In this document: piece after piece, positions 1 to 64,000 of the stretch
Layout of the letters: each line of letters opens with the position of its first letter
Numbering within the stretch: position 1 is the first letter of the stretch
Source of the DNA: a virus
Length of the DNA stretch: 64,000 bases
Strand: one strand, 5' to 3'
IMG/VR virus record: IMGVR_UViG_3300020048_000027
Coordinates: 1 to 64,000 of that record
Position numbers and translations under genes: made by a program
Notes under the pieces: generated by a model
Told to the model about the DNA's origin: nothing
Databases searched by the model: none
Seen by the model: only the letters and a program-made list of their open reading frames with translations

Positions 1-138
1 TAGGATTTACTACTTCTCTAAATCCCCAAGCATACCATTGCTGTTCTGTTGCTGATTGTAATCCTACGGTACCATTAAACTCTTTAAAGGTATTTTGGAA
101 TCTAAGATTACCGTCTATTATTATTGCTTTCATATGTT

Positions 139-1068
139 TTATATTATTTTATTTACAGCAGCATAGAACCAATAATTACTTGATAATATTGTGCTAAAAT
201 TATTACCATAATCTATTGATTTCTTAGGATTATAATTGTAATAACCAACAAGTTGAATTTCCCCTGTTCCTGATAAACCAACAGAGAAAGCACCAGTACT
301 TCCACCAACACCTTTAATTGCCCAAGTAGCACCATAATCATTTGATACATAAATTCCACCAGTATAAGCAGCAGCTGTTTGATACTCACCATTATTTGAT
401 AAATCCATTCCTCTCCAATATTTAATACCAGCAGTTGTATTTCTTGTCCATGTAACACCGTAATTTGATGAATAATAGTAATAATAGTTATTTGTTCCTG
501 CTACTTGGTATTGCCCACTAGATGACATTCCAGCAGAAAGCCAAGTTCTAGTGCCAGGTCCTGTTCTTGTAGTCCAAGAGACTCCATAATCATCAGATGT
601 ATATATATAGTCACTATCAGCGACAGCTGTTTGATACTGTCCTGTCTGTGATATGCTAATATCAGTCCAATCTATTGCACCTATTGCTGTTAAATCTGCC
701 CAAGTGGCTCCATAATCATTAGAATACTGTAAATAATCTGTTCCATTTTGTGTTCCTGCTAATAGATATTGCCCATTTCCTGACATAGCTATTCTCCTCC
801 ATAATTTACTACTTGCTTTTTGATTCCAACTTACTCCATAATTATTTGAAGTATGTATATACCCATCATACGTACAAAAAGCTTGATATTGTCCAGTATT
901 ACTAATTGTCACATCTCTTACGCCAGATATAGAAGTATTTTCTGTCCAAGTAGCGCCAGCATTATTAGAACTAAATAAATGATCTGTATTTGATAGTAAC
1001 ATATATTTTCCATCCTCACTTATAAGCATATTACTTTTCAATAATTGATTATTTCCTATTCCCATCAT
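139..1068 (-). CDS. BNR/Asp-box repeat beta-propeller protein (likely fibre-tip/receptor-binding)
   Basis: About 7 repeats of SxDYGxTW / SNNYGVSW (Asp-box) alternating with (I/M)SxxGQYQ; follows a fibre gene. Confidence 0.75.
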   Translation of the reverse strand: MMGIGNNQLLKSNMLISEDGKYMLLSNTDHLFSSNNAGATWTENTSISGVRDVTISNTGQYQAFCTYDGYIHTSNNYGVSWNQKASSKLWRRIAMSGNGQYLLAGTQNGTDYLQYSNDYGATWADLTAIGAIDWTDISISQTGQYQTAVADSDYIYTSDDYGVSWTTRTGPGTRTWLSAGMSSSGQYQVAGTNNYYYYYSSNYGVTWTRNTTAGIKYWRGMDLSNNGEYQTAAAYTGGIYVSNDYGATWAIKGVGGSTGAFSVGLSGTGEIQLVGYYNYNPKKSIDYGNNFSTILSSNYWFYAAVNKII

Positions 1069-1072
1069 AATT

Positions 1073-2401
1073 TTACCAATTTATAAGGCCTGAACTAAAT
1101 ACAGGAGTTGTTACATTAAACAAATAAATTTGTATTTGATTTGTTTTAGTACCATCAAATGCTGTCCAATCTCCTTTCACTGTGGTTGGCTTAGTTATTG
1201 TATAATTTCCTGTTATTTCTAATGTTATTGTTTTATATTGCTGTGTACTATAATTGGAGAATGTAAGGCTTGTAATAGCACCTGTCATTACCATTTTATA
1301 ATGAATCCCAAGACTGCAATCAATATTTACAGTACCGCTAACACTTCCAAGATCTGTTCCTGCTTTCAGTTCTGATTTTAGTTCAACAATACCAACAGAG
1401 CCAGAAGTTAATCCTGTCCACGGCACATTAACAACACCTTGCCCTGCTGCATTAACTTGTAGCCCATAGGTTCTAAGTGCTGTTGAGCTTATGGCGTTTG
1501 AAGCAACCGTTTGTGCTGTGTCAGAGAATAACTCTATTCCTCCAAGTACTGTTGAAGTAGCTGTTGGAATAGTGAAAACAGACGATACTAATTTATGCTC
1601 CCATAATCCAGATGTAGTGTTATAAAATATACCTTCATTGTTTAAAGCAGCTCCATCTTCAACATTTACTAAATCTTCTAGGTATAAAGGAGGTATAACA
1701 CTTGCAGGAATTGGAACTAGTGAACGAACCGGTGTAGTTCCCCCAAATTGAAATTCATAAGTTGGATCACTTCCTAACGGAATTCTTCTTGCATAAAACT
1801 TAAATACAATTCTATCAGTGGCTGCAAATACGCCATCATTCCAGATTGCAGTAGCAGAAAATTCAACGTAAAGTGGTGACGTTACTACTAATGTATCAGA
1901 AGATAATCCTACTTCAGTTTCAACTCCAGCTGCTGTTCTTTTAAATATACGGTAATGGAAGGTTGCTTCCCCACTACCTAGTGTTTTTCGTATATTTCCA
2001 ACAATAGTCATGTTAAATACACCTACCTCACCTACAATTATATTAGGAACGGATATTAAAGAAGATATTAACTGGTCTGTTCCGGTTATTGTTCCGGTAG
2101 AAATATTGACTGCGGTTGTATTGTAATCTGGGTCAGTTAGAGATTTTACTAATTTAAAATACCCTCCAATGTCAGCTGATGCAGTTGTAGGATATAGTAT
2201 TAAGTTTGTGGGTAGTTCAGCACTTGTTATATATTTATTTGCATCTACGCTTCCGTCAGCTTTTAAAAATTCGGTTTGTAAACCGCCTACTTTAATAAAG
2301 GAGTCCGCAGTTATGTCTCCTGCCTGTATTGTTGTTACTACAGTTAATGAGTTCAAGTTGGCATCTGAGCCACTTGTAATAAGTTTTTTCCAGCTTGGCA
2401 T
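1073..2401 (-). CDS. tail fibre-like structural protein
   Basis: T/S/G-rich; fibre motifs FLKADGSVD, IPTATSTVLGGI, YGLQVNAAGQGVVNVPW; N-terminus MPSWKKLITSGS shared with 2707..3792. Confidence 0.7.
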   Translation of the reverse strand: MPSWKKLITSGSDANLNSLTVVTTIQAGDITADSFIKVGGLQTEFLKADGSVDANKYITSAELPTNLILYPTTASADIGGYFKLVKSLTDPDYNTTAVNISTGTITGTDQLISSLISVPNIIVGEVGVFNMTIVGNIRKTLGSGEATFHYRIFKRTAAGVETEVGLSSDTLVVTSPLYVEFSATAIWNDGVFAATDRIVFKFYARRIPLGSDPTYEFQFGGTTPVRSLVPIPASVIPPLYLEDLVNVEDGAALNNEGIFYNTTSGLWEHKLVSSVFTIPTATSTVLGGIELFSDTAQTVASNAISSTALRTYGLQVNAAGQGVVNVPWTGLTSGSVGIVELKSELKAGTDLGSVSGTVNIDCSLGIHYKMVMTGAITSLTFSNYSTQQYKTITLEITGNYTITKPTTVKGDWTAFDGTKTNQIQIYLFNVTTPVFSSGLINW

Positions 2402-2410
2402 ATTTATTTG

Positions 2411-2462
2411 TTACGGTTGGCTACATCAAATGTGTGATGTCCACTTCCCTTTCGGGCCAATA
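2411..2462 (-). ncRNA. candidate structured 5'-UTR RNA (three-way junction)
   Basis: Minus strand UUGGC/GCCAA closing stem, CC-GAAA-GG hairpin, ACAUCA/UGAUGU hairpin; between late promoter motif (2474-2481) and the ATG at 2401. Confidence 0.45.
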
Positions 2463-2473
2463 ATCAATATACG

Positions 2474-2481
2474 TATAAATA
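2474..2481 (-). promoter_or_regulatory. putative late promoter TATTTATA
   Basis: Octamer recurring just upstream of structural genes. Confidence 0.6.
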
Positions 2482-2512
2482 GAGATGAGACTCGAAAGCC
2501 TCATTTATCTAT
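2479..2512 (-). terminator. hairpin / probable intrinsic terminator
   Basis: ATGAGGCT-TTCG-AGTCTCAT directly after the stop of the small ORF 2509..2688. Confidence 0.5.
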
Positions 2513-2688
2513 TTTAATGTCTCTATTTTATCTACTAGTTTTACCCAGGTGTTGTAAAACATTTCGAACTCTTCGCCTCGGTAGGTTGCTGATCTCATCT
2601 TAGCAAGTATAAATTCTAATTCTTGCTGTGTAAGTTCTCTGCTATCCTCGCTTTTTACTTGCTTCTTAGCTCTATCTAATATTCCCAT
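2509..2688 (-). CDS. small hypothetical protein (59 aa, not in ORF track)
   Basis: Manual translation MGILDRAKKQVKSEDSRELTQQELEFILAKMRSATYRGEEFEMFYNTWVKLVDKIETLK; fills the gap between two fibre genes. Confidence 0.75.
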   Translation of the reverse strand: MGILDRAKKQVKSEDSRELTQQELEFILAKMRSATYRGEEFEMFYNTWVKLVDKIETLK

Positions 2689-2706
2689 AACTTATTTTGT
2701 ACTATT

Positions 2707-3792
2707 TTATGCGTAAATAAATATATCTCCTGCTTCTATTCTAATGTTACCGTTATGATCTGCTTGAGCAGTTGCTGCATTTGCTACAGTTCCTTCAAAA
2801 ACACCTCCTACATAGTAAGCCATTGTTTGTGCTCCTGTTGCATTAGAAGCTATCGTACTTACGATTCCTAAACGACCATCGTTTGCATTATAACTAGCAT
2901 CCCATACAAGTCCTGTTCCTGATTGTGCAACTCCGTTTGTTCCACCAAATATAATACCTGAGTCTGTATTTGCTGCTGATCCTGAGTTCAATAAGATGAA
3001 AGTATCTTCTACCTCTAGGTTTGTAGTGTTTACTTGAGTTACATCACCGTTTACCCTTAAATTACCTCCTACTACTAAGCCACCGGTGATTGTTACATCG
3101 TTAGGTAATCCTACTGTAATTGAACGATTAGCTCCTAATGCTGCTGCTGCTCCACCTGTTACTTCTACTTCATTAGTTGTACCTAGAACTGTTAATGTTA
3201 CGTTACCCTGAACTGCTGTGTTTGCTGTTGTACCGTAGTTAACTGCAATAGTAGGTGTTGAACCTTCTCCTGTGTTTGATCCTATTGTTACCCCTGTACC
3301 AGTTCCTAAGTTAGCTACATAATCCCCTGTTGTATTTGCTCCTAGTACTACACCTGATATATTAGCACCTGATCCTGAGAATGTTCCTTTAAATGATCCC
3401 GTTAAGCTTGAAATACCTCCTGTTAGTCGTATTGAAGTACCACCTGTTATTAAAGTTCCGTTATCTGTTAAAGAAGAGTTTGCAAACTTACCATCGGTGT
3501 CATTCCATTTTGTAATTGCATTAGCACTTAAGTCTGCTGCACCTGATACCGCTACCTCCAGAGGAATTTCAGCGTTATACGTGAAAGGTGAAATACCTAC
3601 TCCACTGGATAAAGCATTTGTTAAGGATTCTGCTGTTGCAACAATTCCTGTTAATCCAGATCCATCTCCTTGAAAGGATCCTGAAAATGATCCGCTTAGT
3701 ATCGTTGTATCCCCAGATACTAAATAATTTGAATCATTGTTTAACTGAGAGATGTTACTTCCTGAGACAATGACTTTTTTCCACTCTGCCAT
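2707..3792 (-). CDS. tail fibre-like structural protein
   Basis: SGSFSGSFQGDGSGLTG and GNLRVNGDVTQVNTTNLEVEDTFILLN fibre motifs; G/T/S-rich. Confidence 0.7.
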   Translation of the reverse strand: MAEWKKVIVSGSNISQLNNDSNYLVSGDTTILSGSFSGSFQGDGSGLTGIVATAESLTNALSSGVGISPFTYNAEIPLEVAVSGAADLSANAITKWNDTDGKFANSSLTDNGTLITGGTSIRLTGGISSLTGSFKGTFSGSGANISGVVLGANTTGDYVANLGTGTGVTIGSNTGEGSTPTIAVNYGTTANTAVQGNVTLTVLGTTNEVEVTGGAAAALGANRSITVGLPNDVTITGGLVVGGNLRVNGDVTQVNTTNLEVEDTFILLNSGSAANTDSGIIFGGTNGVAQSGTGLVWDASYNANDGRLGIVSTIASNATGAQTMAYYVGGVFEGTVANAATAQADHNGNIRIEAGDIFIYA

Positions 3793-3826
3793 GTTACTAT
3801 GCTTTAAAGTTTATTGTAGTTTTTAT

Positions 3827-3834
3827 TATAAATA
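3827..3834 (-). promoter_or_regulatory. putative late promoter TATTTATA
   Basis: 35 nt upstream of the ATG at 3792. Confidence 0.65.
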
Positions 3835-3837
3835 GCG

Positions 3838-4203
3838 CTATGTTCTGAATCCAAGGTAGAATGAGTTACTCGCACTGTAAAATAACCCTCCTTCAATTGG
3901 GGGAGGTGTTATTGATTGTGAAACTAATTGCAATGTGCCTTCTTCAGTTATTTTAATTGTTTCTGTTCCATTTGAGACTACCGAAAAGTAATCTGATACT
4001 CCGTTTAAATTTAGCTGAAAAGATCCAGTTATTCCTACATTTCTGGATGTATTCCAGTAAGATCCTGTCTGTCTAAATATTCCCTGATTAATAGTAGAGA
4101 GATTTATTCCATTCAGCTCTATAGATCCTGTAATGTTCAAGGATCCGGTATAGACTGTATCCGTTAAATTACTGCTTATCTGTTTCCACTGTACTAATGC
4201 CAT
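3838..4203 (-). CDS. small virion/fibre-associated protein
   Basis: TGS repeats, C-terminal PPPIEGGLFYS motif, structural context. Confidence 0.6.
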   Translation of the reverse strand: MALVQWKQISSNLTDTVYTGSLNITGSIELNGINLSTINQGIFRQTGSYWNTSRNVGITGSFQLNLNGVSDYFSVVSNGTETIKITEEGTLQLVSQSITPPPIEGGLFYSASNSFYLGFRT

Positions 4204-5430
4204 CTACTGGTTAAATTTTCCTATTAATACTACCTGATCTACTCCTTGTACGATTGCATAAGCTAATCCTGTAAATATTACCTCTATTCCTGAGGTTGTT
4301 TCTACTACTGTTCTTACATCCCCTGGTTGAAGCACTCCATTCACATAAACTGTAAAATCGTCTTGTATTATTGAAAAACCTGCTGGTGTTAATGCAAAAG
4401 TTGCTCCTGTAAATAGTGCGGTATCTACATCCATTGTATCAGCAATTGCTGCTGTATTTGTACCTAGGTATACTATCTGCTCTGCTGTCATTCCCGGTAC
4501 TATGATTGTTGTTGGTGCTGCTGTACCTAAATTATCATAGAAACGTGTAGGAGCTCCTATTTCCGGTGTGTTTGCTTTGGCTATAAGTACCTCAGAACTA
4601 CCTTCTGTCTCTAGTTTAAAACTTACTGAAGATTTTGAAAAATACTTTAAAGATCCTTTAAGTTGTGCGTTAATTGTATCGGGTACAATATGACCTAACA
4701 ATTTTATATTAAAGGATGTCTTTACAGCCCTGTCTTTTCCTTGTGTTAATTCAGTCACTAACGTATAGTTATCAATCATTGCACGGAAACTAAACTTTTC
4801 CGAGTCTCCCCAATAAGCATCTGATGAATAGTTAATAGCTTCCACTAATTTATTCATTTGTTCCATGTACTCTGTAAATATTATACAGGAATACGTAATA
4901 TTAACGTAATCAGGTATAACTACTCCTTGGTATTCCTTTACTGCAACTCTGTTATTAACTAAGTTAAACTTACTATATACATTTTTCTGTGAGTATTTCT
5001 TTTCAAATACTCCTATATTGTTAGGATTGTTGGCATCTAGTTTATTCCCTAAGTTTCTATTCTTCTCCATCGAATCCCTCTTCACCATTATTAGCGGTGC
5101 TTGTATCTTCCCTTGAGCATCCCTATAGAATCCGTCCTGTTGTACTGATTTCCAACGTTCTGGAGATCCGTAGATAACTGGCACGTTTACAACTGTACCG
5201 TTTTGAACTACGCTCGGTTTTATTACGTTCTCAAAGTAGTAAAATATAGATTCATCAATATCCTTCAGCCCTAAGCTAAAATGCTGTGCACTATCACCTT
5301 TTACGCTTCTTTGATACTCCCTCTTCCTATTATCGACGGTTTTTACTGTTCCTTGGTTTGTATAGGCAGTGAAACTCTCTTCAGAAAGCTGTTTCTGTGT
5401 TTTAGGTGTGGGTTTCTTATTATCTGCCAT
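4204..5430 (-). CDS. tail terminator / sheath stabiliser (T4 gp15-like) with C-terminal extension
   Basis: VPVIYGSPERW, APLIMVKR, PDYVNITYS...MEQMNKLVEAI motifs; follows neck genes. Confidence 0.7.
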   Translation of the reverse strand: MADNKKPTPKTQKQLSEESFTAYTNQGTVKTVDNRKREYQRSVKGDSAQHFSLGLKDIDESIFYYFENVIKPSVVQNGTVVNVPVIYGSPERWKSVQQDGFYRDAQGKIQAPLIMVKRDSMEKNRNLGNKLDANNPNNIGVFEKKYSQKNVYSKFNLVNNRVAVKEYQGVVIPDYVNITYSCIIFTEYMEQMNKLVEAINYSSDAYWGDSEKFSFRAMIDNYTLVTELTQGKDRAVKTSFNIKLLGHIVPDTINAQLKGSLKYFSKSSVSFKLETEGSSEVLIAKANTPEIGAPTRFYDNLGTAAPTTIIVPGMTAEQIVYLGTNTAAIADTMDVDTALFTGATFALTPAGFSIIQDDFTVYVNGVLQPGDVRTVVETTSGIEVIFTGLAYAIVQGVDQVVLIGKFNQ

Positions 5431-5686
5431 ATTTTAAACTTATATGTGTTCTAAGTTGCTTTTTAAATGATGAGAAGATACTAAATAGTTTTTCTAACTT
5501 TGCATCATCCGGATATTTCTTCAACACATCCTTAAAGTCCTCATGAATACCCTCTAACTCCTTATCAATAGATTTTAACGGCGTATATTCCACATCCCAA
5601 CTGTACTGACCTGTTACTTGATCATAGTCTGTCTGTTTAGTCTTAAATTTACCGTCTTCCTCTCTAATAATATCTATTAATTTCAT
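5420..5686 (-). CDS. hypothetical protein with capsid-targeting-like leader
   Basis: N-terminus MKLIDIIREE. Confidence 0.65.
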   Translation of the reverse strand: MKLIDIIREEDGKFKTKQTDYDQVTGQYSWDVEYTPLKSIDKELEGIHEDFKDVLKKYPDDAKLEKLFSIFSSFKKQLRTHISLKYGR

Positions 5687-6168
5687 CTTACTTTTCTTAT
5701 ACCTGTTTTATCCCCTCTTGTTAAGTGACAATCTACTATAATAGATATTGATGAACCAAATCTATCTCCATATTCGGTTAAGTTATAAGAGCTGTCTTTC
5801 CCTAAGAATAATTGGTTTTCTCGCACTGTATCTACTTCATACAGACCTTTTGACCACTCTATTATATCACCTACCTCAGGTACAGTGTTTACATCAACTA
5901 AATCTTCTCTTATAAATGCAAATGATACATCTCTATCTAAGTCTGGTCCGAAATCATCAACTGATATTACTTGATCCCCTCTGGTAATTAGACAATTAAG
6001 CTTTACCGGGTCTAAAAAGATTTTATTTAGTGATTCTCCGTATAAATTTGAAATAGTGTCCATTAAAGACATCTTATAGTATATGATCTCTTGCTCTATT
6101 ACATCGTGTAACAGCTCTCTTGCTATTTTTACCATAAGTCTATGATCTCTTACACTCCCAAATAGCAT
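5683..6168 (-). CDS. neck protein / head closure (T4 gp14-like)
   Basis: NLYGES, PEVGDIIEW..LYEV motifs; position next to gp13-like gene. Confidence 0.7.
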   Translation of the reverse strand: MLFGSVRDHRLMVKIARELLHDVIEQEIIYYKMSLMDTISNLYGESLNKIFLDPVKLNCLITRGDQVISVDDFGPDLDRDVSFAFIREDLVDVNTVPEVGDIIEWSKGLYEVDTVRENQLFLGKDSSYNLTEYGDRFGSSISIIVDCHLTRGDKTGIRKVR

Positions 6169-6169
6169 A

Positions 6170-6475
6170 TTACTTCTTTTTTTCTATTGTTTTTTCCGCT
6201 ACTTCTAGTTTCTTAACCTCCGGTACTCTACTTATAGAGTTTTGCTTAAAAGCTGCGAATGCTTCCTGTGCTGTCTTAGTGGTTAGTATTTTTACCTTCA
6301 TAATAGCAGTATTGTTGTTTGATTCATGTGAAACTTGAGTAACTGTAAGTACTCCCGGCACTGCTCTCAACATTTCACCTACATCTTGTACTGTTGCATC
6401 TTCTGAATGTGTTATTCTCACCATAGCTTGGTATATTGAGAACTGTATTTCTAATATTATATCTGATATCTTCAT
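6170..6475 (-). CDS. hypothetical protein with capsid-targeting-like leader, possible ferredoxin-like fold
   Basis: MKISDIILE leader; LRAVPGVLTV / RVPEVKKL pattern. Confidence 0.6.
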   Translation of the reverse strand: MKISDIILEIQFSIYQAMVRITHSEDATVQDVGEMLRAVPGVLTVTQVSHESNNNTAIMKVKILTTKTAQEAFAAFKQNSISRVPEVKKLEVAEKTIEKKK

Positions 6476-7626
6476 TATCCTACGTAAATTAACATTGGTA
6501 TGCTTGAGAGAGTATTACTTAAGCTGGTAGTCTCATTCGATTGTCTTTCTAATTGCTTTTGACGGGATGTTTGATCTAACATCTCTCTTAAATTAAGTAA
6601 TAGAGCTTCTTTCTCACTTCTCGCATCTGCTAAAAGGTCTGCCTGGTTTAAAGTAGTCTCTCCTCCCGGTATTTGTACTGTTCCGTACTTTCCTCTAACG
6701 TATGCAAGGGTTTCTTTACATAATGCTAAAGCATATTCCCTTATCCACTCTTTACCCACGCTATTTATGTTTCCGTAAATTGGATTAGTATATGGAACGT
6801 CCGATACATGAGTAACTACGTTATCTGAGAATGTTCCATCATTTCCTCCTGATTTTTCTAAGTTTTTAAAGTAGTCAAACCATAATGTACCATTTATTTT
6901 AGGTCTAGGAAAGATTCTTAGTCGATTATCAACAAGTTCAAAAGAATATGCAGATCTTCTTATCTGATCGTTAAATTCTATAGCTTGAACTTTTAGTAAG
7001 TCAAAAGAAGCTGGCATTAGTAGAAAATTCATACCTGGAGAGTATGATCCAAAGTCAAATGAATCCATCAGTGACTGCATTCCTGTTCCTGTTCCTGCGT
7101 AAGGATCAAAGTAACGTAAGATTGCAGGTGGAGCATCGTGGTATATTTTTCGAACCTCGATTCCTCCGCTTATATGATTGGTATCTGCCCAAGCGTTTAA
7201 GTCATATTCCTGTACCCCTGATGTGATTGCTATACTTCCTTTATACCTTGTAACTAATCCTCCTACTCCTGCTTCTGTACCATAGTTTTTTGAAATTTCT
7301 ATTGCTCGTGTTAGTGAAGGACGTATTAAAATGTTGTTTAAGTCTCTTGATAGGGGACTTCCTGCTAAATTTAGGTAATTCTCTCTAATGCTGTATTGAT
7401 ATACTTCATTACCGTATACTGTTACGGCTTGTTCGAAGCAAGTATAAAATGATCTTGCATCTAACTCCACATCTAACATAGGAAATCCTAATCTTCTTGC
7501 ACAGTAATTTGCTACTTTGTCTGCATCTGCTCGAAATGTAGGTTCAAGGTCGTAGAATGCAAACGGTGTAGGTGCTGATTGTGATACAAATACTTCCGTA
7601 CCCGTCCATGTTACTATATCTGCCAT
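6475..7626 (-). CDS. neck protein / head-tail adaptor (T4 gp13-like)
   Basis: YCARRLGFPMLDVEL, WIREYALALCKETLAYVRGKY...PGGETTLN, C-terminal PMLIYVG. Confidence 0.8.
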   Translation of the reverse strand: MADIVTWTGTEVFVSQSAPTPFAFYDLEPTFRADADKVANYCARRLGFPMLDVELDARSFYTCFEQAVTVYGNEVYQYSIRENYLNLAGSPLSRDLNNILIRPSLTRAIEISKNYGTEAGVGGLVTRYKGSIAITSGVQEYDLNAWADTNHISGGIEVRKIYHDAPPAILRYFDPYAGTGTGMQSLMDSFDFGSYSPGMNFLLMPASFDLLKVQAIEFNDQIRRSAYSFELVDNRLRIFPRPKINGTLWFDYFKNLEKSGGNDGTFSDNVVTHVSDVPYTNPIYGNINSVGKEWIREYALALCKETLAYVRGKYGTVQIPGGETTLNQADLLADARSEKEALLLNLREMLDQTSRQKQLERQSNETTSLSNTLSSIPMLIYVG

Positions 7627-7642
7627 GCTTGTCTATTTTTAA

Positions 7643-7650
7643 TATAAATA
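7643..7650 (-). promoter_or_regulatory. putative late promoter TATTTATA
   Basis: 17 nt upstream of the neck gene ATG. Confidence 0.65.
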
Positions 7651-7654
7651 GCAG

Positions 7655-8341
7655 TTAATCTCTGAAGGTTTCGTACACTTTAAGTACCGGTGCTACAATG
7701 TCGTGTCTATGGTTATGTTCTAATGCTATTGTTCGAAAACCTTCTACCTGCTCTTCTATTCTAGAAAGGAAGGAGAATCCTGTGTCCCTCTTGTCTTTTA
7801 AATCTATTTGAGCCATATCCCCACATACTACCATTTTAGAACCTTTTCCTAAACGTCCTATAACAGTTTCCATTTGGGAATGTGTTACATTTTGTGCTTC
7901 GTCTACAATAACGAAGGAGTTTAAGAATGTTCTACCTCTCATGAAAGCAAAAGGTACAATCTCTATCTTACCGTCCTCTAATTCTTTCTTTATTTTCTCC
8001 TCACTATATAGTAGGTATAGATTGTGGTAGATTGGTGCTAACCAAGGGTCCATCTTTGCCTGTAAATCTCCTGGTAGAAAGCCTATATCTTCTTTAGCTA
8101 CGGTTGGACGTGTTATTACAATCTTATCTACTTGTTTACTAAATAACATATCTAAAGCTACCTGGGTTGCTACTAAAGTTTTTCCTGATCCTGCCATTCC
8201 TTTTATAACAGTTATAGCAGATTCTAATATTATAGCTTTTGCTTGTTTTTGCTCTTCATTTAGCTGTAAGTTAAATTTAATTGGATTTTTTGGTTTTCTC
8301 TTTTGTGCAAATACCTCGTCGGTATATTTGTTTGATGCCAT
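7655..8341 (-). CDS. phoH: PhoH-family ATPase
   Basis: GMAGSGKT Walker A, ITRP, IGFLPGD, FMRGRTF, IVDEAQN, GRLG, GDMAQID, HRH. Confidence 0.95.
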   Translation of the reverse strand: MASNKYTDEVFAQKRKPKNPIKFNLQLNEEQKQAKAIILESAITVIKGMAGSGKTLVATQVALDMLFSKQVDKIVITRPTVAKEDIGFLPGDLQAKMDPWLAPIYHNLYLLYSEEKIKKELEDGKIEIVPFAFMRGRTFLNSFVIVDEAQNVTHSQMETVIGRLGKGSKMVVCGDMAQIDLKDKRDTGFSFLSRIEEQVEGFRTIALEHNHRHDIVAPVLKVYETFRD

Positions 8342-8387
8342 ATATTAGAACGTATTTATTTTATAATAAATATACGAAACTTTTAAG

Positions 8388-8963
8388 TTATTTCCAGCCT
8401 TTTGTTATATTTTCCTCCCAGGGCAGCATCTCAAGGTTAGATATGTCTCCTATTTCTTCTGCTGGAATATTTTCTGTAAATCCTTTTTTAATGCTAATGA
8501 TATGATCTAATGTGTATGCTCCTTCTTGTCCGTTTACTCCTCTTAGCTCAAAATTCTCTAATATCTCAAGTGTTTGCCTTTTTGTAACTCTCCAAACGTC
8601 TAGCTTGTAAGATTTCCAGGCTGGTAAGGATGCTTTGTATTCTTCATATGTAGCGTATCCATTTCTTTTTGCAATACCTTCCATTCTCTGCTCGAAGGTA
8701 AGTGAGTTGTTTAACCTCACTCCTTGTTCTGAGAGTCCTATGTTCCATGCGACTATATTCGGACCATTTTTCGAACCTCTTGGCCTGCCGGTTGGCTTTA
8801 TCTTACTATTCGCTCTTCCTATTTCACCTGCACAGTGTTGACAGTTTAATTTACCTGTTTTATTTATCTTTGTTTTTGCATTATACCAGCTCCCTATATT
8901 TGTGTAGTGTATTGTAACTTTGCAGGTTGTGCATGTATGTGTCTCTCTAATAAAACTACTCAT
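8388..8963 (-). CDS. free-standing HNH endonuclease (homing-type)
   Basis: LDHIISI...NLEMLPWEENITKG HNH core; N-terminal CxxC...CxxC and GRPRG; TATTTATA at 8977-8984. Confidence 0.75.
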   Translation of the reverse strand: MSSFIRETHTCTTCKVTIHYTNIGSWYNAKTKINKTGKLNCQHCAGEIGRANSKIKPTGRPRGSKNGPNIVAWNIGLSEQGVRLNNSLTFEQRMEGIAKRNGYATYEEYKASLPAWKSYKLDVWRVTKRQTLEILENFELRGVNGQEGAYTLDHIISIKKGFTENIPAEEIGDISNLEMLPWEENITKGWK

Positions 8964-9007
8964 TGTACCTTTTTTATATAAATAGGGTATAATTACCGAA
9001 ACAACAT

Positions 9008-9033
9008 AAAAAAAGAGAGCCGAAGCTCTCTTT
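9008..9033 (-). terminator. intrinsic terminator after major capsid gene
   Basis: AAAGAGAGC-TTCG-GCTCTCTTT followed by a T run; C(UUCG)G tetraloop. Confidence 0.85.
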
Positions 9034-9052
9034 ACCCTATATACAGTTAGTA

Positions 9053-10621
9053 TTACACTGTTTGTAGATCTGATACGAAAATACGACCGTAAAATTCTGG
9101 TCTTAACATTTTCTTCGCATATCTCGTCATAATCCCTTTGCGAGGGGTAAAAGTTTCTGGGTCATATACCAAAGGAGTCATCATTAATGGCACGTAAGGG
9201 GCATAAACAGCTCCTGTTTCCAAGAATTGTGATCCTCTGTATCCCATTAAGATACTATTTTCAGTCATGTAAGGATTTTTGTATACCTTATAACGTCCGT
9301 TCAATTGTCCTACTTTTTGTACACCAAAAGCAAAGTCCATTTTATCACCGTCTGTGTTAGCAGCATATCCAGGAATTGATTCAAGGATTGTAGCTACTGT
9401 TGGAGAACATACTAAGAAGTTAGCTCCACCACGTAAAGTTTTTTGGTGAATTTTGTTAGATACTTTTTGGATTTTAGTTCCTAAAGTTTGGAACCATTGT
9501 CCTTGTGTATTAAAGAAGTCTGAAGTAGCGGTTGACCATTTAGTACCGTTCCAGAATTTATTGTTAACTGCTGACCATTTTTCAGTTGTAGCAGCATCTT
9601 GAATTAACATATCCAAAATCTCTAAATCAATCTCCATAGAGATGTACTCAGATAATAGTGAAGTTAATTCTGCTTCTGCATCAATTGATTGGTAAGCGTT
9701 TAAATCTTGAGCAAACTCTGGAGTCCACTGAGCTTTCAACTTTCTAGTTTTAGCTATAATAGATTCAGATGCTAATTCAACGTTAATTTCTGGAATTACG
9801 ATTGATCCTCCTGGATTATCTTCAAAGTCTCCTCTTGAGTTATCTTTTGGCTGTAAGTGGTAAAGTACTGAACCGCTTAATACAGTTCCTACTATTCCAG
9901 TTTTTTTAACTACAAAAGTAACTACGTTTCCAGATACTGTTGTTAAGTCTGGGTTAGATGTTACGTCAGTAGATCCTGATAAGATTCTAAAAGCTCTTAC
10001 ACCTTCTGCATCAAATCCTGTGTTTATTAAATCTTTTTCAAATCTTAAGTATGCAGAAGGAAGAGTTCCGTCTTGATACGCAATAGAAGCAGATGTTGCA
10101 GCTGTACCTGATGCAGCAATAGATGCTGTAACTTCATTAATAGAGTATCCAAATTGACCTGCTCCATATAATCCTCCTGATACTTCTTCATCAACAGACA
10201 TTTTATTTGCAGCTGTAGATACATTACCATACATGTTTTCTGATGCTGTACGTCCGTTTACTCCTGTTCCGTATTTAAAGTCTAAGTAAAATACAAGACC
10301 TGAAGGTAAGCTCATCGGCTGAACAGATACAAAATCTTTTGCTGAAATTTGAGCGAATACTTTACGTACTAATGGTAAAGCAACTCCTGCCCACTGTTCA
10401 CCAGCTCCTGCTGAGAAGCTAGCTCCTGTTCCTGTGTTTGATTGTTCTGATACAATCTGTTTTGCTTGATTCTCAAGAATCATAGCCATGTTATTTCTGT
10501 CTACATCTTTAGTAATGTTTTCTAGTAGTCCAGATTTTTCCCATTTCGAGGCTAAACGAACAGCATCAGCTTGTAAGCTTTTGTAGTTGTTTGCACTTTC
10601 TAATAATTGATTTACTTCCAT
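9053..10621 (-). CDS. gp23: major capsid protein (T4 gp23-like)
   Basis: ILENQ, VQPMSLPSGLVFYL, AKTRKLKAQWTPEFAQDL, YAPYVPL, DPETFTPRKGIMTRY. Confidence 0.97.
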   Translation of the reverse strand: MEVNQLLESANNYKSLQADAVRLASKWEKSGLLENITKDVDRNNMAMILENQAKQIVSEQSNTGTGASFSAGAGEQWAGVALPLVRKVFAQISAKDFVSVQPMSLPSGLVFYLDFKYGTGVNGRTASENMYGNVSTAANKMSVDEEVSGGLYGAGQFGYSINEVTASIAASGTAATSASIAYQDGTLPSAYLRFEKDLINTGFDAEGVRAFRILSGSTDVTSNPDLTTVSGNVVTFVVKKTGIVGTVLSGSVLYHLQPKDNSRGDFEDNPGGSIVIPEINVELASESIIAKTRKLKAQWTPEFAQDLNAYQSIDAEAELTSLLSEYISMEIDLEILDMLIQDAATTEKWSAVNNKFWNGTKWSTATSDFFNTQGQWFQTLGTKIQKVSNKIHQKTLRGGANFLVCSPTVATILESIPGYAANTDGDKMDFAFGVQKVGQLNGRYKVYKNPYMTENSILMGYRGSQFLETGAVYAPYVPLMMTPLVYDPETFTPRKGIMTRYAKKMLRPEFYGRIFVSDLQTV

Positions 10622-10645
10622 AATTGGTTATAAGTTGTTTGTTTT

Positions 10646-11707
10646 TTATTTTATAATTCCTGCTAATTTTTGCATTCTAAGTACAGCTGCAGATTCCGCT
10701 ATAATTTCCGGTCTTTTTGCAGTTACTCCTGTTGCTTTGGATGCTCCTCCTAGTAATCCTTCTTTTACTAACCTTTTTCCTGTACTTTCTTCGGATTTGT
10801 ATTTTAATCCGCTTTTAGATACTGTCTCAAATACTAGCTTAACTTCTTTCACTGTTTCCGCTTTGTCAAAAGCAGTGATTATGTTCACTTTTTGTGATTC
10901 GCTTAGTTGATTTGCTTTAAAGATCCTATTTACGTAAAGTAACTTCGCATTAAGTAAGTTTGTTTTTTTAGACTCTTCTGTAAGAGTTCTAATAGTTTTA
11001 AGTGCTTCAGCTAATTCCTTAGATGTTTTACTTTCTTCCATACGTCTTACGCTTGCATTATCTGCAGCTAAATCTTGCATGAATTTCAAGGCTTTTGCAT
11101 GAGCTGCTTTACCTTTTTTAGCTATTAAACTAGCTAATCTAATTAAATCATTGTCGTCTGTAAGATCACCTACTCCGTACCCTGGTCTGTCTTCCTCTAT
11201 TGGATCTTTTCCCATTTCTGATAGTTCAGAAAGAAGTTCGTCTAAGTCAATTTCTTCTTCGTCCTCAGCTCCGATCATATCGTCTGCTGGTAACTCATCT
11301 CCCATTTCTTCTTCTTCTTCTTCCGGTGCTTCTTCTTGTGTAATTAGATCTTTAATAAGGTTTTTTAAATCCCCCATAGTCATAGACTCAAAATCGATAG
11401 GTTCATCTTCTAATTCCTCCTCAGATTGTTCTGAGTCTTCGGAACCTTCTTCTCCCTCTAAATTTTCTAAATCTTCTTCTTCGATAGTTATTGATTTTGG
11501 TGGGTTTGGTAATTGGTTTTTGTCTTGACTACCCATTGTATAATCAACATCTTCTTCTTCTTCCATTTCTTGAAGTTTTGCAGCTAGCATGTTTTTCAAG
11601 TGTGGTGTTAAAGTTTCCTCTAGTGCTGTTTTTGCATTTGCAATTGCAGCTTCACGGATTGACTTAGCTTCGGCAATAGCTTGCTTGAATAAATCTTTGT
11701 TTGTCAT
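10646..11707 (-). CDS. prohead scaffold/core protein (gp22-like)
   Basis: Acidic coiled-coil protein directly upstream of the capsid gene; many L/I-x-E sites. Confidence 0.75.
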   Translation of the reverse strand: MTNKDLFKQAIAEAKSIREAAIANAKTALEETLTPHLKNMLAAKLQEMEEEEDVDYTMGSQDKNQLPNPPKSITIEEEDLENLEGEEGSEDSEQSEEELEDEPIDFESMTMGDLKNLIKDLITQEEAPEEEEEEMGDELPADDMIGAEDEEEIDLDELLSELSEMGKDPIEEDRPGYGVGDLTDDNDLIRLASLIAKKGKAAHAKALKFMQDLAADNASVRRMEESKTSKELAEALKTIRTLTEESKKTNLLNAKLLYVNRIFKANQLSESQKVNIITAFDKAETVKEVKLVFETVSKSGLKYKSEESTGKRLVKEGLLGGASKATGVTAKRPEIIAESAAVLRMQKLAGIIK

Positions 11708-11728
11708 TTAATTAATTTTTTTTGGTTC

Positions 11729-11809
11729 TCTACGATTATTTGAATCGTAATTGGAAAGTTTAATTTGCGTAAATACTGTATAAGTAACAGTATATTTTTA
11801 TTATAAATA
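11729..11809 (-). promoter_or_regulatory. late promoter (11802-11809) plus two 5'-UTR hairpins of the scaffold/capsid operon
   Basis: TATTTATA, then TACTGT..ACAGTA and TACGATT-caaat-AATCGTA stems. Confidence 0.55.
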
Positions 11810-11821
11810 CACTACTTTTAT

Positions 11822-11862
11822 AAAAACAAAGAAACCCCTACATTTCTGTAGAGGAGTCTTTC
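11822..11862 (-). terminator. intrinsic terminator
   Basis: CCTCTACA-GAAA-TGTAGGGG then TTTCTTTGTTTTT. Confidence 0.7.
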
Positions 11863-11908
11863 TCTGCCTTCGGTAGCGTCCGAGGAATTATCTTTACTCT
11901 CTGTCGTC
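11822..11908 (-). ncRNA. candidate late small RNA (about 85 nt)
   Basis: Own TATTTATA (11909-11916), GC-rich hairpin CCTCGG-acgcta-CCGA(A)GG, own terminator, no ORF. Confidence 0.4.
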
Positions 11909-11966
11909 TATAAATATTCCTATTGATTCTAGTTCATTAGGATTGTGACTACTTATTAACCGTTTT

Positions 11967-12740
11967 TTAATCTAATGAATAATTTGCTAATGAATATAGT
12001 GTCATTACATATCCTGTTGCCACATTTTTTACAGTTGCCGATTTATTATCCGATGATAGTACTATATAAGTCTTTCCACTCCTAAATTTATTGGATAACT
12101 TACTACCTGGTCTTATATCATCAAAGTTGATTTTCTGCCGGAAACCGGGTGCTTCGTTCAATGGGTTCTCTAGTTCCTCAAGTGAATCTTCTACTTTTAA
12201 TATTTCCTGGGGTTTAAATTGAGATAAAAATTCTCTTGGAGAAGTTTCCATTGAACCATCTTTACCAGAAATATCATTACCATTTATTGTAAAAAACAAC
12301 CCTTTTTTACCTTTATACTCATCATCCCAATTCATATCTATAGCGAAATAATCACCATCTGGGAGGTCTAAAACTCTAAAAGAATTTTCTTCAATTTCTT
12401 CATCATCTAACCTTTCCTCTAAATTAACCGTACCTTCTATTTCTTCCAAGAATCTTTGTATTCTTCGGTCCGATTCCATGTCTTTATTAAGAATTGTAAC
12501 AGCATTTGGAAAATCATCTCCTCTTCCAAAATGCCACTCATAGTCTACATCTTCTTCATAATTTTTAAAACCGTATCTCTGTTGTAAGGTTTCTTCAAAC
12601 TCTTCCATATTCATACCGAAACTATTTGCCATATCATCGCTAATAGTGTAAGTAGTCGTTTTCTCCTCTTTTATAAGTTTAGAAACCCTAGTAAGCTTAT
12701 TTTCTGTTAAAAAATTTCTTAAGTTAAAAGTACTGTTCAT
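11967..12740 (-). CDS. putative internal head (cargo) protein with FxLxxFLxENK leader
   Basis: MNSTFNLRNFLTENKLTRVSKLIKEE; segments separated by LEE/IEE/LNE sites. Confidence 0.65.
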   Translation of the reverse strand: MNSTFNLRNFLTENKLTRVSKLIKEEKTTTYTISDDMANSFGMNMEEFEETLQQRYGFKNYEEDVDYEWHFGRGDDFPNAVTILNKDMESDRRIQRFLEEIEGTVNLEERLDDEEIEENSFRVLDLPDGDYFAIDMNWDDEYKGKKGLFFTINGNDISGKDGSMETSPREFLSQFKPQEILKVEDSLEELENPLNEAPGFRQKINFDDIRPGSKLSNKFRSGKTYIVLSSDNKSATVKNVATGYVMTLYSLANYSLD

Positions 12741-12758
12741 TTTTATAATTGTTTACTG

Positions 12759-13337
12759 TTATACTCTTAATATATCGTTAATAATGTTGTGGACTTTTCC
12801 GTACTTACTTTCTTCTTGCTTTCCTTCATTTAGTGATATAGCAGTCATAAAAGCTCCTTGTGTTGAAGGATTTGATACAAAATCCCATGCACTTAGTTCA
12901 AAGTCATCTTGAACTTCTAAAGTTCCTTCATTTGTCTGTTGAACTGATCCGGTTCCTCTTGAGGAGATTCCGATTGTATGTCCTGCTTTGACTATCTCTT
13001 TAACAATATTTCCAGAAGGGGTGTTAAGTAGCTCAATTACACCTCTTAGCTCATCTCCTTCCCACCATAATTTTTTTATTACGTGAGATGCATTCTTAAG
13101 AGAGACTATTATCGAGTCTGGGTGATCTAGTTCTCCGTAGGCATTCCCTACTTTTACAAAATTCTGTTCGTAAAGTTTAACTTCTCTTTCCAATATTTCT
13201 TTTGCGTAAACTCTACCATTCTGGTTTTTAGCTCCAGCTCTTTGTAATATTCCCTCTACTTCAAAGACTCCAGGTTTTTCTCTGGATTCTCTGAGTAAGG
13301 ATCTGAAAGGTGTTACCTCTACTAATAGTTCTTTCAT
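12759..13337 (-). CDS. gp21: prohead protease (T4 gp21-like)
   Basis: NQNGRVY, GELDHP, SHVI, GISSRGTGS, DFVSNPS motifs. Confidence 0.95.
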   Translation of the reverse strand: MKELLVEVTPFRSLLRESREKPGVFEVEGILQRAGAKNQNGRVYAKEILEREVKLYEQNFVKVGNAYGELDHPDSIIVSLKNASHVIKKLWWEGDELRGVIELLNTPSGNIVKEIVKAGHTIGISSRGTGSVQQTNEGTLEVQDDFELSAWDFVSNPSTQGAFMTAISLNEGKQEESKYGKVHNIINDILRV

Positions 13338-13339
13338 GT

Positions 13340-13570
13340 TTAGTTTCCTGTTCGGTTTTTAATTCCAGTGTATGCACTGTACAAATGTTCAGAAATACTT
13401 AACGCATCCATATTTGTAAGTACAGGAGCTGCTCTTTTAAAATACTTCGCTAAATCCAGTAAGAAAGCTTCCATTTCATCTGCGCTAAACTCAGTAACGT
13501 CCGACATTGTTTCTTTAGCTCCCTCGAAAAGATTTTGTCTTCTCCACCTGTGTATATTAAAATCTTCCAT
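13340..13570 (-). CDS. hypothetical head-region protein
   Basis: MEDFNIHRWRRQNLFEG leader resembling the DNF(N/D)L family. Confidence 0.6.
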   Translation of the reverse strand: MEDFNIHRWRRQNLFEGAKETMSDVTEFSADEMEAFLLDLAKYFKRAAPVLTNMDALSISEHLYSAYTGIKNRTGN

Positions 13571-15451
13571 TTACTTTTTTTTATTTGTATATTTGGTACT
13601 TTTTGTTTTTCCTTCATTCATTGAAAAAGATGTTCCAGCAGTTTCACTTGGATCAAACCCTAGTTTTTCTAATTCCTCAGGTGATATTCTTTTACTCTTA
13701 GGCAGTTCAATTGTCATATACTTATCTAGTACAGGTTTTAGATCATTTTTAAAAGCTTTGGATACTGCTGGAGCCATAAAAGATCCTATTGTTGTGTACA
13801 CTCCTTCAATTCCTTCTCTTGCTTCTAAATAAGTCTTCTCTATCTTTGCAATATAGTCCGCTAGGGAAGTTGCTCCTTTTCTAATACGTGATGCAAGATC
13901 TTCATTTGCATCATTCTCGTAATTTATAAATCTTTCTAAGTTCTCTGCTTTAGCTTCCTTAAGCATTTTCTTATCCTCTGTAAGTATGTTTGTAATTAGT
14001 TTCTTAAAGGTTTCTTTTAATTGCTCTTCTTTACTTCCCTCGTTTAATCCCTGTTCTTTATTTTTCTTTGCTGCGTATGCTTGTGCATCTTTTTTTTCAG
14101 CAAATCCTTTCACTCTAATTTCTCCTTCCCATACTGCCCAAGGTTCCTTTTTATTTTTACAAGGGCGTACTATATACTTATCGTTCGTATTACCTGAGTG
14201 ACTTTCATTTACTCCTTCCCAGTCTTGGCTTCTCAGTACTTGCATTAAAGCGAAGACAGCATCTTGTGTTGAATAATTATACCTACTAGCTAATCCCCCT
14301 ATAAATCTATTTACAAGTTTAGTTACTTCTGGATTAATATTTTCATTTAATTTAGATTCATTTTCTTCTTCATAATCTAGAAAATCAGTACTAGTTTCAC
14401 CTTTATCTACTCTAGGTTCGTAGTCTCTTCCAGGTTCATATCTTCCGTCACTAAAACCTTCTTCTACGTCTACTTCTAAAAGCTCTCCTGAGAGGTAGTT
14501 GATTAGATCTTTCTTAGCGTGGGGTACCATGCCAGGTTCTGTCATTTCACCATTCTTCCATTCATCCCAGACTACTAATAAATGTTTAATAGCCTTGTTC
14601 AATCTCGGTCCCATTGACTCTACATACCCTCCTGTGTCGTAATCATTCTCTGTTACAACTTTTCCGCCTTTCATTTTAGCTCTTCTACCTTCTTCTAAAG
14701 TTAATTGATCTACTTGCAATGCACCTTCTTCACCATCAAGGTAATCATATGCTCCTTGTAGTTTATCCTTAGCACTACTTATTTTAGCCTGCCACCAATC
14801 TGGGAAGTCTACCTCAGAGGACATTTTATCGTACTTATCTAACTTCTTATATAACATTACTGCTAATTTAGCAGCTCTATATGCTTTCTTTTTCAACATA
14901 GCCGGTTCATTATCTTGATGTCCTACATCTAAATCTCCTACACTGTAGTCGCTTTCGTTAACCGTCTCAGTGTTTTTCTTTTTAACTACTGCTTCCTTTT
15001 TTAGATCTGCTTTCTTTAAGCCGTTGAAAGTATCTACTGTATTTTTTGATGTTGCTGCTGTAAGTTTATCGTGCTTATCTACTTTTTTAGATTCTCCTGC
15101 AATATCGTTAATATAAAAATTAGGATCTTTCTTAAGATTTTTTAATGCTTTGTCTTTAGCTTTGTTAAAGTCTTCTTGTGAAATAGTCTCTTGTGACATT
15201 AGTCCAGCTTTCTCTAATTCGATATCTATTCCTTGCTCCATTGCACCCATTGAAAACTTATCTATGTTTGCTTCTGGTTCTGATACCTTCTCTGATAACA
15301 TACCTTTACCTCTAAGTATTGATACTGTATCATCATACCCGTTAAATTGAGTAATTAAATTAGGAAGCCCTAATCTGGCATCTCTTACAAATTGTGATTT
15401 TGAGAATGCTCCTTCTTGTATGGCGTTATATTTTTCCTGTAATGTTTTCAT
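13571..15451 (-). CDS. multi-module internal head protein (putative polyprotein)
   Basis: MKTLQEKYNAIQE start resembles T4 capsid-targeting leaders; DUF5661-like GIDIELE...KNLKKDPNFY; about 10 (L/V/M)-x-E sites between modules. Confidence 0.6.
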   Translation of the reverse strand: MKTLQEKYNAIQEGAFSKSQFVRDARLGLPNLITQFNGYDDTVSILRGKGMLSEKVSEPEANIDKFSMGAMEQGIDIELEKAGLMSQETISQEDFNKAKDKALKNLKKDPNFYINDIAGESKKVDKHDKLTAATSKNTVDTFNGLKKADLKKEAVVKKKNTETVNESDYSVGDLDVGHQDNEPAMLKKKAYRAAKLAVMLYKKLDKYDKMSSEVDFPDWWQAKISSAKDKLQGAYDYLDGEEGALQVDQLTLEEGRRAKMKGGKVVTENDYDTGGYVESMGPRLNKAIKHLLVVWDEWKNGEMTEPGMVPHAKKDLINYLSGELLEVDVEEGFSDGRYEPGRDYEPRVDKGETSTDFLDYEEENESKLNENINPEVTKLVNRFIGGLASRYNYSTQDAVFALMQVLRSQDWEGVNESHSGNTNDKYIVRPCKNKKEPWAVWEGEIRVKGFAEKKDAQAYAAKKNKEQGLNEGSKEEQLKETFKKLITNILTEDKKMLKEAKAENLERFINYENDANEDLASRIRKGATSLADYIAKIEKTYLEAREGIEGVYTTIGSFMAPAVSKAFKNDLKPVLDKYMTIELPKSKRISPEELEKLGFDPSETAGTSFSMNEGKTKSTKYTNKKK

Positions 15452-15456
15452 TTAAC

Positions 15457-15654
15457 TTATTTTACTGTTTTATATCCTAATTTCTTTAAATTTTCTGTAG
15501 CTCTATTAGTTTTTTTCTTACTAAAAGCTTTCGGTGTTGCATACTGTGCTCCTTGACCGGCTGTAAAACTTGCACCGCCGACATTAGTTGCGCTCATTTC
15601 ATTTAACTCCTGTAATACTTCCTTTATAATGCTTTTTAATTCACCTATCTTCAT
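15457..15654 (-). CDS. small head-region protein
   Basis: MKIGELKSIIKEVLQELNE leader then MSAT...YATPKAF. Confidence 0.65.
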   Translation of the reverse strand: MKIGELKSIIKEVLQELNEMSATNVGGASFTAGQGAQYATPKAFSKKKTNRATENLKKLGYKTVK

Positions 15655-16505
15655 ACTGCTCTCAGTTCTTTTACCAGTTCGTAATACTGTAGGATATCTA
15701 CAAGGTGTTCATCAGTTACTCTTTGAGTTTTGCTTACGTTAGGTATTCCCTTAAGTACTTCCTCTAACTTAATCTTAATAATAGTATCTTGTACGGTTTC
15801 TTTAAGTTCCGTAATTGTTACTTTTAATTTTTTAAATTCTTCATTAACTACTGTTCGCAGTCTTGTAGAAGAATCTACTGATGTTATAAATTCCCTAAGT
15901 GTGTTTTTCTGCTCTGGCAGTAAGTCGTTATACTTGCTATTAAACTTCTCTAATAGGATTTTAAAGGCTAGTAACTTTAGATCTTTATCGTATTTCGAAT
16001 ACTCCTCAATTAACGTATCTTTTACTTTGTCTTTATCCTGAGTAGTTGCTGTAAGGTGTTCTAAGACTGTTGTCTTATTTAGTATAAGAAAGTTTGGATC
16101 AACTACATCTACTGCTCTATGTGCTTCTAATAAGCAATATAACGCTGCTAGGGGTTTATATGTTTCAACTTTTATAGAGAAAAAATCCTCTATATTATAG
16201 TTTTTACTTATTTGCTCAATTAATCTATATTTTTGAGACTTTAATAGTTGGCTATCTATGTTTCGTGATACCTCTATTATTGTTGATACGATTGCTTCAG
16301 CTTTAATTTGAGAAACTCTTCTATTCTTAGATACAAGTTCATAAAGTCCAAATTCTCTAACGAGGGCTGTTCTACCTGTAAAGTGTTCTTTAATTATAGC
16401 TACTGCAGGAGATTCTTTCTTATTCAGTACATCTGAAGCTATTTGCTTTACTAGTAGTTCAAATATTAATCCTGTATTTTTATACTTCGAGTGTCGAATC
16501 TTCAT
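15651..16505 (-). CDS. helical head-assembly (prohead core-like) protein
   Basis: Directly downstream of the portal gene; all-alpha character; function inferred from position only. Confidence 0.55.
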   Translation of the reverse strand: MKIRHSKYKNTGLIFELLVKQIASDVLNKKESPAVAIIKEHFTGRTALVREFGLYELVSKNRRVSQIKAEAIVSTIIEVSRNIDSQLLKSQKYRLIEQISKNYNIEDFFSIKVETYKPLAALYCLLEAHRAVDVVDPNFLILNKTTVLEHLTATTQDKDKVKDTLIEEYSKYDKDLKLLAFKILLEKFNSKYNDLLPEQKNTLREFITSVDSSTRLRTVVNEEFKKLKVTITELKETVQDTIIKIKLEEVLKGIPNVSKTQRVTDEHLVDILQYYELVKELRAV

Positions 16506-16559
16506 TGGTTTTATATTATTTTACGGCAGGTGTCAGATACCCTTTCAAATAAATAGTAT

Positions 16560-18497
16560 TTAATTATCTAAATCCTTTATTTGATTTTCATTTAATAGTA
16601 TCTCAATTTCTTCTTCTTTTTTCTCGAAGATGTTCTGTTTATTGTTGGGTACTCCTATTTGAGCAAGTTGATGCATTGCTTGAGATGCTGTGCTTGGCTT
16701 TCCTTTATCACTACCTTCTTGCACATTCTCATTATCGCTTGGATATCCCCCTTTCATACCTTCTTTGCCAAGTGGGTCTCTTCCTCCAACTCCTGAGTTT
16801 GTACCATATCTTGACATATGTTCTTTTGGTCTTCCTCCCTCAGGTCCCGGTTTCCCGTGTTTTGAAGCTGTTAAAGGAGATGGATGATCTTCATAGCCGG
16901 CTGGTACTTCTCCGAAGTCAGGTCCTTTTTCTCCGTTTCCTTGTCTCCTTCCGTAAAGTGTTGCTAAATCGTGAGGTGTTCCATAAGATTTTCCTGATTT
17001 AGAAGGGTCATTTCCTTCGTTCTCTATTTGGGCTAATCTAAAGAGTCTTTTTGCATCTTCAGCAACTAGGTCTCTCATCTCCATATATTTATCTTCTGAT
17101 AGGTTAAAGATGGTATCATAGATATAATCTGTAGAGAATAGCTTAGAGTCCTTCATCTGGTTTGCTAGGTCTATCTTCTCTTTTAGTAATGCGATTTTTT
17201 CTTGTTCAAATATGATAGAAGGAGTTGTTAACTTGATGTCAAAATTTGTTAACGATTCTCCTCTAAATCCCTGTGCGTATAAGTGTACTAGTCCTATCTT
17301 GGTTAGTTCTGATTCTAGGATCCTTTGAACTCTTTCTACAGTTCTTGCAAATCTAATATCTTCTGCTGCTAAAGTTGCCTTACCCGATAGTTCTCCTTCA
17401 AATCCTAAATATGCTTTAGGTATTCTAAGTGCTGCAAATACCTTGGACCTTAGGTACTCAATATCGTTTGTACCGTCATACTCTAATCCTTTAGTTGTTT
17501 CTATTCTAGTTGAAGTATCCCCTCCTCTTACTGGAAGATAGAAGTCCTCCATCATATTCATCATGTTGAACCTTAAGTTATAGTCTCCTGTTTGGGGATC
17601 CATATAAGGTGTTTTTTTCATTGTATTCACAGTCTTTAACATAAACTGCTCAACTTCGGTTGGCGGAATAGACCCTACATTTACATAAAATATTCTCTTT
17701 TCCGGAGCTCTCATAATACGTGAGATAAGCATCGCATCCTCCATTAAGGTAAGTTGCTTATATACTTTTCTTGCAGGTTCTAGATAAGATCTTCCGTATG
17801 GTAAATAATTCGTTGCTGACAGTAATCTGAAGTGAGCTATCTCGTAATTGTCAAACTCTAGGATTCTTTCATTTTTAGTTGCAACATAGTTCCTATCCTG
17901 TGCTGATGCTAATCCATCTGGGTTTAATTCAAAGGTTACTTTCCCTTGTTTTTCCGGATCTTCACCTTCATGTCTCGACATATGGTAAACTGTATAGGGA
18001 AGTACATTGTAGACTCCAAACTCTTCTGCTATCTCTAACTTTAAGAAAAAATCTCCATACTTTACCATTTCACGAGTCCATCCCCAAAGGTTAAACTCTA
18101 TGTTAAGTACATCGTAGTATAGATTATAAAGTATTCTCTGTAAGTTTTCGTCTGAAGATTTTATTGATAGTACTTCTCCTTGATCACTCTTTAGGGTAGC
18201 TTCATCAGCAATAATATCTAATGCAGAAGCTATTATACCATCTGAATCCATTGACTCATAATCTACATAAAGCTGTGATCTTAAAGCTTGGTAGTTTACG
18301 TTTGGATTAAATATATTCTTATTGTTGTATACGTAGAGTCTTGAAAACCTGTCTACAAGTGAATTGGTCTGATATTTACCTGTATTCTGTATATGGTTAA
18401 TATCTGCTACTTTAACTTGATCTCCTCCTACATTCCTAATTATGATATCGGATGAGAATAGTCTGCTAAGTTTTTTAAATAATAAAGTATCTGCCAT
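16560..18497 (-). CDS. gp20: portal protein (T4 gp20-like)
   Basis: LMEDAMLISRIMRAPEKRIFYVNVG, MMEDFYLPVRGG, DIEYLRSKVFAALRIPK, EDIRFARTV. Confidence 0.95.
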   Translation of the reverse strand: MADTLLFKKLSRLFSSDIIIRNVGGDQVKVADINHIQNTGKYQTNSLVDRFSRLYVYNNKNIFNPNVNYQALRSQLYVDYESMDSDGIIASALDIIADEATLKSDQGEVLSIKSSDENLQRILYNLYYDVLNIEFNLWGWTREMVKYGDFFLKLEIAEEFGVYNVLPYTVYHMSRHEGEDPEKQGKVTFELNPDGLASAQDRNYVATKNERILEFDNYEIAHFRLLSATNYLPYGRSYLEPARKVYKQLTLMEDAMLISRIMRAPEKRIFYVNVGSIPPTEVEQFMLKTVNTMKKTPYMDPQTGDYNLRFNMMNMMEDFYLPVRGGDTSTRIETTKGLEYDGTNDIEYLRSKVFAALRIPKAYLGFEGELSGKATLAAEDIRFARTVERVQRILESELTKIGLVHLYAQGFRGESLTNFDIKLTTPSIIFEQEKIALLKEKIDLANQMKDSKLFSTDYIYDTIFNLSEDKYMEMRDLVAEDAKRLFRLAQIENEGNDPSKSGKSYGTPHDLATLYGRRQGNGEKGPDFGEVPAGYEDHPSPLTASKHGKPGPEGGRPKEHMSRYGTNSGVGGRDPLGKEGMKGGYPSDNENVQEGSDKGKPSTASQAMHQLAQIGVPNNKQNIFEKKEEEIEILLNENQIKDLDN

Positions 18498-18512
18498 GTA
18501 TGCTTATTTGTA

Positions 18513-18520
18513 TATAAATA
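18513..18520 (-). promoter_or_regulatory. putative late promoter TATTTATA
   Basis: 16 nt upstream of the portal ATG. Confidence 0.65.
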
Positions 18521-18525
18521 TTATC

Positions 18526-20103
18526 CTATTCTAAAAGCCAGGATATATCCTCCTTTCCGTACGGGGTATTTACAATATACGGACTATTTTGCGAGTTAGC
18601 AACTGAAGAAATTACTGCTGAGTTTCTTGCATTCATATTTGTGAAAGATGATAATGACGCTCTTGCTAGGTCTAACCCCTGTTGTCTCAGTCTTAATGCG
18701 GTATCCCTTACATACAGTGCTGTTGCAAGTGACATTACTAAATCATCGTTGTATCCTATCTGAGCTTGAGGTTTTCCGTTCTTCCATACAAATACTCTCA
18801 TTTCTCCTAGTGTACGTTTTGACTGGACTGTTACTCCTCTATCTCTAACATACTCCATCATCTTTGCAATAACAAGAGGACGTGTTCGGGTAGACATGGT
18901 AAAGCCTGGTACTAATTGATCTCTTTCGTACTTAGTCATATAGGATTCTACAGTATCCATTTGGTTTCTAGGACTGTAGTATAAGTTTTTATATTCTCTT
19001 TCTAGTATCTGTTCAATGGTGGACCACCCTATATTTGCGTTTTCTACTACAAGTAGTGCATCATTATATTCTGATGCTATGCCTACTAGTACGTTTCCGA
19101 ATTCTTTCGGTGATAGTTTACCTTTGTATTCTCCTACTTGTCTACAGGCCTCTATATCGAAGATGTGAAATGCTGAATAATCGGCGGAATCCCCTCTTGA
19201 AACGTCTGCTACGACTATATACGATTTTGCATAATCTACTCCCTCCCATATCCATAAATTACCGTCAACTCCTCTCTTTTCTGCTGGGTCTTTTAAATAT
19301 GTACTTTCGTAAAACATAAGATCATCCGGCTCAAATACTGTATCTCCTGAAGCTAAGAAGTCACAATCACACTCCTGCCCTGCCATTCTTGGTCCTAAAT
19401 CAGCATCCTGCCTATCTCTCCAAACTTGATCTCTCTCAGGGTGAACACTCCAGGGTAATCTTATAGGTACGAATGAATTCTCCCCTGATTCAGCTCTTTC
19501 CCAAGTCTGATGGAACCAGTTACCTATTCCGTTTGGGGTTGATAAAGCCATGCACTGTCCTCCGGTAGCAAGTGTTTGCTGTGCTGCTGCAAATGTTTCG
19601 TCAATATTCTCTATAAATGCTGCTTCATCTATTAAGAGTAAAGATACAGCTTCAGACCGTGCAGCATCTGCGTTTGAAGATTTTGCCTGTATTTTTGATC
19701 CGTTTGTAAGTCTTAAAGATAATTTGTTTTTTTCAACTGCAGGTAGTTTTAACCACTTAGGAAGCTCGTCATACATAAAAGTAGTCTTAGTTACTAGGTT
19801 ACGGGCTGTAGCTTGTGTAGTTGCTAATGCTAGTATATTTTTATCTTTATGAAATAACATTAACCATAAAGAGTATCCAGCAGCTAGGGTAGATATCCCT
19901 AATTGTCTCGATTTAAGCGTTATGATATACTGCTCATCTCTGAATAGATGAAGTATTTTCTCTTGAAATAGGTAAAGTGAGAAGAGTATTCTACCTCGTT
20001 TAGGGTGTTGTATATAGCAATACTTCTTCATAAAGTATGCGGGATCTTTTGCACATCTAATATACTCTTGTGCTATTATCTTCTTTATATCGCTATTCTG
20101 CAT
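18526..20103 (-). CDS. gp17: terminase large subunit (T4 gp17-like)
   Basis: KSRQLGIST Walker A, LLIDEAAF Walker B, STPNG, ADVSRGDSADYSAF, NDDLVMSLA. Confidence 0.97.
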   Translation of the reverse strand: MQNSDIKKIIAQEYIRCAKDPAYFMKKYCYIQHPKRGRILFSLYLFQEKILHLFRDEQYIITLKSRQLGISTLAAGYSLWLMLFHKDKNILALATTQATARNLVTKTTFMYDELPKWLKLPAVEKNKLSLRLTNGSKIQAKSSNADAARSEAVSLLLIDEAAFIENIDETFAAAQQTLATGGQCMALSTPNGIGNWFHQTWERAESGENSFVPIRLPWSVHPERDQVWRDRQDADLGPRMAGQECDCDFLASGDTVFEPDDLMFYESTYLKDPAEKRGVDGNLWIWEGVDYAKSYIVVADVSRGDSADYSAFHIFDIEACRQVGEYKGKLSPKEFGNVLVGIASEYNDALLVVENANIGWSTIEQILEREYKNLYYSPRNQMDTVESYMTKYERDQLVPGFTMSTRTRPLVIAKMMEYVRDRGVTVQSKRTLGEMRVFVWKNGKPQAQIGYNDDLVMSLATALYVRDTALRLRQQGLDLARASLSSFTNMNARNSAVISSVANSQNSPYIVNTPYGKEDISWLLE

Positions 20104-20121
20104 AACTACTTGTAGGTTTTG

Positions 20122-20129
20122 TATAAATA
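20122..20129 (-). promoter_or_regulatory. putative late promoter TATTTATA
   Basis: 19 nt upstream of the terminase ATG. Confidence 0.65.
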
Positions 20130-20138
20130 GCGTATATT

Positions 20139-20166
20139 AGAAAACCCACCGTTTTAGAGTGGGTTT
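20139..20166 (-). terminator. intrinsic terminator
   Basis: AAACCCAC-loop-GTGGGTTTT after the cargo-gene cluster. Confidence 0.6.
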
Positions 20167-20237
20167 GATAGTCTATACTTACTTAAAATCTTTTATTTTC
20201 TCTAGTAGTTAAGCTAACACCTGTTAACGGCCTCTGC

Positions 20238-20711
20238 TTAGTACAATGATTCAGCAGCCAATTCTCCTAACTCTCCTGTGTCGCGGTATTCGTCTGTTAG
20301 TTGGTCTAACTCGTTGTCATTTAAAGGAGTTCCGTCTGTAAATTCTGCATACGTAATAAATGCATCTACGAAGTCTGGATAGTCCTTTGAATCTACTCCG
20401 TCAATTTCAATAGAGCTATGTTCTACTTTAGATGAAAGTTCCTCTGTAGGCTCACTGGTTTGCAAAGGCCCTATTAGCATACTAATTTTATAGTCTCTTC
20501 CCGGTTCCTTTTCTGCTAACCTTGCAGCAAGAACTCGTTCAACATCTTGTTTATCTTCTGCATCTATCTGATATCCGTACTGTATCCCTGGTTTATCTGT
20601 AAATGATACTCCCACTCTGTAATGTCCCATTTCTTGTTCCTTAAGAAGTCTTGCATTTTTTGTAAGTTTATTCTCCGATAGGAATTGTCTTAAATTAAAG
20701 TTATCTGCCAT
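20238..20711 (-). CDS. putative internal head (cargo) protein; start revised to MADNF at 20711
   Basis: Leader MADNFNLRQFLSENKLTKNARLLKE with TATTTATA at 20730-20737; C-terminal IDGVDSKDYPDFVDAFI module. Confidence 0.7.
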   Translation of the reverse strand: MADNFNLRQFLSENKLTKNARLLKEQEMGHYRVGVSFTDKPGIQYGYQIDAEDKQDVERVLAARLAEKEPGRDYKISMLIGPLQTSEPTEELSSKVEHSSIEIDGVDSKDYPDFVDAFITYAEFTDGTPLNDNELDQLTDEYRDTGELGELAAESLY

Positions 20712-20742
20712 TTGTATTTTATTTTTATTTATAAATAGTTTA
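20682..20742. repeat. late promoter + leader cassette, copy 1
   Basis: About 61 nt nearly identical to 21471-21531 (promoter, UTR and first 10 codons). Confidence 0.85.
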
Positions 20743-20745
20743 TTC

Positions 20746-21024
20746 TTAATACCAGTCTCCATTTCTTTCGATATCTTCAAAGTAATCATCAATACTGTCA
20801 TACTGATCTTTTACTGCATTCCATTCTTCGTAGTGAGCTTGTATTCCTGCTTCCTCTTCTTCTGGACTTAGTTCATCTGCTTGAGGATTTGTGCTAAAAT
20901 ACCAGTTTTCAATTACATCCTTATCACCCCCATTAAAGTCTTGATCTACATATTCTTTTAATAATCTTGAGTTAGCAGTTATTTTATTCTCTACTAAAAA
21001 TTTTTTTAAATCAAAATTGCTCAT
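20746..21024 (-). CDS. putative internal head (cargo) protein
   Basis: MSNFDLKKFLVENKITANSRLLKE leader, acidic cargo. Confidence 0.7.
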   Translation of the reverse strand: MSNFDLKKFLVENKITANSRLLKEYVDQDFNGGDKDVIENWYFSTNPQADELSPEEEEAGIQAHYEEWNAVKDQYDSIDDYFEDIERNGDWY

Positions 21025-21089
21025 TTTACCTTCCTTTACTGGTTGTTTCTTATCTTGTTTTTTAGTAAATTTTTTCTCACACTCTTTTA

Positions 21090-21500
21090 TTATTGAACTA
21101 TTGAGTAGTCTTCTGCTTCAAAAAATACAACTGCTAGTTTATAATTTTTATCTCTAGGCATCTCGTCTGCTAAGACTGTATTATTATCGTATTCATAAAA
21201 TACAGGGAAATCATCTCCTTCCTGATACTCTTCCATAAAATCCTGCTTCAACTCTTCAAGTTCTTTTGCAAGTCTTATAGGATCCTGCTGATAAGGTCTA
21301 CCCTGTTCGCTGTGAATGACAGTAACCGGTTTAGTCATATCCACTCCTGCTTTCTTAAAGGCTTCTTCTACTGGGTATTTTGCGTCTTCAATACCTTTTA
21401 TAGGTGATGAAGAAGGAGTAAATTCTTCTTTTAATAATCTTGAATTAGTAGTTATTTTATTCTCTACTAAGAATTGTCTTAAATCAAAGTTATCTGCCAT
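21090..21500 (-). CDS. putative internal head (cargo) protein
   Basis: MADNFDLRQFLVENKITTNSRLLKE leader; TATTTATA at 21519-21526. Confidence 0.7.
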   Translation of the reverse strand: MADNFDLRQFLVENKITTNSRLLKEEFTPSSSPIKGIEDAKYPVEEAFKKAGVDMTKPVTVIHSEQGRPYQQDPIRLAKELEELKQDFMEEYQEGDDFPVFYEYDNNTVLADEMPRDKNYKLAVVFFEAEDYSIVQ

Positions 21501-21531
21501 TTGTATTTTATTTTTATTTATAAATAGTTTA
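21471..21531. repeat. late promoter + leader cassette, copy 2
   Basis: Near-identical to 20682-20742. Confidence 0.85.
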
Positions 21532-21534
21532 CTC

Positions 21535-22560
21535 TTATCTAAAAGATTTTAGTTGAGGATTTGTGCCTACACTATACTTTACTTCGCCTGATTCTACTGC
21601 GTCAAGTATGTCTGTCGCTGGTAAGTATGTTCTATAATCTCCTGTCTCGTGGTTGAATAATATATATCTTACTATTCTTTTCTTTTTGATATAACTATCG
21701 ATCGCAGCTTTCACCATAACTTTCACAGGGTTCTCATCTCCATTTGTAACAAATACTGTACTGCTTGGATACGTACTCTCTATAAAGCTATTCATGTTTT
21801 CTATAACATCTTGAAGGTTGCCTTTTTGCTTACCTAATGCTATATCGCTTTTTAAGCTTTTTGACCAGGTTCCTTTCGCCTCTTCATTATAAGGTGAATA
21901 CTTCACATTTGCTCTATCTCCGGAAAGTCTAGACGTGTTAGCTTTTAACTCTGCTGGTGCTCCGTTAATAATAAAATCACCAGCTGATGTTGTATTTAGT
22001 TTTACGTTACTGAAGATTAAGGGGAAAAGAATCTCTCCTTTTCCTATATTTACACTATCCTTAGCTCCTGTTAGATTTGCAAGATCTCTAATCTTCCCTT
22101 GTGGAAGTCCTTTAAGTCCATCTTTTACATTTCCCCTTGTTTTTAATGTGCTCTCACTTATAGCTTTAAGAAATGTAGGTATATCATTGGTAGTCCCTCT
22201 TATTAAGATAGAAATTACCTCTGCCGGTAAGTTACGGTTTGAAAACGTATCCTTGTTAATTCCTGCGTTAGACAGTACCTGTTTTATTTGATCTATTCCA
22301 GCGGATGCGGATAACGTTCTGTAGACTCTTTGTAGTAGTTTATTATTATCTTTGTTTTTTGCTAGAAGGTCTGTTATAGTATCTACTGTTATCTCTTCCT
22401 GCTCTTCATTTTCCTGTAATATCATACCACTTTCTACACCTAGTTCACTGTAAATCTCCTTAAGTATTTCTAAGTCCTCAACGTTCTTCATGTCTGGGTA
22501 TCCTTTTTTACATCTAAAAGCCCATTCCTCAACTATTTTGTCAACTACCTTAATTTTCAA
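21535..22560 (-). CDS. PD-(D/E)xK restriction-endonuclease-like protein with N-terminal leader
   Basis: IGKGEILF...GDFIING..AELKA catalytic pattern; leader EWAFRCKKGYPD...ILQE; TTG start uncertain. Confidence 0.6.
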   Translation of the reverse strand: MKIKVVDKIVEEWAFRCKKGYPDMKNVEDLEILKEIYSELGVESGMILQENEEQEEITVDTITDLLAKNKDNNKLLQRVYRTLSASAGIDQIKQVLSNAGINKDTFSNRNLPAEVISILIRGTTNDIPTFLKAISESTLKTRGNVKDGLKGLPQGKIRDLANLTGAKDSVNIGKGEILFPLIFSNVKLNTTSAGDFIINGAPAELKANTSRLSGDRANVKYSPYNEEAKGTWSKSLKSDIALGKQKGNLQDVIENMNSFIESTYPSSTVFVTNGDENPVKVMVKAAIDSYIKKKRIVRYILFNHETGDYRTYLPATDILDAVESGEVKYSVGTNPQLKSFR

Positions 22561-22616
22561 TTCTTTACTATTTAAAAGTTATACCTAAATATACGAAATA
22601 TATATTTAATAAATGA

Positions 22617-23237
22617 CTATTTTGCCGGTTCTTCCCCTGCTTCAAAATCTATTTCCTCATCTCCTAAATCAGCTGGTGCAGCTTCTTCTCCTTCTCCGGG
22701 TGCTTCAAAGTCTGGTTCTGCTCCTGCGTCAGCTCCTTCTTCTCCTCCGGGAAAGTCTCCTCCTCCGCCTCCATCAGCTTGTCCGAATCCATCGTCTACT
22801 CCTGCCCCTCCTTCTTCTCCTGCTGTTGTAAGCGGTGCTTCTTGATACAGTATTGCAAGTTTATCTAATGCTTGTTGAAATTCACTTAATTTTCCTAGGT
22901 AGTAGTTTTTACCTGTAATATTTGCTCTAAAGTTTTTTCCTTCCCACCTTAGAGTAAAGTCCTGACCGTTTGCTAGGTTTATTCTAAATGTGGTTGGACG
23001 AGGTGATACCCAGTCTATTGTGTCTAAAAATTCATTGTAATCTCTAGTCATTAACTTTACTAATGCTGCTTTAAGTGTTGGAAATTTTTCAAGCATAGTC
23101 TCAGTAGCATCTTCTAGAACAGTTTCTTTACCTGCTCTTTCGTCTCCTATAGGATCTTCTGGTATAATTTCTTCTTGCTCACGTAGAACTTCAATATAAG
23201 CTTGTTCTATTAACCTTTTAATATCTTGTACTTTCAT
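22617..23237 (-). CDS. hypothetical protein with leader and acidic Gly-rich tail
   Basis: MKVQDIKRLIEQAYIEVLREQE; folded core FPTLK...PRPTTFRINLANG. Confidence 0.7.
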   Translation of the reverse strand: MKVQDIKRLIEQAYIEVLREQEEIIPEDPIGDERAGKETVLEDATETMLEKFPTLKAALVKLMTRDYNEFLDTIDWVSPRPTTFRINLANGQDFTLRWEGKNFRANITGKNYYLGKLSEFQQALDKLAILYQEAPLTTAGEEGGAGVDDGFGQADGGGGGDFPGGEEGADAGAEPDFEAPGEGEEAAPADLGDEEIDFEAGEEPAK

Positions 23238-23256
23238 CGACTATTTTTTTAATATC

Positions 23257-24357
23257 TTATGCTTTCTTTCCAGATGATGCTTCGGTAACTTCTCCTGTTG
23301 GTAGAATTAACTCATCGTAATGTTCCATTGAAAGTACCTCTTTCTCTTTTGACATTTCAACAGCTCTTTCTGCTACATCATGTAAATCCATATCTTCTTC
23401 CGCATCCTCTTTTGAATACTCCAGTATTCTTATAAAAAGTGGAACATCCATTGTAATGGTATCGGTAGGATTTCTTTCTTCATCTGCTAGAGAAAGTTCA
23501 CCTTCTCTAAGATCTAGTTTAATACCTAGTTTCTTTGCTGCTTTTAAAAGTTTCTCTTTCAGGTCTTTATTATCTACTGCTGATTTATTCTGCTTGTACA
23601 TATCAAAGGCTCTGAGGTACTTCTCTCTATCTGATTCTTGGTCGTAATTTTCAGCTACTCCTGCTTCAGCGTCGTCGTAGTTACGCGTATATGAATTACC
23701 TTTACGTTCTTCCTCATCTTCTATCTGCTGTTTTAATAAAGCATCGAAATCATCATTACTCATTTCGGATTCATTTAAAGCTTCAAAATGTTTTACAAAA
23801 CTGTTCTTTAGTATATCTTTATGTACAATAGCTTCACCTGACGGTTTAAATCCTACTTCTCCGATTTCTTTATCAAAAGAAAAATCAACTAGGTGTAAAG
23901 TATTACTTTCTATATAAAAAGAAAATTCATCTTCAAAGTCATTACTATACTCTACATAAACGGTAAAACTAGCATCTTCCACATCTTTTAGTACCACTCT
24001 ACTTACCTCATCTCCTACTGTTCTTAATGCATCCACCAAGGGTGATATAACTTCTTTTGCAAGAACTCTTGTCTCTTCACGAGTAAGTATAGCCCCTTCT
24101 TCTCCTTGCTCTGCTGTTAACTTCACAGTCGCTCCTGCTTTTGCTAATTCTTTAGCTTTATTCTCATCATCTGTCTGGATTACTCCTATGTTTTCTTCCA
24201 TAATTAATAGTTTCTGTTTTAAGATTTGTTTTACGCTCTCTAATTGCTGTACTCGCTCTATTGTAAATGCTCCTTTTGGCAGCGGGCTACCATTCTTTAC
24301 ATGGTTCAGCATAACTTCGCATTTATTTAAGCGATCCTTAATTTCGTCGTATGTCAT
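23257..24357 (-). CDS. multi-module acidic protein (putative processed internal protein)
   Basis: Modules separated by IME, TAE, LNE, VAE, LRE, VTE; C-terminal DVPLFIRILEY...DLHDVAE module. Confidence 0.6.
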   Translation of the reverse strand: MTYDEIKDRLNKCEVMLNHVKNGSPLPKGAFTIERVQQLESVKQILKQKLLIMEENIGVIQTDDENKAKELAKAGATVKLTAEQGEEGAILTREETRVLAKEVISPLVDALRTVGDEVSRVVLKDVEDASFTVYVEYSNDFEDEFSFYIESNTLHLVDFSFDKEIGEVGFKPSGEAIVHKDILKNSFVKHFEALNESEMSNDDFDALLKQQIEDEEERKGNSYTRNYDDAEAGVAENYDQESDREKYLRAFDMYKQNKSAVDNKDLKEKLLKAAKKLGIKLDLREGELSLADEERNPTDTITMDVPLFIRILEYSKEDAEEDMDLHDVAERAVEMSKEKEVLSMEHYDELILPTGEVTEASSGKKA

Positions 24358-24376
24358 ATCTTTATATATTTACCTT

Positions 24377-24721
24377 TTACAATGCTACTGTGGGGAAAAA
24401 TAATATTTTTATTGCTAATGCAACTAGTGTTGTAAAAACTATCCAGAGAGCTTTATTTACACCTTCTTTCCATTGTATTAACTCTTTTACTTCTATCTGT
24501 ACTTTGAGCTTCTCTTCTGGTGAAAATCTGTATTTTGAATTCTCATTTATTTTTACTACCAGTCCTGTCTCTGGGTGCATTAGTGTGTTGGTAAGTTCTG
24601 ATACATCTATTTTAAGTTCCTCAACTTTTGCCATTACCTGTTTAAGTTCACTACTCGGTATAACTTCTTTTATGTACAATAATTCTTTTAGTACATTTTC
24701 TAGTAAATCTTTCTGTGTCAT
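24377..24721 (-). CDS. coiled-coil protein with C-terminal transmembrane helix (possible lysis function)
   Basis: ALWIVFTTLVALAIKILFF; TATTTATA at 24753-24760. Confidence 0.55.
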   Translation of the reverse strand: MTQKDLLENVLKELLYIKEVIPSSELKQVMAKVEELKIDVSELTNTLMHPETGLVVKINENSKYRFSPEEKLKVQIEVKELIQWKEGVNKALWIVFTTLVALAIKILFFPTVAL

Positions 24722-24763
24722 ATTAAAATACCGGTTTTCCCTATGTTTCTATTATAAATACAC

Positions 24764-25342
24764 CTATTTTACATGTTCTGAAAGAAGAGTTATATACTGT
24801 TTTAAGTTTGCTAGGATTTTACCCTTAAATTCAACTGTATTTACATTCCAATCCTCTATATCTCCTTGTTCGGTTACAAAGTTCTGTTTTTCCTCTACTA
24901 ACTCTAGTGCCCATTGCTCAATATCTTTCATAAACCCTTTTATATTTCCTCGCATCATCCTCTGCTCATATTGCTCATAAAGTCCTGCTTTCCTTAAATT
25001 CGACTCTATATCAACTGTACAATCAAAGCAAAAACCATGTATCTTATACATCTTCTTAGCTAGATGATGCTCCATCCCTCCGTTACACTTTGGACACCTT
25101 AACGGTACTCGTAGGGCTTTTTTTGCTTCATCTAACTTAGTAATATTTTGTCTTAGCCCGTTCTTTATAGTCCACTGCTTACCACTTTCTTCCCAGATAT
25201 CACCTTCTCTGTACTTTTCTAATTTCTTGGTATATCCGGTTTGAAGTTTTGTAGATGCACCGTAGTTTTTACTCACTATGTTACGAACTCTCTCAACATC
25301 GCTCCGTTTAAATTCTTTTTTTAATAACGATTCCTTAGCCAT
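24764..25342 (-). CDS. zinc-ribbon hypothetical protein
   Basis: CPKC...CFDC. Confidence 0.7.
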   Translation of the reverse strand: MAKESLLKKEFKRSDVERVRNIVSKNYGASTKLQTGYTKKLEKYREGDIWEESGKQWTIKNGLRQNITKLDEAKKALRVPLRCPKCNGGMEHHLAKKMYKIHGFCFDCTVDIESNLRKAGLYEQYEQRMMRGNIKGFMKDIEQWALELVEEKQNFVTEQGDIEDWNVNTVEFKGKILANLKQYITLLSEHVK

Positions 25343-25883
25343 TATAACCTAATTTTTTTAAATGATTAATAACTGGTGTAATATTACCATATAGACATCT
25401 TAAAGCTATTCCTCCGCTCTGAGTCCATTCTTCAATATTTGACCTTTTATCGTCTATCAGTATTGATTCTGGAGATGCATATTTCTGTTTATCTCCTGCT
25501 ACTGCGAAAATTACTTTCGGTGAGTCTGTCAAATTATCTCTCACCCATAGGCTTTTTCCCACTCTAGAATTGTTGTCTCTCGAAGGTGATGTAAGTATTT
25601 TAGGGTTATACGGTCTTATGAAATTCCACAATTCTTCTCCTCCGGGCATCCATTCCATTTCTGTCCAGAATTTTAAACCTACTTGAACATCCACTAAGTG
25701 CCAAAAAGCAGCAGCACCGTGTTTCTGTTCATACTCATCCGGGGAGACTCCTGTAAAGTGTTCAAATCTACCTTGAAAATTTGTCAACACTCCATCCATA
25801 TCACAATAGATCTGGTACTCTGGTTTGATTGTCTCCTCTGGTGTGCTCTCTAGCCCTATTAGTTCGATTAAACTGTACTTCAT
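25335..25883 (-). CDS. HAD-family 5'(3')-deoxyribonucleotidase (NT5C-like)
   Basis: YCDMDGVL motif I, ILTS, K, ILIDD motif IV; short MKYSLIELIGLE leader. Confidence 0.85.
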   Translation of the reverse strand: MKYSLIELIGLESTPEETIKPEYQIYCDMDGVLTNFQGRFEHFTGVSPDEYEQKHGAAAFWHLVDVQVGLKFWTEMEWMPGGEELWNFIRPYNPKILTSPSRDNNSRVGKSLWVRDNLTDSPKVIFAVAGDKQKYASPESILIDDKRSNIEEWTQSGGIALRCLYGNITPVINHLKKLGYNG

Positions 25884-28800
25884 AGTTTTTCTTTTATTCC
25901 TAATGCTGGTAATCTCTTACGCCACAGTTCCTTTATTTCCTCTTTCTCCTGTAAGGTAATATCTTGTCCTTTCAAATACTCCTCTGCTGCGGCTGCAAAT
26001 GAAACTTTCTGTTTTTTAGCTTTATAGTATAATCCTTGAATATTTGCATCAACTTCTTTTTCTAACTTAAAATACTCTGCGTTTCTTACTATTCCTGCTT
26101 TTACTAAAGCTCTTATCGTGTTATCGTCCTCTAGAAATTTACCGGTTTTTGTATTATCTGAATCTGAATGTGTTAAGTGCTCTATTTCATGTCTTATAAT
26201 GTCTTTCAAGTTCATTGAAATTATTTCCCAAGCTTCCGGTAGCATTTCTGGATCTACTGTGAATACTGCTTCTATATAATCGTCATATTCTGCTTCTGCT
26301 GAATAGTCAGCTCCACCGTCCATTGTAAGTTTTCCGTACCCTTCTTCCACTACTAGTACTGCTTTAACATCAAAAGCTACGTCATTATTATCATAACTTT
26401 CTTCATAAACTATACTGTCTTCTTGGGAATCTATATTATTCTTCCAGTATCTAAAAATGTCTGAGGATACCTGGTTTGTTATTGTATCGTATCTACCTTC
26501 TGACATTATTTGCGGTATTTCTTCTTTACTGCGGTTGTAGTAGTTTATATCTTTACTTAGCATGTTGAATGCTTGTTGCATAGCTAAGTCCTCACTAAAG
26601 TCATTATCCTTTAGCTCAATTTTTGCACCATTTGCTAATTTACCAAGTATTGTGCTCACCCCTACGTTGTATTTACTTGCGAGCGTACTTATTGTTTCCT
26701 CTGTTCTTCCTCCTCTATCCCTAATACTTTCATCCGTAGTTTTCATCTTTTCAATATCTTGAGATGTTTCTTTACCTAGATTCTTTACCTTATCCTCCCA
26801 GTTTCTAAAAGTTATATTTCCTTTTAGATAAGCTTCTTCTTCTATTTCTCTCAGGTGTGTGCTTGAATTAGTATCTGAACTTTCTATTTGGCCTAGCCTT
26901 CCTTCTAGGTTTTGCATATGATGAATCATCTCGTGTGTAAACGATCTCATAATATCTTTTGGATGTCTTCCTTCAACATACAGAACAACTTTCTTTTCGT
27001 CAGGGTCATAGTATGCAGTTCTTCCAAAGAAATTTGCTGATTCACTAGCATCTCTTTTTATACAAACTTCCGGTATTGGAACTACTTTCATTCCTTCTTT
27101 TATCATATGTTCTAATATAGAAGCCATATAAGGGGTATAATCATGTCCAACAGTCCCTTTTTCTGTCTTACGCTTTACTATTATATGATCACCGTTAAAA
27201 TTTATTTCATATTCCTCATTTCCTAACAGATTAAGAATCTGTCCGTACGTATCTGCTAATTCTGCCCTCTGTTCTGAAGAAACTACTTCTCCTGGCTTAA
27301 TAGCTGCTCCGTGAAAGTCCTTACTACTTTCTTCTTCTTGTGTTTCGAACATATTATCTAATGTAGTATTTAATGCTTCATGCATTAATATCTCCTGTTC
27401 GGTTGGTGCATTTTTCATGGCTATCTGTGTTACTGCTTTTCTTCCTTTTTCCCCTATCTCATCTGGTATCCATTCTCCGTTTTTTAAATACCTAACTGAG
27501 CTCCTCATTGTTGTTGCTGATAGTTTATTTTCTTCGTCTCCTATCTTAGGTAGTACTAATACCTCTACATTTGGATATTTCTCTCTATTTTTCTCAAAGT
27601 ATATAAACTTTGCAAGTTCTTCCTCTAATGCACCTGTTATAATTTTAGAGTAGTTATCCTTGTTCTGGTCTACAAAGTCATAAATATCTCTTACAGGTGT
27701 TACTGAGCTAATTCTTATCTCTACAGGCACATTTAAATACTCTGCATATATTTGCCAAATTTTCTCAGACTGTTCTGGCGATATTCTAATACCTTCCCTA
27801 ATTTTCGGACCTATAAATATTATAAGTTTATCAGCTTTTCCTGCTAATATCCTTGCATTATTAAAATGAGCTCTATGAGGCGGCTTAAAACCTCCTGCGT
27901 AAAGTGCTATTACTTCCCCTGTTGACACTTCTTCTGTTAGGTTTTCTACGTCTGAAGGGTATCTCTTATTTTTAACATTAAATGCTTTCATCCATGGTAA
28001 CTTTTTCCAAGTACTTACTCCTTTAGGGGTCTCTGCATCATAATATTTTCCTTTATATTCAAGCCATACATGTCCGAAAGATTCATTTGGACCTTCCATT
28101 TCTTCTGTATGCATTATTACAGAGCCTGGCAATCTCTTCTGTAACTTATAGGCAAATATATCACAGAATCCTTTATTACATTCCTTGCCATCAAAAACAT
28201 CCCAGTTTTTATGTACTATCTCTAATGCCTCTTTTTCAGTCTGAGATAGTAGATCTTTGTAATCTATATTTTCATCCTCTAATAACGTGTTCACTGCGTT
28301 GAGTGCGTACTCTTTTCCTTTAGCTTTCTCTGTGCCTACTTCACCTGTTTTAACCGATACCATACTATTAAAGATTCCTTTAATTCTACTCTTAGATCTT
28401 GGGTTCTTAACTTTCCTCCCTATCTCTGCCAATAGTTCATCAAAATTAGCATCTAGGTTATAGTTTCTAAAAAGTTCCTTTATCAGGTCCCAGTTTGTAG
28501 AACTCCATAAATCTTCTCTCGACACTTGGCTAAAGTTTTCTAATTTTACTTTCCTTAAAGTTAACTTATTCGAACTTAAATTAAATTCAAACTCCTCATT
28601 AGAGTCTAACGTAGGTAAATCTCCTATACTTAGTCTTTTAAAGATCTCTGCTGGATTTTCTTCTAGTAAAACTACTTTGGATAGTCCTAAAATAAGTCCT
28701 TGTTTTTCAGCAGGTAGATCTAGGAAATTATTTTTAAATGCATGCTCTTCCTCGGATAATGCAATTATATTATCTACCTGTATGAATTCTCCTGGTTTTC

Positions 28801-29131
28801 CCTCAATTGGAAAAAGTACTGTTATTATTTCACCTGAGTTATAGTACTTTTTACCTGTGTATTTTTCACTTTTAAAAGGGACTATTAAACTATTTGGTGA
28901 ACTATTTGCTTGTTTTATTAACCTTTGTTTAACCTCTTTTTTATCGTCTCCTTCAAAATATACTATTAAGTCTAGATCTCCATAATCTGGTTTTGTTCCT
29001 ACCTTTACGCTACCTGATAATGTTGCTAATTTAAAACCAGGTATTTTTTCTAGAAAGGTTTTTATATATTTGTTGAACGTACTCTGTACGTCTACCTTCT
29101 GTATGCGGTTTCCTCCTGCTACGCCGCTCAA
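25880..29131 (-). CDS. six-domain polyvalent protein: Pol-beta-like NTase + Cys-His-Asp (transglutaminase/papain-like) + HIGH-family nucleotidyltransferase + zincin + DUF5661-like + zincin
   Basis: GSV...DYGDLDL and IQVD; GFCDIFA...GHVW...YYDAE; YAGGFKPPHRAH...LSATTMR; THEMIHHMQ...EEEAY; GAKIEL...MLSKDINYY; RHEIEHLTH...EVDANIQG. Confidence 0.7.
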   Translation of the reverse strand: MSGVAGGNRIQKVDVQSTFNKYIKTFLEKIPGFKLATLSGSVKVGTKPDYGDLDLIVYFEGDDKKEVKQRLIKQANSSPNSLIVPFKSEKYTGKKYYNSGEIITVLFPIEGKPGEFIQVDNIIALSEEEHAFKNNFLDLPAEKQGLILGLSKVVLLEENPAEIFKRLSIGDLPTLDSNEEFEFNLSSNKLTLRKVKLENFSQVSREDLWSSTNWDLIKELFRNYNLDANFDELLAEIGRKVKNPRSKSRIKGIFNSMVSVKTGEVGTEKAKGKEYALNAVNTLLEDENIDYKDLLSQTEKEALEIVHKNWDVFDGKECNKGFCDIFAYKLQKRLPGSVIMHTEEMEGPNESFGHVWLEYKGKYYDAETPKGVSTWKKLPWMKAFNVKNKRYPSDVENLTEEVSTGEVIALYAGGFKPPHRAHFNNARILAGKADKLIIFIGPKIREGIRISPEQSEKIWQIYAEYLNVPVEIRISSVTPVRDIYDFVDQNKDNYSKIITGALEEELAKFIYFEKNREKYPNVEVLVLPKIGDEENKLSATTMRSSVRYLKNGEWIPDEIGEKGRKAVTQIAMKNAPTEQEILMHEALNTTLDNMFETQEEESSKDFHGAAIKPGEVVSSEQRAELADTYGQILNLLGNEEYEINFNGDHIIVKRKTEKGTVGHDYTPYMASILEHMIKEGMKVVPIPEVCIKRDASESANFFGRTAYYDPDEKKVVLYVEGRHPKDIMRSFTHEMIHHMQNLEGRLGQIESSDTNSSTHLREIEEEAYLKGNITFRNWEDKVKNLGKETSQDIEKMKTTDESIRDRGGRTEETISTLASKYNVGVSTILGKLANGAKIELKDNDFSEDLAMQQAFNMLSKDINYYNRSKEEIPQIMSEGRYDTITNQVSSDIFRYWKNNIDSQEDSIVYEESYDNNDVAFDVKAVLVVEEGYGKLTMDGGADYSAEAEYDDYIEAVFTVDPEMLPEAWEIISMNLKDIIRHEIEHLTHSDSDNTKTGKFLEDDNTIRALVKAGIVRNAEYFKLEKEVDANIQGLYYKAKKQKVSFAAAAEEYLKGQDITLQEKEEIKELWRKRLPALGIKEKL

Positions 29132-29160
29132 AATGGTAAGTATTCTAATGTATTCATAAT

Positions 29161-30072
29161 TTATACTGCTTTATATGGTGTTAGCTTAGACTCATCAGGT
29201 AAAAATTTACCTTTTAAACCTAATTCAGACTGTCTAGATATCCAGTATTTCTGTAAGTCCTCTGGTATATCCGCTCTTGTACTGTCTAATATTTTTAAAT
29301 AAGTATCCAATACATTTGCTAGGTCCTGTTCGCTAAGATCTTTTCTAAGCTTTTCCATTAGTTTAAAATAATCTCCTAACACTGTATTATCAAACTCTGT
29401 ATTATACAAGGTGCTTAATAGTTTAATTGCTTTTCTAGGAGTATCGGCTTCGATTTCTTGGGTCTGTTTGTTCTTTACGCCGTAGTTATGTGAAAATGTA
29501 TATCCCTTATTTGCGAATAAAGATATCATAAGTTGAGTTCTATGTAAACCTTTTACATTACCTTTATATGTTGCAGAATGATATGCAAATTCTAACCACT
29601 TTACATCCCCTATGTTAATATCTATTTGTACTCCTACATGTAATTTCTCTCCTTTTTCATCGTACTGAGGGAATGCTAAAAATAGAGCTCCTGCTCCTGA
29701 TCCTTTTTCATCCACATCTATATCTGTGTTTGCTCCTTCTATTTTTCTTGCCATAGAAGTTATTATCGCACGTTTAATTAACTGCTTATCTGTAGCTGTT
29801 TTTGATCTTGTCTTAAACTTTAAAAAGAATTCAGTTACCTCCTTCTTATCTAATCCCCAATCTTCTATTTTTTTAAACACATCTCCCGATAAAGCTAAGT
29901 CAATATCTCCTGAGTAATCTTTCTTATAAACTGATCCTAAAGGTCTAATATCCTTAAAATACTTTCTTGCACCTGGGAAAAGTATCCCTAAATGCTCGTA
30001 AAACTTTTTTAAGGTTGGTGCTATGTGCTCTTTCTTAATTGGTGCTGTTGTATTAAATATATTTCCTCCCAT
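29161..30072 (-). CDS. Pol-beta-superfamily nucleotidyltransferase
   Basis: LGSVYKKDYSGDIDLAL (hGS..DxD) plus VQIDINI third Asp; paralogous to the N-terminus of 25880..29131. Confidence 0.75.
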   Translation of the reverse strand: MGGNIFNTTAPIKKEHIAPTLKKFYEHLGILFPGARKYFKDIRPLGSVYKKDYSGDIDLALSGDVFKKIEDWGLDKKEVTEFFLKFKTRSKTATDKQLIKRAIITSMARKIEGANTDIDVDEKGSGAGALFLAFPQYDEKGEKLHVGVQIDINIGDVKWLEFAYHSATYKGNVKGLHRTQLMISLFANKGYTFSHNYGVKNKQTQEIEADTPRKAIKLLSTLYNTEFDNTVLGDYFKLMEKLRKDLSEQDLANVLDTYLKILDSTRADIPEDLQKYWISRQSELGLKGKFLPDESKLTPYKAV

Positions 30073-30091
30073 GTTTATTTTTATATTACTC

Positions 30092-30126
30092 TCTAAATAT
30101 ACGAAATCTTATGTATATACGCAACT
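30092..30126 (-). promoter_or_regulatory. Bacteroidota-type (early/middle) promoter
   Basis: AGTTG-N20-TATATTTAG, same spacing as in the early array. Confidence 0.65.
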
Positions 30127-30145
30127 ACTTTTTAATAAATAGTGT

Positions 30146-30928
30146 TTAAAGTTTAATAGATATAGGGTAAGATTTATATTTGGGTTCAATTTGCTTATTC
30201 TCAAGCTTGTACAGCTTATAGATTAGTTTAAATAGCTCAAAATTTTCGTCAATATCGTCTACTACCTTAACCTGCCATCCTTTACCTTGCATGATATCCT
30301 TCTTATTTGAAGCACTTCTCGTGGAGGCTTTTAACCAGACTACCCCCATTTTATCTATCTTAATACCTTTTAACTCTTCGAGTGCTTTAGCATAAGCTGA
30401 TAGCTGTAATTCAAAGGTCTTATGTAATGTATTGGATGTTTTAATATCGAGTAGCCATGTTTCTCCGTGCATCTTAACAACTAAATCTGCTGTACCTGCA
30501 TATTGATGTTCATCTGAGTATACGAAGTCTTCTGTTGAAATAAGCTCCGGTTTTTCTTGTTTCCAGAAGTCTGCAAACTTTAGTATCATATCCCACACCA
30601 ATTCATTATATTTTGCTTGACCGTATTCATCTAACCAATTTACTTCTTCTCCTTTTACTAACGCTTCAGCGGCTTCGTGTACCTGAGTACCTTCCTTGCC
30701 TGCTTTCCTCATTATTATATCAGAGTTGTGTCCTACATCTTTTATCCAATTCTCGAAGAATTTGTTTTTTGGCATATATTGCAATATACTTGTAACGGAA
30801 GGGTAGTAAAGGCCTTCTCTTCTTTCATAGACCCTATTATCTAAAAAGTCAATTCTTTTAATCTCTGGATTAAATTTTAAATTCTTTTTACTATGTTCTA
30901 CTAATATGTTACTTCCTTGTTGTATCAT
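30146..30928 (-). CDS. PD-(D/E)xK exonuclease
   Basis: YYPSVTSIL, GTQVH, YAGTADL, LLDIKTS, LQLSAYA. Confidence 0.85.
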   Translation of the reverse strand: MIQQGSNILVEHSKKNLKFNPEIKRIDFLDNRVYERREGLYYPSVTSILQYMPKNKFFENWIKDVGHNSDIIMRKAGKEGTQVHEAAEALVKGEEVNWLDEYGQAKYNELVWDMILKFADFWKQEKPELISTEDFVYSDEHQYAGTADLVVKMHGETWLLDIKTSNTLHKTFELQLSAYAKALEELKGIKIDKMGVVWLKASTRSASNKKDIMQGKGWQVKVVDDIDENFELFKLIYKLYKLENKQIEPKYKSYPISIKL

Positions 30929-31860
30929 AAATCTCCTAGTTTGTATTGCATTATCCTCCGTAAGGTTAACTCTTTTGCTGTTTGAATATGTTTTGTAAAT
31001 TTCACAAAACCCATTTCACTTGGGTCTTTTTCTTCCATATCTACGATATAGACTTTCTTTCCTAATGTTATTAATTTTTCTGCATGAATTAAGGATGATT
31101 TTATTGCATCTTTATCTAGTGCTAAGTATATATCTTCTGATTTTGATTTTAATAACTGTTTGACTAAGCAGTTTGACATTGATTTTCCTAAGATAGGAAT
31201 ACTATTACGTTTAATAGCAATTGCATCAAATACTCCTTCACATAGTATTATTGGCTGATTCCAGTTGATCAGGTTTTCAAAAAATACAATATCTTTTGAA
31301 ACTACTGGGTTATTGTATTTACGGTTATCTCTGTTATAAGTTCTTGCAACAAAATAGTTGAGACGATTGGATTCAGAATAACTTGGAATAATGATTCGTC
31401 CTCCATAGTCTCCAGTTGTTGCGTACCCAATATTATATTTAATAAAATCATTGTCGCTAAGTCCTCTCCCATATAGATATTTTTTTACTGTATTTGCTAT
31501 TATTGAAGTTCCTGAAGCTTTGTATATAGGTTGGAACTCTTTTGGCAGTTCCACTACTACATCTACGTAGTACTCATATTTTTTACCTTTCTTTACGTAC
31601 TGTAATATATCTTGAGCTTTCTCTTTAGGTAGGTTTATTTTCTTAAGTAAAGAGTGTATAGTTTTTCCTCTAGTTCCTTCAGATCCGCATACCCAACATT
31701 CCCAAGGATTTTCTCCTTTTTCGTTTGTGTTTAAGTTTATTTCTAATTTAGGTTTAGCATGATTACATACAGGACAATGGAAAGCATAATTATCTCTCGA
31801 CTTTTTATGACCCTTGCCTATTACATTTTCTAACGCACCTAATAGAATTGCATACTCCAT
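30925..31860 (-). CDS. DNA primase (CHC2 zinc finger + TOPRIM)
   Basis: CPVCNH...WECWVC, RIIIP, YxNP, LCEGVFDA, LALDKDA, KDPSE. Confidence 0.9.
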   Translation of the reverse strand: MEYAILLGALENVIGKGHKKSRDNYAFHCPVCNHAKPKLEINLNTNEKGENPWECWVCGSEGTRGKTIHSLLKKINLPKEKAQDILQYVKKGKKYEYYVDVVVELPKEFQPIYKASGTSIIANTVKKYLYGRGLSDNDFIKYNIGYATTGDYGGRIIIPSYSESNRLNYFVARTYNRDNRKYNNPVVSKDIVFFENLINWNQPIILCEGVFDAIAIKRNSIPILGKSMSNCLVKQLLKSKSEDIYLALDKDAIKSSLIHAEKLITLGKKVYIVDMEEKDPSEMGFVKFTKHIQTAKELTLRRIMQYKLGDL

Positions 31861-31877
31861 ATATAACAGTTTATCTA

Positions 31878-31911
31878 GCTAAGATACGAAAAAAGATTTG
31901 AATTACCAAAT
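31878..31911 (-). promoter_or_regulatory. Bacteroidota-type promoter of the primase gene
   Basis: TTTG ... TTCG-TATCTTAG. Confidence 0.55.
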
Positions 31912-31945
31912 CTTCTTTCTTTTACTTGTACGTACTGTACTCCTA

Positions 31946-32377
31946 CTATACGTCTGTCATTTTTAAATGTCCAGTCTTAGGGTCTACCATAAAGTTATCT
32001 GGTCTAATATCCAGCTCTTCCGGGTCTATTCCTAAGTTGCTAGCCTCCTTTTCTAAGTTATCTAAGAACTCTTCTGGCATCTCCGATTTGTTTTTTCCCA
32101 TAATCGGCATTGTAATTATGCCCAGTTTTTCAGATAACCTTTCTACATCGTAAATGTATACGAAGTTATTTGTTTTTTTACCTTTCAGTATTTCTGCATG
32201 ATCTAGTTCTATAGGATCTGTTGTTACTTTATAAGCTTTCCCGTTTAATAAGTATACTGATCCGTAATCTCCTGAACCTATATATTTTGCACCTTCATCT
32301 TCCAACTTATCTACCTCTCGATTAAATTTAGCATCGTATTCGAGCGGCCCTTCTAATATAATCCTAGAGAGTTTCAT
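31946..32377 (-). CDS. minimal protein-kinase-like (PKL) enzyme with capsid-targeting-like leader
   Basis: YIGSGDYGSVY Gly loop, AYKVT, DIRPDNF catalytic loop, LKMTD; MKLSRIILEG leader. Confidence 0.75.
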   Translation of the reverse strand: MKLSRIILEGPLEYDAKFNREVDKLEDEGAKYIGSGDYGSVYLLNGKAYKVTTDPIELDHAEILKGKKTNNFVYIYDVERLSEKLGIITMPIMGKNKSEMPEEFLDNLEKEASNLGIDPEELDIRPDNFMVDPKTGHLKMTDV

Positions 32378-32832
32378 TAGCTAACGTCCATTGAATCATC
32401 ATAACTTGCTTCTATTTCGAGAGCTTGTAATTGCTCTACAATATTATCCAATATAGTACTATCGTATCTTCGCGGTATCTTCACCCCTTCAACACCTAAG
32501 TAATCTAGTAGATCGTTTGCCTCTTCTATACCTAGCTTATCTCTTTGTTCTCCTCTAAATAAATAAGTAGTATAGTACCGTCCTGATCCTGCTATATATG
32601 TTATATCAATTTTACTTATATTGTCCACAAGTCCCTCTGATAGATCGTTTGACATTGTTAAGTCCAAAAATGCAGATGCTACTGCATATTTAAGTCTTTC
32701 GTAATTTAATTCTGGAAATGTCTTAAATATTTCGTCTGCTACAACTTTCACTCTTTTTGAGGCCTTCTCATTAGACTGTTCAACTCTACTGGTTACCTCG
32801 TCTGCCTCTATTAGTATTCTAGATAGTTTCAT
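32377..32832 (-). CDS. hypothetical protein with capsid-targeting-like leader
   Basis: MKLSRILIEA; internal LSEG site; TATTTATA at 32858-32865. Confidence 0.7.
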   Translation of the reverse strand: MKLSRILIEADEVTSRVEQSNEKASKRVKVVADEIFKTFPELNYERLKYAVASAFLDLTMSNDLSEGLVDNISKIDITYIAGSGRYYTTYLFRGEQRDKLGIEEANDLLDYLGVEGVKIPRRYDSTILDNIVEQLQALEIEASYDDSMDVS

Positions 32833-32993
32833 CCTATATTAATTTCTGTTAATTTATTATAAATAGCACTTTTTACCTTCCAACTCCTTTTTTTCTTTCT
32901 ATTGTTGCTCTTAAAGTTACCTGTGGTTTAACACATATACACCTTATCACAATATCCTTACAGTAGCTACGTTGAGTTCGTTAAAGTACCTAC

Positions 32994-33464
32994 TTACTCA
33001 ATATGATTAAAGTCCTTCCTGTAGAACTTTGCTAGAATGTTGTCGTTTATATACTCACTACTGCCCTCAAGTACTTCCTTAGCAAATAAGTATTTAGTTT
33101 CGTAGTATGTTAATAGTTTTTTTGTAGCTACATATGTAAGTATCTCTCTAGTAAATTCTGTTTGTTTATTTGCTTTAACTAGTGCGAGAATATCTTTATG
33201 TGACCCGTAGTATGTTTTCCAATCACTTTCTGAGATTACTTTAATCTTTGCTGGTGCTCTTCCTTTTAGTCCTTTCTCTTTTCTTTCTACTTTAAGGTCT
33301 TCTAAAGCTTTTTTACCTAGCTTCTTATTCCTTTCAAAGTTAATAACTTTCTTTCCTATGTACCTCTTTTGAGTTGGCGTATGAAGTACCTCATAAATAA
33401 ATCCAAAAGTACCCTCTGGCATGTCCTCTATATTTTCTATAACTTTTCCTTTATATAACCACAT
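32994..33464 (-). CDS. GIY-YIG family nuclease-like protein
   Basis: GFIY...YIGKK, ESDWKTYYGS, FTREIL, YYE, YINDNI. Confidence 0.8.
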   Translation of the reverse strand: MWLYKGKVIENIEDMPEGTFGFIYEVLHTPTQKRYIGKKVINFERNKKLGKKALEDLKVERKEKGLKGRAPAKIKVISESDWKTYYGSHKDILALVKANKQTEFTREILTYVATKKLLTYYETKYLFAKEVLEGSSEYINDNILAKFYRKDFNHIE

Positions 33465-33486
33465 TTTAATTTTACGTTAAAGTTAA

Positions 33487-34428
33487 CTACCTTCTAAATA
33501 CCACAGATCCTGAGAATGGACTACTGAATGTTACTTCCGATGTGTTAAGACCGGTGCTTTTTACTGTTTGCGGGATTGTCATCTCATATACTCCGGATGA
33601 GATGTATCTATAAGCAACAACTGTTGGAAATCTGCTATCCAAACTGTGCGTTACCGGTAAGAAAGCGTAAGCACCTCCGGTTACTACTACCTCTACTGGC
33701 GGTATTGATCCTGAGATTACACCTGGAGGTAATAAAGCTTTTACTTGAACTGATCCGGAAACTACACCTATAGGCAGTAAAGCCTTTACTTGAACTGATC
33801 CGGAAACTACACCTGGAGGTAACAATGATTTCACTTGGATAGATCCGGAAACTACTCCTAAAGGTAATAAAGCTTTTACTTGAACTGATCCGGAAACTAC
33901 ACCTATAGGCAGTAAAGCCTTTACTTGAACTGATCCGGAAACTACACCTGGAGGTAACAATGATTTCACTTGGATAGATCCGGAAACTACTCCTAAAGGT
34001 AATAAAGCTTTTACTTGAACTGATCCGGAAACTACACCTATAGGCAGTAAAGCCTTTACTTGAACTGATCCGGAAACTACACCTGGGGGTAGTACCTGTT
34101 TCACTGCGGCAGCTCCAGATGCAATAGTTGCAGCAGTTACTCCGTTAATAAATTGAGTACTTGAAGTATTTAGTATAATTGTTCTTGATTCAGCTATAGA
34201 TCCTCCACCAAGCAATCCTGCAGTCCCTGTTATTTGAACTGCGGTATGATCTATGTGCCTACTGGCAGAGTACCCTACAGTTTCATTATGATACACAATA
34301 CCTGGTGAAGCAATTATTCCTGTTAAGCCGGATCCGTCCCCTACAAAAGATCCTGTAAATCCGAGAGAAGCCGTCAAGCTTCCTTGTACGGTAATCGATC
34401 CTGTAAAGCTTGTGTTTGCTCCGCTCAT
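33487..34428 (-). CDS. fibre-like structural protein with 15-aa tandem repeats
   Basis: GSFVGDGSGLTG; 9 x (V/I)QVK(A/S)LLPxGVVSGS; C-terminal VTHSL...P.V motif. Confidence 0.75.
   Translation of the reverse strand: MSGANTSFTGSITVQGSLTASLGFTGSFVGDGSGLTGIIASPGIVYHNETVGYSASRHIDHTAVQITGTAGLLGGGSIAESRTIILNTSSTQFINGVTAATIASGAAAVKQVLPPGVVSGSVQVKALLPIGVVSGSVQVKALLPLGVVSGSIQVKSLLPPGVVSGSVQVKALLPIGVVSGSVQVKALLPLGVVSGSIQVKSLLPPGVVSGSVQVKALLPIGVVSGSVQVKALLPPGVISGSIPPVEVVVTGGAYAFLPVTHSLDSRFPTVVAYRYISSGVYEMTIPQTVKSTGLNTSEVTFSSPFSGSVVFRR
33706..34104. repeat. 45-bp coding tandem repeat (9 units, 135-bp higher-order period)
   Basis: gatccggaaactac recurs at 33752, 33797, 33842, 33887, 33932, 33977, 34022, 34067. 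Confidence 0.95.
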
Positions 34429-34429
34429 A

Positions 34430-35131
34430 TTATGAAGTTCGTATTAATATGAAGTTATCACTTCTGTATAATCCTCCTACAGGTACACCACCAGCTGCTG
34501 CTGCGGTATCGTTAACATAATTACGACTTGTAAGAACTTCTGATAATATTAAAAATCCATCTACATGTTCAACGTTTCCTATTATGTTGCTGCTTCCTGA
34601 TAGTATAAGTGATCCTGTTATTTCGCTTGTTCCACTTACCTTAATCTTTCCTGTTACAGCTACTTTTCCTGTATTTGTTTGATTTCCTACTAGTTTTAAT
34701 GATCCTAGTATTTCTAGAGATCCTGTTCTTTCATGAACATCGTCTGCAGTATCCCCAAACCTGGTTGAGCCGCTTTCGTAGATCACTGAATTATTAACAA
34801 GTTCTGTTTGAAATTCTTGAGCAGTTAATCTTCCTGTAACTATTAGTGATCCTGTAATCTCTTGATTACCTTCTAACTTAAGTAGGTTTTTTTGATACTG
34901 GTACTTAAACTTACTACTTCCGGCTAATTGGGTTGACCCACTTTTAAAGATTATCTGTGTGTCTGTTGCATTATCTGAGCCTATATTATGGGTTATAGAG
35001 CTGCCCGATGTGTAAAGGGTTATGCTACTTCCCTCCAGAGAAGAGGAGTGATAGAAGCCTTTAAGGTTATTATCCATCTCTGTATGAGTAATAGCTGATC
35101 CTTTCCCTGCTCTTGTTGTTATTATTGCCAT
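34430..35131 (-). CDS. fibre/structural protein
   Basis: RAGKGSAITHTEMDNNL N-terminal motif; ITGSL repeats; paralogue of 35156..36166. Confidence 0.7.
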   Translation of the reverse strand: MAIITTRAGKGSAITHTEMDNNLKGFYHSSSLEGSSITLYTSGSSITHNIGSDNATDTQIIFKSGSTQLAGSSKFKYQYQKNLLKLEGNQEITGSLIVTGRLTAQEFQTELVNNSVIYESGSTRFGDTADDVHERTGSLEILGSLKLVGNQTNTGKVAVTGKIKVSGTSEITGSLILSGSSNIIGNVEHVDGFLILSEVLTSRNYVNDTAAAAGGVPVGGLYRSDNFILIRTS

Positions 35132-35155
35132 TTTACTTTATATTTTGTTTAACTC

Positions 35156-36166
35156 CTACCATGTTGTAGCTAATGCTCTGATCCATGAATTTGTAGCTGT
35201 GCATATATACAGTCCTGTTGATGTTAATCTTATCTCCCCTCTTGTTCCAATGGAGCCTGAGGTTGCTGGTGCTGTGTTTAAGTCGGATAGTCTAAGTTGA
35301 GTTACTGTTGCTGTTCCCTGCAAGCCTATAGATCCTGTTAGAATTGTGTTTCCTACTCTAGTAATTCCTCCCGTTACTACCTCATTACCTGTTCTAATAC
35401 TATTTCCTACTAAGTTATAAGATCCAGATATATTAACGGATCCTGTTATTTGATGTGTATCGTTAGCACTGTCTCCAAACTTGGTTGAACCGCTTTGATA
35501 TACTATTGAACTGTTAACAAGTTCCGTACGAAACTCTTGAGCTGTAACTGTACCTGTAACCTTTAATGATCCTGTAATCTCTACCGGGCCTGTAAATCCT
35601 ATACTAGGACCTGTCCATAGAAAAGATCCTGAACCATCTAATTTTGCTTGAGGTATTTCAACTCCAAATCCTGTATTACTTCCGGATGTTGAAAATGATC
35701 CTGATACTACTACATCTCCTAAAAGTAATGTACTTCCTTCTGATATGAATGATGTTTTAGAAACTACTGCTTGTTGAAATTCGACTGCTCCACCTACTGT
35801 TAGGGTATCCGTAAATTCTACAGGACCGTCCCAATACTGCTCTCCTATTCCGTGAAGAGATGCAGTTGGTGTTACTGTGTTTATACCTACCCTACTTGCT
35901 GCAGGATTATACATAAAACCAGCTGCTCCTGTTATTTGACTTCCGCTACGGAAAAGCACGCTTAATGGCGGTGCATCTTCTACGTTATATAACGGTATTT
36001 CGTGTACAGGATTTTGTATAGGTACGTTTATGCTGCTTGCATAATGCAGTAATAAAGTAGCTCCATTATCTATAACAGAACTTGAATAGAAACATGAACC
36101 GAAATTCTCATCCATTTCTGAATAAGTAAGTGCTTCACTTTTATCTGCTCTAAATATAATACTCAT
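35156..36166 (-). CDS. fibre/structural protein
   Basis: RADKSEALTYSEMDENF; VGINTVTP; shared TAQEFxTELVN...SGSTxFGD block. Confidence 0.7.
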   Translation of the reverse strand: MSIIFRADKSEALTYSEMDENFGSCFYSSSVIDNGATLLLHYASSINVPIQNPVHEIPLYNVEDAPPLSVLFRSGSQITGAAGFMYNPAASRVGINTVTPTASLHGIGEQYWDGPVEFTDTLTVGGAVEFQQAVVSKTSFISEGSTLLLGDVVVSGSFSTSGSNTGFGVEIPQAKLDGSGSFLWTGPSIGFTGPVEITGSLKVTGTVTAQEFRTELVNSSIVYQSGSTKFGDSANDTHQITGSVNISGSYNLVGNSIRTGNEVVTGGITRVGNTILTGSIGLQGTATVTQLRLSDLNTAPATSGSIGTRGEIRLTSTGLYICTATNSWIRALATTW

Positions 36167-36176
36167 AATTTACTTT

Positions 36177-37205
36177 TTATATATCGATCTGAACTATTAA
36201 TGTCATATCTGTGTTATTAGGTTTTGGTATAGGTTTACTGTATTTTGCAACTGCTAATAATTCGTTTGCATCGTTGTATAATCCTACCGTTGTGATATAT
36301 GGTTGAAAATCTGGTCCAGATACATTGTTTAATAAATCTCCCGATGTTCCACTTATTGCTGATGGATTATATGTAAAATTCATCTCCGTGTCTTTAATCT
36401 TACAGTGCACGTTATAAGTATAAATAGGTAGATTAGATTTCCATCTAACTCTTGGTCTTGAGTAGGTGCTATAATATCTTGCTACTTCTGGGTTTGTTAT
36501 TATTACCTGTCCATGGCTGTATATTACATCCCCCACTATACTATCATCTGTACAGCTTCCTAGTCTCGATCCGGAGTATATAAGTTTTCCTTCCCCGTCA
36601 TCTACTAGCTCTATTCTATGTTGCTCATTACCTACCGTTAAATACTCTCCTCCTGCTTCTAATGTTTCAAGTACATAGTCCCCTTCATTCTCTATATATT
36701 CTGAGCATATTACTTCTCTAACAGATCCAAAAACATTGCAGGGAGATATTACATAATTATCTCTAGCGTAATCAGCTAGATAATACCCGTCTTGCATACT
36801 GGCAGTACACTCAAAAGGTGATATTACTATTGAATTTGGTTCTAGGTGCGTCCCTGTAACGTTTTGTGAGATTGAAAATACTGCGACTTCATCTTGTATA
36901 CGTCTTGACTCATCCGTAAAAGAACTTTCAAGTATACTGTCAAAGGATCCTGAGAAGTTTCCGTCTTTATCGACTATTGAATAGTAATTCTGATATACAC
37001 TTTGCCAGGTTAATGCTTCATAATGGCCCTCTCTTAAATCTGTTAAATAAGGGTATCCTGGGGTTTCATCTTTGAACCCTCTCAGCACCTTTATACCGTA
37101 ACTATCTGATAATTCAGAACGGCTTCCGCTTACTTCCCATAATTTCTGGGCATTGTATGTAGATACAAATACATCTTGTTTGTTTAGTTTTTTATAAGCG
37201 CTCAT
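36177..37205 (-). CDS. baseplate/tail-collar-like structural protein
   Basis: C-terminal PYITTVGLYNDANELLAVAKYSKPIPK. Confidence 0.65.
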   Translation of the reverse strand: MSAYKKLNKQDVFVSTYNAQKLWEVSGSRSELSDSYGIKVLRGFKDETPGYPYLTDLREGHYEALTWQSVYQNYYSIVDKDGNFSGSFDSILESSFTDESRRIQDEVAVFSISQNVTGTHLEPNSIVISPFECTASMQDGYYLADYARDNYVISPCNVFGSVREVICSEYIENEGDYVLETLEAGGEYLTVGNEQHRIELVDDGEGKLIYSGSRLGSCTDDSIVGDVIYSHGQVIITNPEVARYYSTYSRPRVRWKSNLPIYTYNVHCKIKDTEMNFTYNPSAISGTSGDLLNNVSGPDFQPYITTVGLYNDANELLAVAKYSKPIPKPNNTDMTLIVQIDI

Positions 37206-37248
37206 CTACTACTCTTAGCTATTACTTCGTTTAGTACTAACCACAGCA

Positions 37249-38286
37249 TCAAAAATCTAATTTTATCCGAACTAATGCTTCCTTTGTAAAGTCTTTTAGC
37301 AACGGTCTTGATAGTTTAGCTACTGCCAGTAGGTCATTATTATCATTGTAAAGTCCTACAGTTGTTGCATAGGCTTGTGGTGAGTTTATCATTGTATCAT
37401 GTCTTAACTCTCCTGATCCTGTAATTGCTGAAGGGTTAGTTGTATAGTTAAATTCAGAATTTCTTGCTCTAACAAATACAAAATTTGATGATATTGTTTC
37501 TTCTGCGTTTAATCTAAAAGCGCTTCCTGAATTCATTGATAAGATAAGTCTGTTTAGATTTCCTCCGTCTGCTCCTCTTACCCTACTAGTACTTAGTTTG
37601 ATTCCTCCGGTTGCTATAGGTTCATCTAATGCTGCTCCATTTAGTAAAATTATACCGACGTCTGGTAGAAATTTTCCATAAGACCCTTTAGTTGCTGTAT
37701 ATCCATTAGCGTTAAGGCTCTCGTGACGGTTAGTCAATGATCCAGTAATTAATTCAAAGATTCTTCCAGAATCCGCATAAGATACTGTTGAAACAAAGTT
37801 ACTATCGTCTACAAGTGTGATTGTCATTGGTTCTGCTTGAACACTTAAGTCTGTGTGTGTTAAGGTAAGGCTAAATGTACCTGGTAGTAATTTTTCCTTA
37901 TATCTTGCTCTATCTACTGAGATTACATAGAAGTACTCAGAAGGGATCCCTCCAAATTTAAAATCCTGTTCTTCATCTCCCAGTACTAAGCTTCTATATT
38001 GTCCGTATACAGTAGAAGTGTGTGAAACACCTGGTACTAATGCGTTATAGTAAAGTGATCCGGAACCTTTCTTATCTGCATATGCTAAGCTAAATTGCAT
38101 TTCGGCTGCATCCGATGTGAACGGTTCTTGATATACTGTATAATAGTAATCCCCTGATGTACTTGCTGCTTGTGTTGAAGAGATGTAAAAGGATTCAAGT
38201 GTGTGTGAATTACCTGTCCATATTGCAGAGGTTACTGATTCTGCACCTACTACTACGTCTTCTTGATCGAATCTTTTATATGACAT
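37249..38286 (-). CDS. baseplate/tail-collar-like structural protein
   Basis: C-terminal TTVGLYNDNNDLLAVAKLSRPLLK; paralogue of 36177..37205. Confidence 0.65.
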   Translation of the reverse strand: MSYKRFDQEDVVVGAESVTSAIWTGNSHTLESFYISSTQAASTSGDYYYTVYQEPFTSDAAEMQFSLAYADKKGSGSLYYNALVPGVSHTSTVYGQYRSLVLGDEEQDFKFGGIPSEYFYVISVDRARYKEKLLPGTFSLTLTHTDLSVQAEPMTITLVDDSNFVSTVSYADSGRIFELITGSLTNRHESLNANGYTATKGSYGKFLPDVGIILLNGAALDEPIATGGIKLSTSRVRGADGGNLNRLILSMNSGSAFRLNAEETISSNFVFVRARNSEFNYTTNPSAITGSGELRHDTMINSPQAYATTVGLYNDNNDLLAVAKLSRPLLKDFTKEALVRIKLDF

Positions 38287-38288
38287 GA

Positions 38289-38948
38289 TTAAACTGATGT
38301 TTTATTTATAGTTACTGGAATTGTTATTCTTGCTCCTGAGTCTCTTCCTGTAACTGTTAGTGTTGTTTGTAGTTTTGTTCTTGTTCCAAACAATGTGTTT
38401 AATGTAGTTGCAGTAAGGTTTATAGAAGTTCCCATCACTGTTTTAGATACGTTTGTACCATATGTTGTTGCTGTATTCAATGCAATTGCAGCATCGCTGT
38501 TAATTCCTACTCCTGTATATGAGCTAAGAACTCTTACATCTGCTATAGTAGCGGTATAACCTCCTGCTTCAAAAGTAGAAGTTGCTCCTAAATAATTTAA
38601 AGTCTGAGGAGTTATAGCAAGTGATGCTCCTTGCTTCAATATAATAGAGGCATAACCTAAATCTAAGATTGGTAATTTTGATGTTCCTCTAGGAAGTGTT
38701 GCAAGTTTATACTTCATTATTTGAGTCTCATCCGGGAATGCTTCTAGTAACGGCATATTCTCTATTGCCTCACCGTAGTAAGCAGACCCATTCGGATGAC
38801 TTGGATTATACAGAGTATAGTCTATCTCATCATCTGCGAGGGCAAATTGTGTTATTTTAAAAGATCCGTCGCCTCTAGCTAATAGTTCTCTACCTTTTTT
38901 TGTTAATATTGCATCTACCGTTACGATAGCATTGTCTAAATATCCCAT
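38289..38948 (-). CDS. baseplate/tail-collar-like structural protein
   Basis: AILTKKGRELLA...ITQFALADD; TATTTATA at 38965-38972. Confidence 0.65.
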   Translation of the reverse strand: MGYLDNAIVTVDAILTKKGRELLARGDGSFKITQFALADDEIDYTLYNPSHPNGSAYYGEAIENMPLLEAFPDETQIMKYKLATLPRGTSKLPILDLGYASIILKQGASLAITPQTLNYLGATSTFEAGGYTATIADVRVLSSYTGVGINSDAAIALNTATTYGTNVSKTVMGTSINLTATTLNTLFGTRTKLQTTLTVTGRDSGARITIPVTINKTSV

Positions 38949-38989
38949 TTCTTACTTATTTAATTATAAATATATTGTTTTATTAATTA

Positions 38990-39889
38990 CTAAACAACTT
39001 GAATAACTTTCCCTAGTTTATCTGTTGTATACATTTTACCGTTATCTATTCCATATACTGCTTGTCCTACAATACGGACAAATTTATTACCTATTGCTTG
39101 GTATAGTATTTTATTCTCACTAGCATATGTTACCAGTGGAAATTTAGCATCTTTATGTTGAGGTGTATTAAAATATACGTTATATACATCCCTATCACTT
39201 AACTGTATAGCTTTTACTGTATCATAGTTAGATCCTGATGCATGTAAACTTCCATCAAAACTTACCAAAGCTAATGCAGGGTTATTACCTTCCACACTTC
39301 CGCTAGTCAGTTTTGTTCCTTTATACCTTGCGTTTACCCATCCTGTCAGGCTGTAATTACTGTCTTGAACTTTTGCTGGCGTGGCAGAAGAGCTTACTAT
39401 AGCTTCATAGTTAGTAGGTATTACCTTATCTGCTAATCTATCTACTTGCTGTATATGTTGAGAGGCTCTTAACTCATTTGCGTTACTGATTAAGGGATTA
39501 TAGTCGTTATTTCTAAATGAAACTCTAGCGTATGGATTTATTATAACTTCTGAATCTACTGTGCCTGGTAGTGTTTCCCCTACATACCCGTTATATATAT
39601 CATCCGGCAGGTTTGCTACTTCCTGTATAGGAAATACTATAGAATAGTAACTCCCTTGTAGCACTATGTCTGTTACATTTATAGTTAGCAGTGTTCCGTT
39701 AACATTAAATATTAACTCTTCTGCCTCTCTCATTGTCGTACGTAGGTCTATTCCGTTTTTACTTTCAAGGGGAATTGTAATTGCGACGATATCGTAAGGT
39801 GCTACTGATCCGGAGTACATTACATTCATGTGCCCCGGTCCTGAAGCTGCTGGGTTAATTTTTATAAAATCTAATAATTTTAATGCCAT
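38990..39889 (-). CDS. virion structural protein (baseplate-associated)
   Basis: Position in the baseplate module; beta-rich; SGS motifs. Confidence 0.55.
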   Translation of the reverse strand: MALKLLDFIKINPAASGPGHMNVMYSGSVAPYDIVAITIPLESKNGIDLRTTMREAEELIFNVNGTLLTINVTDIVLQGSYYSIVFPIQEVANLPDDIYNGYVGETLPGTVDSEVIINPYARVSFRNNDYNPLISNANELRASQHIQQVDRLADKVIPTNYEAIVSSSATPAKVQDSNYSLTGWVNARYKGTKLTSGSVEGNNPALALVSFDGSLHASGSNYDTVKAIQLSDRDVYNVYFNTPQHKDAKFPLVTYASENKILYQAIGNKFVRIVGQAVYGIDNGKMYTTDKLGKVIQVV

Positions 39890-39908
39890 ACTTTACTGTC
39901 TATTGTAT

Positions 39909-42900
39909 TTAATATACTCCCTGGTACTCAAAAACTTTACCTTGACTTCCTCCTAATAAATAGAACTTACTTCCGTCTGGTCTGAAATCCATACCTTTTA
40001 TATTGCTTGTTTGTGTGGATACTAATTTTACACCTACAAATTCGGCAGTTGATAGTTCCCAACTTTTTTGAAGTAAGAATTCAGATACCTTATTATATTC
40101 TTGTGATATATAGAATTTATCTCCTACTGTAGATAGTGTTACTTTATTTCCATCTAAGGTTATCCCTAATGGTACTTCATATTTATCTAAGTATGTAGCG
40201 GTTGATAGTTTCCAGGCAGTTGATAATTCGTAATGTGCTATATCTCTACTTACCGTATTACTAATATACATATGTGTCCCATCGTTATTAAAATAGAGAT
40301 CCTCAACTTTAGTATACGGTGCTACATTTAGACTGCCGGAATATACAGCGGTTGGAATATCATGCGGGATTGTTAGGTTATACTGTTGTATATTTGCAGA
40401 ATTTCCTGCTGTATACAAAAAGTCTCCATCTGTTGATACAAAAGCTGCATACCTTATATTAGGTTCCTGTTCTCCTATAGTAAGTGTTTTAGGTAGCTCT
40501 GTATAGCTAGTTATATCCCAGGCGGTTGCTAAAGGAAGTTCATAGACTTTATCTGTTTGATCTCCAGATAGGAATAATTTCTCTCCATTTGATGAAAAGT
40601 CTATACCTGTCGGTGATATGTCTATTAAAGATAAATCAATGAAGGGGTTCACACTATCTGATGTTATTATCTCCCATGGTGTTGATAGATTGTAAATATT
40701 TACTATATCTGGGGATGGTGCTAGAGAGTTTACATATAAGGTTTCTCCGTTATAGGAGAAGGTTATACTTCCTATACTAGTGCTTTGAGCAGAAACAGTA
40801 ATTAAAGTTCTATAGGTTGCTGTTGCGATATCCCATGGAGTACTTAGTGCATACTGCACAATTAAATTACTAGTGGTTACTATATACAGTCTATCTCCGT
40901 TTGCAGAGAGCGTAATATCTTGTAAACCGTAACCCGAGTTTAGTACTGCTGATTTTACTAATGTTCTTGTACTGCCTGCATTCCAGGCTGTAGATAAGGT
41001 ATACTGTGTTAGGACTGTATTATATACTGTGTACATTTTGGTACCGTCACTAGAGAATGCTAGTTCAGTTACGTTACCTATATAGGTATATCCTGAGGTT
41101 GTTACGCTACTAATTGTCCAAGCTGTTCCTAATACATACCTGTAGATTGTCCAGATTGAAATACCTGCTACGTTTAGCGTAAGTCCGTCTGTACTTATTG
41201 TGATTTTTCCAGTAGATGCAGCATTAAGTGATATATACCCTACGGTACTAGCTGTTGAGGTATCCCAAGGATTTGTTAACGTATATTGGTATAACCTGTT
41301 AGAAGTTCCTACTTGTCCTGATACGTACATATATAAACCGTTTTCAGAAAATGCGATACTGTAGACTGTTGTGTGTTCTGCAGAATTAAAGCTGTCTAGG
41401 TTACGGTTTAACATCTCTTGAAGGTTCCAAGGTGTTGCTGATGTACACTGTGTTACCTTGCCTGTGCCCAGTATATACATGTTTAATCCGTCGTCTGAGA
41501 ATTTTATACCTTTCGGAGAAGATTCTACATCGTTAATTAATACTGATCCGCTTAAGATTGCTCCAGCGGTTGAGTAGTTTGTAGGTAGTGTGTAAACATC
41601 TATTTTTTCTGCATTATTTACGTCTACTATGTTATATAACGTACTTCCTATAGCATCAAAAGTAAATCCTTTTGATAAAGCTGCAATATTAAAGTACCCT
41701 GGTATATAAGCAGTAGAAATATTCCAAGCAGTTGTCAGTTTAAACTGTGTTACATCTGAGTTACTTCCTTTATTATTACATCCTGCTATATACATGTTTA
41801 GTCCGTCCGGTGAAAATGTTATATCTCGAGGAGTATTTTCTATAGTGTCTAGACTCAGTGTATTAACTATTGCTCCTCTACTAGCAATGGTCCAGGGAGT
41901 TGATAAGGTATATTGTAACACTCTATCAAGGGAATAATCTACTGTGTATAGACGTGTTCCGTCAGGTGAAATGTAAAGTCCTCCTGGTGCTTCGTGATTA
42001 TTTATTTCGTCTACGGTTGATGAACTTATAGGTATAATGTTCCATGCGTTAACAGGGGTTGTTATAATTGCTTCTGGACCGTACCCGTCTATTGTATATA
42101 GCTTAGTTCCGTCATACGAGAACTTAATATCTGTTACATATCCTTGGTAGTCCATCACTGGATATGATCCGTTCCAAGTTGCTGTTAGAATATTCCAAGC
42201 TTCTGTTAATACATATCTATACACGGTAGATGAGCTTAGTGAATACATATACAAACCGTCTGTTGAGAAGGTTAATGCTCTCTGACCACTACTCACTACT
42301 GTATAACTATTTTGAAATGTTGCACTCTTAACATCCCAAGGAGTGCTTAAAGTATAGCTGTTAACTTTGTTAAATTGCTGTCCTATTATAAACATTTTAC
42401 TTCCGTCTGTGGAAAACTCCACACCGGCCACAAGCGCATCTTGAGCGTATACTGAGTACTGTGTTATCTGTTTTATAGCTGATGTTATATCCCAGGCTGT
42501 CTGTAGCGTATATGTGACTATCCTTTTTCTCTCATCCCCCATTATATAAAGTGATGTTCCGTTAGGTGATATTTCAATACCTATTGCGGAGAAATCTTCA
42601 TTACCTATGTAAAAGTAGCGTCCTGTTGTGTAGTTTGCTGATGTTATATCCCAGGCTGTTTGTAAAGAATATTCATACACCCTATCTCTACTTTCCCCTA
42701 GTATAAACATTTTATCTCCAGTTGCAGAGAGTTTTAACCCTGTCACACTTGAATCTACAATAGCTGTAGAGATATTTTGTGGCTTACCTGCAGTATCTAT
42801 GCTCCAAGGTGTCTGTAAAGTAAATTGTTTTAACTCGTTAGGAGATGTTGTAACTGTATATACTTTTTTTCCATCTTGTGATAACCTAACATTGGTTGTA

Positions 42901-45491
42901 TCTGTTGTTACTGCTAGAGTTCTTCTGTATACGATTTTAAGTATATTCCATGAAGCGGTCAGTGTAGGTACCTCTGTTGTAAGTATCATCGCCATTCCAC
43001 AGTCTTGCGGTATTTCTGAGAAAAATGTTAAATCAAATAGTACTAAGGGTGCTGTTGGTCTTTTAAACGGATTTGCTCTATTTAATTCTCCGTCAGTTAC
43101 AACTATGCCGCTATTCTTAAGTTCCCCGTTGAATTTTGCTTCTTCATGTGCATGGTCCTCTCTTACGAGCATTCCTATATATGTACTTACTTCCCTATTA
43201 TGACTCGTAATGTACTCCTCTATACTCCCGTAAGCTCCTCCATGATTTCCAGAAGTCCTCACCATATCTATAGATCCTGTAAGTTCCATCTCAGTAGAGC
43301 TTACTGATACTGTTTTAGCTTTACTTCTATCTAGTATACTAGGTTTTAATATTACCCCTGTATTCATGTTAGATCTGGCAGGAATAAATTCTCGGATAGT
43401 TCTAAAGAGAGAGTTATCGAAGAATTTTAATAATCTTATAAAGTTGAACAGATTATATTCTGTTATCTTCATAGTAATGCTTTGATGCTCTTTTGCTAAC
43501 TCTTTATAAGAAGAAGCACCACTCTGTCTTGGATCACCAATATAATTATCAATATTAAAGGAGCTTGATATATGCTGCTTAACGTATTCATCTACAGGTT
43601 TATTTATATTAAACCCTACTTCAACCGTGTGTTTATCGTTTGTGTACTCTTTACCGTTCTTTAATACCGTCGTATGTAAAGATAATGTGTTACCTTCTAT
43701 TACGCTTCCTGTGTTATCTGTTCTGATTTTTCCTAATGAAGATGTATACTCTGTTTGAGTACCTCTTAAACTGTCCCCTTCTTTTTTTCCTCCTCCACTT
43801 AGTTTTATATCTAAAAGCTCATCAGGAATTCCATAACAAGCTATTAAAGCTCTTAAACCTCTTTCAGTTCCTTTTGCTTTTGTTAACAGTGGTAAGTTAT
43901 GGTAGATACGTTTATATATTTCTTTTCTGTAATTCTCTTTAGGCATTGGTTGTAAATATTCCGATGCACTTCCTGATGTAATTGTGTGTATATCAGTTAA
44001 CTGTTCGTTTCCTTCATCGTAAGCGTTGCTTGTATATATTGAAAAGAAATCATCTAAGTTTTGACCTGTTTCGTGAATCTTAATCCCAAAACCTTCAATC
44101 GCTGTTTTTACTAAATCCCTAGAGATTCCAAACTCTAGTCTGTTGTCTGCATTATACTTATCTGAAATAGCTCTAGCATATATCCATACATTATCGAAAT
44201 GTTGACCGATCATGTGTATAAAATTCAAATAAGGCTCGTTTGTACTGTCTTCCTTTATGTATGCTGGTACTGTGTTAATAAGTATATCTTCATTATCCCT
44301 ATCGTGTATGCTCGCTTCTATAAGCTGATTTTCATACCATGTTACTACTTCTGAGGAAGTGCTTGCTTGATTAGTATACGGCCTATTGCTATTTAATTTC
44401 GGCCATGCATTAGAACTACTTTCGTAGTATAGAAATCTGTCATAGTGATCAAAATTATCAACTACCCCTTTTATAAGTGTTTCGTAGTATTCTGCTGTCA
44501 GTTGAGTTAATGATCCTGTTTCAGATGCTTTTAGCTCATAATTCTCTATTAACCTTAGTTTATAGTCAAAGTTACGTAAGCGTTCTTCTGCTGAAGAGAA
44601 ATGTATAAAGTTTGAGTAGTTACTATGATCTATGCTTACTTGAGCACTTTTTTCGTTGTACAGCGATCTTAACTCATAGTAGGAACTTGTAACTGGAAAG
44701 CTAAATAACTCTGCATAGTTAAAGAACTCTGTAGGGTTATCTACACTATTTTCTAATTCTAGATCGAAATTTGCAGACCTCAAAGTCTTGAACCTTACAG
44801 GTTCCTCCTCTACTTGTGCGCTTACTTCGAAAGCTACTGAATCACTTTTCTTAATACTGATACTAAGTAATGTCTTTTCCAAAACATCTTCTGGCAGTGG
44901 TTCGTATAGTCTAACTAATACGGCTTTTTTATCTTTATAGTCCTCTGTTGCTATGTTAACTGCAGAGAGTATTCTATTTTCTTGAAGATTTAAGTTAAAG
45001 AAAGCTTGGTTAGGTAAGTTATCTATTCCGTTTTTAATTACGGAAGTACCTCTAATTACTACATCGTTGGGCACTTCCAAACTAACTAACCTTACCTCTA
45101 ATCTATCATTTGATATACTTTCTATGTAAAATGAGGATAGCTCTACTGTAGGTATCTTATAGACGTTTCTTAAAAAATTATAACACAGCCTTACTCCTCC
45201 GTATTCATACCCTACTCTTATTGCATCTTTTTCCGGGTCTATGCTTACAACAGAAGCGCCTTCTTTACCTGCTCCAGCTGCGTTTATAGATTGCTTAGCT
45301 CCTTTATAATTATGCTCAGAGTATATTAATTCATTATCTAATGAATATACGTGAAGTTCTATAGTGTCCTCAGCTTGATTATATGTTGAATTTACATCAA
45401 ACGTATCTATAAGTACACCATCTCTCTCAGTTACCTCTAAGTAGTTTGTTAGCTGTGAGGCATTTATCTCATCTATTTTATACTGCACCAT
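39909..45491 (-). CDS. baseplate wedge (gp7-like) fused to about 20 beta-propeller blades
   Basis: MIGQHFD, LLTKAKGTERGLRALIACYG, IREFIPAR in the N-terminal ~830 aa; repeated FSxDGxxMY...YxLxTxWDIxTA in the C-terminal ~1000 aa. Confidence 0.75.
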   Translation of the reverse strand: MVQYKIDEINASQLTNYLEVTERDGVLIDTFDVNSTYNQAEDTIELHVYSLDNELIYSEHNYKGAKQSINAAGAGKEGASVVSIDPEKDAIRVGYEYGGVRLCYNFLRNVYKIPTVELSSFYIESISNDRLEVRLVSLEVPNDVVIRGTSVIKNGIDNLPNQAFFNLNLQENRILSAVNIATEDYKDKKAVLVRLYEPLPEDVLEKTLLSISIKKSDSVAFEVSAQVEEEPVRFKTLRSANFDLELENSVDNPTEFFNYAELFSFPVTSSYYELRSLYNEKSAQVSIDHSNYSNFIHFSSAEERLRNFDYKLRLIENYELKASETGSLTQLTAEYYETLIKGVVDNFDHYDRFLYYESSSNAWPKLNSNRPYTNQASTSSEVVTWYENQLIEASIHDRDNEDILINTVPAYIKEDSTNEPYLNFIHMIGQHFDNVWIYARAISDKYNADNRLEFGISRDLVKTAIEGFGIKIHETGQNLDDFFSIYTSNAYDEGNEQLTDIHTITSGSASEYLQPMPKENYRKEIYKRIYHNLPLLTKAKGTERGLRALIACYGIPDELLDIKLSGGGKKEGDSLRGTQTEYTSSLGKIRTDNTGSVIEGNTLSLHTTVLKNGKEYTNDKHTVEVGFNINKPVDEYVKQHISSSFNIDNYIGDPRQSGASSYKELAKEHQSITMKITEYNLFNFIRLLKFFDNSLFRTIREFIPARSNMNTGVILKPSILDRSKAKTVSVSSTEMELTGSIDMVRTSGNHGGAYGSIEEYITSHNREVSTYIGMLVREDHAHEEAKFNGELKNSGIVVTDGELNRANPFKRPTAPLVLFDLTFFSEIPQDCGMAMILTTEVPTLTASWNILKIVYRRTLAVTTDTTNVRLSQDGKKVYTVTTSPNELKQFTLQTPWSIDTAGKPQNISTAIVDSSVTGLKLSATGDKMFILGESRDRVYEYSLQTAWDITSANYTTGRYFYIGNEDFSAIGIEISPNGTSLYIMGDERKRIVTYTLQTAWDITSAIKQITQYSVYAQDALVAGVEFSTDGSKMFIIGQQFNKVNSYTLSTPWDVKSATFQNSYTVVSSGQRALTFSTDGLYMYSLSSSTVYRYVLTEAWNILTATWNGSYPVMDYQGYVTDIKFSYDGTKLYTIDGYGPEAIITTPVNAWNIIPISSSTVDEINNHEAPGGLYISPDGTRLYTVDYSLDRVLQYTLSTPWTIASRGAIVNTLSLDTIENTPRDITFSPDGLNMYIAGCNNKGSNSDVTQFKLTTAWNISTAYIPGYFNIAALSKGFTFDAIGSTLYNIVDVNNAEKIDVYTLPTNYSTAGAILSGSVLINDVESSPKGIKFSDDGLNMYILGTGKVTQCTSATPWNLQEMLNRNLDSFNSAEHTTVYSIAFSENGLYMYVSGQVGTSNRLYQYTLTNPWDTSTASTVGYISLNAASTGKITISTDGLTLNVAGISIWTIYRYVLGTAWTISSVTTSGYTYIGNVTELAFSSDGTKMYTVYNTVLTQYTLSTAWNAGSTRTLVKSAVLNSGYGLQDITLSANGDRLYIVTTSNLIVQYALSTPWDIATATYRTLITVSAQSTSIGSITFSYNGETLYVNSLAPSPDIVNIYNLSTPWEIITSDSVNPFIDLSLIDISPTGIDFSSNGEKLFLSGDQTDKVYELPLATAWDITSYTELPKTLTIGEQEPNIRYAAFVSTDGDFLYTAGNSANIQQYNLTIPHDIPTAVYSGSLNVAPYTKVEDLYFNNDGTHMYISNTVSRDIAHYELSTAWKLSTATYLDKYEVPLGITLDGNKVTLSTVGDKFYISQEYNKVSEFLLQKSWELSTAEFVGVKLVSTQTSNIKGMDFRPDGSKFYLLGGSQGKVFEYQGVY

Positions 45492-45837
45492 TTATAATTG
45501 CTGTGTTCTGTGTTTCTATATCTAGTATTTGTTGGTTCGCTAAAAGTAGCTGTTCTCTTAATTGAGAGATTTCTTGTAATAGCGGCTCTATCTCTTCGGT
45601 CGATTGTTCAAAGTTTACTAGTTCTGAGCTTCTTTCTACTAAGTACCTGTGCGAGTTTATATCCCCGTCTACTGGTATTTCTATGTACAGTTCTTCGTAA
45701 TATTTAAAGAATTCTTCAACTGTTACTAAGCTTGCAGGGGCAATAGGTCCTGTAAAGGTCTTAAATTCTCTGTCAACTACTGTATTGTATTGATCTTTAT
45801 TATATACTGTTGTACTTACCCTAATATCTGTTTCCAT
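45478..45837 (-). CDS. small baseplate-region protein
   Basis: Overlaps both neighbours; C-terminal coiled coil. Confidence 0.65.
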   Translation of the reverse strand: METDIRVSTTVYNKDQYNTVVDREFKTFTGPIAPASLVTVEEFFKYYEELYIEIPVDGDINSHRYLVERSSELVNFEQSTEEIEPLLQEISQLREQLLLANQQILDIETQNTAIINGAV

Positions 45838-46939
45838 TTTCTATAACTTTAAAAACGTTTGTGGTATCTACCGCTACTGTGCTTCCGTCTATTTCTGTTT
45901 TTATAAAAATTCTGTAGTATCTTTCCGGTTCTAATCCATCCATATACATATCAAAATAAGGACCTTTATTATCTGCGCTTATCTTAGTGTAATTTTGATC
46001 AAAGGTAATAACCATTTCTTTTGTGTATTCATCTCTAACTGCCCAATATGATGCTTCTGGTAGTTTATAATTTGTTAGATATGCAGAGCCTGTTGTAAAA
46101 GTTCTTGTAGGGTACGTAGGTCTTGCTGTAATTCTAAACCTTTGTTTTCCTGAATCTAGGTAGGCTCTTTTCATATTAGTCACTTCAATTACTGCTAAAC
46201 TATCATTTAAGGTAGCTAAGCTACTGCTATATACGCTATCGTCCCATTTTAGTTCTAAGCAAGGAGGGTATATGGTATTCGTGTCTACGCTATAGTATTT
46301 TAACTTTATAGCTCTTTCTGCATTAAACTCTAAACTATCTTGTAGCTTTACTATGTAACCGTTATTCACAATAGATTCACTATAATGCATCTTTGTAGCA
46401 TTGGTAACATCTAAATTTAAATCTAGGTTTTGGTTTAATCTAAAGTTCTCTGTAGATTCTAGATTTATTCCTCCTGATCCTGTGTACCAGCTTCCTCCTC
46501 CTGTATGGGCATCTGTAAAAGATCCTGTTACGCCTACTACAACATCTGGTAATGTCCACGTGTTTCCTGGTAATTGTGTAGAGGTTGGATAAGTCCAAGA
46601 GACTCCTGTCTTATTTATAGGAGAGTCACCGTACATCCCTACTCCTGATTCCCAGGTATCATAAGAAGGGTATGCATATATTGAAAATTCTGTAGGAAGT
46701 TCATAGGCTGTTGCCAGTGATAAACTTAGATTAGCAGTAAAGTCCATTCCGTTTATAGTATTGTCTACTATATCTTGTATTTGCTCTGTGCTGAATTGTA
46801 TTAGTGTTCTAGAGCAGTGTCCTTCGTCAAATATTGGATACCCTCCTATCTCCAGGATAGCATCCTTACCTGCATTTGCTAAGGGCTGTTCCGTATAAAT
46901 AAAGCTGCTTTTTTCCGGGAATATTCTATATACTGCCAT
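45821..46939 (-). CDS. virion structural protein (DNRLRE-like beta-sandwich + Ig-like C-terminus)
   Basis: NAGKDAILEI...RTLIQF...PCLELKWDD pattern. Confidence 0.55.
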   Translation of the reverse strand: MAVYRIFPEKSSFIYTEQPLANAGKDAILEIGGYPIFDEGHCSRTLIQFSTEQIQDIVDNTINGMDFTANLSLSLATAYELPTEFSIYAYPSYDTWESGVGMYGDSPINKTGVSWTYPTSTQLPGNTWTLPDVVVGVTGSFTDAHTGGGSWYTGSGGINLESTENFRLNQNLDLNLDVTNATKMHYSESIVNNGYIVKLQDSLEFNAERAIKLKYYSVDTNTIYPPCLELKWDDSVYSSSLATLNDSLAVIEVTNMKRAYLDSGKQRFRITARPTYPTRTFTTGSAYLTNYKLPEASYWAVRDEYTKEMVITFDQNYTKISADNKGPYFDMYMDGLEPERYYRIFIKTEIDGSTVAVDTTNVFKVIENGNRY

Positions 46940-46940
46940 A

Positions 46941-47189
46941 CTATTTTTTAATTTTTTGAAGAAACAACTTATAATACTTATCTCTCATTACTTTCTGAGC
47001 CTCGGGTGTTAATTTATCAAACTGATCTCCCACTTCTCTAGCAGCTGCCATTACATACTGTGCGGACTTTTCCATTCCTGTAATATGTCCATCTTTCTCA
47101 GCAGTATTTAAAAGCTTCACCTGAGTGCTTGGTTTCTGCCTGTTTATTAACTCTTCTTTAATTAGTTCAATAAGTTCTTTTTTTTTCAT
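46941..47189 (-). CDS. hypothetical protein with helical leader
   Basis: MKKKELIELIKEEL. Confidence 0.65.
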   Translation of the reverse strand: MKKKELIELIKEELINRQKPSTQVKLLNTAEKDGHITGMEKSAQYVMAAAREVGDQFDKLTPEAQKVMRDKYYKLFLQKIKK

Positions 47190-47191
47190 AA

Positions 47192-49000
47192 TTACAATGT
47201 AGTTACTCGTCCTTGTATATCTATATCTGGGTATTTTACTTCAAATATCATAGGGTCATAAGAAGGATATACTATATTATCTTTAGTTGATCCTTCAACG
47301 TCGTATGCATACTCTGAATAATTTCCCCCTGTCCTACCGTATACTTTTATCTTCTGTACTGTCTGTACTCCTTTAACTTTGTCTAATAGTGTAAATATGG
47401 AAGATACATTAATTGGCTGATTTATTGACCATTTTTCTATCTCAAAGTGCACCTTTAAAGCTTCCGTACAACGTAGTAAAACTTCTTTTGATATAAAATT
47501 AGGTAATGTTATAATTTCAAACTGAACTCCTATGTTTATAATAAATGCGTCTTTTAAGTTAATTGCATCTGTAAGTAACATATACTGCGATAGATATGTA
47601 CGTAGGTTTGCTTTTAAGTTTGTGCTTGAAGTAGTAAGTTTCCCTTCGTTATCGTATGCAAGTGTGTATAGGGCAAGTGCGAGTGGGTTACTAAAAGAAT
47701 CTGTACTATTTGCAGATTGGTCTTGTGTTACGTATATTTTAGCAAGTGTTCCGTATTTTGGCGGTAATGACATTGCTCTTACAGTATAATCCTGTAAACT
47801 TACTGCTCTACTCTGTTCTCCAAATGACCTAAGTGCGTTTTGTCTCAACTCCTCTACTGTATCTCCGTCTTTTCCTCCTGTTGCAGGTAGGTTATTATTA
47901 AATGTTAACGTATTTACGTAGCTGGTATCTGTTGCAGAAGTTGTAACTCCAGATGCTTGTGTGATAGTGTTAGCTGGTGCGTTTGATACAATTCCTCCTC
48001 CTGTTATATACCTTATTGTAAGTACAGTGTTTGAAGGAGCGAGTCCATAAGATTTACTAAATAAAAAATTCGAAGGATCGTACGCTTGATCTAAACTATT
48101 TATTCCAATACCCGTACTATTATTAAGTACGTTTTTAGGATTAGGTAAAAAGTTTGTTTCATCTCCCTCTACTACTCCTGCTCCAAATTGGATCTGCATT
48201 TGACCGGTTGAAGTAAATCTAGTTACAAATCGTTTATTAACTTTTTCCAACTGTAAGCTGTAAGGTACTGCTGCTCTATCTGCTGCTACATTTGCAGCAT
48301 CGGTATATACTGTGCTTTGTCCTAAATAAGGTACCTCGTACCATTTATTATCATCGCTATCTGTTATATCTAATATCCCTATTATATCTGTATCTTCTAT
48401 TACAATTGTTTTAAACTTTTCTGCCGACTCACATGTTTCGCTATATGTTTTGATAACTCCTGATATTGCCTTTACTTTCTTACTTAGGATATACTCTGCA
48501 GGGTTTCCGCTATCTACTGAGTAGATTACTATTGAGGTAGGATCGTATGAGCTTGAGAAGTTAAAATCTACCGGGTCTGTGATTAAAAATTTAGGGTTTC
48601 CGGTTGAAGTTGCAGTAACTACAGTATTTGCTCCTAGTACTATAGCTTGATCCCAATTTGGGGAATACCCTGTACCTGTTGCGGATACCAGTTGGCTAAC
48701 TTCTAGCTCTACTTCTGAAACAGTACTTATTTTAGGTCGGTATCCCATCATATATGCGATTGCATACAGGTTTGCAGGGTCCTTTGCGTATTGTGTAAAT
48801 GTTTCTTGTAGCTGTGTGTCTTGGTAAAATGCTAGTACATCTCCTACATAGGCAGCCATTTCGATGAACATTGTGCCCGGTGATGAAGGTGAAAAATCGT
48901 TATAAGTATCCGGGAAGTAATTTTTTGCAAACTCTGTAAGTTGTGTTTTAAAATCTCCGAACTCTTTGTTAATATATTTTATGTCTCTTTCTATAGCCAT
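47192..49000 (-). CDS. baseplate wedge subunit (T4 gp6-like)
   Basis: DFSPSSPGTMFIEMAAYVGDVLAFYQD, IQFGAG, ATGGKDGDTVEELR, QSRAVSLQDY. Confidence 0.9.
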   Translation of the reverse strand: MAIERDIKYINKEFGDFKTQLTEFAKNYFPDTYNDFSPSSPGTMFIEMAAYVGDVLAFYQDTQLQETFTQYAKDPANLYAIAYMMGYRPKISTVSEVELEVSQLVSATGTGYSPNWDQAIVLGANTVVTATSTGNPKFLITDPVDFNFSSSYDPTSIVIYSVDSGNPAEYILSKKVKAISGVIKTYSETCESAEKFKTIVIEDTDIIGILDITDSDDNKWYEVPYLGQSTVYTDAANVAADRAAVPYSLQLEKVNKRFVTRFTSTGQMQIQFGAGVVEGDETNFLPNPKNVLNNSTGIGINSLDQAYDPSNFLFSKSYGLAPSNTVLTIRYITGGGIVSNAPANTITQASGVTTSATDTSYVNTLTFNNNLPATGGKDGDTVEELRQNALRSFGEQSRAVSLQDYTVRAMSLPPKYGTLAKIYVTQDQSANSTDSFSNPLALALYTLAYDNEGKLTTSSTNLKANLRTYLSQYMLLTDAINLKDAFIINIGVQFEIITLPNFISKEVLLRCTEALKVHFEIEKWSINQPINVSSIFTLLDKVKGVQTVQKIKVYGRTGGNYSEYAYDVEGSTKDNIVYPSYDPMIFEVKYPDIDIQGRVTTL

Positions 49001-49410
49001 TATGCCTCAAAGTTAATAGTTATTTCATCCTCTATGTTTGTGTCTACTACTGTATAACTCATCATAAGGTTTATTGTATTATGACTTGGATCTGATTCTA
49101 TCAATAGCTCTTTTACGGAAACTGTTGGAAAATAGCTACTTATTGTATTTCTAACTTCTCTATCTAGTCGTCGAACTGTTGTATCTGTAATTTGTTCAAA
49201 TAAAACCTCTCTAAGGTTTGTACCAAATAGAGGGTTAAGTACTCTTTCTCCTCTACCTGTAAGTAGTAAATTCACTAGATTAGTTCTAATCGCATCTTTA
49301 GACTGATATGTTAAATTAAAGACAGCTCCTGCAGAGAAAGGCAATGCTACTCCTATTGCTTTTCTAGGCTGTAAATCTAAAGGGTTTATTTTTCTTGCTA
49401 AATATGCCAT
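49000..49410 (-). CDS. baseplate protein (gp25 / GPW-like)
   Basis: IRTNLVNLLLTGRGERVLNPLFGTNL..LFE. Confidence 0.9.
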   Translation of the reverse strand: MAYLARKINPLDLQPRKAIGVALPFSAGAVFNLTYQSKDAIRTNLVNLLLTGRGERVLNPLFGTNLREVLFEQITDTTVRRLDREVRNTISSYFPTVSVKELLIESDPSHNTINLMMSYTVVDTNIEDEITINFEA

Positions 49411-49419
49411 TATATGTTT

Positions 49420-49860
49420 CTACTTTACTCCTTCTTTTTCAACTACTGCTTTATTTATTGCACTTGCTTTCTTTAAAAAATTAAGATTTTCTAAATTTAT
49501 TCCTGGTTCTGTTGAGAGTAATCCCATTTGTGCTGCTCTTCTTGATGCTACCGAATTAGTAGACATACTGGAGTCCATATTTATTGCTGTTCTGTAATTT
49601 TCACTTTCGTTATTAGCTCTCATACTCTGCTCTGTCTCTAATAGTAGTTCAGATATAGGGTCTCCTTGATATTTTAAAAATTGCTCTCTAACCTCTTTTT
49701 CTATTCTCGGTTCAATAAATGCTGGTGTAGCAGGTATTTTTACTGAGTCTGCAGGTGTAGATGCAATTGTTATTGCCTCTGTAAGAACCTCTTGTAATTC
49801 CTCTCTAATTGCAAGTCTTACTTCTTCTCTAATAGCCTTCTTTAATTCTGTTAGTGTCAT
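49420..49860 (-). CDS. hypothetical protein with helical leader; start revised to 49860
   Basis: MTLTELKKAIREEVRLAIREELQEVLTEA; TATTTATA at 49866-49873 lies inside the longer ORF call. Confidence 0.65.
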   Translation of the reverse strand: MTLTELKKAIREEVRLAIREELQEVLTEAITIASTPADSVKIPATPAFIEPRIEKEVREQFLKYQGDPISELLLETEQSMRANNESENYRTAINMDSSMSTNSVASRRAAQMGLLSTEPGINLENLNFLKKASAINKAVVEKEGVK

Positions 49861-49879
49861 ATGTTTATAAATAGCGTTA

Positions 49880-51292
49880 TTATGCAAGTTGATTATCCAG
49901 TCTAAATTTAAGCTCGTCTAGTAATATTGAAGTGTCTGAGCTATATGATGCTGGTCCTGTAAGAACTACTACGTTTTGAATATCTCTTGCAGTTGCATAG
50001 TGTTGTGTTAATGTTGAATTTGTTTGTTTATTTGCTAATATCTCTAATGTATATTGTTGACCGTTCCTGGCGGTATATTGATAGTTCGGTGATACTTCGT
50101 ATTTTGCTTTACTGTACAGTTGTAAGGTATCGTAAATCTCTGCTATATTATCTGTAAGGTTGGGTACTTTATCTAGGTTAAGTCTTAAAAGAGTATCTAA
50201 TCCGGATTTTAATTGAACTGTTGCGTTATATAACTTATTAGTATATATACTACCTTCTTTGCTTACCTCTTCTGCAAGATCTATTCTTATATTTTTAAAA
50301 ACACTATCTCCTGTATCTCCAAATAACGACATGATTTTCAACACTTCCTCCGAAGCTGGTGCTCCTGTCTCTACTGCACTGCTTGGTATTATTACTAAAA
50401 TCCCCCCTGATAATGTAGCTTTTGAAGCATTTAAAGTGTTTGATAATACTAACCCTCCTGTTATATTATTATTAGAAATAACTACCTCCTTTATATCCAC
50501 TTTAATAATATTGTTTGTTAATGTAAGACCCCCACTTAATGTTCCGTTAAGAATCTCTCCATTACTAATAGTGGTATTTACTAGGTCTGCTCTTACAACC
50601 CTACCTGCTATCACTACACCTTCTTTTATTTCTATATCTTCAATCGTTACAGGAACTTCCGTAATACCTAATCTACTTTTAATTATAATCCCATCTCTCT
50701 GCTCCCTATCTATCTCTTCTGCTACAAGTGCATTGTATGCATCTACTTCATTCTGCTTAATAAGGTTTAACGCTATCTCTAATTGAGTTGCTACTGCAAT
50801 AATATCAAATAGCGATAATCTTTTTATAAGATTCTGTAGGTCTTCTAAAGGATCTTTTAATACCTCTTCTACTCCGTCAGCATCTTCTGATAGTTGTTTA
50901 ATATACTCTTTAACTTTATGCATTAAGTTAGCGTACTTGGTCGTAATAGATATAGGTAGTCCTATCCCGGGTGGAACAGCTTGCGGAATTGGTAATGCTA
51001 ATATTAGGTTTAACATCGTTTTTAAAGCTGCTAAAGGTGCTCTTATTCTGCCCGGTATACTGTTTAACTTAGTAAGTCTACTATTAACATTACTTATAGT
51101 CTTAGTTAAGTTTGCCCTTGTCTGGTTTAATCTTTTTACATCTAGATTAGTAGGTGCAGTATCCTGTGCAAATTTTCTAACTGCTTTATATAAAGTATCC
51201 GATACTTTTCCCATTACCTTCCCTTGAGCGCTGCCTACTAGCTTTGCTATGCCTCCTACTAATTTCGAATCTGGGATATTAACGTATGCCAT
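49880..51292 (-). CDS. hypothetical baseplate-region protein
   Basis: Long ORF; helical N-terminus with PIPQAVPPGIG, central beta-rich insert. Confidence 0.6.
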   Translation of the reverse strand: MAYVNIPDSKLVGGIAKLVGSAQGKVMGKVSDTLYKAVRKFAQDTAPTNLDVKRLNQTRANLTKTISNVNSRLTKLNSIPGRIRAPLAALKTMLNLILALPIPQAVPPGIGLPISITTKYANLMHKVKEYIKQLSEDADGVEEVLKDPLEDLQNLIKRLSLFDIIAVATQLEIALNLIKQNEVDAYNALVAEEIDREQRDGIIIKSRLGITEVPVTIEDIEIKEGVVIAGRVVRADLVNTTISNGEILNGTLSGGLTLTNNIIKVDIKEVVISNNNITGGLVLSNTLNASKATLSGGILVIIPSSAVETGAPASEEVLKIMSLFGDTGDSVFKNIRIDLAEEVSKEGSIYTNKLYNATVQLKSGLDTLLRLNLDKVPNLTDNIAEIYDTLQLYSKAKYEVSPNYQYTARNGQQYTLEILANKQTNSTLTQHYATARDIQNVVVLTGPASYSSDTSILLDELKFRLDNQLA

Positions 51293-52440
51293 TACTCTAT
51301 AAATACTTTTTTAGACACCAGTGTACCTACCCTACCTTTTAGAGCTTTTACTACCGGTAGTACTGTACTACCTCCCACAATAAGTTTAGCAACTGCTGCT
51401 GGTGGTGCTGGGGGGAGGGTTGCCATTGTATTTGCTAATTTCTCTACCTGTTTTATTAATTCCTTTAACCAATCCACAGCAGATTGACCTAATATTGCAG
51501 GTTCTGTTTCTAACCTAAGTGCTACATTACCCAAGTATATTTTCTCAGCGTCAATACATACATAATCTTCTCCATCTATCGACACTGTTTTGCTACTTAT
51601 TCCTAAAGCTTCTTTAGACATTAGCAAAATATCATTTTCTTTCGCATTAAATATAAGTCTTCCTGCATTTACTACTACTTGATTTCCCTTAAATCTATTT
51701 ACTGCCTGGGGAAGTTCTTTAAAAGCTTTCTGTTTACTGTTCGCTGGTTCAAGCTCGATTCTATGGTTAGAGGCTAGGTAGATTGAATTGTAATCCTTAT
51801 TTACATCCTCTACTACACTATCAAATCCGTTGTCAGTTTCTACTTGACCATTACTTATAACCACCAACGGTGACCCATTATTGCTTGAATTAATCCAAGG
51901 ATTATCCCCGTGCTTAGCTCCTGTCATTCTAATAGATTGTCCAAACCTACCTTCTATTAACGTATCTCCAGGGAAGCTTTGAAGAGGGTTAACTGTGCTT
52001 TTTTCTTCGAATTCTTTACCTAAGTCTGCTTCAGATGATTTAAATTGAGTTGTATCTGGGTATGCATTATGATGAGGGTGATTCCATAGAGGAACTATCT
52101 CTGTATAGTATGTCTTTTTAGCGTTAGGGTTAACCTCTCTACCCCCCTCAGAAGGTCCAGATGTAAGTTTTACTATTTCTCCTTTAAGAGGTACTGTTTT
52201 AATAGACATACTCCCTTGAGATGCAAATTTTAAATCCTCATCTGTAGATTCTACGCCAGGGTTCCCTAACTCCCTATATAATATCCCGTTAATAGCTTGG
52301 GATTTACCGTATTTTTCAAATTGCGGATGAAAAGAGTCCATTATTATATCCACTACTCTACCGTATCCACTAGAAGTCTTTCCTCCTTTAGAAGAACTAC
52401 TTGATCTCTTATACCCTGGTGATGTACTAAATCGTGGCAT
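51292..52440 (-). CDS. baseplate hub/spike-related protein (gp5-like OB fold + beta-helix)
   Basis: GRVVDI, VPLKGEIV, GDTLIEGRFGQSIR, IYLG...EPAILG; adjacent to gp25/gp6. Confidence 0.6.
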   Translation of the reverse strand: MPRFSTSPGYKRSSSSSKGGKTSSGYGRVVDIIMDSFHPQFEKYGKSQAINGILYRELGNPGVESTDEDLKFASQGSMSIKTVPLKGEIVKLTSGPSEGGREVNPNAKKTYYTEIVPLWNHPHHNAYPDTTQFKSSEADLGKEFEEKSTVNPLQSFPGDTLIEGRFGQSIRMTGAKHGDNPWINSSNNGSPLVVISNGQVETDNGFDSVVEDVNKDYNSIYLASNHRIELEPANSKQKAFKELPQAVNRFKGNQVVVNAGRLIFNAKENDILLMSKEALGISSKTVSIDGEDYVCIDAEKIYLGNVALRLETEPAILGQSAVDWLKELIKQVEKLANTMATLPPAPPAAVAKLIVGGSTVLPVVKALKGRVGTLVSKKVFIE

Positions 52441-52787
52441 TACTCTATATTTTTACTTCTTTGCTCCTCTAATTTTTCTTGCTCTTGTAATAAGTCTTGT
52501 AATTCAGAAAAATCTATCATATCTGGTGATGTTCCTTTTACTGTTGCTGTTTCTATTCTCTGAATTACTGTTGCAAGTTTAATAAGATGTTCATCATTTT
52601 TTATACCTATATCCATGTACTCTTTTATCATAGGTACCACTAAAGAAGCATCGCCTACACCTTCAATTAACTCTTTTAATTGCCCTATTAATGCTTTCAC
52701 CTGTCCTCTTGTATTTTTAGAGTTATCATAGATCTCCTTAAACAAGTCTGATAAGGTTTTCCCTTTAAATATCTCTTTATCTCCCAT
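52440..52787 (-). CDS. helical hypothetical protein (possibly small-terminase-like)
   Basis: All-helical, late promoter at 52805-52812; function is a guess. Confidence 0.45.
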   Translation of the reverse strand: MGDKEIFKGKTLSDLFKEIYDNSKNTRGQVKALIGQLKELIEGVGDASLVVPMIKEYMDIGIKNDEHLIKLATVIQRIETATVKGTSPDMIDFSELQDLLQEQEKLEEQRSKNIE

Positions 52788-52815
52788 TCTCGTGCTGTTT
52801 TCTATATAAATAGAT

Positions 52816-53526
52816 TTAACTTACTTTATTATTGACGTCTTCTATAACATTACTACAGTAGTAATCGTACATATAGATAAACTCTGATTTAAGTTTGGTG
52901 ATCACTCTAGTTAAATGAGTAGTTTCACATTCTGTAATCTCTCGTATGTATATATATAACGCTTTCTTTTTAAAAATATCTAAGTCATATCTAGTTTTAA
53001 ATACAGTTAGTACTGCTTCCGCTACTTTCCTCTCCTGTTCTTTTGCAAAAAGCTCTGGCAGCTTTACGTACATTTCGTTTATATAGAAATCTACAAACTC
53101 TCTTAGCTCTTCCTGTCTTAACATATTTAAGTCATAACTCTTCTCATAACTCTCTTCTACTTCCCCGAAATCTCCTACCTGTTTTAGCTTTTTATAATTT
53201 CTTTTATTATAATTTATTAACCATCTCTTAACTATTGTTCCAAAGTAAGAGTAAGCTTTAGCACCATTCGCTGCATCAAACCTATGTATCTTCTCTTCAT
53301 ATAGTATTGAAACTATATCATGCTTTAAATCCTCTACCTTATCTACATCCATATAATAGAATTTAAAGGTATGTATAATATTCTCCGCTAACTTATAGAA
53401 AGGGTAATATATATGCTCTGTAAATATTCTAGCTTTATACTCTTCATCTATAGAGTTGTTATACTTTACTATATATTCTTGAGTTTGCTCTGTAAAGTAG
53501 TTACTCTCCGATTTCTTTCTTGCCAT
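52816..53526 (-). CDS. late-transcription sigma factor (gp55-like)
   Basis: NYFT..., FYKLAENIIH, IHRFD...KAYSYFGTIVKRWLINY resembling sigma region 2 of T4 gp55. Confidence 0.7.
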   Translation of the reverse strand: MARKKSESNYFTEQTQEYIVKYNNSIDEEYKARIFTEHIYYPFYKLAENIIHTFKFYYMDVDKVEDLKHDIVSILYEEKIHRFDAANGAKAYSYFGTIVKRWLINYNKRNYKKLKQVGDFGEVEESYEKSYDLNMLRQEELREFVDFYINEMYVKLPELFAKEQERKVAEAVLTVFKTRYDLDIFKKKALYIYIREITECETTHLTRVITKLKSEFIYMYDYYCSNVIEDVNNKVS

Positions 53527-53803
53527 ACGTTTGTTCTAATATATACTTATTAAGCTCCTCTTGTATTTTCATTAAGTTTTTAAAAAAATCTCCTACCTCA
53601 TCATCTGCTTTAAAAGCTCCTAATAAATCTACCTTCTCTAATTGTTCTTGAGAAGCTGTGATCACCTCATAGATAGAGTTTAAAGTCTCTTGCTGCTCCC
53701 TCAAAGCACGCTCATACCTAACTACCTTATTTAAAGCTGTGTTTAATAAGGAAAGTAGCGCTATAATTATCGCTAAACTAATTATTACTAATAATATCTC
53801 CAT
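53501..53803 (-). CDS. membrane-anchored coiled-coil protein
   Basis: Hydrophobic N-terminus ILLVIISLAIIIALLSLL. Confidence 0.65.
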   Translation of the reverse strand: MEILLVIISLAIIIALLSLLNTALNKVVRYERALREQQETLNSIYEVITASQEQLEKVDLLGAFKADDEVGDFFKNLMKIQEELNKYILEQTYGKKEIGE

Positions 53804-53813
53804 AAATATTTAT

Positions 53814-54455
53814 CTATTTACTGTTTATTTTATATAAATCTGCCTCTACTTTACTCGCTAAATAGTCTGCTGTATGTAGTATATGAACTAAATTACTTTT
53901 AAGTTTAGAAGACTCTATACGATTAAAAAAATACGCTTTATTTGCATCATCAAAGACTCCATCATGTATCCTAATGCCTATATATTCTTGCTGAGATAAT
54001 TTAATACCGTATTTTTGAAGTAGGTATAGTGACCTATCCTGAATTAGCATGAAATCTAAGTCTGGGTTATTTATATAAATTTCCCCTAAGTTATCTCTCC
54101 TCCATTTATTTTCTTGAGGAAGGTAGTTATACCCTTCTCCATCCCCTATTTTACCTAAATCATGAAATAAAGCTGCTACTACTAACTCCTCTACTTCAAA
54201 ATCTATTATACCCCCCATATCTTTATAGGTATTTAATTGTAATAAAGAATATTTTACCACCCTATTCACATGGTCTATATATCCTCCAGGAATAGCATTA
54301 TGATACATATGCTTTGTACTCGCTGGAGACATAGTATAATTATCCCCTAATTCTTCTATCATACTATATATCTGCCCTCTCCTAGTACCTACGTAAGCTT
54401 CTATAATTTTAATATGAGTATTGTAATTAGCCTGTATTTGTTCTGCTGTTAACAT
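53814..54455 (-). CDS. HD-domain phosphohydrolase
   Basis: PAS...YHNA..GGYIDHV, ALFHDLGKIG, IRIHDG, LHTADY. Confidence 0.9.
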   Translation of the reverse strand: MLTAEQIQANYNTHIKIIEAYVGTRRGQIYSMIEELGDNYTMSPASTKHMYHNAIPGGYIDHVNRVVKYSLLQLNTYKDMGGIIDFEVEELVVAALFHDLGKIGDGEGYNYLPQENKWRRDNLGEIYINNPDLDFMLIQDRSLYLLQKYGIKLSQQEYIGIRIHDGVFDDANKAYFFNRIESSKLKSNLVHILHTADYLASKVEADLYKINSK

Positions 54456-54521
54456 TTTTTATAAATTTTATTATTAAGGTTTTAATATTTTTTTATATTT
54501 ACTTTTTAATTAGTTACTATG

Positions 54522-54555
54522 AGTAAGGTACGAAGAAAAAATTTAAGAAACAACT
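54522..54555 (-). promoter_or_regulatory. Bacteroidota-type promoter upstream of the HD/sigma operon
   Basis: AGTTG...TTCGTACCTTA; a second similar site at about 54593-54625. Confidence 0.5.
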
Positions 54556-54605
54556 ATTTAAAAAACGAGTTAAATCTTATTAAAAACTATATATAATATA
54601 CGAAA

Positions 54606-55031
54606 TTATAAGCAGGTAGTCAACTGGAGAGAGGAAGTAACTAATTTTTTTATGTTTAATATTTTAGCACAATATTCATAATATTCTAATTCTTCAAAGT
54701 AATCTAATAACTCTTGTAAAGATTCGTGAATACCCTCAGGATAACGTAGCTGCTCTATTTTTAAAGCATCTTTAATGTACTCTATATTTAACCCAGAAAT
54801 AGTTGAATACACAATAATAAAATACTTGTACTTGTAACTATCTTCCACAGATTCAAATTTATCCGGAAACTTAGCCTTATACATCCGGCTTAACTGTAGG
54901 TATCTCTGCATAAATCCTTGAAAGTTACGTAAAGATTCGTAAAATACATCAGATACAGAAGGTTCCTGCACACCTGCGTAATACTCTTCTTGAAAGCTTT
55001 CAAAAAATTTATTAGGATCTAATTTTAACAT
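54606..55031 (-). CDS. hypothetical protein with C-terminal UVR-like motif
   Basis: LLDYFEELEYYEYCAKI. Confidence 0.6.
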   Translation of the reverse strand: MLKLDPNKFFESFQEEYYAGVQEPSVSDVFYESLRNFQGFMQRYLQLSRMYKAKFPDKFESVEDSYKYKYFIIVYSTISGLNIEYIKDALKIEQLRYPEGIHESLQELLDYFEELEYYEYCAKILNIKKLVTSSLQLTTCL

Positions 55032-55434
55032 TTACCGTTTAACTTTAATATACATAGCTAAATCAGCTGTAAGCTATAGAAAAAAGGGTTTAGACGGAAA
55101 ATTTTCCGGAATTTTTTTTTAATTATAGTGAAAAAAGTCGGTAAAAAGGTAAAAAGGAAACCGCGAGCGTATTTTTAAGAGATTTTTAAGAAGTATACAG
55201 TTAAGAGCTTTCCGCGCAATCTCTCGGAAGTCCTACCCGACTTTTACATTCTACAATCAGATACCTTTATAGTAAATTACCCGGCAGAGGGTAGCCTGGG
55301 TAAGAAAGACCTCTCAATAGTTCAGTGAACTAAAACACAAAAAAAGATTAACAGGTTAGAGGCATTTGCAACAGGTAAAATAACGTCAAGGTTACCGGAT
55401 AACGAAATAGAGGGATAGATACACAACCTTATTA

Positions 55435-55467
55435 AAAAAGAAGACCCCGAAGAAATTCGGGGTTTTT
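55435..55467 (-). terminator. intrinsic terminator ending the early region (possibly bidirectional)
   Basis: AACCCCGAA-tttc-TTCGGGGTC then TTCTTTTTT; T run on the other strand as well. Confidence 0.8.
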
Positions 55468-55490
55468 CCATACAATACTTAAAAGTATAG

Positions 55491-55736
55491 TTAGAGGATC
55501 TTGATTAACCTTCCAGAGACATCATATACTTCGGTAGTTTCAAATCGTATTGCATATTGGCGGACGACATCTGACAGTACTTGGTTAAAATCTGTAAAAG
55601 TCATCAGTAAGTGGAGTAGACTATTCTCATCAAGAAACGGCTTATGTTTCTCTCGATCAAACCGCTCTTGGTAGAAGGGGTAAATCAAGCGTCTTTCATC
55701 CGAAAGACGTATCTGGATATACTGTTCTTTTGTCAT
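55491..55736 (-). CDS. hypothetical early protein
   Basis: Intact ORF coupled to the upstream gene. Confidence 0.65.
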   Translation of the reverse strand: MTKEQYIQIRLSDERRLIYPFYQERFDREKHKPFLDENSLLHLLMTFTDFNQVLSDVVRQYAIRFETTEVYDVSGRLIKIL

Positions 55737-56149
55737 TATTCTTTGATTTTAAGTAGAGGGTGTCCTGTTAATGTTAACGGAGGATATGAATGTACATTAG
55801 AGGAGTAGCTGCCCCCTTCTACTTGTGTCTCTCTCATTTTTTTCATTTCGAAATAGAAGAGTATAGACTTGTACATTTCGTACCCTAAGTCCGCCTCTAT
55901 AAACTTTCCTATACCGTAAGATGCTCCATCTGCTAATTCGGGAAAAGCAAGTTTCTTTATCTCTTTTAGGTAAGTGTCAATAGAATCTCTTCTTTCCCAA
56001 AATTCATCATTATATGCACAATCCCTATAAAGGGCTGTCTCTAAAGCAGTAAGGTGGTGTAGTTCAAATTGTCCGCATAAAGTCCTTGAATGGGTTTCTA
56101 AGGCTAGAGCAATTAGTCTTGCTTGATCTTCATTTAGTTCTATTGTCAT
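55736..56149 (-). CDS. hypothetical early protein
   Basis: Intact ORF. Confidence 0.7.
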   Translation of the reverse strand: MTIELNEDQARLIALALETHSRTLCGQFELHHLTALETALYRDCAYNDEFWERRDSIDTYLKEIKKLAFPELADGASYGIGKFIEADLGYEMYKSILFYFEMKKMRETQVEGGSYSSNVHSYPPLTLTGHPLLKIKE

Positions 56150-56153
56150 GTTA

Positions 56154-56393
56154 TTATAGCTTTTTATTCCAATTTGTGTAGATGTACCTAATAAGGTGCG
56201 AGATAAGTAAAATAACTAGTAGGAACGTAGCCCATCTCCATGATACCTCAAGTAGGTTATCTGAAGGAAAGCAAGGACGGTCTAGGATTCCTCCGAAATC
56301 TGTTTTGTAGCTTAACATTGTATAAAGTATGGCGGATAGTACTATTACTATATATCTTACTTTAGTGATTTTGTTTTTCGCATTCATATTCAT
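56154..56393 (-). CDS. small membrane protein (2 TM)
   Basis: Two hydrophobic segments. Confidence 0.6.
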   Translation of the reverse strand: MNMNAKNKITKVRYIVIVLSAILYTMLSYKTDFGGILDRPCFPSDNLLEVSWRWATFLLVILLISHLIRYIYTNWNKKL

Positions 56394-56568
56394 TAATTTT
56401 GATTAAAATATATATTTTTTTATTCACTCAATTTCTATCAGAAATAGATCCTCACGTATGGCGCTTCCCTACGCCTCTCCCACCGCTTAAGGGAACCTTA
56501 CTGTCAGTGTTATATAAGCCTTATATAAGAGTGATATAACCTTGCACTAATTCCTCTCTCGCTACTCA

Positions 56569-56814
56569 CTAAGTAATTCTTGTATCATACATAGACTCTA
56601 TCTTAACACCCTCCTCAGTATACAGATCGTAATCTTCCCAATTGATACCGTAAGCTAATCCTTCTTCCCCATAGCTTTCTATCAAGGCTTCATTCTCATT
56701 ATCATCATCCGATACTGTAAAGACCTGTGTACCATCAAATAGATACTCTGATGATCTATAAGGATTGTTCCTTGCTTCTATTAATTCTCTTAGTGTGTGG
56801 ATATCTATCATCAT
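56569..56814 (-). CDS. acidic hypothetical early protein
   Basis: Intact ORF; INWEDYDLYTE motif. Confidence 0.65.
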   Translation of the reverse strand: MMIDIHTLRELIEARNNPYRSSEYLFDGTQVFTVSDDDNENEALIESYGEEGLAYGINWEDYDLYTEEGVKIESMYDTRIT

Positions 56815-56888
56815 AGTTCTTTGATTAAATGTTATGGAAAGGATTGAGGTAGCTTATTATGAAACTACCTCCCTTACCTTTTTCTTCT

Positions 56889-57158
56889 TTAAAGTTTAAA
56901 TAGATTTTTAAATTGAAACTTCACCTCTACTTTCTTTCCCATAATAAAAGTAAATCCTTTAAACCCTGTCTTAGTAATCTCCGATATATTTACTTCTGAA
57001 TCTGTAAGGATTATTTCTCCTGTAAGTGACGATACATAATTTCTATATATCGCATTAATTCCCCCTATATTTATAAAGTTGTAATCAGTTCTAGATCTCC
57101 CGTAAACGATTGCTTCTAAGCTAAATCTTTCTCCGTTTAAAAATTCTTGTTTTGTCAT
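56889..57158 (-). CDS. hypothetical early protein
   Basis: Preceded by promoter repeat 57182-57216. Confidence 0.7.
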   Translation of the reverse strand: MTKQEFLNGERFSLEAIVYGRSRTDYNFINIGGINAIYRNYVSSLTGEIILTDSEVNISEITKTGFKGFTFIMGKKVEVKFQFKNLFKL

Positions 57159-57271
57159 AACCTTTATTTGTTTTAATTATACCTAAATATATGAACTTTA
57201 ATTAATATAAGCAACTTCTTTATGAACTATTTTATACCCCTTTTACCTTATATATTCAACATCTTCTTCTT

Positions 57272-57487
57272 CTACAACCCCTCTCTATATTCATCTGCCC
57301 TATCCACAACCCATTCCTTCCACACTAAATCATTGTAACCTAATCCAACTACCAATGTACGAAAGGCTTCCATTAAATCATCGATATCAGTATCACTATG
57401 GTCCAACTCCACTGACACCTTTATACCATATTGTTGTGCTGTAATAAGTGTTGGATTTAAAAAGTCTGCTATTCCGTTATTTTTCAT
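57272..57487 (-). CDS. hypothetical early protein
   Basis: Intact ORF. Confidence 0.7.
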   Translation of the reverse strand: MKNNGIADFLNPTLITAQQYGIKVSVELDHSDTDIDDLMEAFRTLVVGLGYNDLVWKEWVVDRADEYREGL

Positions 57488-57497
57488 ACCCTTCGTT

Positions 57498-58049
57498 TTA
57501 ATTTATAGATTCAACATCTTCTTCTTCTACATAGCTATCACTACCTGCTATACTTTCGAAATGACCATCTTTGAACCACCCTTCAATCCCTTTATTAATA
57601 TAAACCTCGATTAATCCTTCAGACTTTAACTCATCTAAATAAAGCCCCCTAACCCCATCCTTAAAAAAGGTTGATGTTGACACAGCTACACCAGAGTATA
57701 GGTCATAAAAATCTTCATCATAATCCCTTAATTCAGAATATTGATCTACATAGTAAACATCCGTTAGTAATCTATGAGTAGGAATTTCTACATTTTCATC
57801 TACTAATTGATCTCCATCGTAATCACTATCTTTAAAGCAATCTTGGTACAAATCATTATTCCATCCCTCTCGAATAAATTGATTCAAATCCTCCTTAATA
57901 TAGTTTTCTACATCCTTACTGAGATCTAATCCTACTACATCAAAATCTACATTATCAACTAATTTTAAACCCATTTCCTCAGCAACTCTTTGTAATCCTT
58001 TTAAGAAATCCTCTTGACTAACTTGAAACGTAACTGTGATTGTTTTCAT
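57498..58049 (-). CDS. acidic hypothetical early protein
   Basis: Preceded by promoter repeat 58073-58107. Confidence 0.7.
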   Translation of the reverse strand: MKTITVTFQVSQEDFLKGLQRVAEEMGLKLVDNVDFDVVGLDLSKDVENYIKEDLNQFIREGWNNDLYQDCFKDSDYDGDQLVDENVEIPTHRLLTDVYYVDQYSELRDYDEDFYDLYSGVAVSTSTFFKDGVRGLYLDELKSEGLIEVYINKGIEGWFKDGHFESIAGSDSYVEEEDVESIN

Positions 58050-58130
58050 ATCTTTATTTGTTTTTAACTATACCTAAATATACGAATTAACTTTGTAACT
58101 AGCAACTTTATTTTAACTTATTGATTAAGT

Positions 58131-58167
58131 AAAAAAGGACTTGAGGTTATGAAGTTCAAGCCCTTTT
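58131..58167 (-). terminator. intrinsic terminator
   Basis: AAAAGGGCTTGA-loop-TCAAGTCCTTTTTT. Confidence 0.7.
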
Positions 58168-58187
58168 AGCATAATCAAAACAAAATA

Positions 58188-58979
58188 TTATTTACTACGA
58201 GTTACATTTGATGTTAAAAACTGCTCTATGTAGCTCATTTTTATTTTAGGCCAGTTTGAAGTATATTCAGTATCTAGATATACTTTATTCTCATCATCCC
58301 ATCCCTGAGTTGCTATTGTTACTTTTACTTCTGCAGATTTCCCTGAGTATGATTTTGAAAGTATTTGGATCTTTTTAACCTTATTTATCTGATCCTTATA
58401 TCCTATATTAAAGTCAGGATACCCTCCCCATCTACCTTCAGACTTTGTAAAATGTATTTCTTCAATTTCTGCTCTTTTAAGTAAGGTTGCTAAATCCCCC
58501 TCTTTAATTAATTTTTTAACAATCGATATCTCTCTCTCTACTGCCCATTCCTCATCTCTAACTCTAGTATAGGATTCCTTAAATTCTAACATTACAGAAT
58601 TATAAACTGCTAAAATTTCCTTCTGAAAATCTAATATACTTTGAGCTGCTTTTCCTACTGAGATTAATCTTTTTAATTCCCATTCATCATTTCCACTAGA
58701 AGAATATACAGAAGTATTTACTTGATTAGCTTCCCCTGTTGACCAATCTGTTCTAAAATAAACTTCAAAATAAGTCTTGTTATAAGTATAACCCTCTTGA
58801 GGTCTTAAAAATTCCATACGATCTAACGATACTTTAATTTCATCCTTTTCCTCTACCACATTTGTAAAGTAAGGTATTAATAAATCTTGTAAAGCTTGCT
58901 TTCTTGAAGCTTCTACTAAAAACCTAGCTTGTTCTTTTACTAGTAATTCTTCTTTTAATGTTTCTAACTTTTGTATCAT
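58188..58979 (-). CDS. hypothetical early protein
   Basis: 263 aa; preceded by promoter repeat 59003-59037. Confidence 0.75.
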   Translation of the reverse strand: MIQKLETLKEELLVKEQARFLVEASRKQALQDLLIPYFTNVVEEKDEIKVSLDRMEFLRPQEGYTYNKTYFEVYFRTDWSTGEANQVNTSVYSSSGNDEWELKRLISVGKAAQSILDFQKEILAVYNSVMLEFKESYTRVRDEEWAVEREISIVKKLIKEGDLATLLKRAEIEEIHFTKSEGRWGGYPDFNIGYKDQINKVKKIQILSKSYSGKSAEVKVTIATQGWDDENKVYLDTEYTSNWPKIKMSYIEQFLTSNVTRSK

Positions 58980-59063
58980 AACCTTTATTGTTTTTAATTA
59001 TACCTAAATATAAGAAGAATAATTAAGGTAGGCAACTAAATACCTACCTTTTTTTAAATTTGT

Positions 59064-59339
59064 TTAAAGCTTAATCTCTTTAGTGCTTTTGCTAATATGC
59101 ACTGTTGCCCCTGGTGTTGTATAAAATTTGTTTGTGCTACGATACATATAATAATTTTCTGCATAACCTACCTTAGTTACAAAAGGTAATTTAAGTATTT
59201 CATCCCCCTGCTCTTTACTAAAAGGTTTAGTATAAGCAAATTTAATTCTTACTCCCTCATCTCTTGTATCCACATATGCTTTTACTCCTTCTAAATTTGC
59301 AATCTTTTCAATTGCTTTTCTAATTTGTGATTTTGCCAT
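59064..59339 (-). CDS. basic hypothetical early protein
   Basis: Intact ORF with A-rich leader. Confidence 0.7.
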   Translation of the reverse strand: MAKSQIRKAIEKIANLEGVKAYVDTRDEGVRIKFAYTKPFSKEQGDEILKLPFVTKVGYAENYYMYRSTNKFYTTPGATVHISKSTKEIKL

Positions 59340-59363
59340 AATGTCTTATTTGTTTTTAAAATA

Positions 59364-59621
59364 TTAAATTACATCAAATTTAACCTCACCATTTAGTGAC
59401 ATTTCTTTACAGTATTCCCTAATTAATGAAATTGATTTAAAAACTTTATCATCTTTCTCAAAATATTGCTGTTTATCTTCAACAAACATTTTATATGTTA
59501 ATTCCTTTATAGTTGAATAAACTCCGATATCTTCTAACAATAATGAAGTACAATACTCCATATTTAAAGAACCTCCAACAATTAATATTGAATCTTGTAA
59601 TAATTTTTTAGAACATTTCAT
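59364..59621 (-). CDS. hypothetical early protein
   Basis: Preceded by promoter repeat 59650-59684. Confidence 0.65.
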   Translation of the reverse strand: MKCSKKLLQDSILIVGGSLNMEYCTSLLLEDIGVYSTIKELTYKMFVEDKQQYFEKDDKVFKSISLIREYCKEMSLNGEVKFDVI

Positions 59622-59707
59622 AACCTTTAATTATTTATTTTTAATTATAACTAAATATAAGAAGAATAAGTAAGGTAGCCAACTAAATGACTACCTTTTT
59701 TTTAGGA

Positions 59708-60043
59708 TTATTTATAAGTATATCCCGATACTGAATTCCCGTATTTAGCAGATAATTCTTTTAGTTTACTTCCTACAGCAAAGTCAATCATTTTAGCTTG
59801 AAACATATACCTCATAGTTTGGTCATGTTGAAAAGATTGATGATCTCCTATTTTATAAAGAGGGACTGTTCCTGAGGTTGCTACAATTTTGTGAATAATT
59901 TTTCTAGGGTCTAAATTTGAAGTTGTTTCCCAAACCTCGTAAGTTGTATCTTCTCCCCAGGTACTGTATACATTGAAGTATTTTGAAGTTCCTGTTTTTA
60001 AATTAATTTTACCTAAGGGTAATATTGGACTTCCATTTCTCAT
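59708..60043 (-). CDS. hypothetical early protein
   Basis: Preceded by promoter repeat 60066-60100. Confidence 0.7.
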   Translation of the reverse strand: MRNGSPILPLGKINLKTGTSKYFNVYSTWGEDTTYEVWETTSNLDPRKIIHKIVATSGTVPLYKIGDHQSFQHDQTMRYMFQAKMIDFAVGSKLKELSAKYGNSVSGYTYK

Positions 60044-60105
60044 AATATGTTTGTTTTTAATTATACCTAAATATAAGAACTATAATTCAGTTAGGCAACT
60101 TTATT

Positions 60106-60303
60106 TTATAGAAAGTAAATATGAAGTATTTCCTTGAAATCTTCCTCCAACCAGTCTTCCTCAAAAATGTAAGCTAAATCTGAATAGTCTTCTGTCTGCT
60201 CAACTTCTGAGATTAAATCCTCTCCAAACAACGCCTCATCTTCCACGTTACATGCTCTTAAGTACTCAATTGCTACTTCCTTTAGTTTTTCAAATCTTCT
60301 CAT
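60106..60303 (-). CDS. acidic hypothetical early protein
   Basis: Intact ORF. Confidence 0.65.
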   Translation of the reverse strand: MRRFEKLKEVAIEYLRACNVEDEALFGEDLISEVEQTEDYSDLAYIFEEDWLEEDFKEILHIYFL

Positions 60304-60321
60304 AATTTTATTTCTTTTTAA

Positions 60322-60606
60322 TTAAGATGTATATCTCATCCAAACATCTAACACTTCTTCCTTTCTTTCTCCTATATAAACATATCCTCCCATATCATCA
60401 CTAAAACAAAATACACCATCCTCTTCATCTATCCATTCCTCTATATATTCATCCACTCCATCCTCACTATATAATCCTGAGAATCCTGTTAAAAGTATCT
60501 TTTTAATAGTAGCTATATCTGCACTACCTTCTATGAACCCTTTAAAGAATAAATCATCAGATCCTCTTTGAGCTTCTCCATACATTACATATACCTTTCC
60601 TTCCAT
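60322..60606 (-). CDS. acidic hypothetical early protein
   Basis: Intact ORF. Confidence 0.65.
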   Translation of the reverse strand: MEGKVYVMYGEAQRGSDDLFFKGFIEGSADIATIKKILLTGFSGLYSEDGVDEYIEEWIDEEDGVFCFSDDMGGYVYIGERKEEVLDVWMRYTS

Positions 60607-60608
60607 AA

Positions 60609-60773
60609 CTAATATACTATAAAGTCTACTACCTCTTCTCCAATCCCTTTTCCATTCTTAGTAATTTCATAGGAAGGATCCATCCCACTTCTCATTACAT
60701 CTTCTACTAATTCATTAATAGAATCAAATTCCTTATCGAAATAACTACATTTTAAACTGTATACATTTTTCAT
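60609..60773 (-). CDS. small hypothetical early protein (54 aa, not in ORF track)
   Basis: MKNVYSLKCSYFDKEFDSINELVEDVMRSGMDPSYEITKNGKGIGEEVVDFIVY behind promoter repeat 60797-60831. Confidence 0.75.
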   Translation of the reverse strand: MKNVYSLKCSYFDKEFDSINELVEDVMRSGMDPSYEITKNGKGIGEEVVDFIVY

Positions 60774-61096
60774 AACCTTTATTGTTTTTAATTATACCTA
60801 AATATAAGAAGAATAATTCAGTTAGGCAACTTTTATTTGAAATATAAACATAAAGACAGTATTAGAAAAAAAATAATCTAATTGACCTTAGCTACCATAT
60901 CTTAGTAATATCTAACAATATTAGAACAACAATATTACTTACTTCGTTTTTTACTAGTTGAATTCTTTAATAAAGGACTACCTTACATTCCTGTCTAATA
61001 TTGATCCTTTTGGCTGACCAAGCAACACCACTAACTAAAGATATAGTTCTAGGTAGGTTAAGTATACTCGCAATAGCCTACAATTGTTAGGCCCAC

Positions 61097-61134
61097 AAAA
61101 AAAGGCCTTACTAGAATTAACTAATAAGACCTTA
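61097..61134 (-). terminator. intrinsic terminator
   Basis: AAGGTCTTATTAG-ttaatt-CTAGTAAGGCCTT plus T run. Confidence 0.65.
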
Positions 61135-61284
61135 TTTAAAAAAAATAATGATCAGCCTCTACTCTAATCATCATTTATAAATACTCGTTCTTTTAATATA
61201 AGAACTATGTTTTGATTTACAAACTAGATAACTTTCTGTAGAGGATAGTTAACTTTCGTCTATATATAAATAGGCTTATAATTC

Positions 61285-61312
61285 AAAAAAAGGAGGCTTT
61301 TACACCTCCCTT
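61285..61312 (-). terminator. intrinsic terminator after the DUF932-like gene
   Basis: AAGGGAGGT-gtaaa-AGCCTCCTTTTTTT. Confidence 0.75.
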
Positions 61313-61318
61313 ATGTAT

Positions 61319-62164
61319 TTAGTTTACATATGCCATTGCCATTTTAAATAGCTTCTGATTGACATCTATATCCTTTTCAAAACCTTTGATGGGTCTCACC
61401 TTACGTACCTTAGCACCCTTCAATGCTTGGTTGTAACCCCCTTTAATTAACTTCTCTTGAATAATGTTTAAAGTTATCCAAACATCATCAGACCCTTTGT
61501 CTGCTTCTCTTTTAGGATCTAATATATCCTCAATAGTTTCATCATCATACTCAGGCTGTACATCCGTAGGTTTAATCCCTGCTCTTAGTAACATTGCATC
61601 GATAGCAAACTGTCTCTTTTGCTCCTCAGTCAATATGGTAGATTTCATCCTGTTAAGTACTTCAACCTTGTTAGGAAGATCCGTCATTGCTGTGTTTACA
61701 ACGTTTCTAAGCTCTTCAAATGTGTACCCCATATGTTTGATCTTGAAAGCAGAAAACTCATCCTCAGCTATAACTAATCCATTTGAACAAACAAGACGAT
61801 ATACCCCTACCTTAAAGGAAAAAGCATTTAATCCATCATGACTGTTTGTAAGAATAATTCTAGGATAAGCATCAATTTCACCTTCCTTATTAAGGATTCT
61901 TACATCCGGGTTTTGAAAAGAAACCATGTGCTTGCTGAAGATTGTATTAATCCCTCTAGACTTTCTCATTGCAGCCTGTACAGGGTACCAATTCAATTTC
62001 GCTAGATCATCAATAATCGTCTCTGTGTTAACATGTAAGTACTTGTTACTTACTCTATCACTAGTAGGAGTTGCTGCAAACACGACAGGTGCTTGTTGTC
62101 TAATCTGCTCTTTTGTTAGGTAAGATCCTAACCCTTTATCAAATCTCATCATAATGTCTTGCAT
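61319..62164 (-). CDS. DUF932/DUF945-family protein
   Basis: SNKY, FSKHMV, PRIILTNSHDG..AF....GVYRLVCSNGLV, KHMG, W..LNIIQEKLIKGG. Confidence 0.85.
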   Translation of the reverse strand: MQDIMMRFDKGLGSYLTKEQIRQQAPVVFAATPTSDRVSNKYLHVNTETIIDDLAKLNWYPVQAAMRKSRGINTIFSKHMVSFQNPDVRILNKEGEIDAYPRIILTNSHDGLNAFSFKVGVYRLVCSNGLVIAEDEFSAFKIKHMGYTFEELRNVVNTAMTDLPNKVEVLNRMKSTILTEEQKRQFAIDAMLLRAGIKPTDVQPEYDDETIEDILDPKREADKGSDDVWITLNIIQEKLIKGGYNQALKGAKVRKVRPIKGFEKDIDVNQKLFKMAMAYVN

Positions 62165-62230
62165 AATCTATATTGTTTTAATTATTAATACCTAAATATA
62201 TGAACTTTAATTAAGGTAGGCAACTTTTTA

Positions 62231-62452
62231 TTACTCTTTTTCAGCATAAAACCTTATCAACATTACACCATCTTCCTCCTCTATTAAACTATCAATTAGT
62301 ACAACATCACTATGTTGATAACCTTCTGTATATCCTCCTTCATCAAATTGTGTAAGGATTGGATAGTTTAAATCATTTTCTAACATTTTCTCTACATTTA
62401 GTAAAGTGTTTTCTAAGCTTTCTTTTAGTCTAAGTAAATTCTGTTTTGTCAT
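62231..62452 (-). CDS. hypothetical early protein (duplicate copy)
   Basis: Identical to 62519..62740. Confidence 0.7.
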   Translation of the reverse strand: MTKQNLLRLKESLENTLLNVEKMLENDLNYPILTQFDEGGYTEGYQHSDVVLIDSLIEEEDGVMLIRFYAEKE

Positions 62453-62518
62453 AACTTATATTGTTTTAATTATTAATACCTAAATATATGAACTTTAATT
62501 AAGGTAGGCAACTTTTTA

Positions 62519-62740
62519 TTACTCTTTTTCAGCATAAAACCTTATCAACATTACACCATCTTCCTCCTCTATTAAACTATCAATTAGTACAACATCACTA
62601 TGTTGATAACCTTCTGTATATCCTCCTTCATCAAATTGTGTAAGGATTGGATAGTTTAAATCATTTTCTAACATTTTCTCTACATTTAGTAAAGTGTTTT
62701 CTAAGCTTTCTTTTAGTCTAAGTAAATTCTGTTTTGTCAT
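62519..62740 (-). CDS. hypothetical early protein (duplicate copy)
   Basis: Identical to 62231..62452. Confidence 0.7.
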   Translation of the reverse strand: MTKQNLLRLKESLENTLLNVEKMLENDLNYPILTQFDEGGYTEGYQHSDVVLIDSLIEEEDGVMLIRFYAEKE

Positions 62741-62835
62741 AACTTATATTGTTTTAATTATTAATACCTAAATATATGAACTTTAATTAAGGTAGGCAAC
62801 TAATCACCTACCTTTTTTAGCTACACTAACTACCT

Positions 62836-63177
62836 TTATTCATCATCCCTCTCTTCATCAACAGGTCTAAGAAAATACTCATCACTAAGGTCCATAAAAT
62901 TATTTTCTAAAGCATCCTTTAAGTTTTCTAGTTGAATAGGTGTATGACATATTACAAGCCTATTCTCATAAGCTAATTCAAACTCAATTGCTTCAACATC
63001 TACAATTTGGTCAGGACTATTCTCAGCCCAGTCAAGAATATTCTCAATTGCTCTTTGAATATCTTCTACTAGAATTCCTTTTCCCTCGATTGAATTAATA
63101 AGGGTAATAACATCTTCTTTTGAAAAGATTGAGCTTACTGAATCTTTAACCGATTTTAATACTAATTCTTTTGTCAT
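62836..63177 (-). CDS. hypothetical early protein
   Basis: SSIFSKEDVITLI motif; promoter repeat 63201-63235. Confidence 0.7.
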   Translation of the reverse strand: MTKELVLKSVKDSVSSIFSKEDVITLINSIEGKGILVEDIQRAIENILDWAENSPDQIVDVEAIEFELAYENRLVICHTPIQLENLKDALENNFMDLSDEYFLRPVDEERDDE

Positions 63178-63236
63178 AATTTATATTGTTTTTAATTATA
63201 CCTAAATATACGAATTAACTTTGTAACTACCAACTT

Positions 63237-63389
63237 TTAAATAAAGTATTTTACCTCATCCCAACCTTTTTCTTTCTTAACTTTACAAAAATAAGTTGGA
63301 CCTTTTCTAAACTTTTTACCAAATTCACTCTCATCTTTAAACAAGAAAGGAGTATATTTACCTATATCTTTTTCTTCGATTTCTATCAT
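63237..63389 (-). CDS. small hypothetical early protein (50 aa, probably leaderless; not in ORF track)
   Basis: MIEIEEKDIGKYTPFLFKDESEFGKKFRKGPTYFCKVKKEKGWDEVKYFI; ATG 3 nt after the TATATTTAG box. Confidence 0.65.
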   Translation of the reverse strand: MIEIEEKDIGKYTPFLFKDESEFGKKFRKGPTYFCKVKKEKGWDEVKYFI

Positions 63390-63447
63390 AAGCTAAATAT
63401 AAGGAAAAGTCAGTAGAGTACCAACTTTTCCTTTGTTTATTTTAAAA

Positions 63448-63756
63448 TTAATAATTGACTGATTTAATCAAATCTAAAATGACTTTGTCGGATAAAATTG
63501 CTTCAGCTTTGTCCTGTAAAAGTCTGTCATAATCAATCCCCATTTCTAAATGAAAATCCTTGAATTTGTGATAGTTCGTAAGTGCAACTCCTTGAAAGTA
63601 AATATCTATAAGGTCCACCCATTCATATTCTGCTGTAGGTTTTCCCTCTACACTTCCTTCAGAAATAGAGAATTGGTACTCCATATCTGCTACTAAACCT
63701 CCGACTTGTACTGGAATTGATAAAGTCAGTAAAACTGTTTTTCTTAATACTTTCAT
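63448..63756 (-). CDS. hypothetical early protein
   Basis: Promoter repeat 63782-63816. Confidence 0.7.
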   Translation of the reverse strand: MKVLRKTVLLTLSIPVQVGGLVADMEYQFSISEGSVEGKPTAEYEWVDLIDIYFQGVALTNYHKFKDFHLEMGIDYDRLLQDKAEAILSDKVILDLIKSVNY

Positions 63757-64000
63757 AATACGTTTGTTTGTTTTAATTATACCTAAATATACGAATTAAT
63801 TTTGTAACTAGCAACTAATTTATAAAAAAAAGAGTAACTTTTTTAAGGTTACTCCTCTTCCTAATTAAAAACAATAAGGAGTTATGACTTCCTTATATTG
63901 TTCAGGAGAGCTAGCTTTACAGGTAAGTAGCCCTCCCCCTATTAAAAAATTTATAAATTAACTCTTCTTTTTCTAGTCTTACTACGTTTTAAACTTAAGA

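What the first reader, a model, noticed from the sequence alone, without database searches (positions are those of the whole stretch)
11967..21531. Late-promoter + capsid-targeting-leader cassette copied onto unrelated cargo proteins
Seen: four unrelated ORFs (11967..12740, 20238..20711, 20746..21024, 21090..21500) begin with the same ~25-aa leader, M(ADN/SN/NST)F(N/D)L(R/K)xFLxENK(L/I)TxxxxL(L/I)KE, and diverge completely after the final E. 13340..13570 has a weaker version. At DNA level, 20682-20742 and 21471-21531 are nearly identical over about 61 nt covering TATTTATA, the UTR and the first codons; 20955-20997 matches 21427-21470. Established: T4 internal proteins carry an N-terminal capsid-targeting sequence removed by gp21 after (L/I)-x-E and are injected with the DNA. 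Inference: this phage has a portable expression-plus-packaging cassette that recombination can place in front of new domains, turning them into virion-delivered proteins that act before any phage transcription.
Basis: partly seen in the sequence, partly recalled or inferred. Interest (0 to 1): 0.85.

Follow-up and report, generated by a model that had tools for sequence, protein, structure and literature searches.

The report
Shared head-loading tag on phage proteins
A T4-like phage of Flavobacterium-type bacteria puts the same 25-residue tag, ending in the cutting motif of its own head protease, on four unrelated small proteins; this is most likely a lineage-specific version of phage T4's known signal for loading proteins into the virus head, but neither packaging nor cutting has been measured.

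Summary
Four minus-strand ORFs in the head-gene block start with one 24-25-aa leader and are unrelated after its last Glu. These are the only strong copies in the 153.6-kb genome. The phage encodes a gp21-type (S77) prohead protease and a gp23-type capsid protein. The leader holds two L-x-E motifs (E13, E25), which fit gp21's cutting rule, and conservation collapses right after E25. The tag occurs on 1,615 protein clusters (50% identity) in public data. Among 50,697 deposited phage records, only the Flavobacterium phage immuto carries it. It sits at N-termini, but also inside and at the C-terminal end of proteins, where an L-x-E site usually precedes it. A promoter-like TATTTATA plus MADNF-type leader heads at least 19 different first cargo modules in relatives. 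In this genome that cassette is duplicated (67 nt, 2 mismatches), and one leader is a chimera of two others. This matches T4's capsid-targeting sequence and variable internal proteins, so it is a new variant of a known kind. Packaging, cleavage and injection are untested. The cargos are acidic with no known fold. Only two of the four ORFs carry the promoter. This scan has reported analogous tags, with other sequences, in other T4-like phages.

The parts
21471..21537 (-). Promoter-like TATTTATA (21519-21526), short 5' UTR and first 10 codons of ORF D; duplicate of 20682-20748
   Evidence: 2 mismatches in 67 nt against the B copy; motif positions
21426..21500 (-). Leader D, 25 aa (MADNF type). 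Its 5' part matches B and its 3' part matches C, so it is chimeric
21090..21425 (-). Cargo D: folded alpha/beta domain of a widespread family, no known fold
   Evidence: AF2 gives cargo pLDDT about 90 and leader below 50; 23 family members in loci; best PDB match Z 4.2
20953..21024 (-). Leader C, 24 aa, with no promoter motif upstream
20746..20952 (-). Cargo C, 67 aa plus stop, very acidic (pI 4.05 for its last 65 aa), rare family
20682..20748 (-). Second copy of the promoter-like motif (20730-20737), UTR and first 10 codons (ORF B)
20637..20711 (-). Leader B, 25 aa (MADNF type)
20238..20636 (-). Cargo B: two small modules. The second (SIEIDG..DYPDF..DGTPL) is the conserved core of the largest cargo family
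20141..20166 (-). Hairpin followed by a T run, lying after ORF B and before the TATTTATA of the terminase gene (20122-20129)
   Evidence: Read directly.
12666..12740 (-). Leader A, 25 aa, the most diverged copy. It starts 18 nt after the protease stop codon, with no promoter motif
11967..12665 (-). Cargo A, about 230 aa, acidic, a singleton. Residues 60-100 match phrog_23411 and pieces of large head-region proteins in relatives
12759..13337 (-). Prohead protease, T4 gp21 type (Peptidase_S77): the presumed enzyme that cuts the leader
   Evidence: Pfam E 8e-31, phrog_207 E 1e-52
13340..13570 (-). 76-aa protein with a doubtful, diverged leader-like start (MEDFNI...NLFE)
   Evidence: profile score -1.5 bits; homologues in L002, L031, L035 and immuto
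10646..11707 (-). Acidic scaffold-like protein, the presumed docking partner of the leader
   Evidence: position between protease and capsid gene; pI 4.49
9053..10621 (-). Major capsid protein, gp23 type. Its N-terminal region has a conserved I-V-[SA]-E followed by a variable stretch
   Evidence: Pfam E 9e-82; alignment of 21 relatives

Best explanation
The 25-residue leader is a capsid (prohead-core) targeting propeptide of an immuto-like clade of far-T4 phages, working like the T4 capsid-targeting sequence. Inferred steps: while the prohead assembles, the leader docks its protein onto the scaffold core or the inner shell. The S77 prohead protease then cuts after L11-x-E13 and/or [LIV]23-x-E25, which frees the folded cargo inside the head and lets the peptide leave. 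The tag is modular. It works at N-termini, between modules of longer proteins and at C-termini, in most cases with an L-x-E site on its upstream side, so neighbouring tag-cargo units can fuse or split without loss of function. Because the tag, and in one subtype its promoter and 5' UTR, is conserved at the DNA level, it offers homology for recombination that reshuffles cargos. Shown here: the tag, its motifs, its distribution, the cargo diversity, the fusions and the mosaic DNA. Inferred: docking, cleavage, retention in the virion and delivery to the host.
For: T4-type protease and capsid genes flank the tagged ORFs in T4-like gene order. In the 145 N-terminal leaders read from the 150 best-scoring representative proteins (50% clusters), F5, L11, N14 and T17 are invariant, E13 is present in 144, and E25 in 135. 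133 carry [LIV] at position 23. Position 26 onwards is variable. The tag matches T4 ipII/ipIII (MKTYQEFIAE) in the spacing hydrophobic(-6), F(-3), I/L(-2), E(0). In T4, residues 4 and 7 target and residues 8 and 10 direct processing (PMC9026906). Of 86 internal or C-terminal copies, 38 are preceded by [LIVM]-x-E-G, and in most of the other examples printed an L-x-E lies a few residues upstream, often followed by a relic Met. One ORF (L088) encodes tag-cargoD-tag-cargoB, which are separate genes in the window. AF2 models show a floppy leader (pLDDT below 50) on a folded cargo. 60 of 79 tag-anchored loci hold head-module genes within 6 kb. The capsid protein's N-terminal region carries conserved (L/I/V)-x-E sites. 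Neighbouring core-like proteins are enriched in [LIV]-x-E (18 against 7.8 expected; 4 against 0.9), while the four cargos are not.
Against: There is no experimental evidence of packaging or cleavage for any member. The tag has no detectable sequence homology to the T4 sequence beyond a short spacing pattern. The cargos are strongly acidic (pI 4.0-4.4), which is unlike the basic T-even internal proteins and more like scaffold proteins. L-x-E is a short, common motif. Nineteen of 79 tag-anchored loci show no head gene within 6 kb, and immuto has copies at 1.8 and 103.8 kb, far from its head block.
Confidence: 0.65

Rival explanations
1. The tagged proteins are accessory scaffold or core proteins, like T4 gp67/gp68, rather than cargo. 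The tag is their core-assembly interface, and after maturation they are degraded and expelled, so nothing is delivered to the host.
For: All four are very acidic, like the scaffold protein. They are encoded between the terminase, portal, protease and scaffold genes. T4 core proteins are also gp21 substrates (PMC5694885).
Against: Cargo D and cargo B are predicted to be compact folded domains, not coiled coils. The cargos are not enriched in [LIV]-x-E, unlike the conserved core-like p284 and p65. Extreme cargo diversity and presence/absence variation (42-78 clusters; many relatives have no tagged ORF in the fetched head-module region) fit dispensable passengers better than structural parts.
Confidence: 0.2
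2. The tag is a recognition peptide for some other partner encoded nearby (a modifying enzyme, a chaperone or the conserved 341-aa protein upstream) and not for the prohead. A shared phage tag elsewhere in this scan turned out to track a radical-SAM enzyme.
For: The MADNF-type tagged ORF usually follows the conserved 341-aa gene of unknown function.
Against: Tagged ORFs also sit after the protease, before it, or far from the 341-aa gene. Many relatives keep the 341-aa gene with no tagged ORF next to it. Both conserved Glu residues sit in the S77 protease's motif, and conservation stops exactly at the second. The 341-aa protein has no Pfam, PHROG or NCBIfam match.
Confidence: 0.08
3. Ordinary paralogy: one ancestral gene duplicated, the N-terminus stayed conserved and the rest diverged beyond recognition.
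For: C and D leaders are 92% identical in DNA, as after a recent duplication.
Against: Cargo lengths (65-230 aa in the window) and predicted folds differ. Cargo B and cargo D each have clear orthologues elsewhere that carry other leader subtypes and sit at other genome positions. The tag also occurs internally and at C-termini. D's leader is a mosaic of the B and C leaders.
Confidence: 0.05

Closest known systems
Phage T4 internal proteins IPI, IPII, IPIII and Alt: capsid-targeting sequence removed by gp21 (Mullaney and Black 1996, as reviewed in PMC9026906 and PMC3012670)
   Same: A short N-terminal propeptide is shared by otherwise unrelated proteins. It ends in (L/I)-x-E. The phage encodes an S77 prohead protease and a gp23-type capsid. 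The spacing of hydrophobic residues before the Glu matches, and neighbouring copies share the upstream DNA (ipII/ipIII).
   Different: 25 residues with two L-x-E motifs, against 10 (19 in IPI). No sequence homology. Also used internally and at C-termini. Cargos are acidic, not basic. Tagged genes lie mostly inside the head-gene block. Nothing has been tested experimentally.
Hypervariable internal-protein locus of T-even phages (Repoila et al. 1994, cited in PMC3012670; paper not held, not read here)
   Same: Cargo genes vary between related phages while the targeting sequence stays constant.
   Different: A different clade (uncultured Bacteroidota-type far-T4 phages), a much larger repertoire (1,615 clusters at 50% identity), and fusion/fission of tag-cargo units.
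Propeptides of giant-phage head proteins (phiKZ, 201phi2-1, SPN3US; PMC5694885)
   Same: Head proteins are processed after Glu by a gp21-like protease. The paralogues gp53/gp54 share an identical 15-residue N-terminus. Propeptides hold multiple cleavage sites.
   Different: Those propeptides are mostly over 100 residues and the motif is A/S-x-E. Here one short tag recurs on dozens of unrelated cargos.
Encapsulin cargo-loading peptides (from my own knowledge)
   Same: A short, position-flexible terminal peptide addresses diverse cargo proteins to the inside of an HK97-fold shell.
   Different: Encapsulin peptides are not removed by a protease, and the shells are cellular compartments, not virions.
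T4 promoter-early stem-loop (PeSL) mobile regulatory cassettes (Arbiol et al. 2010; from my own knowledge, not read here)
   Same: Conserved regulatory DNA flanking variable genes is proposed to mediate modular shuffling.
   Different: Those are non-coding early-gene cassettes. Here the conserved DNA extends into the coding leader of head-module genes.

Membership tests
T4-type capsid-targeting-sequence / internal-protein system | Phage encodes a gp21-type (Peptidase S77) prohead protease | tested here: met
   window 12759-13337, PF03420 at E 8e-31 (curated cut-off passed), phrog_207 at E 1e-52
T4-type capsid-targeting-sequence / internal-protein system | gp23-type capsid protein and T4-like head-gene order (terminase, portal, core proteins, protease, scaffold, capsid) | tested here: met
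   PF07068 at E 9e-82; gene order read; relatives
T4-type capsid-targeting-sequence / internal-protein system | Short N-terminal peptide shared by proteins that are otherwise unrelated | tested here: met
T4-type capsid-targeting-sequence / internal-protein system | The peptide ends in the protease motif (L/I)-x-E | tested here: met
   L11-x-E13 in 144 of 145 copies; [LIV]23 in 133 and E25 in 135 of 145
T4-type capsid-targeting-sequence / internal-protein system | Sequence homology to the T4 targeting sequence | tested here: inconclusive
   T4 ipII/ipIII start MKTYQEFIAE. Only the spacing hydrophobic(-6), F(-3), I/L(-2), E(0) is shared, which is too short to score
T4-type capsid-targeting-sequence / internal-protein system | Small basic mature proteins that lie with the packaged DNA | tested here: not met
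   cargo pI 4.05-4.37
T4-type capsid-targeting-sequence / internal-protein system | The peptide is necessary and sufficient for incorporation into proheads and is removed by the protease; the cargo is ejected with the DNA | not testable with these tools
   needs virion proteomics and reporter fusions
T4-type late gene expression | Late promoter read by a gp55-type sigma factor | tested here: inconclusive
   TATTTATA is enriched about 6-fold upstream of coding-strand starts, but no T4 gp55 homologue was detected in the genome (low sensitivity). Timing is unknown
Encapsulin cargo-loading peptide | Peptide not removed; non-viral HK97-fold compartment | tested here: not met
   The context is a tailed-phage head module with terminase, portal and protease. 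This is an analogy only

The most novel reading that the evidence does not exclude
The tag is a position-independent address label bracketed by protease sites. It defines a pool of more than 1,600 protein clusters that immuto-like Bacteroidota phages load into their heads and inject with the DNA, many as acidic anti-defence proteins. The promoter-plus-tag DNA serves as the recombination handle that swaps these effectors between phages, and fusion or fission of tag-cargo units is neutral because the head protease separates them anyway.
Probability: 0.3. Interest if true: 0.75.

Novelty: new variant of a known kind. Interest (0 to 1): 0.55.

Why it matters
If the tag works as inferred, it gives a sequence handle for listing the virion-packaged proteins of a large, almost entirely uncultured group of marine and freshwater Bacteroidota phages. 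These are proteins that can act in the host before any phage gene is transcribed, so they are prime candidates for anti-defence functions. It would extend the T4 'targeting sequence plus head protease' principle to a distant lineage with a different, longer, two-part tag that also works inside and at the end of proteins. It would also provide a natural packaging tag for engineering phages of Flavobacteria. One cultured phage (immuto, host Flavobacterium sp. LMO8) carries four tagged proteins, so the idea can be tested directly.

Tried and rejected
Cargo function. Pfam, PHROGs and NCBIfam gave nothing for the four proteins, except a 40-residue match of cargo A to phrog_23411, which has no known function. 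Pfam on 142 tagged representatives gave only scattered hits: WYL_2 in two, TIM in one. Foldseek against the PDB found no match at E <= 0.001 for models of D and B. VIA-align over 48,161 chains gave a best Z of 4.2 for D, which is background level. The ESM Atlas gave a 0.77 hit for cargo A, below the useful range.

Weak leader at 13340..13570. It is not recovered by the leader profile.

T4 gp55 late sigma factor. No match in the genome; the search is coarse, so this shows little.

Megablast of the region against GenBank phages. No match.

Sigma-70 and terminator scans. Counts are at shuffle level, and the scan does not list the hairpin after ORF B.

Depletion of [LIV]-x-E in cargos as a sign of protease resistance. 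The window cargos are at expectation, and pooled cargo units are slightly enriched (z 2.7). The test does not discriminate.

Repoila et al. 1994 could not be read because it is not held.
Full report
WHAT THE WINDOW IS. The window is the first 64 kb of a 153,571-bp virus record estimated 94% complete. Nearly all genes lie on the minus strand. The capsid protein is 73% identical to that of Flavobacterium phage vB_FspM_immuto and 54%, 49% and 43% identical to those of Microcystis phage Mel-JY01, an uncultured phage and Rhodothermus phage RM378; T-even and cyanophage hits are below 30%. It is therefore a distant T4-type myophage. Read 5' to 3' on the minus strand, the head block is:
- a conserved 341-aa protein (21535-22560)
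- tagged ORFs D, C and B
- large terminase (18526-20103)
- portal (16560-18497)
- proteins of 284, 65, 626 and 76 aa
- prohead protease (12759-13337; Peptidase_S77 at E 8e-31)
- tagged ORF A
- an acidic scaffold-like protein (10646-11707)
- gp23-type capsid protein (9053-10621; E 9e-82).

The four ORFs start with the same 24-25 residues. A profile built from them finds only these four in the whole genome. Beyond the last Glu of the leader the proteins have no BLAST similarity to one another.
- The B and D copies differ at 2 of 67 nt, from -37 to +30 around the ATG. This stretch includes TATTTATA and the whole 5' UTR.
- From codon 11 to codon 25, leader D differs from leader C at 2 of 45 nt, but from leader B at 15 of 45.
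Leader D is therefore a mosaic with a breakpoint near codon 10. Over F5-E25 the C-D pair is 92% identical in DNA, a level reached by only 2% of pairs taken from different contigs. The 'weaker version' at 13340..13570 is not recovered by the profile.

THE PROMOTER-LIKE MOTIF. TATTTATA occurs 29 times in the window against 14.9 expected. Genome-wide, 21 of 40 coding-strand copies lie within 60 nt upstream of a start, most often 13-18 nt, where 8.4% of positions qualify. No plus-strand copy does. It precedes the terminase, portal, scaffold and tail-region genes. Only ORFs D and B of the four tagged ORFs have it. ORF A starts 18 nt after the protease stop codon, and ORF C follows D without the motif. 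Calling it 'late' rests on its position before structural genes. A T4 gp55 homologue was not detected, which is a weak negative.

ANATOMY OF THE TAG. I scanned IMG/VR twice, once with the portal protein and once with a leader alignment. The scans yielded 159 loci, and 369 stretches in the collection encode the leader. A profile search of 1.84 billion representative proteins found 1,615 clusters with E <= 0.001. In the 145 N-terminal leaders read from the best 150 representatives the pattern is F5-[DN]-L-[RK]-x-F10-L11-x-E13-N14-K15-L16-T17-x-N19-[SA]-[KRQ]-[LIV]-[LIV]23-x-E25:
- F5, L11, N14 and T17 are invariant.
- E13 is present in 144 copies and E25 in 135.
- From position 26 onwards no residue is preferred.
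The tag thus contains two (L/I/V)-x-E motifs, which is the cleavage rule of T4 gp21, and conservation stops exactly at the second.

The first half resembles the T4 sequence in form. T4 ipII and ipIII begin MKTYQEFIAE (read from the T4 record). There, residues 4 and 7 carry targeting and residues 8 and 10 carry processing (PMC9026906). The tag has L7, F10, L11 and E13 at the same spacing.

Each half also occurs alone. A short N-terminal form (MSDFDLRKFLAE, then unrelated sequence) occurs in four loci. A C-terminal form ends ...LQEGFDLRKFLAENRK. Internal copies of the second half alone occur in a 626-aa-type protein of L050/L051 and in several representatives.

THE TAG IS NOT CONFINED TO N-TERMINI. 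Among 234 copies in the 150 best representatives, 148 are N-terminal, 60 internal and 26 within 12 residues of the C-terminus. Of the 86 non-N-terminal copies, 38 directly follow [LIVM]-x-E-G. Another 28 follow a Met, and in most of the examples printed an L-x-E lies a few residues further upstream (for example ...ALQE-TT-M-E-N-F...). That arrangement looks like the scar of two fused genes. L088 encodes tag-cargoD-tag-cargoB in one ORF, whereas the window has separate genes. L050 has a cargo-D-like domain fused behind the 626-aa-type protein through a second-half tag, while the related L052 has it as a separate tagged gene. Fusion and fission at tag boundaries, with a protease-type site on the upstream side, is what one expects if the protease separates the units anyway.

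CARGOS VARY WHILE THE TAG STAYS. In the fetched loci, 117 distinct cargo units fall into 42 BLAST clusters (E 1e-4, single linkage). Families B (38 units) and D (23 units) are the largest, and A and C are singletons there. The 196 units of the 150 representatives, together with the four window cargos, form 78 clusters.

Tagged ORFs sit at several positions: before or after the 341-aa gene, before the protease, after the protease, and upstream of the homologue of the window's 1083-aa ORF. Many relatives have none in the fetched head-module region. Complete or near-complete genomes carry 1 to 4. Family B lies upstream of the terminase in the window but after the protease in L005, L031, L045, L047 and L078.

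Fifty tagged ORFs have TATTTATA within 45 nt upstream, mostly 17 nt from the ATG, and 38 of them begin MADNF. They are followed by 19 different BLAST clusters of first cargo module. In relatives, family D carries MKNNF/MENNF-type leaders without the motif. In the window it carries the MADNF cassette.

THE CARGOS THEMSELVES. AF2 models built on alignments of 14 sequences give a compact alpha/beta domain for D (cargo pLDDT about 90) and two small domains for B. In both, the leader is a low-confidence extension with one short helix at about residues 7-14. No library or fold search assigns a function. All four cargos are acidic, with pI 4.05-4.37.

INDEPENDENT HINTS ABOUT THE PROTEASE'S SUBSTRATES. 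The capsid protein's first 59 residues are highly conserved. They hold L-L-E, I-L-E and I-V-[SA]-E, the last immediately followed by a variable stretch, as at a propeptide boundary. The 284-aa and 65-aa proteins after the portal gene are enriched in [LIV]-x-E (18 against 7.8 expected, with no shuffle reaching 18; and 4 against 0.9, P = 0.004). This resembles T4 core proteins, which are cut to fragments. The four cargos are at expectation.

INTERPRETATION. The best reading (0.65) is a lineage-specific capsid-targeting propeptide cut by the S77 protease. What becomes of the cargo is open. Retention and injection, as for the T4 internal proteins, is plausible. The acidity also fits accessory scaffold proteins that are expelled (0.2). 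A tag for some other partner is unlikely (0.08), given the protease motifs and the variable neighbours, but an earlier case in this scan (e1-127136) shows that this can happen. Ordinary paralogy (0.05) is contradicted by the mosaic leaders, the mobile cargos and the internal and C-terminal copies.

NOVELTY. The principle is established for T4. The internal proteins of T-even phages are described as highly diverse, with only the targeting sequence conserved (PMC3012670). The targeting sequence has been called a possible evolutionary mechanism for packaging various proteins (PMC9026906). Giant phages have long propeptides with shared N-termini (PMC5694885). I found no description of this tag. 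Among 50,697 deposited phage records, only the four immuto records carry it, and the papers that mention immuto deal with other topics, judging from their titles and abstracts. This scan has reported analogous tag-plus-polyprotein systems, with other sequences, in other T4-like phages. New here are the two-part 25-residue tag, its use at internal and C-terminal positions, its scale, and the clear mosaic of promoter-plus-tag DNA within one genome. I rate it a new variant of a known kind, with interest 0.55.

Noticed in passing
window 15651-16505 and 15457-15654 (minus strand): The 284-aa and 65-aa proteins just after the portal gene are strongly enriched in [LIV]-x-E (18 against 7.8 expected; 4 against 0.9). 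By position they may be the counterparts of the T4 core proteins gp67/gp68, which the protease fragments.
   Followed up: partly
window 13571-15451 (minus strand): The 626-aa protein starts MKTLQEKYNAIQE, which is close to the T4 ipII/ipIII start MKTYQEFIAE. It may carry a second, T4-like targeting peptide. Its middle part also shares a module (GGYVE.MGP...W.EWKNG) with the 76-aa protein that follows the protease in immuto.
   Followed up: partly
window 11708-11966: A 260-nt gap between ORF A and the scaffold gene holds two coding-strand TATTTATA motifs (11802-11809, 11909-11916) and a terminator-like hairpin (11854-11835), with no ORF.
   Followed up: no
L001 6736-7737 (immuto MW353175.1 117631-118632): The 333-aa tagged protein of immuto is annotated as cob(I)alamin adenosyltransferase (PduO). 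Its start is the leader, and its C-terminal tail (KLRKEFEKKFAAKKEKKEDK) matches that of cargo family B members in metagenome loci, so the annotation looks doubtful.
   Followed up: no
L078 and L158: The large terminase gene is split into pieces of 282 and 386 aa, with an extra ORF of 109 or 244 aa between them. This suggests an intron, intein or homing-endonuclease insertion.
   Followed up: no
representative proteins (alignment A5): One tagged protein has a triosephosphate isomerase match (PF00121, E 8e-15) and two have WYL_2 domains. These are the only recognisable cargo domains among 142 proteins scanned.
   Followed up: no
window 10646-10700 and L001 14731-15972: The scaffold-like proteins of the window and of immuto end in the same ...QKLAGIIK tail. 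This may be the capsid-binding end of the scaffold.
   Followed up: no
window 31946-32832: According to other first-reader notes, adjacent proteins here share a different short start (MKLSRI[IL][LI]E) that also ends in I/L-x-E. In relatives, tagged ORFs of the present kind sit in the corresponding region, upstream of the 1083-aa protein's homologue (L093, L111, L146).
   Followed up: no

Follow-up and report, generated by a model that had tools for sequence, protein, structure and literature searches.

The multi-enzyme locus and its modules

The window analysed here comprises the 64,000 nucleotides at positions 1 to 64,000 of IMG/VR virus record IMGVR_UViG_3300020048_000027, from a T4-like phage of Flavobacterium that resembles phage immuto and has a T4-type head and a genome of 153.6 kb. 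Positions 25880-29131 of the minus strand hold an open reading frame of 1083 amino acids with a TTG start codon (Table 1), which a sequence-only reading had described as a six-domain effector polyprotein with prohead-protease-type sites at its domain boundaries. The frame is as described, and every quoted motif is present, including the five proposed linker sites LLE-D (at residue 283), LTE-E (398), MHE-A (583), TDE-S (799) and MSE-G (876). The gene lies 29 nt downstream of a paralogous nucleotidyltransferase (NTase) gene, with a primase and an exonuclease further upstream, and its synteny with the primase, the PD-(D/E)XK exonuclease and an NT5C-like (HAD) nucleotidase is fixed; every locus sampled among its relatives sits at the same place in the genome of a T4-type phage. 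The late-gene upstream element TATTTATA, found 14-35 nt upstream of some twelve genes in the window (those for TerL, the portal and the tail region among them), has no copy before the multi-enzyme gene.

Table 1. Modules and joints of the multi-enzyme protein, with the head genes relevant to its proposed processing (positions in the window).
Feature	Residues	Position	Strand	Basis
M1, Pol-beta-superfamily NTase, family X polymerase palm and thumb fold	1-285	28277..29131	-	fold matches, AlphaFold
M2, YunG-like domain	286-400	27932..28276	-	PF24591 matches, Atlas match, invariant columns
M3, HIGH-motif NTase, NMNAT/PPAT type	401-596	27344..27931	-	fold and profile matches
Disordered joint	597-618	27278..27343	-	pLDDT 29-48, family logo, alignment
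M3b+M4, small alpha/beta lead-in and minimal Wss1/SprT-like zincin	619-786	26774..27277	-	fold match
M5, rare helical insert	787-875	26507..26773	-	pLDDT 42-70, few relatives
MSE-G junction site	876-878	26498..26506	-	conservation, logo
M6, domain with invariant D..RHExEHLT	879-1083	25883..26497	-	invariant columns, own model
T4 gp21-type prohead serine protease, proposed processing enzyme		12759..13337	-	Peptidase_S77 E 8e-31
Propeptide of Gp23-type major capsid protein	1-49	10475..10621	-	LLE-S, LLE-N, ILE-N

Three independent lines of analysis delimit the modules and joints, namely homology breakpoints, AlphaFold and fold matches. The breakpoints coincide with the low-confidence linkers of the AlphaFold model (residues 287-295, 381-404, 596-615, 787-807 and 867-875). 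This single polypeptide combines four or more distinct enzyme-like folds or families and is a multi-enzyme protein of the polyvalent type, with independently folding modules on flexible joints.

The Pol-beta NTase expected at the N terminus is supported by the model of M1 (pLDDT ∼95), which aligns with TdT (Z 12.0), Pol beta (Z 11.8) and ASFV PolX (Z 11.0, 162 residues aligned) and gives a Foldseek match at E 3e-6; the Pfam NTP_transf_2 match is weak. M1 resembles minimal family X polymerases (ASFV Pol X, the Pol beta palm-thumb, TdT) in its palm and thumb and in its GS (40-41) and carboxylate motifs, the latter formed by D-L-D (52-54, within DYGDLD at 49) and a conserved third Asp (QVDNI; QxDNII in the family). 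Unlike these polymerases, it appears to have neither an 8-kDa nor a fingers domain, the alignments extending over palm and thumb only, and it carries an extra C-terminal helical part (230-285), and with identities of 10-17% the kinship is one of predicted fold and motifs. Its terminal helix bears LLE-D (283-285).

M2 had been read as a transglutaminase/papain-like domain from its Cys-His-Asp residues. These residues (Cys323, His354 and Asp365, in the motifs GFCDIFA 321, GHVW 353 and YYD 363) are indeed invariant, and in the AlphaFold model they lie on a helix start and two strands, at a pLDDT of only ∼50. The domain is probably YunG-like: PF24591 scores 16.5 bits for the query and 26.1 bits for the stand-alone homologue P0278, against a cut-off of 27; two further homologues (P0275 and P0276) are assigned to it in precomputed tables; and the nearest named Atlas cluster is YunG-like. 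M2 is a rare insert shared by few relatives and occurs as a separate small gene in other phages (e.g. L044); LTE-E (398-400) lies in its tail.

For M3, the proposed HIGH-family NTase is supported by structure alignments with NadM (2qjt, Z 13.2), PPAT (Z 12.6) and archaeal NMNAT (Z 12.4) and by a profile match against the PDB (E 5e-6). It shares with NadM/NadR/NadD and PPAT the Rossmann-like fold and both signature motifs, GGFKPPHRAH at 413 (PPHRAH 417-422) and SATTMR at 538, which are kept across the family, and the homologue in phage immuto is already annotated as NMNAT. It differs from these enzymes in sequence (12-18% identity) and in having no Nudix or kinase partner domain and no genomic NadV: PF04095 found no match in the 153.6-kb genome, whereas control genomes were positive. 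At the end of M3, MFE-T (594-596) stands at the start of the disordered joint.

The first of two predicted zincins has moderate support. M4 aligns with Wss1 (5xbn) over 105 residues (Z 8.4, model range 644-783), and its HEMIH (733-737; HEMIHH in the family consensus) lies on a helix (724-742) preceded by three strands in the AlphaFold model. The DUF5661-like helix bundle proposed for the following segment found no support: M5 (787-875, poorly modelled) matched no Pfam family, and DUF5661 was absent at E up to 1. The second predicted zincin, M6, stands in its motif but not in a recognisable fold. HEIEH occurs at 981 and RHExEHLT is invariant in the relatives, and M6 modelled alone reaches a pLDDT of 87; yet Foldseek against the PDB found nothing, no solved relative exists there, and structure alignment gives a top PDB match at a Z of only 5.0, gluzincin aminopeptidases and PprI being among the weak matches. 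Against BFVD, M6 matched an uncharacterised phage protein (E 2e-12). M6 is possibly a zincin, with a fold otherwise seen only in uncharacterised phage proteins.

Conservation of the joint motif

The motif at the joints (h-x-E) consists of a hydrophobic residue, any residue and Glu, usually followed by a small residue, and this is what T4-type prohead proteases recognise. Glu makes up 11% of the protein, which contains 22 [LIM]xE sites; 4 of them fall in linkers, where 2.6 would be expected (P=0.25), and with the narrower [LI]xE pattern 2 of 19 do (P=0.67). Within this single sequence, therefore, boundary sites are no more frequent than chance. These numbers, together with an h-x-E frequency of 2.4% of positions in this proteome and an only weakly positive genome-wide test of N-terminal h-x-E (P=0.014), would fit boundary motifs that are meaningless chance products of a proteome rich in Glu, Lys, Leu and Ile.

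The relatives argue otherwise. They form more than 3000 clusters in which module order and content are heavily shuffled: among 150 representatives of 222-1580 aa, the presence and order of modules and the inserts vary widely, the commonest trio being the HIGH NTase with two HExxH modules. We measured column conservation in aligned relatives from clusters below 50% identity, with 902 testable columns, and the top three h-x-E columns of the whole protein are the linker positions 878, 400 and 285. At column 878 (MSE-G), which directly precedes the first M6 helix in a flexible tail (pLDDT ∼55), 96% of 82 aligned relatives have h-x-E and 100% have G, A or S at P1'; at column 400 (LTE-E) h-x-E is conserved in 81%, and at column 285 (LLE-D) in 64% of 44 aligned relatives. 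Of the columns with h-x-E in at least 50%, 3/5 fall in linkers, which make up 7.6% of columns (P=0.004). Linker enrichment, the check that had been suggested for the h-x-E sites, is thus absent in the single protein and present in the conserved columns of the family, and three of the five sites first proposed (LLE-D, LTE-E and MSE-G) hold as conserved sites in flexible linkers. The other two were rejected: MHE-A is found in 35% of relatives and is located in a helix, and TDE-S, in M5, is outside the h-x-E pattern.

A fourth family-wide junction site, h-x-E-GSSGTPIAP, lies in the disordered stretch at 597-618, with Glu at P1 in 77/80 contexts and I, V or L at P3 in 64/80; in the present protein it has decayed to SKD-FHGAAIKP. 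Upstream of the GxFKPP motif of M3, h-x-E occurs at 8-18 residues in all 47 of 47 internal copies, and it also precedes the HIGH NTase in 42/43 extended N-terminal contexts, independent of the upstream content. In the 1580-residue relative P0137, nine h-x-E-(V/I)-K-I-N-x-P cassettes separate segments without mutual similarity, and their varied synonymous codons indicate that they are kept at the protein rather than the DNA level. Further junction cassettes of other lineages likewise contain h-x-E.

These alignments show the motif of the joints to be conserved family-wide. Since linkers retain it among clusters that share less than 50% identity, and since it recurs at several independent junction types, a chance origin appears very unlikely. 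Some of the conservation could be structural, since GRYD, part of the conserved motif before M6, belongs to the fold, and the M1-end motif also terminates stand-alone M1 proteins. Conservation in thousands of shuffled relatives makes it probable that cleavage releases the enzymes from the chain individually.

Candidate routes of processing and packaging

The genome encodes the T4-type head proteins Gp23 (capsid) and Gp20 (portal) and, as had been noted, a gp21-type head protease. The LLE-S site pointed out at the capsid N terminus is also there; with LLE-N and ILE-N, it is conserved in the propeptides of five related phages and provides an in-genome reference for the protease. In T4, a 10-residue targeting sequence is used, processing is set by P3 and P1, and Alt is trimmed at both ends (PMC9026906). 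Head-protease cleavage of the joints is, in our view, the best reading of their conservation, though unproven. We put the probability at roughly 0.45 that the protein enters the prohead, is cut by the gp21 homologue at the h-x-E joints, and exits with the DNA. The whole chain would enter the prohead, where cuts after E285, E400, E878 and perhaps E596 would free the NTase (33 kDa), the YunG-like protein (13 kDa), the adenylyltransferase, either alone or still joined to the zincin, and the HExxH domain (24 kDa), and the released enzymes would all leave the head together with the DNA. Prohead entry, the cuts, injection and a role in host takeover or counter-defence are all steps that we infer.

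The same joints might instead be cut by the protein itself, through its Wss1-like zincin, its HExxH domain or both, whether in the cytoplasm, inside the head or once delivered. M4 is similar to the Wss1 protease, the family's commonest trio includes two HExxH modules, and Iyer et al. 2017 (PMC5512222) propose autoproteolysis by an MPTase hub and note that N4 vRNAP needs its MPTase region to be encapsidated. We consider self-processing rather unlikely: M6 has no confirmed peptidase fold, relatives without any HExxH retain h-x-E at the end of M1, and a dependence on Glu at P1 together with a hydrophobic residue at P3 marks the gp21 family. To our knowledge, a requirement for these two residues is not typical of zincins.

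A difficulty for head-protease cleavage is entry into the prohead. The N-terminal targeting leader that T4 cargo requires is absent: the protein begins with the opening strand and helix of the NTase fold, and the sole early h-x-E (FLE, 26-28) is conserved in just 3% of relatives. With the folded NTase in place of a leader, the T4 route into the prohead is not evident, and this absence and the neighbouring replication genes both point against packaging. They are consistent with an unprocessed, cytoplasmic multi-domain enzyme of replication or nucleotide metabolism, in which the joints would serve helix capping, docking or domain packing; the fixed synteny, the missing late-gene element and the housekeeping-like module types fit such an enzyme as well. 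It would leave unexplained, however, why the top h-x-E columns lie in disordered linkers and why one cassette is repeated nine-fold at the protein level between unrelated modules. A role in NAD salvage would lack its NadV partner, and conflict proteins typically show such extreme module shuffling at a single locus (PMC5512222). We regard the cytoplasmic enzyme as a less probable explanation than head-protease cleavage, if a somewhat stronger one than self-processing.

Leaders do occur among the relatives. Those without M1 begin with a portable amphipathic leader of 14-18 residues ending in L-x-E, which is also found before domains other than M3. The genome as a whole is enriched in N termini with the spacing of the T4 capsid targeting sequence, at 12/195 where 2.7 would be expected (P=2e-5). 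A broader and more tentative proposal is that, in a large aquatic clade of T4-like phages, the prohead protease processes a hypervariable, reshuffled nucleotide-enzyme polyprotein that is loaded into the head, cut at the conserved h-x-E cassettes and delivered with the DNA; the leader-bearing neighbours (the HAD nucleotidase, a P-loop protein and a YunG-like protein) would then take the same route.

Relation to known systems and significance

It is instructive to compare the protein with three groups of known systems. Polyvalent proteins of phages and conjugative elements, for which delivery with DNA and proteolytic release of domains have been proposed (Iyer, Burroughs, Anand, de Souza, Aravind 2017, PMC5512222), likewise combine several unrelated enzymatic domains per polypeptide, including Pol-beta NTases and zincin-like peptidases, and show extreme domain shuffling. 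The present protein differs in its core (a HIGH NTase with two HExxH modules) and matches no MPTase-PolyVal or LPD Pfam model at E up to 1; an Atlas lead to LPD23 is weak (0.87). Its gene also sits in a replication block rather than beside MuF/portal genes, and its joints carry a defined Glu-type motif that PMC5512222, as far as we read it, does not describe.

With T4 IPI-III and Alt, the system shares a homologous protease, the same P3/P1 pattern ((L/I)-x-E) and, in relatives and neighbouring genes, amphipathic N-terminal leaders of 10-18 residues that end in the site. The T4 cut, in contrast, trims a terminal propeptide from single-domain cargo, whereas the multi-enzyme protein itself has no leader and its sites lie between domains, so that the head protease would take on the processing of a polyprotein. 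In phiKZ, 201phi2-1 and SPN3US, gp21-like proteases cut ejection or inner-body proteins (PMC5694885). In these large head-internal proteins, too, cleavage follows a Glu within a short motif, frequently at more than one site, but the cuts remove long propeptides (S/A/G-x-E) and are not known to separate distinct enzymes, and the proteins have no sequence relation to the multi-enzyme family.

The cultured phage vB_FspM_immuto and its host, Flavobacterium sp. LMO8, make the idea directly testable. If the head protease cuts the joints, T4-type targeting and processing would extend from propeptide trimming to the release of multiple enzymes, and a sequence rule (h-x-E in flexible joints, together with leaders) would predict which proteins uncultured T4-like phages carry in their heads. 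More than 3000 clusters make up this large family, at least three of its modules lack annotation, and a fixed, fast-evolving locus is what would be expected of a conflict system. Should the proposal for the aquatic clade be true, these phages would carry a packaged nucleotide-metabolism toolkit, of a kind so far undescribed.

Architecture of the 1083-residue protein

The target gene is one ORF of 1083 codons (25880-29131, minus strand) with a TTG start, at the same position as in its homologues, whose N-termini read MSGxAGG. Every motif quoted in the sequence-only reading is found in the protein, in the stated order and with the correct spacing. BLAST and phmmer comparisons with relatives placed breakpoints at residues ~285, 400, 590-660, 786 and 872, and an AlphaFold2 model (alignment of 73 sequences, mean pLDDT 82.6) shows confident bodies and low-confidence stretches at residues 287-295, 381-404, 596-615, 787-807 and 867-875. 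Homology breaks, AlphaFold2 and fold comparison, each independent of the others, place the boundaries of the six modules M1 to M6 consistently. The protein had no family in PHROGs and no match in a single-sequence search of the PDB, and no module rose above the Pfam cut-off.

Modules of the protein (residue numbers) and other features of the window (nucleotide positions)
Feature	Position	Strand	Description
M1	1-285		family X polymerase palm and thumb (fold alignment, Foldseek)
M2	286-400		probable YunG-like family member; invariant Cys, His, Asp
M3	401-596		HIGH nucleotidyltransferase, NMNAT/PPAT branch (fold and profile)
M4	~644-786		minimal zincin, Wss1-like (Z 8.4)
M5	787-875		rare helical insert, no family
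M6	879-1083		HExxH domain; own model pLDDT 87
Gp23 major capsid protein	9053-10621		E 9e-82
Peptidase_S77 (gp21) prohead protease	12759-13337		E 8e-31
Gp20 portal; T4-type large terminase	in window		head genes
626-aa protein	13571-15451	-	between portal and protease; starts MKTLQEKYNAIQE/G
NT5C/HAD-type nucleotidase	25335-25883	-	downstream of target gene; weak Pfam match, DMDG motif
Shared 25-residue leader	11967-12740, 20238-20711, 20746-21024, 21090-21500	-	four otherwise unrelated ORFs
T4-spaced leaders, small proteins	5420-5686, 6170-6475, 31946-32377, 32377-32832, 15457-15654, 46941-47189	-
TATAAATA sites, examples	18513, 20122, 20730, 21519, 8977, 7643, 38965, 52805

Whole-model Foldseek output consisted mostly of Pol beta entries, and the domains were resolved with a representative-based structure aligner. 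Fold scores uphold the earlier calls of a Pol-beta and a HIGH nucleotidyltransferase. M1 aligns with TdT (Z 12.0), Pol beta (Z 11.8) and ASFV Pol X (Z 11.0; 162/176 residues aligned), matches family X polymerases in Foldseek (E 3e-6) and retains the GS, DxD and third-Asp motifs; its activity may be nucleotide addition to the ends of nucleic acids. M3 matches NadM (Z 13.2) and PPAT (Z 12.6), with a profile match to the PDB at E 5e-6. This fold agrees as well with PPAT as with NMNAT, and NadV is missing from the genome; the NMN adenylyltransferase annotation of the homologue in the nearest cultured relatives is not secure, and a role in NAD salvage was rejected for want of NadV.

The invariant residues of M2 are placed on a helix start and two strands in the AlphaFold2 model, which would be compatible with a papain-like arrangement; M2 and M4 could be hydrolases. 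One related contig carries a YunG-like module with 63% identity to M2 about 6 kb downstream of the polyprotein rather than within it (L044:19462-19794). The two zincins proposed earlier fared differently: the first, M4, stands on its Wss1 likeness and conserved HEMIHH motif, whereas the second, M6, has an invariant motif (D..RHExEHLT) and no solved fold match. The best PDB fold for M6 reached Z 5.0, with several weak rows to gluzincin and PprI; M6 alone retrieved nothing from the PDB by Foldseek and only unnamed phage proteins from BFVD. The search gave no support to M5 as a DUF5661-like helix bundle. At four related loci (L042, L043, L058, L065) a zinc-ribbon-like CHxCGHD is inserted directly before the h-x-E/GRYD junction of M6 (h-x-E, a hydrophobic residue, any residue and Glu; the slash marks the putative cut, after P1).

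A shuffled gene at a fixed locus

The phage genome is 153.6 kb, and the window is its structural and replication arm, with nearly all genes on the minus strand; the head is T4-type. Two adjacent 73-residue ORFs (62231-62452 and 62519-62740, minus strand) have identical first 26 residues (MTKQNLLRLKESLENTLLNVEKMLEN), a likeness that suggests a tandem duplication. The phage's closest relatives in culture are the Flavobacterium phages vB_FspM_immuto. To one side of their homologue (gp088, 907 aa, 55% identity) lie primase, exonuclease and a hypothetical protein, and to the other a 5'-nucleotidase, the same order as in the window. The gene lies after primase and a PD-(D/E)XK exonuclease in all 80 viral contigs fetched and in two distant representatives, and a few kb before TerL and portal in those contigs that extend far enough.

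A profile-free search found 1027 relatives of near query length, and clustering of relatives at 50% identity gave 3077 clusters. Their architectures are strikingly combinatorial: M3, M4 and M6 are the common core trio, M1 may be absent, M2 and M5 occur rarely, module order is permuted in some relatives, and other modules are inserted. Listed representatives span 222-1580 residues, with fused forms from ~600, and stand-alone proteins are known for M1, M2 and M3-M4. The gene is hypervariable while its locus is fixed across one large phage clade, a pattern described for polyvalent proteins (PMC5512222), which the query family resembles in this respect.

The gene 29 nt upstream (29161-30072, minus strand, 303 aa) encodes a distant paralogue of M1: its GSV...DYSGDIDLAL aligns with GSV...DYGDLDLIV of M1, at a pairwise E of only 0.16. 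It occurs only at loci whose polyprotein begins with M1; at M1-less loci a Walker-A (P-loop) protein replaces it, with a leader such as MIKLSELILE.

Glutamate motifs at the flexible joints

The query is 11% Glu and contains 22 [LIM]xE sites. Four of these are no more than 3 residues from a low-confidence linker, where 2.6 would be expected (P=0.25); only 2 of 19 strict [LI]xE sites are near linkers. The boundary sites in the query sequence are thus not significant by themselves, and this result favors the view that they arose by chance. We nevertheless consider chance very improbable, since relatives across the family conserve h-x-E at their flexible joints, and do so in several independent types of junction. 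The original observation is real; as first framed, by site counts in one sequence, it was not significant.

We scored conservation in a query-anchored alignment of 150 representatives (the 902 columns that had 20 or more aligned sequences), each column's score being the fraction with Glu there and L/I/V/M/F two positions earlier. The top three columns in the whole protein all lie within or at the edge of flexible linkers: 878 (MSE/G), with h-x-E in 96% and Gly, Ala or Ser next in 100%; 400 (LTE/E), with 81%; and 285 (LLE/D), with 64%. Three of the five columns scoring at least 50% are in linkers, which hold 7.6% of columns (P=0.004). These three of the proposed boundary sites are therefore conserved and in linkers. 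The other two fall away: MHE-A lies within a helix, with h-x-E in only 35% of relatives, and TDE-S is outside the pattern.

Other junctions behave similarly. The disordered stretch between M3 and M4 of relatives reads h-x-E/GSSGTPIAP; of 80 distinct contexts, 77 have Glu at P1 and 64 have I/V/L at P3. In the query this word has decayed to SKD/FHGAAIKP, and a P1 Asp prevents processing in T4 (PMC9026906). An h-x-E stands 8-18 residues upstream of the M3 GxFKPP motif in 47/47 internal and 42/43 N-terminally extended copies, whether what precedes is the last helix of M1, the M2 tail or a leader. No member of the family shows a repeated joint motif more clearly than a 1580-residue relative (P0137, L087:7180-11922), with nine h-x-E-(V/I)-K-I-N-x-P cassettes at intervals of 77-167 residues, where our own composition-based estimate predicts ~0.15. 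Outside the cassettes, the segments between them are unrelated to one another (best E 0.028). The cassette codons vary synonymously, so that the peptide is conserved, not the DNA; repeated domains and recombination joints were rejected on these grounds.

Head protease, leaders and head entry

The gp21 family cuts after Glu with a determinant at P3, as in T4, phiKZ, 201phi2-1 and SPN3US (PMC9026906; PMC5694885), and the query phage likewise encodes a Peptidase_S77 protease. The LLE-S noted earlier at the capsid N-terminus lies in a propeptide with LLE/S, LLE/N and ILE/N, its h-x-E conserved in five related phages. Black et al. in 1994 reportedly found a preference for L or I at P3 in T4. Self-processing of the chain is unlikely: relatives without any HExxH motif retain the h-x-E at the end of M1, which argues against dependence on a zincin in cis. 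Conservation of that site may be partly structural, and stand-alone M1 proteins terminate at or beside the same Glu.

Head entry is the weak link in the packaging reading. T4 cargo depends on a 10-residue N-terminal targeting sequence, with residues 4 and 7 for targeting and 8 and 10 for processing (PMC9026906), whereas model and conservation show the query N-terminus to be NTase fold from the start, with no targeting leader. An unprocessed cytoplasmic enzyme is accordingly an alternative, though a rather doubtful one. Many M1-less relatives, however, start with a 14-18-residue amphipathic leader (MNxLTKFLxxxLLxE) that is dispensable for M3 and also precedes other first domains; we rejected it as a piece of the M3 fold, as 24 relatives begin directly with strand 1, and in two the leader precedes other domains. 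Similar leaders are found on stand-alone M2 proteins and on the nucleotidase and P-loop genes neighboring the relatives. The window's nucleotidase has a ~20-residue N-terminal extension starting MKYSLIELIGLE, and 7 of 8 relatives examined have h-h-E at residues 6-11.

T4-spaced N-termini (h..hh.E ending at residues 8-13) occur in 12 of 195 genes of the genome against 2.7 expected (P=2e-5, for a pattern chosen after examples had been seen), 10 of them in the structural arm; a simple genome-wide test of h-x-E near N-termini is weakly positive (P=0.014). Leaders of the small proteins include MKLIDIIRE, MKISDIILE, MKLSRIILE and MKLSRILIE. The shared 25-residue leader (~NFxLRxFLxENKxTxxSRLLKE) contains two h-x-E sites; one ORF bearing it adjoins the prohead protease, and two have AACTATTTATAAATAAAAATAAAATACAA upstream. 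The 626-residue protein is likely a large head-internal protein; its start resembles MKTYQEFIAE, the targeting sequence of T4 internal proteins.

A check for T4 late promoters found TATAAATA enriched in the window (29 against 15.4 expected). As 21 of the 29 matches are on the plus strand, the element takes the form TATTTATA when read along the genes. About a dozen window genes have it 14-35 nt ahead of the start codon, among them TerL, portal, tail-region genes and two ORFs with leaders, and it may serve as a late promoter or 5' element; the scan found no copy ahead of the target gene.

Given the leaders in relatives, neighboring genes and genome N-termini, leader-directed loading is very probably used by this phage, and packaging of the polyprotein stays plausible. 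Other routes into the head exist: in N4 vRNAP a zincin-containing region is needed for encapsidation (PMC5512222). The proposal that the protein is packaged whole, cut by the head protease and injected as an enzyme cocktail is thus partly supported, by Glu-type motifs that recur family-wide at flexible joints of several independent types and would mark cleavage sites. That a packaged polyvalent protein is processed by the head protease has, in our estimate, somewhat under even odds (about 0.45). Read this way, the protein would bring together features of polyvalent proteins and of the T4 targeting-and-processing system, both already known.
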